Shown here piece after piece: positions 1 through 64,000 of a stretch of 64,000 nucleotides of DNA (the first letter of the stretch is position 1; the number at the start of each line of letters is the position of its first letter). The stretch covers positions 8,812 to 72,811 of the forward strand of contig JBIIEL010000004.1 of NCBI GenBank assembly GCA_044237845.1, written 5' to 3'. Made by a program: the position numbers and the translations under genes. This DNA comes from Rickettsiales bacterium. Lineage in GTDB: Bacteria; Pseudomonadota; Alphaproteobacteria; Rickettsiales; UBA3002. The notes beneath the pieces are model-generated. The model saw only the letters and a list, made by a program, of their open reading frames with translations, searched no databases and was not told where the DNA came from.

Positions 1-2
1 TC

Positions 3-350
3 CCCGGCGCGGATATTGAATATGGCTACCGGCTGCCACTGAAAAATATCGATTTGCGCGCTTATGCAGGGGCCTATTATTTCGATATGGACGATAACAA
101 TATGCTGGGTGCGCGCGCTCGCCTGCGCTTGCAGACGGACGATCACGTGATTGGCAATCAGGTGGTCAAAGCCCGCTTCTCGGGCGAGGTGATGAACGAT
201 AATATCCGTGGCACCTCAGAATTTCTGGGAGCACAGCTGGTGATTCCGCTTGGCGCGGATTCCGGTAAGAAGCCAAGCTATGCGACGAGCCTGCATGCGC
301 GCATGATGGAGCCCATCGTGCGTGACGTTGATATTGTAACCCACGCATAA
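3..350 (+). CDS. Inverse-autotransporter (intimin/invasin-type) outer-membrane beta-barrel, C-terminal part; 5' end lies outside the window
   Basis: The frame is open from the window edge. It shows an amphipathic beta-strand pattern (EYGYRLPL, LRAYAGAYYF, ARARLRLQ). The terminal 'MEPIVRDVDIV' resembles the 'LVQRNNNIILEY' segment that closes the intimin barrel. It ends at TAA 348-350. Confidence 0.5.
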   Translation, partial: PGADIEYGYRLPLKNIDLRAYAGAYYFDMDDNNMLGARARLRLQTDDHVIGNQVVKARFSGEVMNDNIRGTSEFLGAQLVIPLGADSGKKPSYATSLHARMMEPIVRDVDIVTHA

Positions 351-377
351 GCCAATGCAGCCACTGCCGAGGCGGCG

Positions 378-1400
378 ATGACGACCCTTGGTGGTGTACA
401 GCATAGCGCAGTGCATGTGATTGCCCCGACAGATGAAGCATCGCTCACGACAGCGTTGGCGGCATTGCCGGCAGATGCGGCAATCATGCTCAATAGTGGG
501 TCGCCGATTACCCTTACCAGCTCGCTGACGCTTCAGTCTGGTCAGGTACTTGTTTCGGGTACAAACACGCTTGGTGTTCACTCCGCTTCGGGCGCCACGG
601 CCTCGTTCTCGGCCGGTGGTACTCGTGCAGAGCTGGTAAAAGGCAGCGGCATGGCGGCTGCAACTCCGCTGATTGTATTGGGTGCAGGCTCCAGCAACCT
701 GTTTGAGAATATCGACTTCACCAACCAAAGCGGGCTCACGGGTGACGATAATGTCATGATCTCCAACAGCGGTAATGCGATCTCAAGCCTCACGCTCAAC
801 AACGTCAACAGTGAAGGTTCGGTGATTGTTGATATCACCTCCGGCACGACGAATGTAACGGTGAATCAGGGTGAGTATTATGGGCTTGCGCTGCGCACGC
901 GTAATAACTCTGCCATGAACATTGATGTGCGTGACAGCACATTCAAACGCACTTTCACAAACTCTGTCATTTTTGGCAACGTGGCACTCACTGGTATGGT
1001 CAATTTTGAGTCGATGGGGACATCATCGATGAACGTGACGAATTTCTCTGGCAATACCTTGCTGGATGATCGTGCTAAGGCTGGAGGAAGACTGGCTGGT
1101 GGCCTGTTCCTGATCAACAACTCCACCAATCCGCTGACCGTAACCAACCTGCGTAACAACTCATCGAGCCGCACGATTGGCTTGTGGGATACCGGAGCAA
1201 TCCTTTCCCAGGCTGCGGGGGGGTCGCTTATCAGCATCAGAGGCATGTCGGGCAATAGTGGCGATCCGTTTGAAGTGGTCAATACCTCGATTAATATCGC
1301 TACCACAGGGTATGCTGCCAGCGAGGCGGGTCTCGAAGCGGCGAATCCTGGGTTAGACTATGTTAATTATGGCGGGAATACGATCACTAACGTGCCCTAG
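378..1400 (+). CDS. Asn/Ser/Thr-rich beta-helix-like repeat protein, probably the passenger/adhesin portion of the upstream inverse autotransporter
   Basis: 340-aa ORF in the same frame as 3-350. It has repetitive N/S/T/G-rich short strands (NVMISNSGNAISSLTLNNVNSEGSVIVDITSGTTNVTVN...) and no signal peptide of its own. Confidence 0.5.
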   Translation: MTTLGGVQHSAVHVIAPTDEASLTTALAALPADAAIMLNSGSPITLTSSLTLQSGQVLVSGTNTLGVHSASGATASFSAGGTRAELVKGSGMAAATPLIVLGAGSSNLFENIDFTNQSGLTGDDNVMISNSGNAISSLTLNNVNSEGSVIVDITSGTTNVTVNQGEYYGLALRTRNNSAMNIDVRDSTFKRTFTNSVIFGNVALTGMVNFESMGTSSMNVTNFSGNTLLDDRAKAGGRLAGGLFLINNSTNPLTVTNLRNNSSSRTIGLWDTGAILSQAAGGSLISIRGMSGNSGDPFEVVNTSINIATTGYAASEAGLEAANPGLDYVNYGGNTITNVP

Positions 1401-1406
1401 TTTCGG

Positions 1407-1883
1407 TTAGGCGAACTGCTTAAACTCTGCGACCAACGCCGCATATAAATCCCGTTTGAAGGGGACGATGAGATCGGGCAGCGTGTCGATGGCGACCCAT
1501 TTCCACTCGCAGAATTCGGGGTGCTCGGTGGCGATGTTGATGGCGGAATCATCCCCATTCAAACGCAGCGCGAACCATTTCTGTTCTTGCCCACGGTAGC
1601 GGCCTTTCCAGATTTTCGGCACGAGGTCGGCGGGTAGGTCGTAGCGATACCAGTCGGCGGATTCGGCGAGCATCGTCGCGTTATCCGTGCCGATTTCTTC
1701 TTTTAATTCTCTTGCTGCTGCTGCCGCAGGCAGCTCGCCGTCGTCGATGCCACCTTGCGGCATTTGCCAGGCATCGCTGATGGTGTCGATGCGTTTGGCA
1801 ACGAAGACCTCGCCGCGCGCGTTAAATAGCATCATGCCGACGCCGCGGCGATAGGGCAGGTGGCTATACGGCATAACAAACAC
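1407..1883 (-). CDS. rppH: RNA pyrophosphohydrolase (Nudix hydrolase)
   Basis: Nudix box 'GGIDDGELPAAAAARELKEEIG'. Size and N-terminus (YRRGVGMMLFN) are typical of RppH/NudH. Confidence 0.9.
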   Translation of the reverse strand: MFVMPYSHLPYRRGVGMMLFNARGEVFVAKRIDTISDAWQMPQGGIDDGELPAAAAARELKEEIGTDNATMLAESADWYRYDLPADLVPKIWKGRYRGQEQKWFALRLNGDDSAINIATEHPEFCEWKWVAIDTLPDLIVPFKRDLYAALVAEFKQFA

Positions 1884-1885
1884 CG

Positions 1886-2006
1886 CAACGCATTTCGGTG
1901 GCCGATTGCGGTGTCACGTCCGTACCCGCCGTCTTACGTAGCGCTGCTACGCGTGACGCCTGCGCGCGGGCGCTCCTAGCACTACTCGCCTCACATAAAT
2001 GCGTTG
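1886..2006. repeat. ~120-nt palindromic intergenic element (family copy)
   Basis: Arms are 'caacgcatttcggtg' and 'cacataaatgcgttg'. The core contains 'cgtagcgctgctacg'. Arms and core resemble the elements at 24758-24876 and 50184-50305. Confidence 0.55.
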
Positions 2007-2021
2007 ACCGCGCTGCCATTT

Positions 2022-3326
2022 TTAATGCCCGCCGCTGGATTTCTTCGCGTCTTTCTTCTCGCCGCCACCATGACCACCGCCATGGCTGTCGGACGTTTCA
2101 GCGGCAGGCAGCGGCGGCACTTCTTTCGGCAGCCACTGGGCGCTGAGCGGCGCAAGCACGGCGGGCTCAGTGAGCGGATGATCCGTGAGCCAACGTTGTA
2201 GCAGCAATAGGCTTTGCGGCCGCGCACTGGTAACCACAATCATGGTTTCTTTGGTTTTTATATCCTCTGCAAGCTTGCTAAGTGCGGCTTCCATCGCCGC
2301 TGGGTCGAGTTCGTGATCGAGTACAAGATCGGCGCGGCGCATAAACGCCTTTTGTTTTTTCTCGGCCGCGCGCTGTTCCGGTGTCGCAGTCGGGTTGGCG
2401 GCGAGAAGGTACAAGCCGCGTGTTTCAATTTCACTCGTGAGTTGCGCGTAGGGTTCTGCTTTCGTGCTCAATATGTCGCCAAGCGGAAGCAGCATGCCCG
2501 CGCTACCAATCGTTTCTGCCATCACCACACGCAGACGGCGCATGAGTTCGTCTTTCGGCAGGGCGGCAACGAGGCCGAGTGGGCCCGGATCGTCCTGCGG
2601 GTAGCGCGTGCTCATCGCGGGCAGCATGGCCCAGGCTTCGTAGCCCGCGTGGCGCAGCGTGGCGATGCGCCCTGCAGCATTTTCCGTATAGGGCGAGAAA
2701 GCGATAGTGATATTTTTCGGCAGCGACATCATCAGCGGTAGGGATTGCACACTGATGCCCGCATCCAGGATGACGATAGAGAGCAGATGTTGCTCTGGCG
2801 TGCGCGTGAAGCGGCGTGCATAAAGCGTATTGGCGCCAGCTTTTTCCGACGTGCGTTTGGGCAATGCCATGCCATCCACCGTTTCCGTGATTTCAGGTGC
2901 AGGAGCAGGTACGAGGCTATCCGTCGCGCTGGCACCGGAATCCGGTAGTTTATCAGTAAGTGGTTCGGTGCGTAATTCGGGAAGGCCTTCTGGCAGGGTT
3001 TCACCCTGTGAAGGTGGTGCATCCACCTGTGGCGTGGCAGCAGCATCGGTGGGTGCGGCGACATCAAACTTTTTCTCTTCCGGCGTGGTGACGTCGAATT
3101 TCTCTTCCACGACTTTCTTGCCGATGGTGGCCAGTGTGAGATGGCCGGTTTTCGGGTCCCCCACCGCGCGTTGGCCATGCATGTTCGCGCGCAATGATTC
3201 CGCTGTGCCGCTGCCGATAAAGCCAATCGTGCTGGCGACAAAACCTACGAATAGCAAGGCAGAGAGCGAGCCCCACAGCACTAGCCCGTGATTGAGTGGT
3301 AGGCTTGGAAGTGCTGCACGTGCCAT
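2022..3326 (-). CDS. Divergent polysaccharide deacetylase family protein (YibQ-like), N-terminal membrane anchor
   Basis: C-terminal domain 'SIVILDAGISVQSL...ITIAFSPYTENAAGRIATLRHAGYEAWAMLPAMSTRYPQDDPGPLGL' is typical of this family. It occupies the usual alphaproteobacterial position next to ctpA. Confidence 0.8.
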   Translation of the reverse strand: MARAALPSLPLNHGLVLWGSLSALLFVGFVASTIGFIGSGTAESLRANMHGQRAVGDPKTGHLTLATIGKKVVEEKFDVTTPEEKKFDVAAPTDAAATPQVDAPPSQGETLPEGLPELRTEPLTDKLPDSGASATDSLVPAPAPEITETVDGMALPKRTSEKAGANTLYARRFTRTPEQHLLSIVILDAGISVQSLPLMMSLPKNITIAFSPYTENAAGRIATLRHAGYEAWAMLPAMSTRYPQDDPGPLGLVAALPKDELMRRLRVVMAETIGSAGMLLPLGDILSTKAEPYAQLTSEIETRGLYLLAANPTATPEQRAAEKKQKAFMRRADLVLDHELDPAAMEAALSKLAEDIKTKETMIVVTSARPQSLLLLQRWLTDHPLTEPAVLAPLSAQWLPKEVPPLPAAETSDSHGGGHGGGEKKDAKKSSGGH

Positions 3327-3333
3327 GCGGGAC

Positions 3334-4791
3334 TCACTTTTTCTCAGGCGTTTTTTTGACTGGAGTCACGACGGAAACGCTCGGCGTGGCAGGGGAAACG
3401 GCATCAGCCCCTTGCGCGCTTTGATAAATCGACACAGCGCGGATGAGGTCGAGCGCCCGGCTCAACTGATAATCATCCTTGGTAGCGTCTTTTTTATCAC
3501 CGTCTTTTGCGTCTTTATCTTTGTTGTCTTTTGCGTCTTTGTCCTTATCGCGGCTGAAGAAGCTTTTCTTTTCTTCTTTTGCTGGACTGGTTGTCTCATC
3601 CTCGCCTTGATCATTGTTGAGGTGGCCATTGAGCGACGCTTCGGAGAAGTTGATATTGCTCTTTACCGTTTCCAGCTTACCTTGCTCGACCACAATATCC
3701 GGCACGATGCCCTTGGCCTGAATCGACACGCCCGACGGGGTGTAGTAGCGCGCGGTAGTGAGGCGGATCGCCCCGTGGCTCTCGATCGGAATCACGGTTT
3801 GCACCGAGCCTTTACCGAAGGATTTCATGCCCAGCACGACGCCGCGTTTGTGGTCCTTAAGCGCCCCTGCGACAATCTCTGATGCCGATGCCGAGCCTTC
3901 GTTGATGAGTACCACAATCGGCAAGCCGCCTGTAATATCGCCTGCGGTGGCGTTGTAACGACGTGATTCTTCGGGCTTGCGTGAGCGAGTGGAAACGATT
4001 TCGCCATGGTCGAGGAAGGCGTCTGACACCGCAATGGCTTGGTCGAGGAGGCCGCCAGGGTTGTTACGCAGATCCAGCACCAGGCCTTTCAGTTTGCTGC
4101 CGATGTTTTTCTTTTCTTTCTCGAACGCGGCTTTCATGCCGTCTGCGGTCGCTTCCGAGAAAGAGGTGATGCGCACATAGGCGACGTCACCCTCCGAGCG
4201 GCTTTTGATGGCCTGAATTTTGATGAGGTCGCGCTTCAAGGTGAAGGACAGGGGCGCTTTCTGGCCTTCGCGCACCACCATCAGCTTCACGCTGGTGCCG
4301 ATGGGCCCGCGCATTTTATCGACCGCGTCGGCAAGGGTGAGCCCCATCACCGCGGTGCCGTCGATCTCCGCAATCAGATCGCCCGGCTTGATACCCGCGC
4401 GCGCTGCCGGGGTTTCATCGATCGGCGAGACGACTTTGACGAGGCCGTTTTCCATTGTCACCTCGATGCCGAGGCCACCAAATTCGCCCTTGGTTTGGAT
4501 GCGCATGTCGGCAAAGCTTTTCTCGTTCATGTAGTTGCTGTGCGGGTCGAGCGAGGTGAGCATGCCGTTCAGCGCCGATTCGATAAGTTTGTCGTCCGTT
4601 GTCGGCTCGACATAATCCGTGCGCACGCGGTCGAACACTTCGCCGAACAGGTTGAGCAGCTCGTAGGTTGAGGCATCACCCGATTTGTCAGCCGCTTTTT
4701 CGGCAGGCTTCGCTGCGAATGCCGCGCTGCTGCTGAGCACAAGGCAGGTGAGCATGGTGAAGGAAACGAACTGGCGGGAAATGCGGCGCAT
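3334..4791 (-). CDS. ctpA: Carboxy-terminal processing protease, S41 family
   Basis: Signal peptide, a PDZ-like segment, 'NNPGGLLDQAIAVSDAF' and 'GSASASEIVAGALKDHKRGVVLG' S41 motifs. It has a Lys/Asp-rich C-terminal extension. Confidence 0.9.
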   Translation of the reverse strand: MRRISRQFVSFTMLTCLVLSSSAAFAAKPAEKAADKSGDASTYELLNLFGEVFDRVRTDYVEPTTDDKLIESALNGMLTSLDPHSNYMNEKSFADMRIQTKGEFGGLGIEVTMENGLVKVVSPIDETPAARAGIKPGDLIAEIDGTAVMGLTLADAVDKMRGPIGTSVKLMVVREGQKAPLSFTLKRDLIKIQAIKSRSEGDVAYVRITSFSEATADGMKAAFEKEKKNIGSKLKGLVLDLRNNPGGLLDQAIAVSDAFLDHGEIVSTRSRKPEESRRYNATAGDITGGLPIVVLINEGSASASEIVAGALKDHKRGVVLGMKSFGKGSVQTVIPIESHGAIRLTTARYYTPSGVSIQAKGIVPDIVVEQGKLETVKSNINFSEASLNGHLNNDQGEDETTSPAKEEKKSFFSRDKDKDAKDNKDKDAKDGDKKDATKDDYQLSRALDLIRAVSIYQSAQGADAVSPATPSVSVVTPVKKTPEKK

Positions 4792-4818
4792 GGAATGTCC
4801 TAATCAGAGGGAGGTATA

Positions 4819-5973
4819 TCAGTGGGCGAGCTTAGCGAACCAATCGCCCGGGTCAATAGGCTTGGCGTCGGAATCGCGTAGTTCGACATAGATTTCGGGC
4901 ATGGTGCCGGTGGCGGTCAACGCCACGGGTTCGCCGCGGATGACCGTCTGATTCAGGCGAGTGTTGATTTTGCCTAGCCCGGCCACCAGCGAGATATAGC
5001 CGTTGCTGTGTTTAATGAGCAGCATGTTGCCATAATCGCGGAAGGGGCCGGTGAAGACGACTTCGCCGTCATACGGTGCGACGACGGTAGCGCCAGAACG
5101 GGCGCGGATGACGGTGCCGCGATAGGTTTCGTTGGCAGATTTTTTCTCGCCGTAGCGATGCACCACGTCGCCGGAAACGGGTGGGCGCAGGGTGCCTTTT
5201 GCGCTATCGAAGCGTTTGGTGGATTTGCTTTTCGCCGGCTGCTTGGCACGCGCTTCCTCGGCCTTTTCCTCGACATCCAGTTTTTTGAGCAGCGTTTGCA
5301 GCGACTCGGATTCCTTCGAGAGCTTGGCGATTTTTGCCTCGGCCTCCTTGCGGTCGGCGGCGATGGAGGCTTGCAGTTTCTCGCGCTCGGCCAGTGCTTT
5401 GTCGAGCTTCGCCTGCTCAGCATTCAGCGCGGCGGTTTCAACCGCGGTGCGGGTGCGCTTCTCCTTCGCATCGGATTTGAGTTCCTTGAGCGCAATCAGG
5501 TCGCGCCGCAAGGCCTTGGCTTTTTCGGCGACGGCTTTGTTGGTTTCTTCGAGCACGCTGCCGGTGCGCAGCAGTTGATGCACGTCCTCTGGCTGTGCGA
5601 ACACGGTGGTCATCGGCAGGTTGCGCAGGCGCAGGAGCGTGGCGACGGTGGCGGCGTATTCGGCTTTGCGGGCCTCGAACTCGCGCCCCTTGGCGGAGAG
5701 TTTGCCGCTGGCGGTGACGAGTGCCGATTCCTCGTTGCTCACGCGGCGCTCGGCCACTTGCAGGCGCTCGGCGATCTCGGCAGAGCGGGTTTGCAGCCGC
5801 GCGAGTTCCGCCTCAACCTCCGCCTGACGCTTGGCGAGCGCGGCTTGTTCGTCCTTCGTTTTCGATAGGGTGGCGAGGGTTTCGGTGAGTTTCTTCTGCT
5901 GCGCATCATTCGGCGCAGCATGCGCGCTGGTGGCAAGAAGCAGGAGGGGGATGAGCAGGGTTTTCCGCATCAT
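4819..5973 (-). CDS. Murein hydrolase activator EnvC-like protein (coiled coil plus degenerate M23/LytM domain)
   Basis: Signal peptide, long coiled coil, and a C-terminal LytM-like domain (VVAPYDGEVVFTGPFRDYGNMLLIKHSNGYISLVAG). Confidence 0.85.
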   Translation of the reverse strand: MMRKTLLIPLLLLATSAHAAPNDAQQKKLTETLATLSKTKDEQAALAKRQAEVEAELARLQTRSAEIAERLQVAERRVSNEESALVTASGKLSAKGREFEARKAEYAATVATLLRLRNLPMTTVFAQPEDVHQLLRTGSVLEETNKAVAEKAKALRRDLIALKELKSDAKEKRTRTAVETAALNAEQAKLDKALAEREKLQASIAADRKEAEAKIAKLSKESESLQTLLKKLDVEEKAEEARAKQPAKSKSTKRFDSAKGTLRPPVSGDVVHRYGEKKSANETYRGTVIRARSGATVVAPYDGEVVFTGPFRDYGNMLLIKHSNGYISLVAGLGKINTRLNQTVIRGEPVALTATGTMPEIYVELRDSDAKPIDPGDWFAKLAH

Positions 5974-7496
5974 GCTTTGCCCGCTAGCAGGTCGCGCCCG
6001 GTCATGGCGGCGGGCGTGGGGATGTTCATCAGCGCGCAGAGTGTTGGCGCGATATCGGCGAGGATGCCGCGGCCAAGGTCGCGCGGTGCCTGCGCCAGCG
6101 CCTCGCTGACAATGATGCAGGGCACGGGGTTGAGCGTGTGCGCGGTGTGGGGCTGGTTCTCGTCGGCATCATGCAGACACTCGGCGTTGCCGTGATCGGC
6201 GGTGACGAGGAGCGTTCCGCTCACTGTTTTTATCGCTTCATAAATTCTGCCGAGGCAGATATCCACCGCCTCCACCGCTTTGATGGCGGCGGCAAGGTCG
6301 CCCGAATGGCCGACCATATCCGTATTCGCGAAGTTGACGACGATAAGATCATACGCCCGCGCGGTGATGGCTTCGACGAGTTTATCGGTCACCTCGAACG
6401 CCGACATTTCGGGCTGAAGGTCATAGGTCGCGACCTTGGGCGAGGGGACGAGGATGCGCGATTCACCCGCGAATGGCTCCTCGCGCCCGCCGTTGAAGAA
6501 GAAGGTGACGTGGGCGTATTTCTCTGTCTCCGCGATGCGCAGTTGCGTGCGGCCGGCGGCGGCGACCACTTCGCCGAGTGAATCGCGAATCTCTTGCGGC
6601 GGGAAAAGGGCGGGGATGAGCGGGTTGAGTGCTTCGCTATATTCCACCATGCCGAGCGTTGCACTGAAGTGGATGCGGCGGGCGCGTGGGAATTTATCGA
6701 ACGTGGGGTCGAGCAACGCGTGCAGCAATTGCCGCGCGCGGTCGGCACGGAAATTGGCCATCAGGATGCCATCGCCGTCGCGCATGCCTTCGTAATGGCC
6801 GATGACGGTGGGGAGGATGAATTCGTCGGTTTTGTCGGCATCGTAGGAGAGAGCAACAGCGGCCTCGGCGCTTGGTGCTTTGTTGCCGTGCGCGCTGACC
6901 AGTGCAGCATAAGCGAGTGCCACGCGCTCCCAGCGATTGTCACGATCCATGGCGTAGTAACGGCCGCTGACGGTGGCAACCACCGCATTTTTGTGCAGCG
7001 ATTGTTGCAGCATGCGCAAAAATTGCTGCGCGGATTTCGGTGCCACATCGCGCCCATCCGTAAAGGCACGGAGGGCGACGGGAACACCTGCATCCGCGAT
7101 GATATTTGCGAGTGCGGTAATATGTGAGAGGTGCGAATGCACGCCGCCATCGCTCAGCAAGCCCATCAGGTGACAGGTGCCGCCACTCGCTTTCAGCGCG
7201 GCGATGAATTTTTGTAGTGCAGGATTTTGTGCGAGCGTGCCATCTGCAATCGCGGCGTCGATGCGTGGCAGATCCTGCATCACCACCCGCCCGGCGCCAA
7301 TGTTCATATGTCCGACTTCGGAATTGCCCATCTGCCCCGAAGGCAGGCCGACATTGCCTTCCGATGCATCGAGCAGCGCGCAGGGGTAGGCCGCGCGCAG
7401 TTCGTCCCAGTGCGGGGTATGCGCCTGCGCGATGGCGTTATGCTCGCGCGCATCGCTTTCGCCCCAGCCGTCGAGAATGCAAAGAAGTGTGGTCAT
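5970..7496 (-). CDS. gpmI: 2,3-bisphosphoglycerate-independent phosphoglycerate mutase
   Basis: 'LLCILDGWG', 'GNSEVGHMNIGAGR' and 'VTADHGNAE' motifs; 508 aa. Confidence 0.95.
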   Translation of the reverse strand: MTTLLCILDGWGESDAREHNAIAQAHTPHWDELRAAYPCALLDASEGNVGLPSGQMGNSEVGHMNIGAGRVVMQDLPRIDAAIADGTLAQNPALQKFIAALKASGGTCHLMGLLSDGGVHSHLSHITALANIIADAGVPVALRAFTDGRDVAPKSAQQFLRMLQQSLHKNAVVATVSGRYYAMDRDNRWERVALAYAALVSAHGNKAPSAEAAVALSYDADKTDEFILPTVIGHYEGMRDGDGILMANFRADRARQLLHALLDPTFDKFPRARRIHFSATLGMVEYSEALNPLIPALFPPQEIRDSLGEVVAAAGRTQLRIAETEKYAHVTFFFNGGREEPFAGESRILVPSPKVATYDLQPEMSAFEVTDKLVEAITARAYDLIVVNFANTDMVGHSGDLAAAIKAVEAVDICLGRIYEAIKTVSGTLLVTADHGNAECLHDADENQPHTAHTLNPVPCIIVSEALAQAPRDLGRGILADIAPTLCALMNIPTPAAMTGRDLLAGKA

Positions 7497-7501
7497 GTTT
7501 A

Positions 7502-7585
7502 GTGAGTGGTGAGTGGTGAGTGGTGAGTGGAGGATTAGCAGGCTCTTTCACAACTCACAACTCGTGACTCATTACTCACAACACC
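7502..7585. repeat. Heptamer tandem-repeat hairpin: (GTGAGTG)x4, spacer, then ACTCA-type heptamers x4-5
   Basis: Read directly. GTGAGTG x4 lies at 7502-7529. 'caactca caactcg tgactca ttactca' lies at 7551-7578 and is largely complementary to it. Confidence 0.7.
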
Positions 7586-8053
7586 TTAATGCCCCAGATG
7601 ATAGGGGTGGCCGATGGTGATGGTGTAGGCGCGGTAGAGCTGCTCGGCGAGCATGGCGCGCAGTAGCTGATGCGGCCAGGTGGCGGCACCGAACGCGACG
7701 GTGGCATGCGCGGATTTGAGCAGCGAGGCATCCAGCCCATCCTGCCCGCCAATGGCAAATACCAGTTGCTTGAGGGCGTTTTTTTGCGCGTCTTGGATGA
7801 GTTTTGCGAATTGTGGGCTGGTGAGATTTTTGCCCGTTGAATCCATGGCAATCAGGCGCGTGCCGGGGGTGAGGAGCTTTTGGAAGGAAGCTGCCTCCCG
7901 CGCGCGACGCGCATCCGCAGAGAGATTTTCCGGCGCGTCGGGGATTTCTTTCACCACCACCACATCCCAGCGCGTTTGCTTGAGGTAATGGGCGACGAGC
8001 TCGGCCTCCGCCTTGCGCTTGGCTTTGCCGACAGCGGCGAGGATGAGTTGCAT
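7586..8053 (-). CDS. rlmH: 23S rRNA (pseudouridine1915-N3)-methyltransferase
   Basis: 155 aa, SPOUT fold signature 'LVFAIGGQDGL...ATWPHQLLRAMLAEQLYRAYTI..GHPYH'. Confidence 0.95.
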   Translation of the reverse strand: MQLILAAVGKAKRKAEAELVAHYLKQTRWDVVVVKEIPDAPENLSADARRAREAASFQKLLTPGTRLIAMDSTGKNLTSPQFAKLIQDAQKNALKQLVFAIGGQDGLDASLLKSAHATVAFGAATWPHQLLRAMLAEQLYRAYTITIGHPYHLGH

Positions 8054-8638
8054 CTACCGCGTGGCGGGCGGGATCGCCCACATTTTTTCGATGTTGTAGA
8101 ACTGGCGGATTTCCGGGCGGAAGATGTGCACGACGATGTCGCCGGCATCGATCAGCACCCAGTCGCCGGTTTCTTTGCCCTCGATAGAGAGTGGCGGGAT
8201 GCCTTGTTTTTTCAGCATGTCGCCAACATAATCCGCCAGCGCGACCACATGGCGCGGCGCGCGGCCAGAGGCGACGATCATATAGTCGGCGAAGCTGCAT
8301 TTATCCGCGAGGGCGAGGGTGATGATGTCTTCGCCCTTGTTTGTATCAAGAATGGTGGCGATTTGTTTGGCGAGGGCGGCGGAGCCGGTGAGTTTTTTCG
8401 GCGCAGCGGCAGGTTTTTTAGCGGCGGCCGCTTTTTTGGTTGCAGCAGGTGCAGCCTTTTTAGCGACGGATTTCGCGGCCGGTTTGGCCTTGGCTTTTAC
8501 GGCGGGTTTAGCCGCTTTCGCCGTGGTTTTTACAGATGCTTTCACAGCAGGTTTGGTAGATTTTTTAGCAGTGGTGCGCGGTGGAATGATGGCTCTCCCT
8601 CTGACGTTAACTTCACGCAGTATGGCGCAAAAAGACAT
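8054..8638 (-). CDS. rsfS: Ribosomal silencing factor RsfS with a Lys/Ala/Pro-rich N-terminal extension
   Basis: C-terminal 'DYMIVASGRAPRHVVALADYV...GDWVLIDAGDIVVHIF' is RsfS. The start was chosen at the internal ATG (8638) because the longer ORF (to 8848) runs deep into nadD. The start is uncertain. Confidence 0.75.
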   Translation of the reverse strand: MSFCAILREVNVRGRAIIPPRTTAKKSTKPAVKASVKTTAKAAKPAVKAKAKPAAKSVAKKAAPAATKKAAAAKKPAAAPKKLTGSAALAKQIATILDTNKGEDIITLALADKCSFADYMIVASGRAPRHVVALADYVGDMLKKQGIPPLSIEGKETGDWVLIDAGDIVVHIFRPEIRQFYNIEKMWAIPPATR

Positions 8639-9206
8639 TCTTTCCAAGCGTTTTTCGTAAATCCGTGGCGCTGGCCGGATGGCGCGGAATGGCGAGGTAA
8701 ACCCAGGCAGGGGCAGTGGCATCCGCCAGTTGCGCTGCATCTGCCGATGCAAGGCGCGATGATGCAAACCGCTGCGCAAAGCGCCCATGGAGCGCACGCA
8801 ACGCGAAGGGTGCACGGTCGAGAATCGCAATCGGCACCAGCGCCGCAACGCTGCGCCACGCCCGCCAGCGATGAAAGCCCGCGAGGTTATCCGCCCCCAT
8901 CAACCACACAAAGCGCGTGCCGCGCTGGCGATTTTTTAAGAAACGGATCGTGTCGATCGTGTAGCGCAATCCGTGGCGTTGTTCGAGGTCGAGCACCTTA
9001 ATGCGCGGGTGCGCGGCGACACGCTGCGCGTGGGCGAAACGGACGGCATAATCGTTCAGCTCATCCGCTTTTTTGAGCGGATTTTGCGGCGAGACCAGCC
9101 ACCAGATTTCATCGAGCCCGAGCCGCTTCATCGCTTCGAGCGAGATGTGCAGGTGACCTGCGTGGGCGGGGTTAAACGAGCCACCTAAAAGTCCGATTTT
9201 GCGCAT
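8613..9206 (-). CDS. nadD: Nicotinate-nucleotide adenylyltransferase
   Basis: 'GLLGGSFNPAHAGHLHIS' (H/T-x-G-H motif); 197 aa. Confidence 0.9.
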   Translation of the reverse strand: MRKIGLLGGSFNPAHAGHLHISLEAMKRLGLDEIWWLVSPQNPLKKADELNDYAVRFAHAQRVAAHPRIKVLDLEQRHGLRYTIDTIRFLKNRQRGTRFVWLMGADNLAGFHRWRAWRSVAALVPIAILDRAPFALRALHGRFAQRFASSRLASADAAQLADATAPAWVYLAIPRHPASATDLRKTLGKNVFLRHTA

Positions 9207-10471
9207 CAGCCTGCTCGCGTGGCACCGCCCTCGCGGGTGGTGGTGACGATGTATTTATACGTCGTGAGTTCGTTGGCGGCGACGGGGCCGCGGGCGTGGA
9301 GGCGGCCGGTGGCGATGCCGATTTCGCCGCCGAAGCCGAACTCGCCGCCATCCGCAAACTGGGTGGAGGCGTTGACCATCACGATGGCGCTATCCACCTC
9401 GCGGCAAAATTGCTGCGCAGCATTTTCGTCGGTGGTGAGAATGGTATCCGTGTGGTGCGAGCCGTAGCGGTTGATGTGGGCGATCGCCTCATCGATTCCC
9501 GCGACCATTTTGGCGGAGAGGATGGGGGCGAGATATTCGGTTGACCAGTCGATTTCTGTTGCAGCGATGATGCGTGGGTCGAGCGCAGAAATTTCCGCGT
9601 CGCCACGGATTCCGCAACCGGCATCGAGAAGGTTTTTGAGGATGTTTTGAATCATGCCTTTGGGCGCAGTCGCATCTACAAGGAGGGATTCGGTAGCGCC
9701 GCAAATACCGGTGCGGCGGAGTTTGGCGTTGGTGATGACGCGCAAGGCGGTGGCGGCGTCGGCGGCGTGGTGGAGGTAGGTGTGGCAGTTGCCGTCGAGA
9801 TGCAGCAGGGTGGGCACGCGGGCTTCGCGCGCGACGCGTTCGGTGAGGGAGCGCCCACCGCGCGGGATGATGACGTCGATGATGCCGCTCGCGGTGAGCA
9901 TCCAGGCCACGGCGTCACGGTCGGTGGTTGGTACGAGCTGCGCGGCATCGGTGGGAACGCCTGCACGCGCGAAGCCCGCATGGATGGCGGCGAGGATGGC
10001 GCGGCAGGAATGAAAACTCTCCGACCCGCCGCGCAGAATGACGGCGTTGCCCGCTTTGAAGGCGAGCGCCGTGGCATCCGCCGTGACGCCGGGGCGAGAT
10101 TCATAGATCATGCCGATGACGCCGAGCGGCACGGAAATTTTTTGGAAATCGAGGCCGTTTTCCGGGTTGCTCCACGCGGCGAGTTCGCGCCCCAAAGGGT
10201 CAGGCAGTGTGGCGATTTTCTCCAGCCCCGCGGCCATAGATTCAATACGCGTGGGGGTGAGCAGCAGGCGATCGCGTAGCGCTTCGGTGAGGGCATGCGC
10301 GGCATCCATATCGATTTTATTTGCGGCGAGGATGGAGTCTTCCTGCGCGCGGATTTCACGTGCCGCTTCCATCAGCGCGTGGTTTTTTTTCTCGGCGGAA
10401 AGTTGCGCGAGTGCGGCAGCGGCATTGCGCGCGGTGCGTCCGATTTCCGCCATCTGCGCAGAGAGGCTCAT
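9206..10471 (-). CDS. proA: Glutamate-5-semialdehyde dehydrogenase (gamma-glutamyl phosphate reductase)
   Basis: 421 aa. 'GVIGMIYESRPGVT', 'NAKLRRTGICGATESLLV' and 'HINRYGSHHTD' motifs. Confidence 0.95.
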   Translation of the reverse strand: MSLSAQMAEIGRTARNAAAALAQLSAEKKNHALMEAAREIRAQEDSILAANKIDMDAAHALTEALRDRLLLTPTRIESMAAGLEKIATLPDPLGRELAAWSNPENGLDFQKISVPLGVIGMIYESRPGVTADATALAFKAGNAVILRGGSESFHSCRAILAAIHAGFARAGVPTDAAQLVPTTDRDAVAWMLTASGIIDVIIPRGGRSLTERVAREARVPTLLHLDGNCHTYLHHAADAATALRVITNAKLRRTGICGATESLLVDATAPKGMIQNILKNLLDAGCGIRGDAEISALDPRIIAATEIDWSTEYLAPILSAKMVAGIDEAIAHINRYGSHHTDTILTTDENAAQQFCREVDSAIVMVNASTQFADGGEFGFGGEIGIATGRLHARGPVAANELTTYKYIVTTTREGGATRAG

Positions 10472-10941
10472 ACTGCGATCCGCCCGTTGACGACGCGCAT
10501 ATTCGTCAGCCGGTCATGAAATCCGACGCGGGTAGTGAGCACCGGCATGAACCAGATGATGTGCAAAAATACAAAGAGACTTTGGGCGAATTGTGTGGAC
10601 AAGAAACTCGTTTGAAGGGCAAGCGAAGGAATGACGAGCGCGAGGAAACGCTCCAGCCCGTCGCGCTGAGTGAGGGCGCGTCCGTCGAGACGGATGAGGT
10701 GAATATTCATCGCGCGCATGCCGGGTGTGGCCTGCCAGCTCCCCGCATAGAACGAGAGGAAATAAGCGAGTTGCATGAGGAATGCGATAAGGGTGAACAC
10801 CGGCGCCACTGAGGGTTTCCCTTCGGCATCCACGCTGCCGGTGAGGCCGATCAGAATCATCGTTGGGATGAGCAGGATGAAGCTATCGATGAGATAGGCG
10901 ATGAAGCGGTCATGCCAGATGGCGTAAGCGGATGCGTTCAT
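10468..10941 (-). CDS. RDD-family membrane protein
   Basis: 157 aa, 3 hydrophobic helices, 'WHDRFIAYLIDSFIL' N-terminal RDD-like motif. Both ends overlap the pro genes by 4 nt. Confidence 0.7.
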   Translation of the reverse strand: MNASAYAIWHDRFIAYLIDSFILLIPTMILIGLTGSVDAEGKPSVAPVFTLIAFLMQLAYFLSFYAGSWQATPGMRAMNIHLIRLDGRALTQRDGLERFLALVIPSLALQTSFLSTQFAQSLFVFLHIIWFMPVLTTRVGFHDRLTNMRVVNGRIAV

Positions 10942-12059
10942 AATATGGCCAGATCGTCGCGGTGAATGAGGGTGTCGCGGTGAGCGTAGCCTAAAATCGC
11001 CTCGATGGCATCCGTCTTTTTACCCATGATGGCGGCGATCTCGGCAGCGTCATAACCCGTGATGCCCTTCGCGATGAGCGTGCCGCCGGGCGCTTTGATG
11101 CCGATGATGTCGCCGCGTTCGAAGCTGCCTTCGAGGGCAGTGACGCCAGCGGGAAGCAGGCTTTTTCCTTGTGTGAGCGCGCGGGCGGCGCCGTCGTCGA
11201 TGACGAGGTGCCCGGGCAGATGCACGGCGGCGGCGATCCACTGTTTGCGTGCGAGTTGCGGCTTGATGCTGGTGGTGAACCAGGTCGCGCGCGCGCCTGT
11301 TGCGAGGGCGGCGAGCGGGTGGTTCTCGGTGCCGCGCGCGATGACCATCGCGCAGCCCGCGCGGGTCGCCATCGCGGCAGCGTCGAGCTTGGTTTTCATG
11401 CCGCCATTGCTGAGTGTGGTGGCGGCGCCACCGGCCATGGCAAGGATTTCCGGCGTGAGCGTGGCAACTTCAGGGATATGTTTCGCATCCGCATGCAAGG
11501 CCGGGTTTTTGTCATACAGCCCATCGACATCCGACAGCAGCACCAGCGCATCCGCCGCGAGCATGACGGCAACGCGCGCTGCGAGGCGGTCGTTATCGCC
11601 GAATTTCAGCTCGGCAGTGGCGACCGTGTCGTTCTCGTTGACGATGGGGATGAGCCCGCGCGCGAGCAGCGTGCCGAAGGTGGCGCGGGCGTTGAGGTAG
11701 CGGCGGCGCTCCTCCGAATCATCGAGCGTGAGGAGGAGTTGGGCTGTTTTTATACCATACGCGTCAAGCGCAGCTTGCCATGCTTGCATCAGCAGCGGTT
11801 GCCCGGCAGCGGCGGCGGCTTGTTTTTCCTCCAAGCTGAGCGCTTCAGTGCCGAGGCCGAGCAGCGGGCGACCAAGCGCCACCGCACCGGAGGAGACGAG
11901 GATGATTTCTTTTCCCTGCGTGCGGAGCGCGGCGATATCCGCGGCGAGTGAAGCCAGCCACTCGCGACGCAACGCGCCGGAGCCCACCAGCAGGCTGGAG
12001 CCGATTTTGATGACAATGCGTTTGGCGGTGGTGAGGGACATAGGGTGTTCATAGCGCAA
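10938..12059 (-). CDS. proB: Glutamate 5-kinase (with PUA domain)
   Basis: 'IVIKIGSSLL', 'VSSGAVALG' and 'FGDNDRLAARVA' motifs; C-terminal PUA-like 'GDIIGIK...GITGY'. Confidence 0.95.
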   Translation of the reverse strand: MRYEHPMSLTTAKRIVIKIGSSLLVGSGALRREWLASLAADIAALRTQGKEIILVSSGAVALGRPLLGLGTEALSLEEKQAAAAAGQPLLMQAWQAALDAYGIKTAQLLLTLDDSEERRRYLNARATFGTLLARGLIPIVNENDTVATAELKFGDNDRLAARVAVMLAADALVLLSDVDGLYDKNPALHADAKHIPEVATLTPEILAMAGGAATTLSNGGMKTKLDAAAMATRAGCAMVIARGTENHPLAALATGARATWFTTSIKPQLARKQWIAAAVHLPGHLVIDDGAARALTQGKSLLPAGVTALEGSFERGDIIGIKAPGGTLIAKGITGYDAAEIAAIMGKKTDAIEAILGYAHRDTLIHRDDLAIL

Positions 12060-12063
12060 TAAA

Positions 12064-12100
12064 GTGCGTGTCGCTAGTGCTAGTCGCTAGTACGCACACA
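12064..12100. repeat. Short hairpin (gtgcgt/acgcac stem) whose loop is tandem CGCTAGT-type heptamers
   Basis: Read directly: 'gtgcgtg tcgctag tgctag tcgctag tacgcac'. It shares 'tcgctagtcgc' with the reverse complement of the obg insert. Confidence 0.6.
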
Positions 12101-12104
12101 GCCT

Positions 12105-12183
12105 GTCATCCCGGTTTTGCTTTCGCAAACACCGGGATCCCGCTTCCTTTAAATAAAAGCTGGACCCCGGCGTAAAGCCGGGG
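12105..12183. repeat. REP-like hairpins (GTCATCCCGG...CCGGGATCC and CCCCGGC-gtaaa-GCCGGGG)
   Basis: Inverted repeats read directly. A related 'GTCATGCCGCC-gcga-GGCGGGATGAC' hairpin lies at 15527-15552. Confidence 0.6.
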
Positions 12184-12271
12184 TGACAACCGAGATTGGG
12201 GCGCGGCTGTGCACTGTTTGACGTTACCCCGCGCGCCGGTGTATAGCTGTTCTCCACACAACGAGGCGGTT

Positions 12272-12646
12272 ATGAAAATAAAGAAATTCCTGCTGATTTC
12301 GATTCCGGCGCTGATTATCATCGCGCTGATGTTCACCAACGCGCCCTATCAGTGGCTCACTCAGCGCAGCATCGACAACGTGCTGGTGAAGGATAAGCAG
12401 ATCACCACCGAATCGGCGAAGAAGGGCGGTAAGGTGCAAAGTACCTACCTCATTTTCACCGACCATGGCGTGTTCCGTAACGACGATGCGGGCTGGTTCG
12501 TGAAATATAACAGCTCGGACGTGTACGGGAATCTCGACGTTGGCAAGCGCTACCGCTTCAAGGTCTATGGCTGGCGGATTCCGATCTTCAGCATGTACCC
12601 CAACCTCGTGAAGGCAGAAGAGGTGAAGGCGGGTGAGGGGAAGTAG
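12272..12646 (+). CDS. Small membrane-anchored protein, DUF1523-like
   Basis: The ATG at 12272 is preceded by 'gaggcgg'. One N-terminal TM helix, then 'YLIFTDHGVFRNDD...YNSSDVYGNLDVGKRYRFKVYGWRIPIFSMYPN'. The family assignment is from memory. Confidence 0.55.
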   Translation: MKIKKFLLISIPALIIIALMFTNAPYQWLTQRSIDNVLVKDKQITTESAKKGGKVQSTYLIFTDHGVFRNDDAGWFVKYNSSDVYGNLDVGKRYRFKVYGWRIPIFSMYPNLVKAEEVKAGEGK

Positions 12647-12662
12647 CTAGGTTTTGTCTGCA

Positions 12663-14312
12663 TCAAGGGATGTAGCTTGCTGTACCGTAAGCGTGTACAC
12701 AACCCATCAGGCAAAGCAGTGCTCCAAAACCATAGACGCGTGCGCGGTTATACTCCTTTTTAGTTAGCGCAATGGCAAGCATTACCACGCAGAGCAATGC
12801 AGATAAGGGTAGCGCTACAATCATGAATAGCACGTATAAGAGCCCGTCCGTATGATAAATAATCACGACATGCCTGAAATACGCAGTGCTTGCGTGGAAG
12901 AGCGCTAATGCAAGGATCGTTCCGCGTAAAAGGTATAACATAGTGAACGACATTATGCGCGATGGAGCAGAAACACTCCTTAATGCTTTTTGGGTGCGTC
13001 GCCACAGCCAATAGCTAAGTGCGAAAGCAAGCGAGCCAAGGAATGGCCCCTTGAGCGCTTCGCGTGTTTCTTTCTCCAGTGTTCGCAATCTCTTGTTCAG
13101 GCGTTCATTGCGTGCCGCAGGGGCAACAAATTTCGGATCAAGCTCACTCGCAGTGATGCCAACCATTTGGTCAACATCTCTGCTCAGCGGCGCAAGAGTG
13201 ACATCTTCTGTTTTTGCGCCGTTGAAACTTGCGCCAGCAAGAGAGCGACTGTCTATTGTTGCTCCGGTCAACGTAGCGTGATCGAATTTTGTGCCTCTCA
13301 TGCTACCGTCCAGACTGGCTCCAGAGAGGATTGCCCCTGTAAAATCAGCGCCATCCATATCTCCAAAGAGAGAAAGGCTAGACAGATTGGCATAGGAGAA
13401 ATTTACGTTACGGAAATCGCAGGAGTAGGTCTTCCAGTTGCAATTGTTAAAAAGTATCGCGGCATGGCGCAAATCTGCGTGACTCAGATTCATTCCGGGG
13501 ATCGCTCTCGGGAAACTAATATTATATCCTGGGCGGTCGGGATGTATCAACGCTTTGAAAGGCTCAAGACGCGCTGGGTCGCGAAGAATAGGTTCGAGAT
13601 CCTCGTTGTAAACGATGCCCCCCTTCTGACGAATTTCTTCAAGGACAGGATTGTTGCGATCAAGAGAGACTTTATCTCCGCCCACGCTACTGTCGTAGTG
13701 GCTACGCCACCACACAAAGGCATTAGTAAAGTCAGCCTTATCTAGGATAAGATTTTTGAACGTCGGCGCGAGTGTTCTGAAAGTAAAACTAGCTCCCTGA
13801 AAATTAGCATTGGTAAAGTTGCTGTTCTCTAGCGATGCAACATAGGGGATACCATTATACGATTCACCAGTGAAACGTGCATTTTTAAAGTTCGCGTTGG
13901 TGAAATCACTGTCTTTGATGGCTCTGCTCAGGGTCGCTCCGATAAAAATGGCATTGACGGCAGTGGAAGACACAATAGAGCTGCCAATATCCGCGTTGGT
14001 GAAATTCGCGTCGTCTAACTTGGAATTGGAAACCTCCATATTGATATCAGCGTTAGTAAAATTAGCGCCACTGAGATCGCTGTGACTGATATGATAGATT
14101 TCCGCATTAGTAAAGTTGGCACCTCTGGCGGAAACATTCTTGAGGCTATTGCCAACGTAGACATTAGAGAAATCACACCCATCCATATTGGCGGTGATGG
14201 ATTTTTCGATAATCCATCGGTTGCCATATTCATCCTTGAACTCTGGGCAGGCATAAGCGCCGTTGCTATACAGAGAAAGTAGTAAAGTCATAAAAAGAAG
14301 ACGATTGTTCAT
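12663..14312 (-). CDS. Pentapeptide-repeat protein with N-terminal signal peptide and C-terminal multi-TM domain
   Basis: Many A(D/N)(L/F)xx pentapeptides (GANFTNAEI, ANFTNADI, ADFTNAFV, ADLRHAAI, ADFTGAILSGASLDGS). About 4 hydrophobic helices fill the last 130 aa. The gene looks more AT-rich than its neighbours. Confidence 0.85.
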   Translation of the reverse strand: MNNRLLFMTLLLSLYSNGAYACPEFKDEYGNRWIIEKSITANMDGCDFSNVYVGNSLKNVSARGANFTNAEIYHISHSDLSGANFTNADINMEVSNSKLDDANFTNADIGSSIVSSTAVNAIFIGATLSRAIKDSDFTNANFKNARFTGESYNGIPYVASLENSNFTNANFQGASFTFRTLAPTFKNLILDKADFTNAFVWWRSHYDSSVGGDKVSLDRNNPVLEEIRQKGGIVYNEDLEPILRDPARLEPFKALIHPDRPGYNISFPRAIPGMNLSHADLRHAAILFNNCNWKTYSCDFRNVNFSYANLSSLSLFGDMDGADFTGAILSGASLDGSMRGTKFDHATLTGATIDSRSLAGASFNGAKTEDVTLAPLSRDVDQMVGITASELDPKFVAPAARNERLNKRLRTLEKETREALKGPFLGSLAFALSYWLWRRTQKALRSVSAPSRIMSFTMLYLLRGTILALALFHASTAYFRHVVIIYHTDGLLYVLFMIVALPLSALLCVVMLAIALTKKEYNRARVYGFGALLCLMGCVHAYGTASYIP

Positions 14313-14314
14313 CG

Positions 14315-15439
<1,125 letters not shown>

Positions 15440-15489
15440 TTAGGGGCGGGAGGTTAGGGGGAGTGTTTAGCATGCCCGCGTGTGATATA

Positions 15490-15516
15490 AACAAAAAAGG
15501 GAGCGAGAACGCTCCC
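15490..15516 (-). terminator. Rho-independent terminator after rpmA
   Basis: On the minus strand the stem gggagcg-ttct-cgctccc is followed by TTTTTTGTTT. Confidence 0.75.
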
Positions 15517-15526
15517 TTTTCTTTGT

Positions 15527-15552
15527 GTCATGCCGCCGCGAGGCGGGATGAC
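15527..15552. repeat. REP-like hairpin GTCATGCCGCC-gcga-GGCGGGATGAC
   Basis: Perfect inverted repeat read directly. It is related to the hairpin at 12105-12140. Confidence 0.6.
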
Positions 15553-15556
15553 GAAA

Positions 15557-15868
15557 CTATGCAGCGGCCTTTTTCTTCGGCGCTTTCGGGGCTTTTGCAG
15601 CTTCCACCGCAGCGGCGGCGGCGATAACCGACACCACGTTTTTGTTGCCCGCTTTTTTGCTGTATTTCACTGCGCCATCCACCGTTGCGAAGATGGTGTA
15701 GTCTTTACCGAGGCCGACGCCAACGCCCGGATGGTACGTGGTGCCGCGCTGGCGGATGATGATGTTACCGGCGAGCACTTCTTCGCCACCGAATTTTTTC
15801 ACGCCAAGGCGCTGGCCTTGCGAATCGCGACCGTTGCGGGATGAACCACCGGCTTTCTTATGTGCCAT
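15557..15868 (-). CDS. rpmA: 50S ribosomal protein L27 with Ala/Lys-rich C-terminal tail
   Basis: '[29 protein letters not shown]' is the canonical L27 N-terminus. Confidence 0.95.
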
Positions 15869-15889
15869 GACTAAACTCCTTTGGCTTAA

Positions 15890-16366
15890 TTATTTCGCTG
15901 CTTTTTTAGCGGCGGGTTTCTTGGCTGCTGCAGGCTTCTTTGCAGCAGGGGCTTTTTTAGCTGCCGGTGCCGCTTTCGCAGGGGCTGCTTTCTTTGCAGC
16001 CGGAGCGGTGCGCGGTGCTTTCAGCTTGCGCGGCTCGGCCTTTACAGCCACGGTGCCGTTCAGCGAGATTGCGGTGATGTGCAGCGCGGTGAAACGCTGA
16101 CGGTGACCGTTCTTACGCTTATAGTTGTGACGGCGCTTCTTTTTGAAGATAAGCACCTTGTCGGCCTTACCTTGCTCGATGATTTGTGCTTCCACCACCG
16201 CGCCAGCCACGAAGGGCGCGCCGATGACGGTTTTATCGCCCGAGAGGCCAAGCACCTGGTCGAGCTTCACGGTATCGCCCGCTTCGCCTTCCAGCTTTTC
16301 AACTTCGATGATGCTGCCCGCGGTAACACGGTATTGTTTGCCGCCTGTGAGTACGATTGCGTACAT
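15890..16366 (-). CDS. rplU: 50S ribosomal protein L21 with a ~55-aa Ala/Lys/Pro-rich C-terminal extension
   Basis: '[17 protein letters not shown]...[21 protein letters not shown]' is L21. The tail reads '[36 protein letters not shown]'. Confidence 0.95.
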
Positions 16367-16590
16367 ATTATTATCCTTTTTGTCGTTTGTTTCTGGTGGC
16401 GATTTGCTGTTTCAGCATCTCATCCACCATCACCAAACTCAGTCTGGTTATTAGTGAGTGCATTACTTTTAAGGAGGCGGGAATATACTCGCGTCCGCCA
16501 CCATGTCAACCGTAAACATTCGCCCGGCGGGCTGGGGGCTAACCAGCGGTTTTCCTTGCTAAATGCGATGATTTGGGCTGTCATGGGCGG

Positions 16591-17988
16591 ATGCGCAAAC
16601 ACTATGTCCCGTTCAATACCCTGCTGAAATCCGTGCTCGTGGTCTCGAGCCCGGCGCTGGTGGTGCTGGGACTCTATGTGTTTTTCGACGTTCTGAGCCT
16701 CTCGCAGATGATGTATGGGTTCGGCATTATCTTCGCGGCGACGGCAGCGCTGATCTACCCGTTTCTCTCGAACGTGTCGGCGCTGACGCATTACGTGAAC
16801 GAGATCGCGCAGGATAAACGCGTCGCGCCGCCGGATCTCAGCTTCATCGGCTCGGTGACAGAGCTGAGTGACGCGCTCAACCGCCTGCAGGCCGGGTGGG
16901 ACGTAAAGAAAAAGCAGATGGAAACCATCATCACCGAGCGTGAAATTCTCGTCGATACGCTGCCGGATATTCTCATCATGGTGAATGACGACAAAAAAGT
17001 CGTGCGCACCAACCGCGCTGCACGCGCCATTTTTGGCCAGAACCTCGCGGGAAAAACACTCACCGATGTCATTCCCAACCGCTATCTCACGGATGCAGTG
17101 AACTCCGTGATTCAGGATTTGCGCGGGCGGGAGATTGAGTTCCGCATTGAAGACCCGCTGGTGCGGGATTTCCTCGCCATCATCGAGCGCTTCCCGGTGC
17201 CAACCGCAGGCGGCATCTCGACCGTCATCACCATGAACGATATTACGGAGCTGAAATCTGTCGAGCAAATGCGCGCGGATTTCGTGGCCAATGCGAGCCA
17301 CGAGCTGCGCACGCCGCTCGCGTCCATCAAGGGTTTTGTTGAAACGCTGCTTGGCCCCGCGAAGGACGACGAAGTGGCGCGCGAAGAGTTTTTAAAAATC
17401 ATGCTCGAACAATCCGACCGCATGCAACAGCTCATCGGCGATCTGCTGTCGCTCAGCAAAATTGAGATGAACGTGCATTCCGTGCCGGTGGAGCCGACGG
17501 ACCTCGCCGCCGTGGTGCGTAAGCAGGTGGAGAGCCTGAAGCGCATGGCGGCGGAGAAAAACCTGCGCATGGTGATGAGCCTCCACGACAATTTGCCGCA
17601 GGTGAAGGGCGAGGCGAACGAGCTGGCGCAGGTGGTGCATAACCTCATCAGCAACGCGATCAAATATGGCTTTGCGGATTCGGATGTCACCATCACCGCG
17701 CGGGTGACGACGGAGCTGCCGCAGGATCTTAACATGCGCAACCTGACGCGCGTGGTGGCACTCAGCGTGCGCGACCGCGGGGAGGGGATCCCCAAGCAGC
17801 ATCTGCCACGGCTGATGGAGCGCTTCTATCGTGTGGATTCCGCCCGCACGCGGCAGGTCGGCGGCACCGGCCTCGGCCTTGCCATCGTCAAAGGCATCGT
17901 CCAGCGCCATCGCGGCGCGATCACCATCGACTCGGTGGTGGGCGAGGGCACGAACTTTACGGTGTTCCTGCCGATTTGGGAGAGTTAG
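16591..17988 (+). CDS. phoR: Phosphate-regulon-type sensor histidine kinase (TM, PAS, HisKA, HATPase)
   Basis: H-box 'DFVANASHELRTPL', N-box 'NLISNAIKY', G-boxes 'DRGEGI' and 'GGTGLGLAIVK'. It lies adjacent to pstCAB. The start is set at the first ATG (16591); the track ORF begins at TTG 16573. Confidence 0.85.
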   Translation: MRKHYVPFNTLLKSVLVVSSPALVVLGLYVFFDVLSLSQMMYGFGIIFAATAALIYPFLSNVSALTHYVNEIAQDKRVAPPDLSFIGSVTELSDALNRLQAGWDVKKKQMETIITEREILVDTLPDILIMVNDDKKVVRTNRAARAIFGQNLAGKTLTDVIPNRYLTDAVNSVIQDLRGREIEFRIEDPLVRDFLAIIERFPVPTAGGISTVITMNDITELKSVEQMRADFVANASHELRTPLASIKGFVETLLGPAKDDEVAREEFLKIMLEQSDRMQQLIGDLLSLSKIEMNVHSVPVEPTDLAAVVRKQVESLKRMAAEKNLRMVMSLHDNLPQVKGEANELAQVVHNLISNAIKYGFADSDVTITARVTTELPQDLNMRNLTRVVALSVRDRGEGIPKQHLPRLMERFYRVDSARTRQVGGTGLGLAIVKGIVQRHRGAITIDSVVGEGTNFTVFLPIWES

Positions 17989-18082
17989 GTCGCACGCATT
18001 CCCCCTATGTGCCGTGCGCAACGATAAGCCGGTTTACTTCCCCCGCCGCGCCCGCTAAAACCGCGGGGCATGGAGTGAGTTT

Positions 18083-19003
18083 ATGGTGAATTCGTTGGGT
18101 TCGTTTGTGCGTGCAGTTGGCCGCGTTCTGCTCTGCTGGGTTTTGCCTATACTCATACTAGCGGCAACGTGCGGCATGTTCTATGAAGAACTAGAATTCT
18201 CGAAATCAGCCAATAGAGCTGTTGGTAAAGTCGTCGCACTTGAGCATGTTGGGCTTTGGACGTTCCCGATTGTAGAATACCGTGCAAATGATCGGGTTCA
18301 TAGATTCAGAGGTAGCGGGAAAAAGGTATCTTTTTTCTCTGGGCCTGAGGTCGACGAAACGGTGGAGGTATTGTATAGCTCTGCTGAGGATGCGCGTATT
18401 AACAGCGCTGTCGATCGATTCTCTCACATAGTTGTCTTGGGATTTATCTCTATATTGTGGCTAGCGGCGAGTTTTTATCACAAGCAATCAACGAGAAGAA
18501 TAAGGCGATGGCAGGAAAAAGCCATCAGCGTGCAGGCCAGGATTATAACAATCAAAGAGCTGACAGTAGAGGAGCAAAAAGAATGGAGCATAACGCTGGA
18601 GGTGCAAGACCCTAATACGCAAGAAATTATAGAGTTCGCCGATGAGATTGTTTATACCCCGATACCACAATCCTGTAAGGGCAAGAGGGTGAATGTATTG
18701 ATGGATCAAGATGCCATGTGGTTAAGTGAGCTAGAGGAATCTCTGAGTGGGCTGTGGCGAGAGAATGCTATCACCGTGCAGGCCAAGATCACGGAAGTGT
18801 CACGTGAAAATTTTAAAGACGAAGATCAAACGGTATTTTGGCTTGTCTACGCGGAATGGAAAGATCCAACCACTGGAGTAGTATTAGAGTTTTCCAGCGA
18901 TATTTTGGAAACAGAACCCAATGGCGTCGCCACTGGAGATACTATTAATGTGTTGGTAAGTAAGGATGACCCTGAGACATATGAAATGGATTCCGTGTCT
19001 TAA
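18083..19003 (+). CDS. DUF3592-like membrane protein with internally duplicated beta-rich domains
   Basis: TM helix, 'AVGKVVALEH...FPIVEYRANDRVHRFRG...VEVLYSSAEDARIN', a second TM helix, then two further similar segments (ISVQARIITI... and ITVQAKITEV...). The stretch is AT-rich. Confidence 0.6.
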   Translation: MVNSLGSFVRAVGRVLLCWVLPILILAATCGMFYEELEFSKSANRAVGKVVALEHVGLWTFPIVEYRANDRVHRFRGSGKKVSFFSGPEVDETVEVLYSSAEDARINSAVDRFSHIVVLGFISILWLAASFYHKQSTRRIRRWQEKAISVQARIITIKELTVEEQKEWSITLEVQDPNTQEIIEFADEIVYTPIPQSCKGKRVNVLMDQDAMWLSELEESLSGLWRENAITVQAKITEVSRENFKDEDQTVFWLVYAEWKDPTTGVVLEFSSDILETEPNGVATGDTINVLVSKDDPETYEMDSVS

Positions 19004-19036
19004 AGCGGTTTTGTAGGCTTAATTTAAGAGTTTTGT

Positions 19037-19987
19037 GTGATATTCGCTCTAAACCAATGGCTGAAGCATGGCGCGCGCCGCCCCGGTGAAACGGTGGTGA
19101 TGGCGCTGATGTGGCTGGCTGCCGCCGTGGCGGTGGTGATTACGGGTGCGATTATCTATTCGGTGGTGAGTGAATCGCTGCGGTTTTTTGCCCATGTGCC
19201 GTTTTTTGATTTCCTGTTCGGCGTGAACTGGAGCCCGCAAACCGCGATGCGCGCCGATCAGGCGGGCGCATCCGGCAGCTTCGGCGCGATCCCGCTGCTC
19301 GCGGGAACGCTGATGATTACCGTGATTGCGCTGCTCGTCGCTGTGCCCGTGGGGCTGATGAGTGCGGTGTATCTTGCGGAGTATGCCAGTGCGCGGTTTC
19401 GTAAATTCGCGAAGCCCGTGCTGGAGCTGCTCGCAGGCATCCCCACCGTGGTCTATGGCTATTTCGCGGTGATTACCGTTGCGCCGTTTATGAATAAAAT
19501 CGGCGAGTTTTTAGGCATTTCCATCGCGTCCGAAAGCGCACTGACGGCGGGCATCGTGATGGGGATCATGATTATCCCGTTCGTGTCGTCCCTCAGCGAC
19601 GATATGATTACCGCCGTGCCGCGCGGGTTGCGTGATGCGTCCTACGGCCTCGGCGCGACGAAATCGGAAACCATTAAGCGTGTGGTGCTGCGCTCGGCAC
19701 TGCCCGGCATCATGGGCGCGGTGCTTCTCGCCATCAGCCGCGCGGTGGGCGAAACGATGATTGTGGTGATGGCGGCGGGCCTCTCCGCCAACCTCACCGC
19801 CAACCCGCTTGAGGCGGTGACGACCGTGACGGTGCAGATGGTGACGCTGCTGACGGGCGACCAGGAATTCAACAGCCCCAAAACGCTGGCCGCATTTGCG
19901 CTCGGCCTCACCTTGTTTTGTTTCACGCTGCTGCTGAATATCCTCGCGCAGGTGATCGTGAAGAAATATCGGGAGCAGTATGAATAA
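19037..19987 (+). CDS. pstC: Phosphate ABC transporter permease PstC
   Basis: 316 aa, 6 TM helices, EAA-type loop 'LRDASYGLGATKSETIKRVVLRSALPGI'. GTG start. Confidence 0.9.
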   Translation: MIFALNQWLKHGARRPGETVVMALMWLAAAVAVVITGAIIYSVVSESLRFFAHVPFFDFLFGVNWSPQTAMRADQAGASGSFGAIPLLAGTLMITVIALLVAVPVGLMSAVYLAEYASARFRKFAKPVLELLAGIPTVVYGYFAVITVAPFMNKIGEFLGISIASESALTAGIVMGIMIIPFVSSLSDDMITAVPRGLRDASYGLGATKSETIKRVVLRSALPGIMGAVLLAISRAVGETMIVVMAAGLSANLTANPLEAVTTVTVQMVTLLTGDQEFNSPKTLAAFALGLTLFCFTLLLNILAQVIVKKYREQYE

Positions 19988-21236
19988 GGCGGCACAGCAT
20001 CTGGCGAAACGGCATCGGGCGGAGCGACGCTTCAAGGCGCTGGGGCTGGCGGCGCTGGGCTTTGCGGGGGTGATGCTGCTGGTGCTGATGCTGTCGATCA
20101 TCCGCCCCGGGATTAGCGGGTTCACGCAGCATAGCCTGCGGGTGACGGTGGATACGGCTGGCATTTCGGCGCAGCTTGCGCGTGACCCGGCGGCGGTCGA
20201 TTATTACGCGCTGACGAATGCGGCGCTGCTCAAAAGCGTGGGCGCGGAACATGCGGATGCGGCGGCGCGGCACCAGCTCCTCGCGCTCGGTGGCACGTTT
20301 GGGGCGTTCGCAGTAAAAGAAGAAATTCTCGCCCACCCCGCGCAATGGGGCAAGGTGATGGAAGTGACCCTGCCACTCGCCAGCAATGCGGATTTGTTGC
20401 TGAAGGGCAGCATCGACCGCGATGCGCCGATGGCCGAGCGGCCGATCTCTGACCAGCAGATCATCTGGCTCGACCGCTGGGAGAGCGAAGGGCGGATCAC
20501 CTCGCGCTTCAATAGCGAATTCTTCACTCGTGGCGATTCCCGCGCGCCGGAGGCGGCCGGGTTCGGCGGCAGCATTGTCGGTTCGCTGCTGACGCTTCTC
20601 GTGTGCATGCTGCTCGCGCTGCCGGTGGCGATTGCCGCGGCGATTACGCTCGAGGAATTCGCGCGCAAAACGAAGTTCGCCGAGTGGCTGGAGATTCTCA
20701 TCAACAACCTCGCGGCGGTGCCGTCGATTATCTATGGATTACTCGGACTTTCTGTATTCCTGCAGGTACTGCAAGTACCGCGCGGGTCGGCGCTGGCGGG
20801 CGGCCTCACGCTTGCGATGCTGATTCTGCCGGTGATGATTATTGCGGCGCGTGCGGCGATTCGCGCGGTGCCACCGAGCATGCGTCAGGCCGCGACAGCG
20901 CTTGGGGCGACGAAACTGCAAGTGGTGCGCGACCATGTGCTGCCCTATGCCCTGCCGGGGATTATGACGGGGACGATTCTCTCCATCGCCCGCGCGCTGG
21001 GTGAAACCGCGCCGCTGCTGATGATCGGCATGGTGGCCTTCGTGGCGGATGTGCCGCGCGGATTCACCGACCCGGCCACCGCGATGCCGGTGGAGGTTTA
21101 CTTGTGGGCGAGCAGCCCGGAGGCCGGGTTTATCGAGAAGACTTCGGCCGGGATTATGGTGCTGCTGGTGCTGCTCTTGCTTCTTAACATGGCAGCGATT
21201 ATGGTGCGCGCGCGTTCACAGAAATTGTGGAGTTAA
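19980..21236 (+). CDS. pstA: Phosphate ABC transporter permease PstA
   Basis: 418 aa, '[31 protein letters not shown]'. It overlaps the end of pstC by 8 nt. Confidence 0.9.
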
Positions 21237-21237
21237 G

Positions 21238-22011
21238 GTGACGGACACTCAACCAACGGGCACTATCGACGCACGCGATGTCAGCGTGTTCTACGGCGAA
21301 AAGCGGGCGCTGCATGGCGTGTCGCTCGCCATTGCGCCGCGCAGCGTGACGGCGTTTATCGGCCCCTCCGGCTGCGGGAAATCGACGTTCCTGCGCTGCC
21401 TCAACCGCATGAACGACCTCATCCCCGGCTGCCGGGTGACGGGCGAAATTCTGCTCGACGGCAAAGACATCAACGCCCCCGCGCTCGATGTGGTGGCGCT
21501 GCGGGCGCGGGTGGGCATGGTGTTCCAGAAGCCGAACCCGTTCCCGAAATCGATTTACGAAAATGTCGCCTATGGTGCGCGCATCAACGGGCTGGCAAAA
21601 AGCAAGGCGGAGCTTGATGAAATTGTCCAAAAATCGCTCGAGGGCGCAGCCCTCTGGGACGAGGTGAAAGATCGTTTAAGCCAGCCGGGCACCGGCCTTT
21701 CCGGCGGGCAGCAGCAGCGGCTTTGCATCGCGCGTACGATGGCGGTCAGCCCGGAAGTGATTCTGATGGATGAGCCATGCTCCGCGCTCGACCCCATTGC
21801 GACGGGGCGGGTGGAAGACCTCATCGAGCAGCTGCGCGCGCGCTATACGATTGTGATCGTCACGCACTCCATGGCGCAGGCGCGTCGCGTGGCGCAAACC
21901 ACCGCGTTTTTCCATATGGGCAACGTGGTGGAAACGGGCACCACCGACCAGATGTTCGAAGCCCCGCAGCAGACGCAGACGCGGGATTATATCAGCGGGC
22001 GATATGGGTGA
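21238..22011 (+). CDS. pstB: Phosphate ABC transporter ATP-binding protein PstB
   Basis: Walker A 'GPSGCGKST', signature 'LSGGQQQR', Walker B 'ILMDEP'. The start is set at GTG 21238, 2 nt after the pstA stop. The longer track ORF (from 21049) overlaps pstA. Confidence 0.9.
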
Positions 22012-22016
22012 TTCTC

Positions 22017-22059
22017 TCGCTTCAAAGTCCCTCGCTGCGCTCGGTGTACTTTGAAGCGG
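22017..22059. repeat. Hairpin between the convergent pstB and gamma-CA genes (cgcttcaaagt / actttgaagcg)
   Basis: 11-bp perfect inverted repeat. The loop 'ccctcgctgcgctcggtgt' resembles the core motifs of the ~120-nt palindromic family. Confidence 0.5.
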
Positions 22060-22108
22060 TAATCATGAAGTCGCGTGCTCGGGGCGGCCCTCCGCGCGCG
22101 ATAGTTAT

Positions 22109-22636
22109 TTAGTGAGAAGGTTTATACTCCATCGCCAGTTCGACATAATGGCGGGCGGAGATGGGGATATAGGCGGCTTCTTCGGGGCTGACGGGGCGGA
22201 GCAGTTTGGCGGGGTTGCCTGCCCAGAGCTCGCCGGATTTGACCTGCTTGCGCGGGGTGATGAGCGCGCCCGCAGCGACAAATGCGCCGGATTCGACCAC
22301 CGCAAAATCCATCACCTTCGCGCCCATACCGACGAAGCAATCATCGGCGAGCGTGCAGGCATGCAGCAGCGCCTGATGGCCAATGGTGATGCCCGAGCCG
22401 ATGGTCGTCGGCCCCACCTCGCGCGTGACATGCACGACCGAGCCGTCTTGAATGTTGGTGCGCTCGCCAATGCGGATGGGCGCGACATCGCCGCGGATGA
22501 CGCAGCCGAACCAGACATTGGTGAACGCGCCGATATGCACGTCGCCGATCACCACCGCGCCCGGCGCAATCCACGCATCGCGGTGAATGGTGGGCATGAT
22601 GCCGTTATAGGGGAGGATGAGGGGGGCGTGGGTCAT
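22109..22636 (-). CDS. Gamma carbonic anhydrase family / hexapeptide-repeat protein
   Basis: Left-handed beta-helix hexapeptide repeats (VIGDVHIG, VWFGCVIRGD, IRIGERTNIQDGSVVH). Confidence 0.85.
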   Translation of the reverse strand: MTHAPLILPYNGIMPTIHRDAWIAPGAVVIGDVHIGAFTNVWFGCVIRGDVAPIRIGERTNIQDGSVVHVTREVGPTTIGSGITIGHQALLHACTLADDCFVGMGAKVMDFAVVESGAFVAAGALITPRKQVKSGELWAGNPAKLLRPVSPEEAAYIPISARHYVELAMEYKPSH

Positions 22637-23673
22637 GGGAATACCGCTGTGAGTGCGAGGTTGGTGGTTTCCGGCAAGCCGAACATGAGGTTGGCGTTTT
22701 GCAGCGCCTGACCGCTCGCGCCTTTCACCAGATTGTCGATGACGGACACAAGAATGAGTTCACCCGGCAGGCGCCCCTTGTGTACGGACATCACGCAGTG
22801 ATTGGTGCCGCGGACGTGGTGGGTGCTGGGGGCGCCGTTTTCAAGCACGGTGACGAAGGCTTCGCCTTGATAACGTTTTTGTAGTGCGCTGCGTGCGTCT
22901 TCCACCGTTTTGCCGGGGGCGAGGGTGGTATGGATCGTCGCCAGCATGCCGCGCGTCATGGGGATGAGATGCGGCGTGAAGGAGAGGGTGACAGGGTGTT
23001 TCGCCGCCGCGGCAAGCTGCTGCTCCATCTCGGCCATGTGGCGGTGATGGCCGATGCCGTAGGCGGAGACGCCGCCATCCAGCTCGGTGAACAGCAGCTC
23101 CTGCTTCGCGCTGCGCCCCGCGCCGCTGATGCCGGAGAGCGCGTTGACCACCGTGCCGGTGGGGGCAATGATATTCTCTTCGACCAGCGGTATTAAGGGA
23201 AGCAATGTGCAGGTCGGGTAGCAGCCCGGGTTCGCCACAAGGCGTGCCGCCTTGAGCGCATTTCTATCGAGTTCGGTGATGCCGTAGACGGCTTCTTTCT
23301 GGAGCGCGGGCGCGCGGTGTGCGTGGCCGTACCACTCTTCATAGGCGGCGACATTATGCAGGCGGAAATCGGCGGAGAGATCGACGATGCGCACATGCTG
23401 GGGCAGGCCGGCGATGATCTCTTGCGTGGTGCCATGCGGCAGGCAGCAGAAGACGAGGGCGACGCGCGTGAAATCCACCTCGGTATGTTTCACCAGCGCC
23501 GGAAGATTGCGCCCACGCAGATGGGGGTAGACCTGTTCGATGGGCTTGCCGGCTTGGCTATCGCCCGTCAGCGCGACGATCTCGAACACGGGGTGGCCGT
23601 GGAGCAGGCGCAGCAGCTCCGCGCCGGTATAGCCAGATGCGCCGAGGATGGCGGTCTTGATGGTTTTTGTCAT
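22633..23673 (-). CDS. argC: N-acetyl-gamma-glutamyl-phosphate reductase
   Basis: 'ILGASGYTGAELLRLL' Rossmann N-terminus and active-site 'ANPGCYPT'. Confidence 0.95.
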   Translation of the reverse strand: MTKTIKTAILGASGYTGAELLRLLHGHPVFEIVALTGDSQAGKPIEQVYPHLRGRNLPALVKHTEVDFTRVALVFCCLPHGTTQEIIAGLPQHVRIVDLSADFRLHNVAAYEEWYGHAHRAPALQKEAVYGITELDRNALKAARLVANPGCYPTCTLLPLIPLVEENIIAPTGTVVNALSGISGAGRSAKQELLFTELDGGVSAYGIGHHRHMAEMEQQLAAAAKHPVTLSFTPHLIPMTRGMLATIHTTLAPGKTVEDARSALQKRYQGEAFVTVLENGAPSTHHVRGTNHCVMSVHKGRLPGELILVSVIDNLVKGASGQALQNANLMFGLPETTNLALTAVFP

Positions 23674-23683
23674 ACACCCTCAC

Positions 23684-23720
23684 AAAGAAAAACCCCGGAA
23701 TCGCGTTTGCCATTCCGGGG
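23684..23720 (-). terminator. Rho-independent terminator after rpsI
   Basis: On the minus strand a 9-bp stem ccccggaat/attccgggg with a 10-nt loop is followed by TTTTTCTTTG. Confidence 0.75.
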
Positions 23721-23747
23721 TTGGTATGCTTTCCGAAAAGGAAACGA

Positions 23748-24191
23748 TTAACGTTTCGAGAATTGGAACGAACGGCGGGCTTTCGCCTTACCGTATTTCT
23801 TACGCTCGACCACACGGCTGTCGCGGGTCATGAAGCCGCTCTTACGCAGCGTTGGGCGGAAGGAAGGATCGTAGGCATCCAGCGCGCGGCTGATGCCATG
23901 ACGCACGGCACCGGCTTGGCCGGACAGACCGCCGCCAGTGACGGTGACGGTGACGTCAAATTTGTTCTCGCTCGCCAGCACAACGAAGGGCTGGTTGATG
24001 ATCATGCGCAGCACGGGACGCGCGAAGTATGTCTCGAGCGAACGACCGTTGACGGTGATTTTGCCGCTGCCACGCTTTACCCATACGCGGGCAGTAGCGT
24101 CTTTACGACGACCTGTGCCATACGCGCGACCGAGCTTGTCGATCTTCGGGGTGCGGGCTTCTTGGATTTCGATTTCTGCTGCCGTTGCCAT
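23748..24191 (-). CDS. rpsI: 30S ribosomal protein S9
   Basis: '[14 protein letters not shown]' and the C-terminal '[18 protein letters not shown]'. Confidence 0.95.
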
Positions 24192-24203
24192 GTTGTTACC
24201 TTA

Positions 24204-24665
24204 TTAGCGTGCGTTTTTTTCGTTGAAGGAAGCAAAGTCCACCAGCTTCGGCGACTGTGCGCTATGCGGGTGCTCGCTGCCGTTATAAACATGCAGATTC
24301 TTGAACTGTTTGCGTGCCAGCGGGCTGTCTTTTGGCAGCATGCGCTCGATCGCTTTCAGCATCACGCGCTCAGGGTGTTCACCCGAAAGGATATGCTCTG
24401 CCGAACGTTCCTTAATACCGCCCGCGTACCCGGTGTGGTAGTAATAGACTTTCTTGCCGCGCTTACGGCCGGTCAGCTTCACTTTGTCCGCATTGATGAT
24501 GACGACATTGTCGCCACAATCCATGTTCGGGGTGTAGCTTGGCTTCGTTTTGCCGCGCAGGACTTTCGCGACATAGCTAGCGAGACGGCCCAGAATAACG
24601 CCCTCGGCGTTGATCATAACCCATTCTTTTTTAATATCTTTCGGCGTTGCCGAGAACGTTTTCAT
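24204..24665 (-). CDS. rplM: 50S ribosomal protein L13
   Basis: '[27 protein letters not shown]' and '[12 protein letters not shown]'. Confidence 0.95.
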
Positions 24666-24757
24666 GACGTGCTCTTTTTATTGGAGTTTCTTCGATAAGG
24701 GTGGGCTTTCTAGTCGGCACGGCGCCTAGTGTCAACAAGGAAATGTAGTCATTTGCC

Positions 24758-24876
24758 TTAAGCATTTTCCATGGCTGCAAATGGGAAGCTCCTGCGCTTC
24801 CGCTGCGCATGTACTTTATGTACACTTGCGCAGCGGTTCTCGGATCGCCCCATTTGCAGCCATGGAAAATGCTTAA
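24758..24876. repeat. ~120-nt palindromic intergenic element with 28-bp perfect terminal inverted repeats
   Basis: 'ttaagcattttccatggctgcaaatggg' (24758-24785) is the exact reverse complement of 24849-24876. The 63-nt core is itself an imperfect hairpin (ccgctgcgcatgtac...gtacacttgcgcagcgg). Confidence 0.8.
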
Positions 24877-24893
24877 ATCAAACGACTACTCAC

Positions 24894-25667
24894 TCATCGG
24901 CCAAACGGGTCGCGTAGTTGGCTGGCAAGGTCGTCTGCAATCGGTGGGGCAACGCCGATGGGGTCCGGTGACTCGGCATGGGGGAAATAATAGGTGCCAA
25001 ACAGCCGATCATAGAACGCAAATGTGGGGGCAAAGTTCTTGTTCTGCCCCTCCGGCCGCCGCGTATGATGCCAGCGGTGAAACGATGGGCTGGAGACAAT
25101 GCCACGCAATGGCCCCAGTGCACAACGCAGGTTGGCATGGAGAAAGCCAGAGTAAAATAAAATGAAGGGGCCGGTATACAGCCCAATCTCGGGCGAGAAA
25201 CCGAGAAACATCATCGCAATAGCGACAGGCGTGTAATAGAGTATAAAGTCAACCGGGTGGAAGCGCGCGTAGCTCAGCCAGTCCAGTTCTTCGGAAGAAT
25301 GGTGAATACGGTGGAAGCGCCAAAGGTGGCGGCTATGCATCATGCGGTGCAGCCAGTAGCCCATAAAATCCGCAACGAGTAGCGCGAGCGGCACCTGTAT
25401 ATAGAGTGGTAAGGTCGCAAGGAAGCCTGGCTTGCTTAACGTGGCGCTGACAACGGCGATGGAAGTCATCAGCGCAAGCAACCCTGCCACCACCAGCGGA
25501 AACAACAGCGGATAGGTGAAATAATAGAGCATATCTGCCACCCAGCCGCGGCGGATGAGCCGTTGGCTTGGCACGACAGGTGCCAGCCGCGCGAGCAGCG
25601 CAAACAGGATGAACAGTCCAACAAACCACAGGCTGCGCGAGGTGATGAGGTCAAGAAGTGGATTCAT
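24894..25667 (-). CDS. Fatty acid hydroxylase / sterol desaturase superfamily membrane enzyme
   Basis: Three His boxes: 'HRMMH', 'HRIHH' and 'FHRWHH'. Multiple TM helices. It starts 9 nt downstream of the GT2 gene. Confidence 0.8.
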   Translation of the reverse strand: MNPLLDLITSRSLWFVGLFILFALLARLAPVVPSQRLIRRGWVADMLYYFTYPLLFPLVVAGLLALMTSIAVVSATLSKPGFLATLPLYIQVPLALLVADFMGYWLHRMMHSRHLWRFHRIHHSSEELDWLSYARFHPVDFILYYTPVAIAMMFLGFSPEIGLYTGPFILFYSGFLHANLRCALGPLRGIVSSPSFHRWHHTRRPEGQNKNFAPTFAFYDRLFGTYYFPHAESPDPIGVAPPIADDLASQLRDPFGR

Positions 25668-25676
25668 AACATACTC

Positions 25677-27113
25677 CTAGCTTGGTGTGCTGATGGCAGT
25701 GCGCACCATGTGGCCCCACCCCTTTTTCTTACGCAGGAACTCCCACCAGCCGATGACGCGCCAGAGATTGTTGACCTGGCGGTAGCCAAAATTCTCGACG
25801 ACTGAGATCAATGCGAGAATGGCAAGGTCGCGCGGGCTTGGGGCGCGGCGCAACTCCAGTTCTTCGAGAATGAGCGTATAGATGCTGATCGACACGCCAA
25901 ACATAAAAAACAGCGCTATATAGGCAAGCATCAACGGCGTGTTGAGCATGCCATACCACCAGAAAAGTGGGATCAGCAGATAGCCGAACGCCTCGGTGAG
26001 AGGCCCTAGTACATCCGTGATAAAGCTGTAGGGAATACCCATCATACCAATTTTGCCGTAGCGTGGACGGAACATCATTCCTCGGTAGCGGAAGAATACC
26101 TCAAGTGCACCACGTTGCCACCGCCGCCGCTGACTGCCAAGGATATGCCAGGTTTCTGGCGCCTGCGTCCAACAGACGGACTCTGGCACATAGCACAATT
26201 TATAGGGGCGTTTTTGATCGCGCAGATAGCGATGCATCTTGAGGACCATCTCGTAATCTTCACCCACTGTGTCATCGGAAAAGCCGCCCACATCCACCCA
26301 GATATCGCGGCGGAAGACTCCAAATGCACCGGAGATAATGCTCAACATTCCCCAATGGCTCCATGCCGTACGTGCCATCAGGAATGAGCGGAGATATTCG
26401 AGCGTCTGCACCAGCGGCAGGAATTGCCTGGAAAGCGCAGCTTTAACAACCTGTCCCTGACGCACTGTGCATCCGTTGAGAATACGAATTGTGCCACCGA
26501 CAGCAACCATGTGTTTCGGGTCTTCCATAAATGGGCGCACGACGCCAAACAACGACTCCACTTCGAGTAGCGAGTCTGCATCCACCACACAAAACAGCGG
26601 TGTTCGACAATAATTGATTGCGGCATTAATCGCGTCGGCACGACCGCCATTTTCTTTGTCGACCACCAACAACTGCGGATAGAGTGCTGAACCATAAAGC
26701 CCGCGCGCGGCAGCGTGATGCACGGCCTGTTCATGTGCCCGCACCACGGGCGTCATTGAAAATGCTTCGATGAGCACCTGTAAAGTCCGATCCTTTGAAC
26801 CATCATTCGCTACAATAATGGCTACTTCAGGATAGCTTAGTGACAGCATGGAGCGAATACTCTCCACGATCGTTGTCTCTTCATTGTAGGCGGGAATCAT
26901 CACGCTGATGGGGATAGCCACATCCGACATCATCATCTGCCAGGCATAGTCGCTGTCATCGGCCTGTTTGCGCGCGCGCAGCTCTTTCCACGCGGCGGGC
27001 ACTTGCAGAAGATAGACAAGGTTCTGAATCATCCCCACGGATAAGATCGCCCAGGAAATCGCCTGAACCCAGAGTGTGTGCTCTTGCAAAAACAGGCTGA
27101 AGCTGCTGCTCAT
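25677..27113 (-). CDS. Processive family-2 glycosyltransferase (PgaC/NodC/cellulose-synthase-like polysaccharide synthase)
   Basis: 'IPAYNEE', 'ANDGSKD', 'VVDADS', 'TVGEDYE' and 'QRRRWQRG' (Q-x-x-R-W) motifs. TM helices occur at both the N- and C-termini. Confidence 0.85.
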   Translation of the reverse strand: MSSSFSLFLQEHTLWVQAISWAILSVGMIQNLVYLLQVPAAWKELRARKQADDSDYAWQMMMSDVAIPISVMIPAYNEETTIVESIRSMLSLSYPEVAIIVANDGSKDRTLQVLIEAFSMTPVVRAHEQAVHHAAARGLYGSALYPQLLVVDKENGGRADAINAAINYCRTPLFCVVDADSLLEVESLFGVVRPFMEDPKHMVAVGGTIRILNGCTVRQGQVVKAALSRQFLPLVQTLEYLRSFLMARTAWSHWGMLSIISGAFGVFRRDIWVDVGGFSDDTVGEDYEMVLKMHRYLRDQKRPYKLCYVPESVCWTQAPETWHILGSQRRRWQRGALEVFFRYRGMMFRPRYGKIGMMGIPYSFITDVLGPLTEAFGYLLIPLFWWYGMLNTPLMLAYIALFFMFGVSISIYTLILEELELRRAPSPRDLAILALISVVENFGYRQVNNLWRVIGWWEFLRKKKGWGHMVRTAISTPS

Positions 27114-28186
27114 ACCAGTCCCCCGCGCTCGGCAAGCACTTGCTGGGCGATAACCCCCCTATTGCCTTCGCGACTCGCGATTGCTTGCAGTAGGGCGATG
27201 CCCTGATCACCATAGCGGTGAAGCGCTTCTGCCGCACGGAACCGTACCCACCAATCCGAATCGTCAAGCCGTGCCACCAGCGGTGCGATGGCGGCGGGCA
27301 AGTGGAATCCGCCCAACGCTTGCGCGGCCTGCACGCGCACAGCTTGCTCTGGCGAGGTAAGATGTGGCAGAATCGCTTCCCCGGCGCGGCTGTCGCCTAG
27401 CTTGCTGAGTGCTGTAATCGCCGCCGCACAGATGTCGCTGTGTGGATCGTCGAGTAATGCCACCAGCGTATCTACTGCTTCAAGCACACCGAGTGTGCCA
27501 AGCGCATGAATCCCCGCGAGGCGCACTTCCAGTACCGCTTCCGATTGTACCAATGCACACAATGAAGGAACCACCGGCGCGCCAAAACGCTGCAATACAT
27601 CGGCCAGCATGAGCATATTTGTGCGACCTGAGCGACCAAGGCTCGCGAGGATATGGTCCAGATGCTGGGTTGCCCCACGCATGGCAAGACCGCGTAACGC
27701 GGTGAGCTGCACATACATATCCGTTGCGCTTACCTGCTCAAGCAAATGGGAGAGTGAGGCTTCATCCGTACAATGCGCGAACAAAGTTAGCGTACGCAAG
27801 CGCTCGGATTTGCTGCCCGTACGCAGGTTTGTGCGTAGCAAGGTTATAAGGTCCCACGCCTCAAACATTGCAATGATTCGGTTAGCATCCTGCCCGCGTA
27901 CGTTGCGCAATAAGGTCAGCGCGATGTTCATCACCACAGGCACATCAACGGCAGTCAGAGGTGGCAGGCTTGTCTTCGTTGGCGCCACCGGCGCGTTGAT
28001 CGCTGCATGAAAACAACGTGTCCAATGCTGGGTATGGTGATCCGCATGGCGCAACTTCCGCACAAACAGCACGCGTTTGATAATCAGCCCCGCCATCACC
28101 ACAAAAGCGAGCGCGGCAAGAATCAGCGATCCGTACCACAGCGCGGAGAGTAGCGTTGGCTCAGAACCGGTAGCTGATACTGGCAT
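27110..28186 (-). CDS. Membrane-anchored HEAT-repeat protein
   Basis: One N-terminal TM helix, then repeated helical pairs 'EVRLAGIHALGTLG', 'DICAAAITALSKLGD', 'AVRVQAAQALGG' and 'WWVRFRAAEALHRYG'. The start is set at ATG 28186 and is uncertain. The stop overlaps the GT2 start (ATGA). Confidence 0.7.
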   Translation of the reverse strand: MPVSATGSEPTLLSALWYGSLILAALAFVVMAGLIIKRVLFVRKLRHADHHTQHWTRCFHAAINAPVAPTKTSLPPLTAVDVPVVMNIALTLLRNVRGQDANRIIAMFEAWDLITLLRTNLRTGSKSERLRTLTLFAHCTDEASLSHLLEQVSATDMYVQLTALRGLAMRGATQHLDHILASLGRSGRTNMLMLADVLQRFGAPVVPSLCALVQSEAVLEVRLAGIHALGTLGVLEAVDTLVALLDDPHSDICAAAITALSKLGDSRAGEAILPHLTSPEQAVRVQAAQALGGFHLPAAIAPLVARLDDSDWWVRFRAAEALHRYGDQGIALLQAIASREGNRGVIAQQVLAERGGLV

Positions 28187-29324
28187 TATATATGTCGCGG
28201 ATGTAAGAGTTTTGGCGGTCGTCACGCGCGTAACCCACACGCAATGTGTTTACAGGCGTCACGTCATACGCCGCACCACCGAACCAGGTAGTGGTGTCAA
28301 CTGTCACTCCGGCGACCGTATCGGGCGCAGAGGCATAGCCTGCATAAAACCGCAGTCCATCCGTCACCGTGCCGTCGAGACGACCATCCCAACCGTAGGC
28401 TTTTCTCTCGCTCGACTGGTCAACGATAATCCGCCGCCCGGCGACACTCCAACCATCCGCAACGTCGAGCTTCAGTCCGGGGTTGAGATTGAGTACGCGC
28501 GTGTCGGCATAGGTATCGTAGCGCGCATCTATCGTCGCCCAAAGCGGCGTTGTACTATCCATCACTCGCATGGCGCCACCACCTGCCACCCGGTTGCGCG
28601 GACGAAAATTGGCATGCGATACCAATGAAAGTGCGGCATAGCCATTAACAGTTGGTGAGAACTGGTGGTCAGCACCGAGTTCCACTTCAGCGTCACGCGC
28701 GTTGAACTGGTCGTAGCGTGTGAGCTTGCCATGCAGCGCCGTTTTGCGCGCGTCGAGAAAATGTGTCAGCTGCAAAAATTCCTGGTTCCAATTCGTTTGC
28801 GAGCGGCGCGAGAACTGGCTTAGCTCTAACCCTGTATCTACCTGCCATGGCAGGAAAGCTTCCTGAGCCGCGGCAGGCTTTGCTGCAGCCACACGGGCAG
28901 CCCGCGTCGCTTTCTGTGCACGCAACAATCCATCGCGCGCGTCCTGATAATCCGGGTGCTGGGTGAGAATGGCAGCATAGTGTTTTTCCGCTGTGGCGAA
29001 ATGGCCCTGATGATAGGCAACCGAGCCGCGCAGCAACATCGCATCCGGGTTGGTTTGCTGGGCTTGCGGCAACGCGTTCAGAGCGGCTTCCGCTTCCCTA
29101 TATTTTCCTGCCCAATCGAGCACGCGGATGCGTGCGAGCATCAGTTCGCCATCCTCCGGCGATTCCGCCAGCGCCTTTTTCAGCAATTCAAGTGCGGCGC
29201 CGTATTTTTTCTGCTCTGCCAGTTTACGGCTTTCGGCAACCGTCCCCATCGTGTTCAGGGCGAACGCTGCAGGTGCCAGCATCACCACGCTTATCATTGC
29301 TGCTACGAGTTGTGCCTTGCTCAT
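28161..29324 (-). CDS. Outer-membrane protein: N-terminal TPR repeats plus C-terminal YaiO-like beta-barrel
   Basis: Signal peptide, TPR-like helices (KYGAALELLKKAL..., GKYREAEAAL, GHFATAEKHYAAIL), then alternating beta-strands ending in '...ASISYRF' with a terminal aromatic residue. Confidence 0.7.
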   Translation of the reverse strand: MSKAQLVAAMISVVMLAPAAFALNTMGTVAESRKLAEQKKYGAALELLKKALAESPEDGELMLARIRVLDWAGKYREAEAALNALPQAQQTNPDAMLLRGSVAYHQGHFATAEKHYAAILTQHPDYQDARDGLLRAQKATRAARVAAAKPAAAQEAFLPWQVDTGLELSQFSRRSQTNWNQEFLQLTHFLDARKTALHGKLTRYDQFNARDAEVELGADHQFSPTVNGYAALSLVSHANFRPRNRVAGGGAMRVMDSTTPLWATIDARYDTYADTRVLNLNPGLKLDVADGWSVAGRRIIVDQSSERKAYGWDGRLDGTVTDGLRFYAGYASAPDTVAGVTVDTTTWFGGAAYDVTPVNTLRVGYARDDRQNSYIRDIYNASISYRF

Positions 29325-29325
29325 C

Positions 29326-30459
29326 TTATACGCTCGCCGTCGCGGATTCCTGCATCAGACGCATACATCGTGCGACGACTTCCTCCGGATTGAATGGCTT
29401 GATGATGTAATCCTCTGCCCCGGTATTCAGCCCCTCCAACACGTTACTGCTGTAGTGCCGTGCAGTGAGGAACACGACGGGAATATGCGCCAGCGCTTTG
29501 GTTTCCTTCATCATCCGCAGCAACGCCAATCCCTCAATGCCTGGCATCATGCGGTCGAGCAACGCAAGGCTAACCGGATTTTTGAGAAGAAATTTCCACG
29601 CCTCGGTGCCGTCTACCGTCATCGATACCTTGCAGCCAGCATGGCGGAATTTATGCGCCAGTAACTCGCGCACGGATTCATCATCGTCTACAATCAGAAT
29701 ATGCCGCCCAAGGCGCTGCAAGCGCCGTTTGATTTTCTCTGACACTACCGTGGGAGAGAATGGTTTGGTGATGTAATCTACTGCACCCGCCATCAGCCCT
29801 TGCATCATTTCCTCGGGCCGATCACTCGCGGTGATCATCACCACCGGAATCCCCGAAATATCGGGCATCGCACGGATTTCTTCCAGCAGCTTGAGGCCGT
29901 GCGTGCCTTCTGGCATCCAGTCATCCAGCAGCACAAGATCGGGCTTTTCCGCCCGCATCAACGCCAGTGCTTCGTGACTGTTTGTGGCTTTGAGTATTAC
30001 CGCATCGCGTGCGAATAGCCCGTGCAGAATGGCGTGCACTTCATCGTCGTCATCCACTACCAGCATTTTCGGCAATGCGTGGCCAGCGACCTCTGCCTCT
30101 TCATGCAATTCGACTGCGGCTGCAGGCGAGGAACTTTCCTTAGCTAGTTCGCAGGCGGCGAGCAATGCGCGCAGATACGACACTTCTTTTGGGGACGCCT
30201 CTTCTGCCGGATGCATGAGCAATTCTTCAAGCGCACGTCCAGCGATGCTGATCTCGGGAAAGCCGTATGTCGCACCCGTGCCAGACAATTTATGCGCCAG
30301 CGCTTTCATTTCCATCCGCGCGTTTTCAGGCCACGCGCCGACATTGCGCTCTGCCAGAAAGCGCTTCAATACCGCCACACGATTAGCAAGCTGCGCCACA
30401 TAGCGCGCACGCAGCACCTGCATCTTGGATTCTACATCATGGCTTGCACTATCTGGCAT
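29326..30459 (-). CDS. Phosphorelay protein: Hpt domain plus two receiver (REC) domains
   Basis: Hpt 'ALAHKLSGTGATYGF'. REC1 'MLVVDDDDEVH...DLVLLDDWMPE...VVMITA'. REC2 'ILIVDDDESVR...LALLDRMMPGIEG...VVFLTA'. Confidence 0.85.
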   Translation of the reverse strand: MPDSASHDVESKMQVLRARYVAQLANRVAVLKRFLAERNVGAWPENARMEMKALAHKLSGTGATYGFPEISIAGRALEELLMHPAEEASPKEVSYLRALLAACELAKESSSPAAAVELHEEAEVAGHALPKMLVVDDDDEVHAILHGLFARDAVILKATNSHEALALMRAEKPDLVLLDDWMPEGTHGLKLLEEIRAMPDISGIPVVMITASDRPEEMMQGLMAGAVDYITKPFSPTVVSEKIKRRLQRLGRHILIVDDDESVRELLAHKFRHAGCKVSMTVDGTEAWKFLLKNPVSLALLDRMMPGIEGLALLRMMKETKALAHIPVVFLTARHYSSNVLEGLNTGAEDYIIKPFNPEEVVARCMRLMQESATASV

Positions 30460-30841
30460 GGTAATTCTCCCAGAGTTCAGTCAGTTGGGCAGACAGTAAC
30501 ATGGGATCGAAGGGTTTAGCAATCACGCCGATCGCTCCCTGCTGTAAATAGCGCGTCACATCCGCCGTCTGCACCCGCGCGGTCATGAAAACAACCGGGA
30601 CAGAAGCCAACGCCGGATTTTGTTGTAGAGCTTTCAACGTGGCAGTGCCATCCATTTCCGGCATCATCACGTCGAGCAAAATAATATCCGGAGCGATCGT
30701 CTCTGCCTTCGCGACTGCCTCGGCACCGCTATGCAAACAGGTCACTGTAAAATCGCCGACCGTGGCGAGGGACATCTCCGCCACTTCGAGAATATCTGCC
30801 TCGTCATCGACACAAAGCACATGCTGCAATTTACGCGTCAT
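30449..30841 (-). CDS. Single-domain response regulator (CheY-like)
   Basis: 'VLCVDDEADI...DIILLDVMMPEMDG...VVFMTA...KPF'; 130 aa with no output domain. Confidence 0.9.
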   Translation of the reverse strand: MTRKLQHVLCVDDEADILEVAEMSLATVGDFTVTCLHSGAEAVAKAETIAPDIILLDVMMPEMDGTATLKALQQNPALASVPVVFMTARVQTADVTRYLQQGAIGVIAKPFDPMLLSAQLTELWENYHAR

Positions 30842-31973
30842 CCGCGTTCTCCCCCATCATAGGAAACTCTACCCAGAAAGTCGCTCCCTCGCCAGGCGGG
30901 GAATCAAAACCAATCGTGCCGCCCATATGCTCGACCAGCGCTTTACTGATATGCAGCCCCAGACCAGAGCCGCCCTTTCTGCGTGTGAGCGACGAATCCG
31001 CTTGTACAAAGCGGCCAAAAATACGCTCACGGAATTCATCGGAAATTCCGGAGCCGCAATCCTTCACCGCGACCCGCACCTGGTCGCCACACGACTCCAC
31101 CCGAACAGTAACCACGCTATGTGCCGGCGAAAATTTAGCCGCATTCGAGAGCAGGTTCGACAAAATCTGAATGAAGCGCGCACCATCCAGATTCGCCACG
31201 AAATCACCCTCTTCAGCGATGATCTCGACCGATACGTCGTATTTCGTTGCGTAGCCATGGGTTGCATCCACCGCCTGCTGAGTGAGGGCAAGAATCGATT
31301 CCGGCTGCATTTCAAGCCGCATATGGCCGGAGGCGATTTTATCGATATCAAGAATATCGTTAATCAGCACAATCAGCCGTTCGCTGTTGCTATGGGCGAT
31401 CGTAATTAACCGTCGGACTTTCTCTGGCAGCGCATCCGCCATCGTGCCAACAACCAGCCCCAGCGCACCGCGGATGGAGGTGAGCGGTGTGCGCAATTCA
31501 TGGCTCACCATCGAAATAAATTCATTCTTCATGTTCTCGAGCTGCTTGCGTTGTACCGCATATTGCATCGCGCGTTTGATCGATTGGCTGTTAATGTTAC
31601 TTTTGAGTAGCCAGTCCTGTGCTCCACATTCCACGGCAGAGAGAGCCATTTCTTCTTCCGCCACCCCGCTCACCGGACCGGTGACCATAATAATCGGCAA
31701 GCTGGGTGCCACCGACTGCAGACTGAGCAGCCCGTTAAACCCGATCGTATCCGGCAGGGTAAAATCGAGCAGCACCACGTCGAACGCTTCTGTTTCGAGC
31801 AGATGAATCGCTTCGCGCAGCAACCGCGTTTTGTGCAGGCTGTAATGTATAAAGCCGCTCTGCGCGAGCGCTGCCTCAATCAGTGCGATATCGCTCGCGG
31901 AATCCTCCACCAGCAATATTCGCAAACTATTCGCTAACGTAACTTTTTCCATGCGCGCACCCAATCGCGTCAT
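30831..31973 (-). CDS. Soluble REC-HisKA-HATPase histidine kinase (receiver-input kinase)
   Basis: N-terminal REC 'ILLVEDSASD...DVVLLDFTLPD...IIMVTG'. H-box 'MVSHELRTPL', N-box 'LSNLLSNAAKF', G-boxes 'DCGSGI' and 'GGSGLGLHISK'. No TM or sensor domain. Confidence 0.85.
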   Translation of the reverse strand: MTRLGARMEKVTLANSLRILLVEDSASDIALIEAALAQSGFIHYSLHKTRLLREAIHLLETEAFDVVLLDFTLPDTIGFNGLLSLQSVAPSLPIIMVTGPVSGVAEEEMALSAVECGAQDWLLKSNINSQSIKRAMQYAVQRKQLENMKNEFISMVSHELRTPLTSIRGALGLVVGTMADALPEKVRRLITIAHSNSERLIVLINDILDIDKIASGHMRLEMQPESILALTQQAVDATHGYATKYDVSVEIIAEEGDFVANLDGARFIQILSNLLSNAAKFSPAHSVVTVRVESCGDQVRVAVKDCGSGISDEFRERIFGRFVQADSSLTRRKGGSGLGLHISKALVEHMGGTIGFDSPPGEGATFWVEFPMMGENADDA

Positions 31974-32598
31974 GCTAAATTGATTCCGTTGGCTTCTCTA
32001 GGGATAAGGCTGCACGACAGGAATTTCGCCTACAAAAGCGGGCTAGGCGTGTACATTACACCACAAATGAGGCCAAAGTCGCACATGGCAGGGTGCGTTT
32101 CATCGCCACGCGATTATGACCAGAACAAGCCAACGTATCAGGCCACCAGAATCGCCACCCACACTATTGCGGCATTCACGAGTGAAATTGCTAGCAGGAT
32201 TTTATTTTTAAAGCCAATTTTTGCCTACAAATCTAATCGCTTTTTAAGAAGCCAAGAATCTTTGCTCATCTACATGGAAAATTTTTTAAATCTGCTGGTA
32301 TCGCTATCTTGACCCGCACATTCGCCTCTAGAGATAACCCTCCGCAACAGGCTCCATTCCGCCCTAGCAGTGATAGTCTCCAGTCATTCTGGCAATAAAA
32401 AGCCTGCCCAAGGCGCGGCTGAGGGTGCGGGTAGCTAAAATGACAGGAGGCATATGGGAAACTGGTGGTCGGCAGCGGAGTCGGAGCGAACCAATTAGTG
32501 GTATTCGTAAACGCCATGAACGAGATGGGCAAGATATTTGAGAGCCATGTAAAACTTGAGAAAAAGGCGTTCAAGTTTGAACCTATGCTACTTGCAGC

Positions 32599-33030
32599 TT
32601 AATCCCGTGGCGTGATGTTGTCGCGCCGCTTGAGAATAATATCCAAAATGCCGCTGCGGATTTGATCGAATAAGCGCGGCGGCAAAAAGCCATAGGTCAT
32701 TTCACCCGGCTTACCGGGAACAGGTCGCAGATCATAGCCCGGCCAGACGAACTGATTCACCTCATCGAGGATTACCCATGAGCGATCATCATCCAGCCCT
32801 AAATGCTGCTTCACTCGCAGGGGAATTTCTAAGCAGGGAGTGCCGGGGGATGGTGGTGAATGCGTGATGGGCGCAACGGTGACTTGCGTGCCGCTATCGT
32901 GCTTCTCCACCGACAACACGATGACGCACGGACGGCTCTTTCGGCCTTCCTCCTGACCTGCCTCAAACTCCCTGCGCCATAAAAAGGCGTAGGAAATCAC
33001 GAGGCCGGGTTCTGGATTTGGAATGGCCAT
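32599..33030 (-). CDS. PemK/MazF-like toxin-fold protein (putative type II toxin)
   Basis: 'PEPGLVISYAFLWRRE...GRKSRPCVIVLSV' resembles the N-terminal SH3-like barrel of MazF/PemK. It lies 6 nt downstream of a Phd/YefM-like gene. Confidence 0.5.
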   Translation of the reverse strand: MAIPNPEPGLVISYAFLWRREFEAGQEEGRKSRPCVIVLSVEKHDSGTQVTVAPITHSPPSPGTPCLEIPLRVKQHLGLDDDRSWVILDEVNQFVWPGYDLRPVPGKPGEMTYGFLPPRLFDQIRSGILDIILKRRDNITPRD

Positions 33031-33036
33031 GGTGGA

Positions 33037-33303
33037 TTAGTCGTCGAGCAGGCTGTTCAGGTGATCGTGCTTTGCGTCCATTTTACTGGCGGCTATCGCC
33101 TGAATGGTTTCTTCGGATAGCCCTTCTACTGCAAACGCTTTGGGCATCTGTGCCTTCATCCGCAGATAGGCCTCATAGTCTGAACCTGACACGAAATAAC
33201 CTGTCACGCGATCATGGCTGGTGACGGCCACCGGCTCACGCTGCGCGGCTTCACGGTAACGGCCAAAGTTCTTTGAAAACTCGCTGGAAGGAACAGTAAT
33301 CAT
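33037..33303 (-). CDS. Phd/YefM-family antitoxin
   Basis: 'MITVPSSEFSKNFGRYREAAQREPVAVTSHDRVTGYFVSGSDYEAYL'. ATG 33303 is preceded by an AGGAGA ribosome-binding site. Confidence 0.7.
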   Translation of the reverse strand: MITVPSSEFSKNFGRYREAAQREPVAVTSHDRVTGYFVSGSDYEAYLRMKAQMPKAFAVEGLSEETIQAIAASKMDAKHDHLNSLLDD

Positions 33304-33521
33304 AAGCGTATCTCCTATTTCCCTTATTATACCCAAATTACAGATAATACGCAAGATGTTCTATGCTCCGCCTCCCAGTTACCTCAGCGGAGTCGGATAG
33401 AACCGGAAAAATTAGCCTTATAATTCAGCGCTTTTGAACGATTATAACGCAAAATCAGGACAAAATCCTAGAACCGCCTCAACCAGCAGTAGGTCTACAT
33501 CTGAATTTTTGAAAGGGAGAT

Positions 33522-33597
<76 letters not shown>

Positions 33598-33739
33598 ACG
33601 CGCAATGCTGCGCCCCGAATCGGGCAGGGAGGGTGGTAGACGAATCATCCGCCCCCGTCAACGGCAAAAATAATGGGGTGGAAACGGATTTCTTCAGTTT
33701 CGCGTCATAGGGGGGGCGTATAGGTGGTTTTCGACAACA

Positions 33740-33769
33740 TAGACGACCTTATAGACGATCTTTAGACAG
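33740..33769 (+). promoter_or_regulatory. Three direct heptamer repeats TAGACGA / TAGACGA / TAGACAG at 11-12-nt spacing, a candidate response-regulator site
   Basis: Read directly, 40-70 nt upstream of the ATG at 33810. Confidence 0.3.
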
Positions 33770-33809
33770 CTTCTTTCACTCCCATTCCACCATACATTCA
33801 GGAGATTTT

Positions 33810-34529
33810 ATGACGATGCGTAAATCACTGTTACTGGCCTCCGCGGCATTTACCCTTATCGGTGCGGGCGCGGCGGTTGCCGAATCAGCCCCGGCCGATA
33901 TCGCGCGTGACCCAAAGGTGGCCGCTGCCGATGCGGCGCACCAGAAGCTGCACTCGCTGCGCGATAACCGTCAGGAAATCATCGGCGACCGGAGGGAGCT
34001 GCATGAGGACCGGAAGGAGCTGCGTGATGCGCGCCGTGAAGGCAATGCCGATGCGGTAGCTGCAGAGAAAGTGGAAGTCAAACAAGGCCGCGAAGAGCTG
34101 CGCGACGATATGCGCGCGCGCCATGAAGAGCGCAAAGAATTGCGTGATGACCGTCGTGAGCACCGCCAGGAGATGCACGGCAAGCATCAGGAAAAACGCG
34201 CAGAGCATCGCGAGAAGCGTCAGGACCGTCGTGAACATCTGCGTCCCGGGCATATCCCAGCAGGCGGCCCCGAAACACAAACCAGACCAAAGGTGGACGT
34301 GAATGCGCCAACGACCAAACCGCCAGTGGTGGGTCTGGGTAGCGGTGGTCCTGCACCGATGGAAGGTCGTCCAATGGAAATGCCACCACGCCCACGTCCG
34401 GAGCCGGTGAAAGAATTTCCACGCCCAGCCGTCACCCGGCAAGGTGACGCATCCGCACCCACCGCGGTGATCAAAGGCGCGCCCGTATCGACCGATGCGC
34501 CAACCGCCGATGATGCTGCCGCGCACTAA
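33810..34529 (+). CDS. Secreted protein with highly charged Arg/Glu/Asp/His helical repeats and a Pro-rich C-terminal half
   Basis: Signal peptide 'MTMRKSLLLASAAFTLIGAGAAVA'. Repeats 'RRELHEDRKELRDARRE' and 'RHEERKELRDDRREHRQE'. RBS 'aggaga'. Confidence 0.7.
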   Translation: MTMRKSLLLASAAFTLIGAGAAVAESAPADIARDPKVAAADAAHQKLHSLRDNRQEIIGDRRELHEDRKELRDARREGNADAVAAEKVEVKQGREELRDDMRARHEERKELRDDRREHRQEMHGKHQEKRAEHREKRQDRREHLRPGHIPAGGPETQTRPKVDVNAPTTKPPVVGLGSGGPAPMEGRPMEMPPRPRPEPVKEFPRPAVTRQGDASAPTAVIKGAPVSTDAPTADDAAAH

Positions 34530-34556
34530 TATTCGTTCGTAACATCCCCACTTTAT

Positions 34557-34586
34557 ACGGCCGGGCTCACCCCCGGCCGTTTTTTG
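34557..34586 (+). terminator. Rho-independent terminator
   Basis: Stem acggccggg / cccggccgt with a 6-nt loop, followed by TTTTTG. Confidence 0.8.
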
Positions 34587-34657
34587 TCAAAACCGGCTGC
34601 AGAATGCTCTCAGGAGCGATGCTTGCCAAAAAATACGTTTCGCGATACATCTGATAT

Positions 34658-35008
34658 ATGACCAACGCTGCTGAGATAAAACAGAAGCTACTGCGCTATC
34701 TGCGCTTTGCGAAGGCGTGGCTGCTGCGCGAGGAGCATCAGCAAAAAGCGCGAGAGTTGAAAGCGCAGGCACACCGCGCGTTTACCGAGCATCCGGAAGA
34801 GGCTGGGGAGACGTATTTGCAGCATCTCTGGTTCACGACGACGATGTCGGCGCGGTTCCTCTACGCCTCGCTGGTGATTATGATTCATGGCGCGTTTCCG
34901 TTCCTGCTCACGACGGCGGCAAGCACGCAGATCGAAACGGTCTATCGCATCATGAAATCCCGCATTCCGAAGTCACGCCGCGAGACGCTCGACGCGGACG
35001 ACGCTTAG
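34658..35008 (+). CDS. Small conserved-looking membrane protein, function unknown
   Basis: 116 aa, amphipathic N-terminus, then 2 hydrophobic helices (LWFTTTMSARFLYASLVIMIHGAFPFLL). Confidence 0.5.
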   Translation: MTNAAEIKQKLLRYLRFAKAWLLREEHQQKARELKAQAHRAFTEHPEEAGETYLQHLWFTTTMSARFLYASLVIMIHGAFPFLLTTAASTQIETVYRIMKSRIPKSRRETLDADDA

Positions 35009-35011
35009 CGC

Positions 35012-36331
35012 ATGGCCGCGCGGCGCATCGGCATTATTGGCTTCGGCTTTTCCGGCCTGATGGTTGCGGCGCATCTCGTGCGCCAAGCTGCGCCGGGAGG
35101 CATTATTTATATTATAGCCGATGATTTTTCGGCGCGCGGCATGGCCTATGGCACGGGCGACACCGCCCATTTGCTCAACGTGCCAGCAGGGCGCATGGGC
35201 GCATTCCCGGACGCCATCGACGGGTTCTATGCGTGGATGCAAACGGCGAACGGGGCGCTCGCCAAACAGCGCTGGAAGCTGACGAAGGATTACGCGCCGA
35301 CGGATTTCGTGCCGCGCGCACTCTATGGCGAGTATCTCAGCGAACTCTGGCGCGATACGCAGGAAACCGCCGCCGCGCGCGGGGTGATGTTGAAGCTGGT
35401 GGAAACCCGCGCGACGCGGGTGCGCACCGAGGGCGGGCTCGCCATTCTCACTGCGCGGGGCGATGCGATTGCGGTGGAGGCGGCGGTGCTCGCCATCGGC
35501 AACGAAACGAAAGCCATGGCATGGCAGGCTGAAGGCACGCAGGTGATTCAGACGCCGTGGGCAGCGGGCGCGCTTAACGGGGAGGCGCAGTGGGCGTCGC
35601 CGGTGATGCTGGTGGGCGCGGGGCTGACGGCGGTCGACACGGTGATGTCGCTGCGCGCAGCGGGCTATACGGGCGAGATCATCGCCACCTCGCGCCACGG
35701 GCGCTGGCCAGCAGCCCACGCACTGCGTGCGAGCCATTTTGAATTTAAAAAGGACGAACTCCTGGCGCAGAAAAACCTGCGTGCAGTGCTGCGCTATGTG
35801 CGTCAGCAGATTGCAGAAACGGGGGACTGGCACGCGGTAATCGACGGGCTGCGGCCTTATACACAAACGCTGTGGCAGAAATTTTCGGCGCGTGACCAGC
35901 AGCGGTTTCTTGCGCGATTGATGAGCGTGTGGAATGTGCATCGCCACCGCATGGCGGCAGAAATTGCGGCGGCGCTTGAAGCGGATTCAGCGCTGCGTGT
36001 GGAGGCATGTGGGAATATCGCCGCGCGTGTGGAGCAGTTGCGCCCCAGCCATCTCATCAACTGCACGGGCAGCGAGCTTGCGGCGACCAGAAGCCGCAAT
36101 CCGCTGATGAAACAACTGCTCGCCGACCATGTGGTGGAGCCGCATAGCAACGGCCTCGGCGTGGCGGTTGACCCGCATCACCGCGCCTGGGGTGCCGCAC
36201 ACCCGCAGCTTTATGTGGTGGGCACGTGGATGACCGGGCAGCTGCTCGAATCCACCGCTGTGCCGGAACTGCGCGTGCAAGCGGCGGCGATTGCGCGTGC
36301 CCTTGCATCTGTCGATCGGACACCTATGTAA
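35012..36331 (+). CDS. FAD/NAD(P)-binding oxidoreductase-like protein
   Basis: N-terminal Rossmann 'RIGIIGFGFSGLMVAAHL' and a second dinucleotide motif 'VMLVGAGLTAVD'. Confidence 0.7.
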   Translation: MAARRIGIIGFGFSGLMVAAHLVRQAAPGGIIYIIADDFSARGMAYGTGDTAHLLNVPAGRMGAFPDAIDGFYAWMQTANGALAKQRWKLTKDYAPTDFVPRALYGEYLSELWRDTQETAAARGVMLKLVETRATRVRTEGGLAILTARGDAIAVEAAVLAIGNETKAMAWQAEGTQVIQTPWAAGALNGEAQWASPVMLVGAGLTAVDTVMSLRAAGYTGEIIATSRHGRWPAAHALRASHFEFKKDELLAQKNLRAVLRYVRQQIAETGDWHAVIDGLRPYTQTLWQKFSARDQQRFLARLMSVWNVHRHRMAAEIAAALEADSALRVEACGNIAARVEQLRPSHLINCTGSELAATRSRNPLMKQLLADHVVEPHSNGLGVAVDPHHRAWGAAHPQLYVVGTWMTGQLLESTAVPELRVQAAAIARALASVDRTPM

Positions 36332-36338
36332 TCTGCCT

Positions 36339-55050: not shown

Positions 55051-56701
55051 CCCGATGAATCTTCAGAAGATTTTTGGCTGCAAACAGCAGCTTTCTCGAC
55101 TTCCGGTGCTCACGTACTTTAGTAAGCTGCGCGCCGGTTCGCGAAACCTGCTGCTTTCGCGCAAAACTCTTTCTGAATCTTCACCACGCTACGGACATAT
55201 TTTTGCGCTGAGTACAGCACTTCTCACCCTCTCGGCCTGCGACTTATCGCCGGAATATCAGCTGCCGGATTTGAAAATGCCGGAGATTTTTAAAGAGATG
55301 GCTGCGCCACAAGGGGAAGAAAAAACAGCAGAAGAGGCGGCAGCCCTAGACCATTTCTCCGCTGAAGGCATCGACTGGAAACGCGTTGACGAAAAGGCAA
55401 AAATTGAAGAGTTCGCCTGGTGGCGCATGTTCAAAAACCCGGCGCTCGACGGGCTGATGGAACAGGCGATGAAAGACAATCCGAGCCTCGACATCGCCGT
55501 GGCGCGTGTGGAGGCAGCGCGGGCGCTCGCGGGTATCAGCGCGTCGAATCTCTATCCTTCGATCGGCGTGGGTGCGGGGCCGGAGCGGCAGTTGCCTTCC
55601 TCCGCGCGGGCGAGTGCAAACTCCGGCAGCGGCGCGGTGACCACCAAGCCTTACACGACCTACACCGCGCAGGGGCATATTACCTACGAGCTCGATCTGT
55701 TCGGCAAACAGCGCAACAGCACGCGCGCCGCGGAACGTAATGCGGATGCTGAAGCGAATGCGTATCGCGCAGCGCGACTCGCGCTGCAGGCCGACATCGC
55801 GCAGACTTATTTTGCGCTCGCCGCTTTGAACACGGAATCCGACGCGCTGCTACGCACGCGTGACGCGGGGCGCGAGGCGCTGGCGCTGGTGCGTAAGAAA
55901 CAAGCGGTGGGGGAGATCGACGACCTCGCCCTTTCCTCGGCGGAGGCGCAGCTGGCGAATGTAGAAGCGGAGTATAGCGCAGTGGCGCAGCAACGCGCAG
56001 TTGCGGAGCATCAGCTCGCGGCGTTGATGGGCAGCACGCCGCAGCAATTCACTCTGCCGAAGGTCACCCTCGGTGATGCACCACCGGTGATTCCGGCGGG
56101 GATTCCCTCGCGTCTGCTGGAGCGGCGGCCGGATATTCAGGCGGCGGTGGAACAAATTGCGGCGGCGAATGCGCGCATCGGCGCGGCACGGGCGGGCTAT
56201 TTTCCGGATATTTCGCTCTCAGCGAGCGGCGGGTTCGCAGCGAAATCACTCGGCGATCTTTTCAACAGCACCAGCAAATTCTGGGCGCTGGGGCCGATGG
56301 CGGGCAGCACCGTGATTACGCAACCGCTGTTTGAAGGCGGCCTCATCGGTGCGACGCTCGACGAACGCAAAGCGAATTATGACGGCGCGGTGGCACGCTA
56401 CCGCGAATCCGCCATCACCGCCCTGCGCGAGGTGGAAGACCAACTGAGCGCGACGCGCAATTTGAGTGAGCAGGCGGTGGCACGCAAAAGCGCACTCAAG
56501 GCAGCAAAACGCGCCTTCGCCGTGGCCGGGAAACGTTACAAAGTGGGCTATTCGAGCCAGCTGGAATATCTCGACGCGACGCGCCAATACCTCGCCGCCG
56601 AACGCAGCCACGCGCAGGTGACAGGGCAGCGCCATATCGCCACCGTGCAGTTGATTCGCGCGCTGGGCGGCAGCTGGGAAGTGCCTGCGGAGGTAAAATA
56701 A
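55043..56701 (+). CDS. Efflux outer-membrane factor lipoprotein (NodT/OprM family)
   Basis: Lipobox 'LTLSAC', 'WW..F.DP.L..L', and two OEP repeats with 'YFPDISLSA'. The leader before the lipobox Cys is unusually long, so the start is uncertain. Confidence 0.85.
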   Translation: MGSPMNLQKIFGCKQQLSRLPVLTYFSKLRAGSRNLLLSRKTLSESSPRYGHIFALSTALLTLSACDLSPEYQLPDLKMPEIFKEMAAPQGEEKTAEEAAALDHFSAEGIDWKRVDEKAKIEEFAWWRMFKNPALDGLMEQAMKDNPSLDIAVARVEAARALAGISASNLYPSIGVGAGPERQLPSSARASANSGSGAVTTKPYTTYTAQGHITYELDLFGKQRNSTRAAERNADAEANAYRAARLALQADIAQTYFALAALNTESDALLRTRDAGREALALVRKKQAVGEIDDLALSSAEAQLANVEAEYSAVAQQRAVAEHQLAALMGSTPQQFTLPKVTLGDAPPVIPAGIPSRLLERRPDIQAAVEQIAAANARIGAARAGYFPDISLSASGGFAAKSLGDLFNSTSKFWALGPMAGSTVITQPLFEGGLIGATLDERKANYDGAVARYRESAITALREVEDQLSATRNLSEQAVARKSALKAAKRAFAVAGKRYKVGYSSQLEYLDATRQYLAAERSHAQVTGQRHIATVQLIRALGGSWEVPAEVK

Positions 56702-56961
56702 TGCAGACTGTTCTCGATTCCCTCACGCAGTATTACGGGCTAGATTGGGCAGCGATTCTCCTCAGTTTCTTTTCACTCAATGCCTTAAAGAATAAGCAGG
56801 TGATAGGCTTTGTGTATGGCGCGCTGGGCTGCATGTGCGCGCTGATTCTCAGCATCCTAATCGGCAGTATTCCTATGATTGTAGCCAATATCATTTTCGT
56901 TGTGATGCAGTGTCGGGGTTATCTTGCTTGGAAGAAAGATTCTAAGCCTGCGTCGGAGTAA
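56701..56961 (+). CDS. Small hydrophobic membrane protein translationally coupled to the efflux operon
   Basis: 86 aa with 2-3 predicted TM helices. Its ATG overlaps the OMF stop (TAATG). Confidence 0.5.
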   Translation: MQTVLDSLTQYYGLDWAAILLSFFSLNALKNKQVIGFVYGALGCMCALILSILIGSIPMIVANIIFVVMQCRGYLAWKKDSKPASE

Positions 56962-57012
56962 TTGAAAAGATGGATTGCCGCGTCGTTTTGCTCCTCGCAA
57001 TGACGGAGTGCG

Positions 57013-58263
57013 TTATGCCTTCTTCTCTCCCGCCTCGACGCGCAGGCTGCGCATTTGCGGCGCGAAGAAGGCGGTGGCGGCGACCACGCCGAGCGTCATC
57101 ACTCCGCCGAGAATGATCGAGGGCACAAGTCCGAGCAGACTGGCTGTCGCTCCGGCGCGGAACGCCCCAATCTCGTTGGAAGAAATGATGAACATACCGT
57201 TGACGGATGACACACGCCCGCGCATGTCGTCTGGAATCAGCCACTGCATAAGCGTGCCGCGCATCACCATGCTCACGCTATCGAACGCGCCGCTGATGAT
57301 GAGAATCACCGCCGCCACCCAGAAGCTGGTGGCGAACCCGAAGGCGAGCATCGACACGCCAAACCCCGCCACTACCAGCAGCAGCGTGCGGGTTTTAATC
57401 GACTCCATCGGCTTCAGCGCGAGATAAAGCGCGGTGGCGATGGAGCCAATCGCCGGCGCGGCGCGCAGCAGCCCCAACCCCTCGGAACCGGTATGCAGCA
57501 CCTGATCGGCAAAGGCCGGGAGAATGGCCACCACCCCGCCAAACAGCACCGCGAACATGTCGAGCGACATCACCGACAGCAGCACCTTATGCCCCAAAAT
57601 GAACCGCCAGCCCGCCGTGATGCTCACCAGCGCGGGTTCGTTTTTATGCGTGTTGCGGTGCTGCCGATGCGGCTTGCTGATGAGCAGCGTCATCACAAAC
57701 CCAATGAGCAGCGCGGCGAGCGGAATCATCCACGCGACATGCGCGCCGTAACCGCCATAGATAATGCCAGCAAGTGCAGGCCCGAGAATGGCGGCGAGCT
57801 GGAAGCCGCTGCCCATCCACGCGCTGGCGGCCGACATCTGCGTGCGTGGCACAATGCGCGAGAGCAGTGTGAACGACGACGGCACAATGAAACTGCGCGC
57901 AATGCCGGAGAAAAAAACGCAGGCGAATAGCGCAGCAACGCGGGCATCGTTCGCCATCGTCAGCAGGTCGCCCCCGATGAGAAAGAGTAGCGCTGCGTTG
58001 AGCGCGAGTGCAGCAAAACACAACACATAAATACGGTGCGGGCGCCCGACATCCACCACATGGCCGGAGATAAGTGCGAAGAGAATCGCGGGCACGGCCT
58101 CCGCCAGCCCCACAAGGCCGAGCATGAATACGTCGTGCGTGAGGGTGTAGATCTGCCAGCCGACAATCACCGCTTGTGCCTGCAGGCCAAACAAGCCGGT
58201 GACCCGCGCCAGCAGCAGGCAACGGAAATCTCGGTTACGCAGGACAGTGATGGAAAGAGCCAT
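57013..58263 (-). CDS. MFS transporter
   Basis: About 12 TM helices. 'RNRDFRCLLLARVTGLFG' N-terminus and 'GHVVDVGRPHRI' loop-2/3-like motif. The start is set at ATG 58263. Confidence 0.85.
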   Translation of the reverse strand: MALSITVLRNRDFRCLLLARVTGLFGLQAQAVIVGWQIYTLTHDVFMLGLVGLAEAVPAILFALISGHVVDVGRPHRIYVLCFAALALNAALLFLIGGDLLTMANDARVAALFACVFFSGIARSFIVPSSFTLLSRIVPRTQMSAASAWMGSGFQLAAILGPALAGIIYGGYGAHVAWMIPLAALLIGFVMTLLISKPHRQHRNTHKNEPALVSITAGWRFILGHKVLLSVMSLDMFAVLFGGVVAILPAFADQVLHTGSEGLGLLRAAPAIGSIATALYLALKPMESIKTRTLLLVVAGFGVSMLAFGFATSFWVAAVILIISGAFDSVSMVMRGTLMQWLIPDDMRGRVSSVNGMFIISSNEIGAFRAGATASLLGLVPSIILGGVMTLGVVAATAFFAPQMRSLRVEAGEKKA

Positions 58264-58316
58264 GGGTTGGTTCTTAGGGTATGGCGCGTCGCATCGCAAT
58301 CGGTTATGTTTTTCGC

Positions 58317-58868
58317 ATGAGCAAAGCATTTACCAAAGAAGGCGATGGTGACGACGAGGATGACGACCTGCCGGAGGCGGAGGTTGCTGCGCCGGTGGTG
58401 AACTATATGACGCCAACGGGATTCGCAGCGCTGAAGGACGAGTTGCGCCAGTTGCAGCGCGAGGAGCGGCCGAAGATTGTAGAGATTGTGGCCTGGGCAG
58501 CGGGCAATGGCGACCGCTCGGAAAACGGGGATTATATCTATGGCAAGCGCCGCCTGCGCGAGATCGACCGCCGCATTCGCTATCTCTCGAAACGGTTGGA
58601 GAGCGCGGTGGTGGTTGACCCCGAGCAGCAGAAAAATCTGACGCAGGTGTTTTTCGGCGCCACCGTCACCTATGTGCGCGAGGACGATAGTGAAGTGACC
58701 GTGACGCTGGTGGGCACCGACGAGGCCGATGCGGCGCAAGGCAAAATCAGCTGGATTTCCCCCGTCGCCAAAGCGCTGATGAAAGCGCGCGTCGGCGACA
58801 GCGTGGAGCTTCGCATTCCCGCTGGGGTGGAAGTGATTGAAGTGATCGCGGTGCGGTATTCGTCGTAG
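58317..58868 (+). CDS. greB: Transcription elongation factor GreB-like, with acidic N-terminal extension
   Basis: '[43 protein letters not shown]' closely parallels E. coli GreB '[43 protein letters not shown]'. Confidence 0.9.
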   Translation: [183 protein letters not shown]

Positions 58869-58869
58869 C

Positions 58870-59592
58870 TTAATGCTTATTCGCTGCGCGATGATAGGCC
58901 GCGTCATTGAAGAATAAAAACAATGTCACCGAGCCATAGAAACCCGTCAGTACGAGATAGGTATCGAGCGGAGTATAGATAAATCCAGCGACGAGGACAC
59001 CAGCAATGGCAAGCGCGAGGGGTGCATATTTCTTACTGAATGAGAGTAGCCGATTCGATGGCGTTTTAATGTGGCTGATCATCAGGAAAGCGAGGAAGGT
59101 TGAATACAAAGCCGTAAAAATCGGCGAGGCCGGCATGTAGCCCTTGAGGTCGAGCACCATCGGCAAGAACAGCAAAATCGCGCCCGCAGGAGTGGGCACA
59201 CCCACAAAATAGTTGGAGGAGATATTCTCCACGCCTTTTGTCGAGTACATCACATTAAAGCGCGCCAGACGATAGGCTCCGCCGACGAGGAAAATCAGCG
59301 TCGCCGCCCAGCCGAAGAAATGTAGTTCCTTGAGGTGCCACTCGTAGATAATCAGCGTTGGTGTGACGCAGAAATTGAGGAAATCCGCCAGCGAATCAAG
59401 CTGCGCACCGACTGGGCTTTCCACCTTCAGCCGCCGTGCGATTTTACCATCGATGCCGTCCAGAAACGCTGCAATCAGCAGCAACACGAGCGAGGTATAA
59501 ATATCCTCACGCACATAGCTGAGGCGCAGCGCCGTGAGCCCAAGGCACATCGCTGTCAGTGTGATGGCATTGGGAATCCACTTTAGACTCAT
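58870..59592 (-). CDS. pssA: CDP-diacylglycerol--serine O-phosphatidyltransferase
   Basis: CDP-alcohol phosphatidyltransferase motif 'DGIDGKIARRLKVESPVGAQLDSLAD'. It overlaps psd by 4 nt. Confidence 0.9.
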   Translation of the reverse strand: MSLKWIPNAITLTAMCLGLTALRLSYVREDIYTSLVLLLIAAFLDGIDGKIARRLKVESPVGAQLDSLADFLNFCVTPTLIIYEWHLKELHFFGWAATLIFLVGGAYRLARFNVMYSTKGVENISSNYFVGVPTPAGAILLFLPMVLDLKGYMPASPIFTALYSTFLAFLMISHIKTPSNRLLSFSKKYAPLALAIAGVLVAGFIYTPLDTYLVLTGFYGSVTLFLFFNDAAYHRAANKH

Positions 59593-60299
59593 ATTTTCTT
59601 CCAGGTAAGGGTGGTGGGCTGGAAGGTTGCCGGATCAACCGCCAGCATGGTTTCACCACCAACGGCGATGCTGCCGACATCGACGAGCAATGTGTAATGC
59701 GGCGGAATATAAATATCACAGCGGCTGCCAAAGCGGATGATGCCGTAGCGCTCGCCCTGTACTACTTGCTGCGGCGCCACGATCTCGCAAATGATACGGC
59801 GGGCAACGAAGCCAGCGATCTGCGCGAAGCCGATGATGTGGCCTTGTGTGGTTTCCATTGCGGTTACAGTGCGCTCGTTATCATCGCTCGCCTTATCAAG
59901 CGCAGCATTTAAAAACTTCCCGGGAATATAATGGTGTTGCGTGATGCGCCCGCTCGCCGGAAGGCGGTTCACATGCACGTTGAAGACGTTGAGGAAAATC
60001 GATACTTTTTGATAGAGTGTGCCATCTGAGTTCAGCTCTTTCGGTAGCGGCGCGCGCGTGATGTGGCTGATGACGCCGTCGCCGCTTGCCAGCACAAAGC
60101 CTTCTCCCTGTGGCACCATACGATTCGGATTGCGGAAAAAATAGGTACAGAAGCAGAGCAGCAGAATGCCGACCCAGCCTGCGAAATCCGAATACGAAAA
60201 AAGCACCGCTGCAATCACCGCCGCGATGGCAATAAACGGCCGCCCCTTCGGGTGGATCGGCACCAGCACGACATTTTTAATGGTAGCAAGCAGGCTCAT
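59589..60299 (-). CDS. psd: Phosphatidylserine decarboxylase proenzyme
   Basis: 'VNRLPASGRI', 'NERTV' and 'RFGSRCDIY' (Gly-Ser self-cleavage region); 236 aa. Confidence 0.9.
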   Translation of the reverse strand: MSLLATIKNVVLVPIHPKGRPFIAIAAVIAAVLFSYSDFAGWVGILLLCFCTYFFRNPNRMVPQGEGFVLASGDGVISHITRAPLPKELNSDGTLYQKVSIFLNVFNVHVNRLPASGRITQHHYIPGKFLNAALDKASDDNERTVTAMETTQGHIIGFAQIAGFVARRIICEIVAPQQVVQGERYGIIRFGSRCDIYIPPHYTLLVDVGSIAVGGETMLAVDPATFQPTTLTWKKI

Positions 60300-60419
60300 G
60301 GGAATTTACTCATGCGTCAGAGAAAAATATTCACCGATTCGTATTCGGATTCCGCACAATGTGCTAGAAGAAAAAATCGATCAGGCCGTTCCATTGCTAC
60401 TATTCGCGCGCCGTGTGGC

Positions 60420-62039
60420 TTAGGCAATAGCGAGCATGCTCTGCGCCACTGCCTCGGCGATTTTGATGCCGTCGACCCCTGCTGAGAGAATGCCGCCCGC
60501 GTAGCCTGCGCCCTCGCCCGCGGGGAAGAGGCCGCGCGTGTTGAGGCTCTGGAGAGTGTCATCGCGCGTGATGCGGATGGGCGATGAGGTGCGGGTTTCA
60601 ACCCCGGTCAGCACCGCATCGCCCATGTCGAAGCCGGGGATTTTTTTGCCAAACGCAGGCAGCGCTTCGCGGATTGCGGCTACGGCGAAATCCGGTAGAC
60701 ACGCGGAAAGATCCGTCGGCGTGACGCCGGGTTTGTAGGAAGGTACCACCGCACCGAGCGAGGTAGAGGCGCGCCCGGCGATGAAATCCGCCACGCGCTG
60801 TGCGGGCGCAGCGTAGCTGCTACCCCCGGCGACAAAGGCGGCGGATTCCCACTTGCGCTGGAAATCAATGCCCGCGAGTGGGTGGCCGGGATAGTCGCGC
60901 TCCGGCGTGATGCCGACGACGATGCCCGCATTCGCGTTGCGTTCGTTGCGTGAATATTGGCTCATGCCGTTGGTCACCACGCGGTTCTCTTCGCTCGTCG
61001 CCGCGACGACCGTGCCGCCAGGGCACATGCAGAAACTATAGACATCGCGCCCGTTTGCGGCGTGGTGCACCAGCTTGTAATCCGCCGCGCCGAGGATTTC
61101 GTTGCCCGCGAATGTGCCAAAGCGCGCCGCATCAATGAGCGATTGTGGATGCTCGATGCGCACGCCGATGGAGAACGGCTTCGCCTCCACGTAAACGCCT
61201 TTATCATACAGCACCTGAAACGTGTCGCGCGCGCTGTGGCCAATGGCAAGAACGACATGATCCGCCGCGATGCGCTCGCCACTCGCCAGCACCACGCCTG
61301 CAACACGGCGCGTCCCATTTGTTTCTTCAATTTCGATATCTACGACGCGTGACTCAAACCGGTATTCCCCGCCGAGCGATTCGATCGTGCGGCGCATGTT
61401 CTCGACCATCTTCACGAGGCGGAACGTGCCGATATGCGGGTGCGCCTCGGTGAGGATTTCAGGCGGCGCTTCGGCCTTCACAAATTCGGTGAGGACTTTG
61501 CGCCCGAGATGGCGCGGGTCTTTGATCTGGCTGTAGAGTTTGCCGTCGGAGAAGGTGCCCGCGCCGCCCTCGCCATATTGCACGTTCGACTCGGTGTGCA
61601 GCACCGATTTGCGCCACAGCCCCCAGGTGTCCTTCGTCCGTTCGCGCACTTCCTTGCCGCGCTCGAGGATGATGGGGCGAAAGCCCATTTGTGCAAGGAT
61701 GAGTGCGGCGAACAGGCCGCAGGGGCCTGCGCCTATAACCACGGGTCTGTTCACGAGATTCTCAGGCGCACGCGCCACGAACTGGTATTCCGTATTGGGT
61801 GTGGGTCGCACCTGCACATCGTTTGCAAAGCGTTTGAGAATCGCCGCTTCGTTTTTTACCTCCACATCGAGCGCATAGACGAGCTGGATGTTGGATTTCT
61901 TCCGCGCATCGTTGCCGCGCTTGAAGATGGTGCAGGAGAGTAGCTCGCGCACCGGAATGCCGAGGCGTGCGGCTGCGGCCTTCGCGATCGCGTCCGGCGC
62001 ATGGTCGAGTGGTAGTTTGATTTCGGTAAGGCGGAGCAT
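60420..62039 (-). CDS. NAD(P)/FAD-dependent oxidoreductase (COG2509-like, FAD-dependent protein)
   Basis: 'VVIGAGPCGLFAALILAQMG', 'GGAGTFSDGKL', 'MCPGG' and 'AGEGAGYAGGI'. Confidence 0.8.
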   Translation of the reverse strand: MLRLTEIKLPLDHAPDAIAKAAAARLGIPVRELLSCTIFKRGNDARKKSNIQLVYALDVEVKNEAAILKRFANDVQVRPTPNTEYQFVARAPENLVNRPVVIGAGPCGLFAALILAQMGFRPIILERGKEVRERTKDTWGLWRKSVLHTESNVQYGEGGAGTFSDGKLYSQIKDPRHLGRKVLTEFVKAEAPPEILTEAHPHIGTFRLVKMVENMRRTIESLGGEYRFESRVVDIEIEETNGTRRVAGVVLASGERIAADHVVLAIGHSARDTFQVLYDKGVYVEAKPFSIGVRIEHPQSLIDAARFGTFAGNEILGAADYKLVHHAANGRDVYSFCMCPGGTVVAATSEENRVVTNGMSQYSRNERNANAGIVVGITPERDYPGHPLAGIDFQRKWESAAFVAGGSSYAAPAQRVADFIAGRASTSLGAVVPSYKPGVTPTDLSACLPDFAVAAIREALPAFGKKIPGFDMGDAVLTGVETRTSSPIRITRDDTLQSLNTRGLFPAGEGAGYAGGILSAGVDGIKIAEAVAQSMLAIA

Positions 62040-62086
62040 ACTAAGCCTGTAACGGCAACCCCATCAAAACACAATGGGCTATAGGA

Positions 62087-62365
62087 GTGGCTGGGGAAGA
62101 ACTCAGTCAACACAAACGCTGCCTAACGTCAGTATGTTTTTCGATTGCTGCCAAGCACCTTGACCCAGCTAACCATTCCCTGATTCTCGGCAAATCTGGC
62201 TCTGGCAAAACCACGCTGCTCTATGCGTTGGCGGGTGTGCTGAAACCGCTTGCGGGTGAAATTAGGCTGGGTGATACCAATATTCTTGCGCTCTCAGGGG
62301 TGGCGCTCGATGATTTTCGCGGGCGCAATATCGGCATCATCTACCAAACGCTGCACATGGTGGCG
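62087..62365 (+). pseudogene. Remnant of an ABC-transporter ATP-binding gene (Walker A to Q-loop only)
   Basis: '[35 protein letters not shown]...[16 protein letters not shown]' is followed by non-ABC sequence. No signature motif or Walker B follows. Confidence 0.55.
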
Positions 62366-62862
62366 GTGCTCGGTGCGGAAGTAGCCAAGAAATCCGGCCT
62401 AAAAATGGGCGATGGCCAAAACTCGCTGCTTCAACGGTGGAGATATCATCGCCGTCACCGGCACGTTCACCTTCACCACCAACCCCGACCTTGGGTTGTT
62501 CTTTCAGGTGCGTGATGCTGAAATAAGCTCGGCAAAATGACCACGTCTCGGATAAAACCCGACTACGCTGCGCTAGGGAATCTCTTCCAACCATTATTGC
62601 TTCCTGCTGTCTCTTGCAAGGAAGTTGGACGATAAGCGTAGGTAGGCCAAAGGTTTCATTGGTGTTAAAGTTTGAACCACTAAAATCAGCATTTTAGATG
62701 CTTTCAAAAAAATCCCGATATTTGGTTCATTGCGCCTTGTTGTCTCCGTTGCTGGTGCCGCACTCTCTTTACACCCCCCTTATGACTCCTCGCACAAGTC
62801 CTGTCGCATTTTTATGGGGGTTCGTCGACGGTCACGACTCACACGTTAACTGAGGAGTCGTT

Positions 62863-63279
62863 ATGTCCCGCGCTGCAAATAACAATAACCCCGTCATTCA
62901 CCTCAAAGATGCCAATACGCCAGAGGATACCCATGAACTCGCAGGTGTGCTTGGGATGACCGTTGGCGGCGCGATTGGTGGCAGTGCTGCAGAAGACATC
63001 GCACGCGAAATAAAACCATCCCTTGAAGAGATGTATTGGGAGCAGAATCACCATACGCGGGACTATAGCGTGGGGGGAGACGATTATTTGAGTTATCGCC
63101 CTGCATACCGCGTTGGGATCGATGGCTATGTCAGCCATCCCACCAAAAGCTTCGAAGACCTTGAGCCATCGCTACGCAATAACTGGAACATTGCCCGCGG
63201 GGATTCGAGACTGGAATGGGCTGCTGCACGCCAGGCTGCGCGCGACGCGTTCAACCGACTTGCCATTCCATCCACCTAA
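62863..63279 (+). CDS. Hypothetical small protein
   Basis: 138 aa, RBS 'gaggag' 6 nt upstream. I recognise no motif. Confidence 0.5.
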   Translation: MSRAANNNNPVIHLKDANTPEDTHELAGVLGMTVGGAIGGSAAEDIAREIKPSLEEMYWEQNHHTRDYSVGGDDYLSYRPAYRVGIDGYVSHPTKSFEDLEPSLRNNWNIARGDSRLEWAAARQAARDAFNRLAIPST

Positions 63280-63332
63280 TTTTGCCGCCTCCCGCAATTC
63301 CGCGGAACCCACCTTTTTGAGAAAGATTTTTT

Positions 63333-63722
63333 ATGAAAACGATGACCGTACTACTCGCCTCCGTAGCTGCTCTTGCCATGGTTGGATCAGCCTTTGCGGC
63401 AGAAAAAGAAACCTATGAATCAAAGACCAAAGTCTCCAGCGATTCCAAGGGCAATTATAACGAGGATAGCAAAACCAAGAAAACCAACGCTGCAGGCAGC
63501 ACCACGCACAAAGAAAAAGTGGAAGTCGATGTGCATAGCAATGGTGATGTCGACAATACGGTGGAGTCTGAAAAAACAACCGATCCTAAAGGGCTGATGA
63601 ACAAGACCAGCACCAAAACGACCGACACGCAAGATGTGACGCATGATGGTGCGGTGAAGAATACGCACAAAAAAGTCGTTGATGGCAAGACGGTCGAAAG
63701 CACCAGCGAAAACACAAAATAG
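63333..63722 (+). CDS. Small secreted Lys/Thr/Ser-rich protein
   Basis: Signal peptide 'MKTMTVLLASVAALAMVGSAFA', then a hydrophilic low-complexity sequence. Confidence 0.6.
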   Translation: MKTMTVLLASVAALAMVGSAFAAEKETYESKTKVSSDSKGNYNEDSKTKKTNAAGSTTHKEKVEVDVHSNGDVDNTVESEKTTDPKGLMNKTSTKTTDTQDVTHDGAVKNTHKKVVDGKTVESTSENTK

Positions 63723-63788
63723 CATGATTGGCACCGAGGTCGTGGTGTGCAATCGTCGCGACCTCAAACCACTTAAAAGGAGTGTCCC

Positions 63789-64000
63789 ATGAAAACGAAA
63801 CCGACTGAGAACAGAGTCCTGCGTCGGCGTATAACGGATAATCCTGATGTTCAAAGCGCCGATATCGCCTGCAATGTTAGCGATGGCACGGCAGTCGCTA
63901 AGAGCATCGCAAAGGGCCAGCCAATGAAGAGCGACGTGTCGCTCGGGCCAGATTATTCGGTCGATAAACGGCGCGAAGCAAGGCGCAAGCATACCAACCA
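63789..64000 (+). CDS. Hypothetical protein, 3' end outside the window
   Basis: ATG 63789 is preceded by 'aaaggag'. The frame is open to the window edge (MKTKPTENRVLRRRITDNPDV...). It is not in the ORF track because no stop is reached. Confidence 0.35.
   Translation, partial: MKTKPTENRVLRRRITDNPDVQSADIACNVSDGTAVAKSIAKGQPMKSDVSLGPDYSVDKRREARRKHTN

What the first reader, a model, noticed from the sequence alone, without database searches (positions are those of the whole stretch)
24894..31973. Seven-gene operon coupling a synthase-type exopolysaccharide machine (GT2 + HEAT-repeat protein + TPR/YaiO-like barrel + fatty-acid-hydroxylase-type enzyme) to a dedicated phosphorelay
All seven genes are on the minus strand with overlaps or gaps of no more than 9 nt: 30831/30841, 30449/30459, 29324/29326, 28161/28186, ATGA at 27110-27113, and 25667/25677.

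The order is REC-HK, CheY-like, Hpt-REC-REC, TPR+beta-barrel OMP, TM-anchored HEAT-repeat protein, processive GT2 (QRRRW motif), then a three-His-box membrane hydroxylase/desaturase.

Synthase-dependent EPS systems (cellulose, PNAG, alginate, Pel) pair an inner-membrane GT2 with a TPR/porin export component. They are typically gated by c-di-GMP receptors.

This operon differs in several ways:
- No PilZ, GGDEF or EAL domain is visible.
- No deacetylase or periplasmic modifying enzyme of the usual kinds is present.
- A HEAT-repeat protein and a lipid-type hydroxylase appear instead.
- The whole machine is fused transcriptionally to a phosphorelay.

From memory, E. coli carries a cryptic yaiO / yaiP (GT2) neighbourhood of unknown function. 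This locus could be an elaborated relative. I am not aware of a characterised system with this composition.
Basis: partly seen in the sequence, partly recalled or inferred. Interest (0 to 1): 0.75.

Follow-up and report, generated by a model that had tools for sequence, protein, structure and literature searches.

The report
Phosphorelay-linked HEAT–GT2 polysaccharide synthase operon
This is a real, tightly packed operon for an uncharacterised but widespread polysaccharide-making and exporting machine. Its enzyme always travels with a HEAT-repeat partner and usually with its own two-component signalling genes instead of the usual c-di-GMP switch.

Summary

**Conserved core.** Comparison with 80 related genome loci and 11 annotated plasmid loci gives these results:
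- The core is a PgaC-like processive GT2 synthase plus a membrane-anchored cytoplasmic HEAT-repeat protein. They were adjacent in 76 of 80 loci, and also in haloarchaea, Deinococcus, Firmicutes and Bacteroidota.
- Diderm bacteria add a TPR + 14-strand YaiO-type outer-membrane barrel (73 of 80 loci).
- Most loci place an output-less receiver gene directly upstream. In two haloarchaea its end overlaps the start of the HEAT gene by 4 or 8 nt.
- A histidine kinase, a CheY-like protein and an Hpt domain are usually nearby.

The signalling genes are therefore a conserved part of the system, not a chance neighbour.

- The fatty-acid-hydroxylase gene is not part of the system. It is absent from all 80 related loci, and none of its 20 homolog loci carries a system gene.
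- The link to E. coli yaiO/yaiP holds only for the barrel family, not for the synthase.

**Most likely mechanism (inferred).** A His-Asp-His-Asp relay phosphorylates the terminal receiver, which docks on the cytoplasmic HEAT–GT2 complex and switches on polymer synthesis and export.

**Open points.** The product sugar is unknown. No paper describing this system was found.

**Classification.** New variant of the synthase-dependent exopolysaccharide systems.

The parts
30831..31973 (-). Soluble histidine kinase, 380 aa, with architecture REC(19-126)-HisKA-HATPase_c. It has the H-box His158 and the receiver Asp70. It has no transmembrane or sensor domain other than the receiver.
   Evidence: Pfam; motif positions; no hydrophobic segment. 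The catalytic core is 41-57% identical to the kinases next to the related clusters. Those kinases carry PAS, CHASE, MASE1, 5TMR-LYT or CHASE3 sensors and C-terminal REC domains.
30449..30841 (-). CheY-like single-domain response regulator, 130 aa (Asp57, Thr87, Lys109). It is a conserved partner of the kinase.
   Evidence: Pfam Response_reg, 88 bits. It is 54% identical to the single REC encoded next to the kinase in Mesorhizobium and Sphingomonas loci.
29326..30459 (-). Hpt-REC-REC protein, 377 aa, with Hpt His56, REC1 Asp179 and REC2 Asp302. It has no output domain. REC2 corresponds to the stand-alone receiver that sits directly upstream of the synthase genes in other lineages.
   Evidence: Pfam Hpt plus 2x Response_reg; motifs. 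The synthase-adjacent single RECs of Mesorhizobium and Sphingomonas match REC2 best, narrowly for Mesorhizobium (87.8 bits, against 87.0 to the window CheY-like protein). The fused Hpt-REC-REC form is found in 11 related loci.
28161..29324 (-). Outer-membrane exporter candidate, 387 aa. It has a Sec signal peptide (AFA at 20-22), three TPR-like repeats (about 25-147) and a 14-stranded YaiO-family beta-barrel (160-386).
   Evidence: TIGR04390, 80 bits against a cutoff of 32, and TPR_19. AlphaFold model with pLDDT 89 and 14 strands. The Foldseek top hit is E. coli BcsC (E 3.7e-11) with PelBC at rank 13; the barrel alone superposes best on OmpG. A homologous ORF is present in 73 of 80 related loci.
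27110..28186 (-). HEAT-repeat co-subunit, 358 aa. It has one N-terminal transmembrane helix (about 18-36) followed by a cytoplasmic alpha-solenoid (82-353). A near-invariant D-x-D-W-W-V-R-F-R-A-A-E-A-L motif lies near the C-terminus.
   Evidence: HEAT_2, 95 bits. AlphaFold pLDDT 90. Positive-inside rule holds in 17 of 17 homologs. The gene lies immediately upstream of the GT2 in 76 of 80 loci. The same holds in archaea, Deinococcus, Planococcus, Bacteroides and Legionella. The ATGA overlap with the GT2 start suggests translational coupling.
25677..27113 (-). Processive membrane GT2 synthase, 478 aa. Catalytic motifs are D104, D178-x-D180, E285-D286 and Q328RRRW332. It has one N-terminal and several C-terminal hydrophobic helices.
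   Evidence: Pfam GT2 families. PgaC_IcaA model scores 138 bits against a cutoff of 422. 26% identity to E. coli PgaC. The family profile matches BcsA, hyaluronan synthase and chitin synthase structures only remotely. It forms a distinct clade with 35-67% identity from archaea to Proteobacteria.
24894..25667 (-). FA_hydroxylase-family membrane di-iron enzyme, 257 aa, with three His boxes. It probably rides on the same transcript but is not a conserved part of the system.
   Evidence: Pfam, 105 bits. OlsE model scores 131 bits against a cutoff of 475. The gap to the GT2 stop is 9 nt and a TAGGAG ribosome-binding site is present. It is absent from all 80 related loci, and none of 20 homolog loci carries system genes.
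24745..24889 (-). 145-nt near-perfect hairpin immediately after the last gene. It is a possible transcript end or an element boundary.
   Evidence: RNA fold -97.8 kcal/mol, z = -13 against shuffles. The arms occur only here in the window. There is no T-tract, so it is not a classical intrinsic terminator.
31974..32598 (-). 625-bp non-coding region upstream of the kinase gene. It is the presumed promoter or regulatory region.
   Evidence: No ORF with a domain hit lies here. Only consensus-level sigma-70 matches were found, and their number is no greater than in shuffled sequence.

Best explanation
The locus encodes a synthase-dependent extracellular polysaccharide system of an uncharacterised, widespread class.

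**Proposed machine**
- The inner-membrane GT2 polymerises a nucleotide sugar and threads the chain across the membrane, as PgaC and BcsA do.
- It works as a complex with a single-pass membrane protein whose HEAT-repeat solenoid lies in the cytoplasm.
- In diderm bacteria, a TPR + 14-strand YaiO-type barrel takes the chain through the periplasm and outer membrane.

**Proposed control**
- Activity is set by a dedicated His-Asp-His-Asp phosphorelay rather than by c-di-GMP.
- The route is kinase His158, then a receiver Asp (REC1 or the CheY-like protein), then Hpt His56, then REC2 Asp302.
- The terminal receiver has no output domain. It is proposed to dock, when phosphorylated, on the cytoplasmic HEAT-GT2 face and to switch synthesis on or off.
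- The CheY-like protein may act as a phosphate sink or a second output.

**Shown:** gene content, domains, topology signals and conserved gene neighbourhood.

**Inferred:** complex formation, direction of phosphate flow, the post-translational mode of control, and export through the barrel.

The product sugar is unknown. A beta-linked Glc or GlcNAc homopolymer is the default guess, because PgaC is the nearest characterised enzyme. The hydroxylase gene is a lineage-specific passenger.
For: - **Domains and motifs** are intact in all proteins.
- **Family profile.** The GT2 family profile aligns remotely with the membrane-embedded processive synthases BcsA, hyaluronan synthase and chitin synthase (E 2e-3 to 2e-9), ranking alongside non-processive GT2 enzymes.
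- **Neighbourhood in 80 related loci.** Homologous ORFs: GT2 80, HEAT 76, OMP 73, REC 67, kinase 48, separate Hpt 17, fused Hpt-REC-REC 11. With enough flank: HEAT 64/67, REC 64/67, OMP 57/67, kinase 51/67.
- **Outside Proteobacteria.**
  - Two haloarchaea keep RR-HEAT-GT2, with RR/HEAT overlaps of 4 and 8 nt.
  - Emticicia has RR, a HEAT-like protein, GT2, a small TPR protein and a YaiO barrel.
  - Deinococcus, Planococcus, Bacteroides and Legionella keep HEAT-GT2.
- **HEAT topology.** The solenoid is cytoplasmic by the positive-inside rule in 17 of 17 homologs, the same compartment as the receiver and the GT-A domain.
- **Coupling.** The ATGA overlap of HEAT and GT2 suggests translational coupling.
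- **Exporter.** The OMP model has TPR plus a 14-strand barrel and its top structural match is BcsC.
- **Sensors.** Sensor domains of the linked kinases differ between lineages (PAS, CHASE, MASE1, 5TMR-LYT, CHASE3) while the downstream genes stay the same. This is the pattern expected for a fixed output with niche-specific inputs.
- **Other domains.** No c-di-GMP domain and no DNA-binding domain occurs in any of the seven proteins.
Against: - No experiment or complex prediction links the receiver to HEAT or GT2.
- Several lineages lack an adjacent receiver (Deinococcus, Planococcus, Legionella, Bacteroides). Phospho-control is therefore not obligatory for the synthase.
- The most conserved HEAT motif (DWWVR) is present in receiver-less lineages and absent in the receiver-containing haloarchaea. 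It cannot be the receiver-binding site.
- The barrel has 14 strands, against 16-18 in known polysaccharide porins, and the TM-scores to BcsC and PelB are low (0.4).
- No polymer-modifying enzyme or hydrolase is encoded in the window, unlike the Bcs, Pga, Alg and Pel systems.
- PgaCD binds c-di-GMP without any recognisable domain, so c-di-GMP control cannot be excluded from sequence.
- The window kinase has only a receiver as its input, so the true signal source lies elsewhere.
Confidence: 0.6

Rival explanations
1. The machine is the same, but control is indirect. The relay ends in a partner encoded elsewhere (a transcription factor, a diguanylate cyclase or an anti-sigma-type switch). The HEAT protein is only a structural co-subunit that completes the membrane channel, as PgaD does. 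The receiver never touches the synthase.
For: - Single-domain receivers commonly act through unlinked partners (established knowledge of two-component systems).
- Several lineages run HEAT-GT2 without an adjacent receiver.
- The GT2 has few predicted transmembrane helices, and the HEAT protein adds one.
Against: - The receiver gene sits directly against the structural genes in 64 of 67 proteobacterial loci.
- In two haloarchaeal loci its stop overlaps the HEAT start. This is typical of subunits made together.
- No DNA-binding or cyclase gene is conserved in the neighbourhood.
Confidence: 0.25
2. It is simply a divergent pga-type locus. The product is poly-beta-1,6-GlcNAc, made and exported as in E. 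coli, with the usual c-di-GMP control supplied by unlinked genes.
For: - PgaC/IcaA is the best-scoring named family (138 bits).
- PgaC is the closest E. coli enzyme (26% identity, E 1e-29).
- The exporter combines TPR and a barrel, as PgaA does.
Against: - The score is far below the PgaC equivalog cutoff of 422.
- The family carries its own insertions and C-terminal motif, and its members are 35-52% identical from archaea to Proteobacteria but only 26% identical to PgaC.
- There is no PgaD.
- There is no PgaB-type deacetylase, which PgaA-dependent export requires (established knowledge).
- The PgaA model scores 21 bits against a cutoff of 367.
- The Legionella relative is flanked by a nucleotide-sugar dehydrogenase and epimerases, which hints at a different sugar in at least some members.
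Confidence: 0.12
3. The GT2 does not make a secreted polymer. It glycosylates a membrane lipid or makes a periplasmic glucan, and the co-transcribed fatty-acid-hydroxylase-type enzyme modifies the lipid part. The outer-membrane protein has another role.
For: - The hydroxylase lies 9 nt after the GT2 with its own ribosome-binding site.
- The D,D,D,QxxRW signature also occurs in lipid glycosyltransferases (established knowledge).
Against: - The hydroxylase is absent from 80 of 80 related loci, and its 20 homolog loci lack all system genes.
- The TPR + barrel gene is conserved in diderms, and its best structural match is a polysaccharide exporter.
- The family profile aligns remotely with polymer synthases (BcsA, hyaluronan synthase) through the interface-helix region.
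Confidence: 0.05
4. The signalling genes and the synthase genes are unrelated neighbours that happen to be packed together in this genome.
For: Nothing beyond the general frequency of two-component genes in alphaproteobacterial genomes.
Against: - The association recurs across Hyphomicrobiales, Caulobacterales, Sphingomonadales, Rhodobacterales, Rhodospirillales, gammaproteobacterial MAGs, Bdellovibrionales, Bacteroidota and haloarchaea.
- Gene order is rearranged between lineages, but the same orthologous receiver and kinase families are kept.
Confidence: 0.03

Closest known systems
PNAG system PgaABCD of E. coli (PgaC/IcaA synthase family)
   Same: - An inner-membrane processive GT2 with the D,D,D,QxxRW signature.
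- A small single- or double-pass membrane partner needed alongside the synthase (PgaD there, the TM-HEAT protein here).
- An outer-membrane protein that combines TPR repeats with a beta-barrel.
   Different: - Only 26% identity to PgaC, with family-specific insertions.
- The partner is a 358-aa cytoplasmic HEAT solenoid, not PgaD.
- There is no PgaB deacetylase/hydrolase.
- The barrel is of the YaiO type with 14 predicted strands and only about 3 TPRs, against the 16-strand PgaA with a long TPR domain.
- Control appears to come from a phosphorelay instead of c-di-GMP.
Bacterial cellulose synthase BcsA-BcsB-BcsC
   Same: - The same overall logic of a synthase-dependent system.
- BcsC is the best structural match of the exporter model (E 3.7e-11).
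- BcsA aligns with the family profile across the catalytic and interface-helix region.
   Different: - There is no PilZ domain and no BcsB.
- The exporter is far smaller.
- Sequence similarity to BcsA is marginal (E about 1e-9 with a profile).
E. coli cryptic yaiO-yaiX-yaiP-yaiS cluster
   Same: The barrel falls in the YaiO family (TIGR04390), and a GT2 gene lies nearby in both.
   Different: - E. coli YaiO has no TPR part and shows no pairwise similarity to this protein.
- YaiP matches only the N-terminal half of the GT2 (27%, E 9e-12) and lacks QRRRW in the alignment.
- The E. coli cluster has a deacetylase and an acyltransferase but no HEAT protein and no signalling genes.
NfrA-NfrB exopolysaccharide system of E. 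coli
   Same: A GT2 synthase is paired with a TPR-containing outer-membrane protein.
   Different: - No detectable similarity of the GT2 to NfrB or of the exporter to NfrA (BLASTP, E <= 0.01).
- NfrB is annotated as c-di-GMP-activated; by recall, this is through a C-terminal MshEN domain. That domain is absent here.
Multi-step phosphorelays (hybrid kinase, Hpt, receiver), e.g. ArcB, TorS or RcsCDB
   Same: All four phospho-acceptor sites (His, Asp, His, Asp) are encoded, with intact consensus residues.
   Different: - The terminal receiver has no DNA-binding output.
- The domains are distributed unusually: REC-kinase, a free CheY-like protein and Hpt-REC-REC.
- The relay genes are embedded in the operon of the presumed target machine.

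Membership tests
Synthase-dependent exopolysaccharide secretion systems (Bcs, Pga, Alg, Pel type) | Inner-membrane processive glycosyltransferase with D, DxD, (T/G)ED and QxxRW motifs and membrane helices | tested here: met
   D104, D178xD180, E285-D286 and Q328RRRW332 are present, with N- and C-terminal hydrophobic helices. The profile aligns remotely with BcsA, HAS and chitin synthase.
Synthase-dependent exopolysaccharide secretion systems (Bcs, Pga, Alg, Pel type) | TPR-containing periplasmic scaffold joined to or paired with an outer-membrane beta-barrel porin | tested here: met
   Signal peptide, TPR_19 and a 14-strand barrel in a model with pLDDT 89. Top Foldseek hit is BcsC, with PelBC at rank 13. 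Pore function is not testable here.
Synthase-dependent exopolysaccharide secretion systems (Bcs, Pga, Alg, Pel type) | c-di-GMP receptor on or next to the synthase (PilZ, PgaD, PelD) | tested here: not met
   No PilZ, GGDEF, EAL or PgaD/PelD-like domain occurs in any of the seven proteins. Cryptic binding sites cannot be excluded from sequence.
Synthase-dependent exopolysaccharide secretion systems (Bcs, Pga, Alg, Pel type) | Periplasmic polymer-modifying enzyme or glycoside hydrolase in the operon | tested here: not met
   None is present in the window operon. A no-Pfam 440-560 aa ORF family accompanies 16 related loci but has no homolog in the window.
PgaC/IcaA poly-beta-1,6-GlcNAc synthase (TIGR03937 equivalog) | Score at or above the curated equivalog cutoff (422 bits) | tested here: not met
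   138 bits; 26% identity to E. coli PgaC.
PgaC/IcaA poly-beta-1,6-GlcNAc synthase (TIGR03937 equivalog) | Partners PgaD, PgaB (deacetylase) and PgaA | tested here: not met
   No BLASTP hit to PgaD or PgaA. The PgaA model scores 21 bits against a cutoff of 367. No deacetylase domain is present.
YaiO family outer-membrane beta-barrel (TIGR04390 / PF19413) | Match to the family model above the curated cutoff | tested here: met
   TIGR04390 scores 80.3 bits against a cutoff of 32 over residues 160-387. Pfam YaiO scores only 17.8 against 23.9 in this protein. The Sphingomonas and Mesorhizobium orthologs score 56 and 34 bits. RefSeq names the Mesorhizobium ortholog a YaiO family protein.
E. coli yaiO-yaiP cluster (as an orthologous system) | GT2 orthologous to YaiP, with YaiS deacetylase and YaiX acyltransferase as neighbours | tested here: not met
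   YaiP matches at 27% over 222 aa (E 9e-12), weaker than PgaC. No YaiS- or YaiX-type gene lies in the operon.
His-Asp-His-Asp multi-step phosphorelay | HisKA/HATPase kinase with H-box His, receiver Asp, Hpt His and terminal receiver Asp | tested here: met
   His158; Asp70, Asp57 and Asp179; Hpt His56 in AHKLSG; Asp302. Actual phosphotransfer is not testable here.
OlsE ornithine-lipid hydroxylase (NF052566 equivalog) | Score at or above the curated cutoff (475 bits) | tested here: not met
   131 bits. It belongs only to the broad FA_hydroxylase / 'sterol desaturase family'.

The most novel reading that the evidence does not exclude
REC-HEAT-GT2 may be a previously unrecognised class of polysaccharide synthase, shared by Bacteria and Archaea. 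In it, a phosphorylated stand-alone receiver binds a cytoplasmic HEAT-repeat co-subunit and gates polymerisation directly. That would be a phosphorylation-based counterpart of c-di-GMP/PilZ gating, with the YaiO-type TPR-barrel as its dedicated outer-membrane exit in diderms.
Probability: 0.35. Interest if true: 0.8.

Novelty: new variant of a known kind. Interest (0 to 1): 0.65.

Why it matters
Known synthase-dependent exopolysaccharide systems (cellulose, PNAG, alginate, Pel) are switched on after translation by c-di-GMP.

**What this would add**
- A widespread system that keeps the same synthase-plus-exporter logic but carries its own phosphorelay and a HEAT-repeat partner would add a second way of gating biofilm-matrix synthesis.
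- It would give a first functional context to the YaiO barrel family.
- It would assign a role to hundreds of generically annotated 'GT2 / HEAT repeat / response regulator' gene trios. These occur in rhizobia, caulobacters, sphingomonads, Legionella, Bacteroides and haloarchaea, several of them on plasmids.

**Why it is testable**
- Cultivable carriers exist, including Mesorhizobium ciceri WSM1271, Asticcacaulis biprosthecium C19, Sphingomonas jeddahensis and Erythrobacter aureus.
- The idea can therefore be tested directly with standard genetics and biochemistry.

Tried and rejected
- **Literature.** Nine full-text searches used YaiO, yaiP, HEAT repeat with glycosyltransferase, response regulator or polysaccharide, synthase-dependent, single-domain response regulator, and 'YaiO family'. 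None found a paper on this gene set. The hits were E. coli PCR markers, strain names or unrelated HEAT proteins (checked).
- **Family size.** A HEAT-family profile search of 1.84 billion representatives was swamped by giant multi-HEAT proteins and gave no usable estimate.
- **Gene fusions.** ORFs of 812-863 aa in L030, L052 and L074 looked like HEAT-GT2 fusions (Rosetta-stone evidence). They have no HEAT domain and are long-ORF artefacts of high-GC DNA.
- **HEAT fold search.** Foldseek on the HEAT model returned only designed alphaRep, importin and PP2A-type solenoids and gave no functional lead.
- **Sequence search of the PDB.** It found no close solved relative for the GT2, HEAT or exporter proteins.
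- **FAH as a component.** Rejected on two-way absence of association.
- **Promoter and terminator scans.** They gave counts no higher than in shuffled sequence, so they neither support nor contradict a single transcript.
- **Failed call.** One homolog search failed on time-out and was repeated.

Full report
**1. The observation**

Seven ORFs lie head to tail on the minus strand at the coordinates given:

| Gene | Coordinates | Size |
|---|---|---|
| Kinase | 30831-31973 | 380 aa |
| CheY-like | 30449-30841 | 130 aa |
| Hpt-REC-REC | 29326-30459 | 377 aa |
| Outer-membrane protein | 28161-29324 | 387 aa |
| HEAT protein | 27110-28186 | 358 aa from the ATG |
| GT2 | 25677-27113 | 478 aa |
| FA_hydroxylase | 24894-25667 | 257 aa |

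- A longer GTG ORF for the HEAT gene reaches 28240. An independent gene call on the source metagenome contig gives the same genes and the same HEAT start. Homologs also begin 'MPxSA', as the ATG form does.
- The junctions are -11, -11, +1, -26, -4 (ATGA) and +9 nt.
- Upstream lies a 625-bp non-coding stretch. Downstream lies a 145-nt hairpin (-97.8 kcal/mol, z = -13), followed by rplM and rpsI.
- Simple promoter and terminator scans found no more sites than in shuffled sequence. 'One transcript' therefore remains an inference from packing.

**2. The parts**

- *Kinase.* The architecture is REC-HisKA-HATPase, with His158 and Asp70. It has no hydrophobic segment and no other sensor domain.
- *CheY-like protein.* It has the full acceptor set (Asp57, Thr87, Lys109).
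- *Hpt-REC-REC protein.* It has Hpt (His56 in AHKLSG) and two complete receivers (Asp179, Asp302). None of the three receiver proteins has an output domain.
- *Outer-membrane protein.* It has a Sec signal, TPR repeats and a C-terminal domain that matches the YaiO barrel model TIGR04390 (80 bits against a cutoff of 32).
  - An AlphaFold model built on 23 homologs (pLDDT 89) shows about three TPR pairs and a 14-strand barrel.
  - Its best structural match in the PDB is E. coli BcsC, with PelBC also listed. The barrel alone superposes best on the 14-strand OmpG, and TM-scores are modest.
- *HEAT protein.* The model (pLDDT 90) is one long N-terminal helix followed by a solenoid of about nine helical pairs.
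  - In all 17 family members the residues before the membrane helix carry 0-1 Lys/Arg and those after it carry 3-8. The solenoid is therefore cytoplasmic.
- *GT2.* It carries D104, D178xD180, E285-D286 and Q328RRRW332.
  - Its best named family is PgaC/IcaA, at 138 bits against a cutoff of 422.
  - It is 26% identical to E. coli PgaC and 27% identical to the N-terminal half of YaiP. It has no detectable similarity to NfrB.
  - A family profile reaches BcsA, hyaluronan synthase and chitin synthase structures only remotely.
- *Last gene.* It is an FA_hydroxylase-family protein with three His boxes and is far below the OlsE cutoff.

**3. Conservation**

This is the decisive evidence.

- The GT2 has thousands of homologs. 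The nearest is 79% identical. The next group, at 55-67%, comes from Alphaproteobacteria and a few other phyla, and all are named generically.
- Eighty genome loci were fetched with 10-kb flanks. They were searched with the seven window proteins, and their ORFs were clustered.
- Homologous ORF families were present as follows:

| Family | Loci out of 80 |
|---|---|
| GT2 | 80 |
| HEAT | 76 |
| OMP | 73 |
| Single receivers | 67 |
| Kinase | 48 |
| Separate Hpt gene (usually convergent just downstream of the GT2) | 17 |
| Fused Hpt-REC-REC | 11 |

- Among the 67 loci with at least 4.5 kb upstream, 64 have the HEAT gene directly upstream of the GT2. A receiver lies upstream in 64, the OMP between them in 57, and a kinase nearby in 51.
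- The Mesorhizobium arrangement is hybrid kinase, CheY, REC, YaiO-OMP, HEAT and GT2, with a convergent Hpt. RefSeq annotates it this way on plasmid pMESCI01.
- Orthology is specific.
  - The window CheY-like protein is 54% identical to the kinase-linked CheY of Mesorhizobium and Sphingomonas.
  - The receiver next to their synthase genes matches the window's REC2 best. For Mesorhizobium the margin over the window's CheY-like protein is under 1 bit.
- Sensor domains of the kinases differ widely: PAS, CHASE, MASE1, 5TMR-LYT and CHASE3. In the window the only input domain is a receiver.

**4. Beyond Proteobacteria**

A translated search of annotated plasmids found 32-41% identical GT2s with the same partners.

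| Organism | Arrangement |
|---|---|
| Salinirubellus sp. and Haloarcula halophila (haloarchaea) | Response regulator, HEAT, GT2; RR/HEAT overlaps of 4 and 8 nt; kinases nearby |
| Emticicia (Bacteroidota) | Response regulator, weak-HEAT protein, GT2, small TPR protein, YaiO barrel, LTA-synthase-family gene |
| Deinococcus radiophilus | TPR protein, HEAT, GT2 |
| Planococcus | Unknown 689-aa protein, HEAT, GT2 |
| Bacteroides finegoldii | HEAT, GT2 |
| Legionella adelaidensis | Sugar dehydrogenase, epimerase, YaiO barrel, HEAT, GT2, epimerase |
| Erythrobacter aureus | Response regulator, TPR/OMP, HEAT, GT2 |

- An alignment shows that the family shares insertions and a C-terminal ENFGYRQ...WG.M.R motif that PgaC and YaiP lack.
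- HEAT-GT2 is therefore the invariant pair, the barrel is the diderm addition, and the receiver is a frequent but not universal third member.

**5. The hydroxylase**

- No homolog occurs within 10 kb of the GT2 in any of the 80 loci.
- Its 20 nearest metagenomic homolog loci (at most 45% identical) contain no system gene.
- Plasmid homologs are annotated 'sterol desaturase family protein'.
- It is best read as a lineage-specific passenger at the operon's end.

**6. Mechanism**

*What the data show.* The locus encodes a processive GT2, a cytoplasmic membrane-anchored HEAT partner made from an overlapping reading frame, a TPR-barrel outer-membrane protein, and a complete set of His-Asp-His-Asp acceptor sites. 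All of these are conserved as neighbours.

*What I infer.*
- HEAT and GT2 form the synthase complex.
- The chain leaves through the barrel.
- Phosphate flows from the kinase to REC1 or CheY, then to Hpt, then to REC2.
- REC2 has no output domain and is conserved beside the structural genes even in archaea. I propose that it acts directly on the cytoplasmic HEAT-GT2 face.

*Main caveats.*
- There is no interaction evidence.
- Receiver-less lineages exist.
- The most conserved HEAT motif does not track receiver presence.
- The barrel is small.
- c-di-GMP binding without a recognisable domain cannot be excluded.

The product is unknown. PgaC-like ancestry suggests a Glc or GlcNAc homopolymer. The absence of a deacetylase argues against classical dPNAG, and the Legionella context suggests that sugars may differ between members.

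**7. Comparison and novelty**

- The system works like the Bcs, Pga and Pel synthase-dependent systems. It meets their synthase and TPR-barrel criteria.
- It fails the c-di-GMP-receptor and modifying-enzyme criteria, and it fails the PgaC equivalog test.
- It shares only the barrel family with the E. coli yaiO-yaiP cluster.
- Nine literature searches found no description of it. RefSeq names the parts generically.
- I rate it a new variant of a known kind, with interest 0.65.

**8. Setting**

- The block from about 24.7 to 34 kb has 51-58% G+C, against 62-64% on both sides.
- It ends near a tRNA-Ala gene and a Phd/PemK toxin-antitoxin pair.
- Several relatives are plasmid-borne.
- This fits a horizontally mobile cassette.

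Noticed in passing
window 24745-24889: A 145-nt near-perfect hairpin lies between the hydroxylase stop and rplM. It has 29-bp outer arms plus an inner stem and folds at -97.8 kcal/mol (z = -13). The arms occur nowhere else in the window and no T-tract follows. It could be a transcript-end or stability element, or the edge of an inserted element.
   Followed up: partly
window about 24700-34000: The operon sits in a block of lower G+C (0.51-0.58, against 0.62-0.64 in the flanks). One side is bounded by rplM and the hairpin. The other side carries a Phd/PemK-type toxin-antitoxin pair (33037-33354 and 32599-33030) and tRNA-Ala(TGC) at 33522-33597. This looks like a horizontally acquired island.
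   Followed up: partly
L015:5870-7195, L017:5158-6774, L023:5163-6851, L044:4630-6327 and 12 other related loci: A 440-560 aa ORF family with no Pfam or PDB match accompanies the cluster in 16 related loci, usually upstream of the receiver gene. It has no homolog in the window. It could be a lineage-specific accessory, perhaps the missing hydrolase or modifying enzyme.
   Followed up: partly
L094 (Legionella adelaidensis plasmid) and L090 (Emticicia plasmid): The Legionella HEAT-GT2-YaiO cluster is flanked by a nucleotide-sugar dehydrogenase, two epimerase/dehydratases and an alpha/beta hydrolase. The Emticicia cluster ends with an LTA-synthase-family gene, the enzyme class of the cellulose pEtN transferase BcsG (the BcsG link is from memory, not tested here). 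Members may therefore make different or decorated polymers.
   Followed up: no
window 42011-46507 and 47816-50176 (+ strand): Two large ORFs (1498 and 786 aa) have no Pfam match except EF-hand-like calcium-binding motifs near the C-terminus. They may be secreted or surface proteins. An AcrB-type RND pump and an outer-membrane factor follow at 51790-56701.
   Followed up: no
L003:11606-20632 (- strand); L084:12934-19850: In two close relatives the cluster lies next to very large or cadherin/RTX-type repeat proteins. One is a 3008-aa ORF in an alphaproteobacterial MAG. The others are Cadherin_5/Big_9/HemolysinCabind proteins in Asticcacaulis biprosthecium. This hints at a shared adhesion context.
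   Followed up: no
window 19980-24665: The housekeeping neighbours are pstA-like (DUF3333 + BPD_transp_1), pstB-like ABC ATPase, a hexapeptide transferase, argC-type semialdehyde dehydrogenase, rpsI and rplM. None is related to polysaccharide synthesis.
   Followed up: yes
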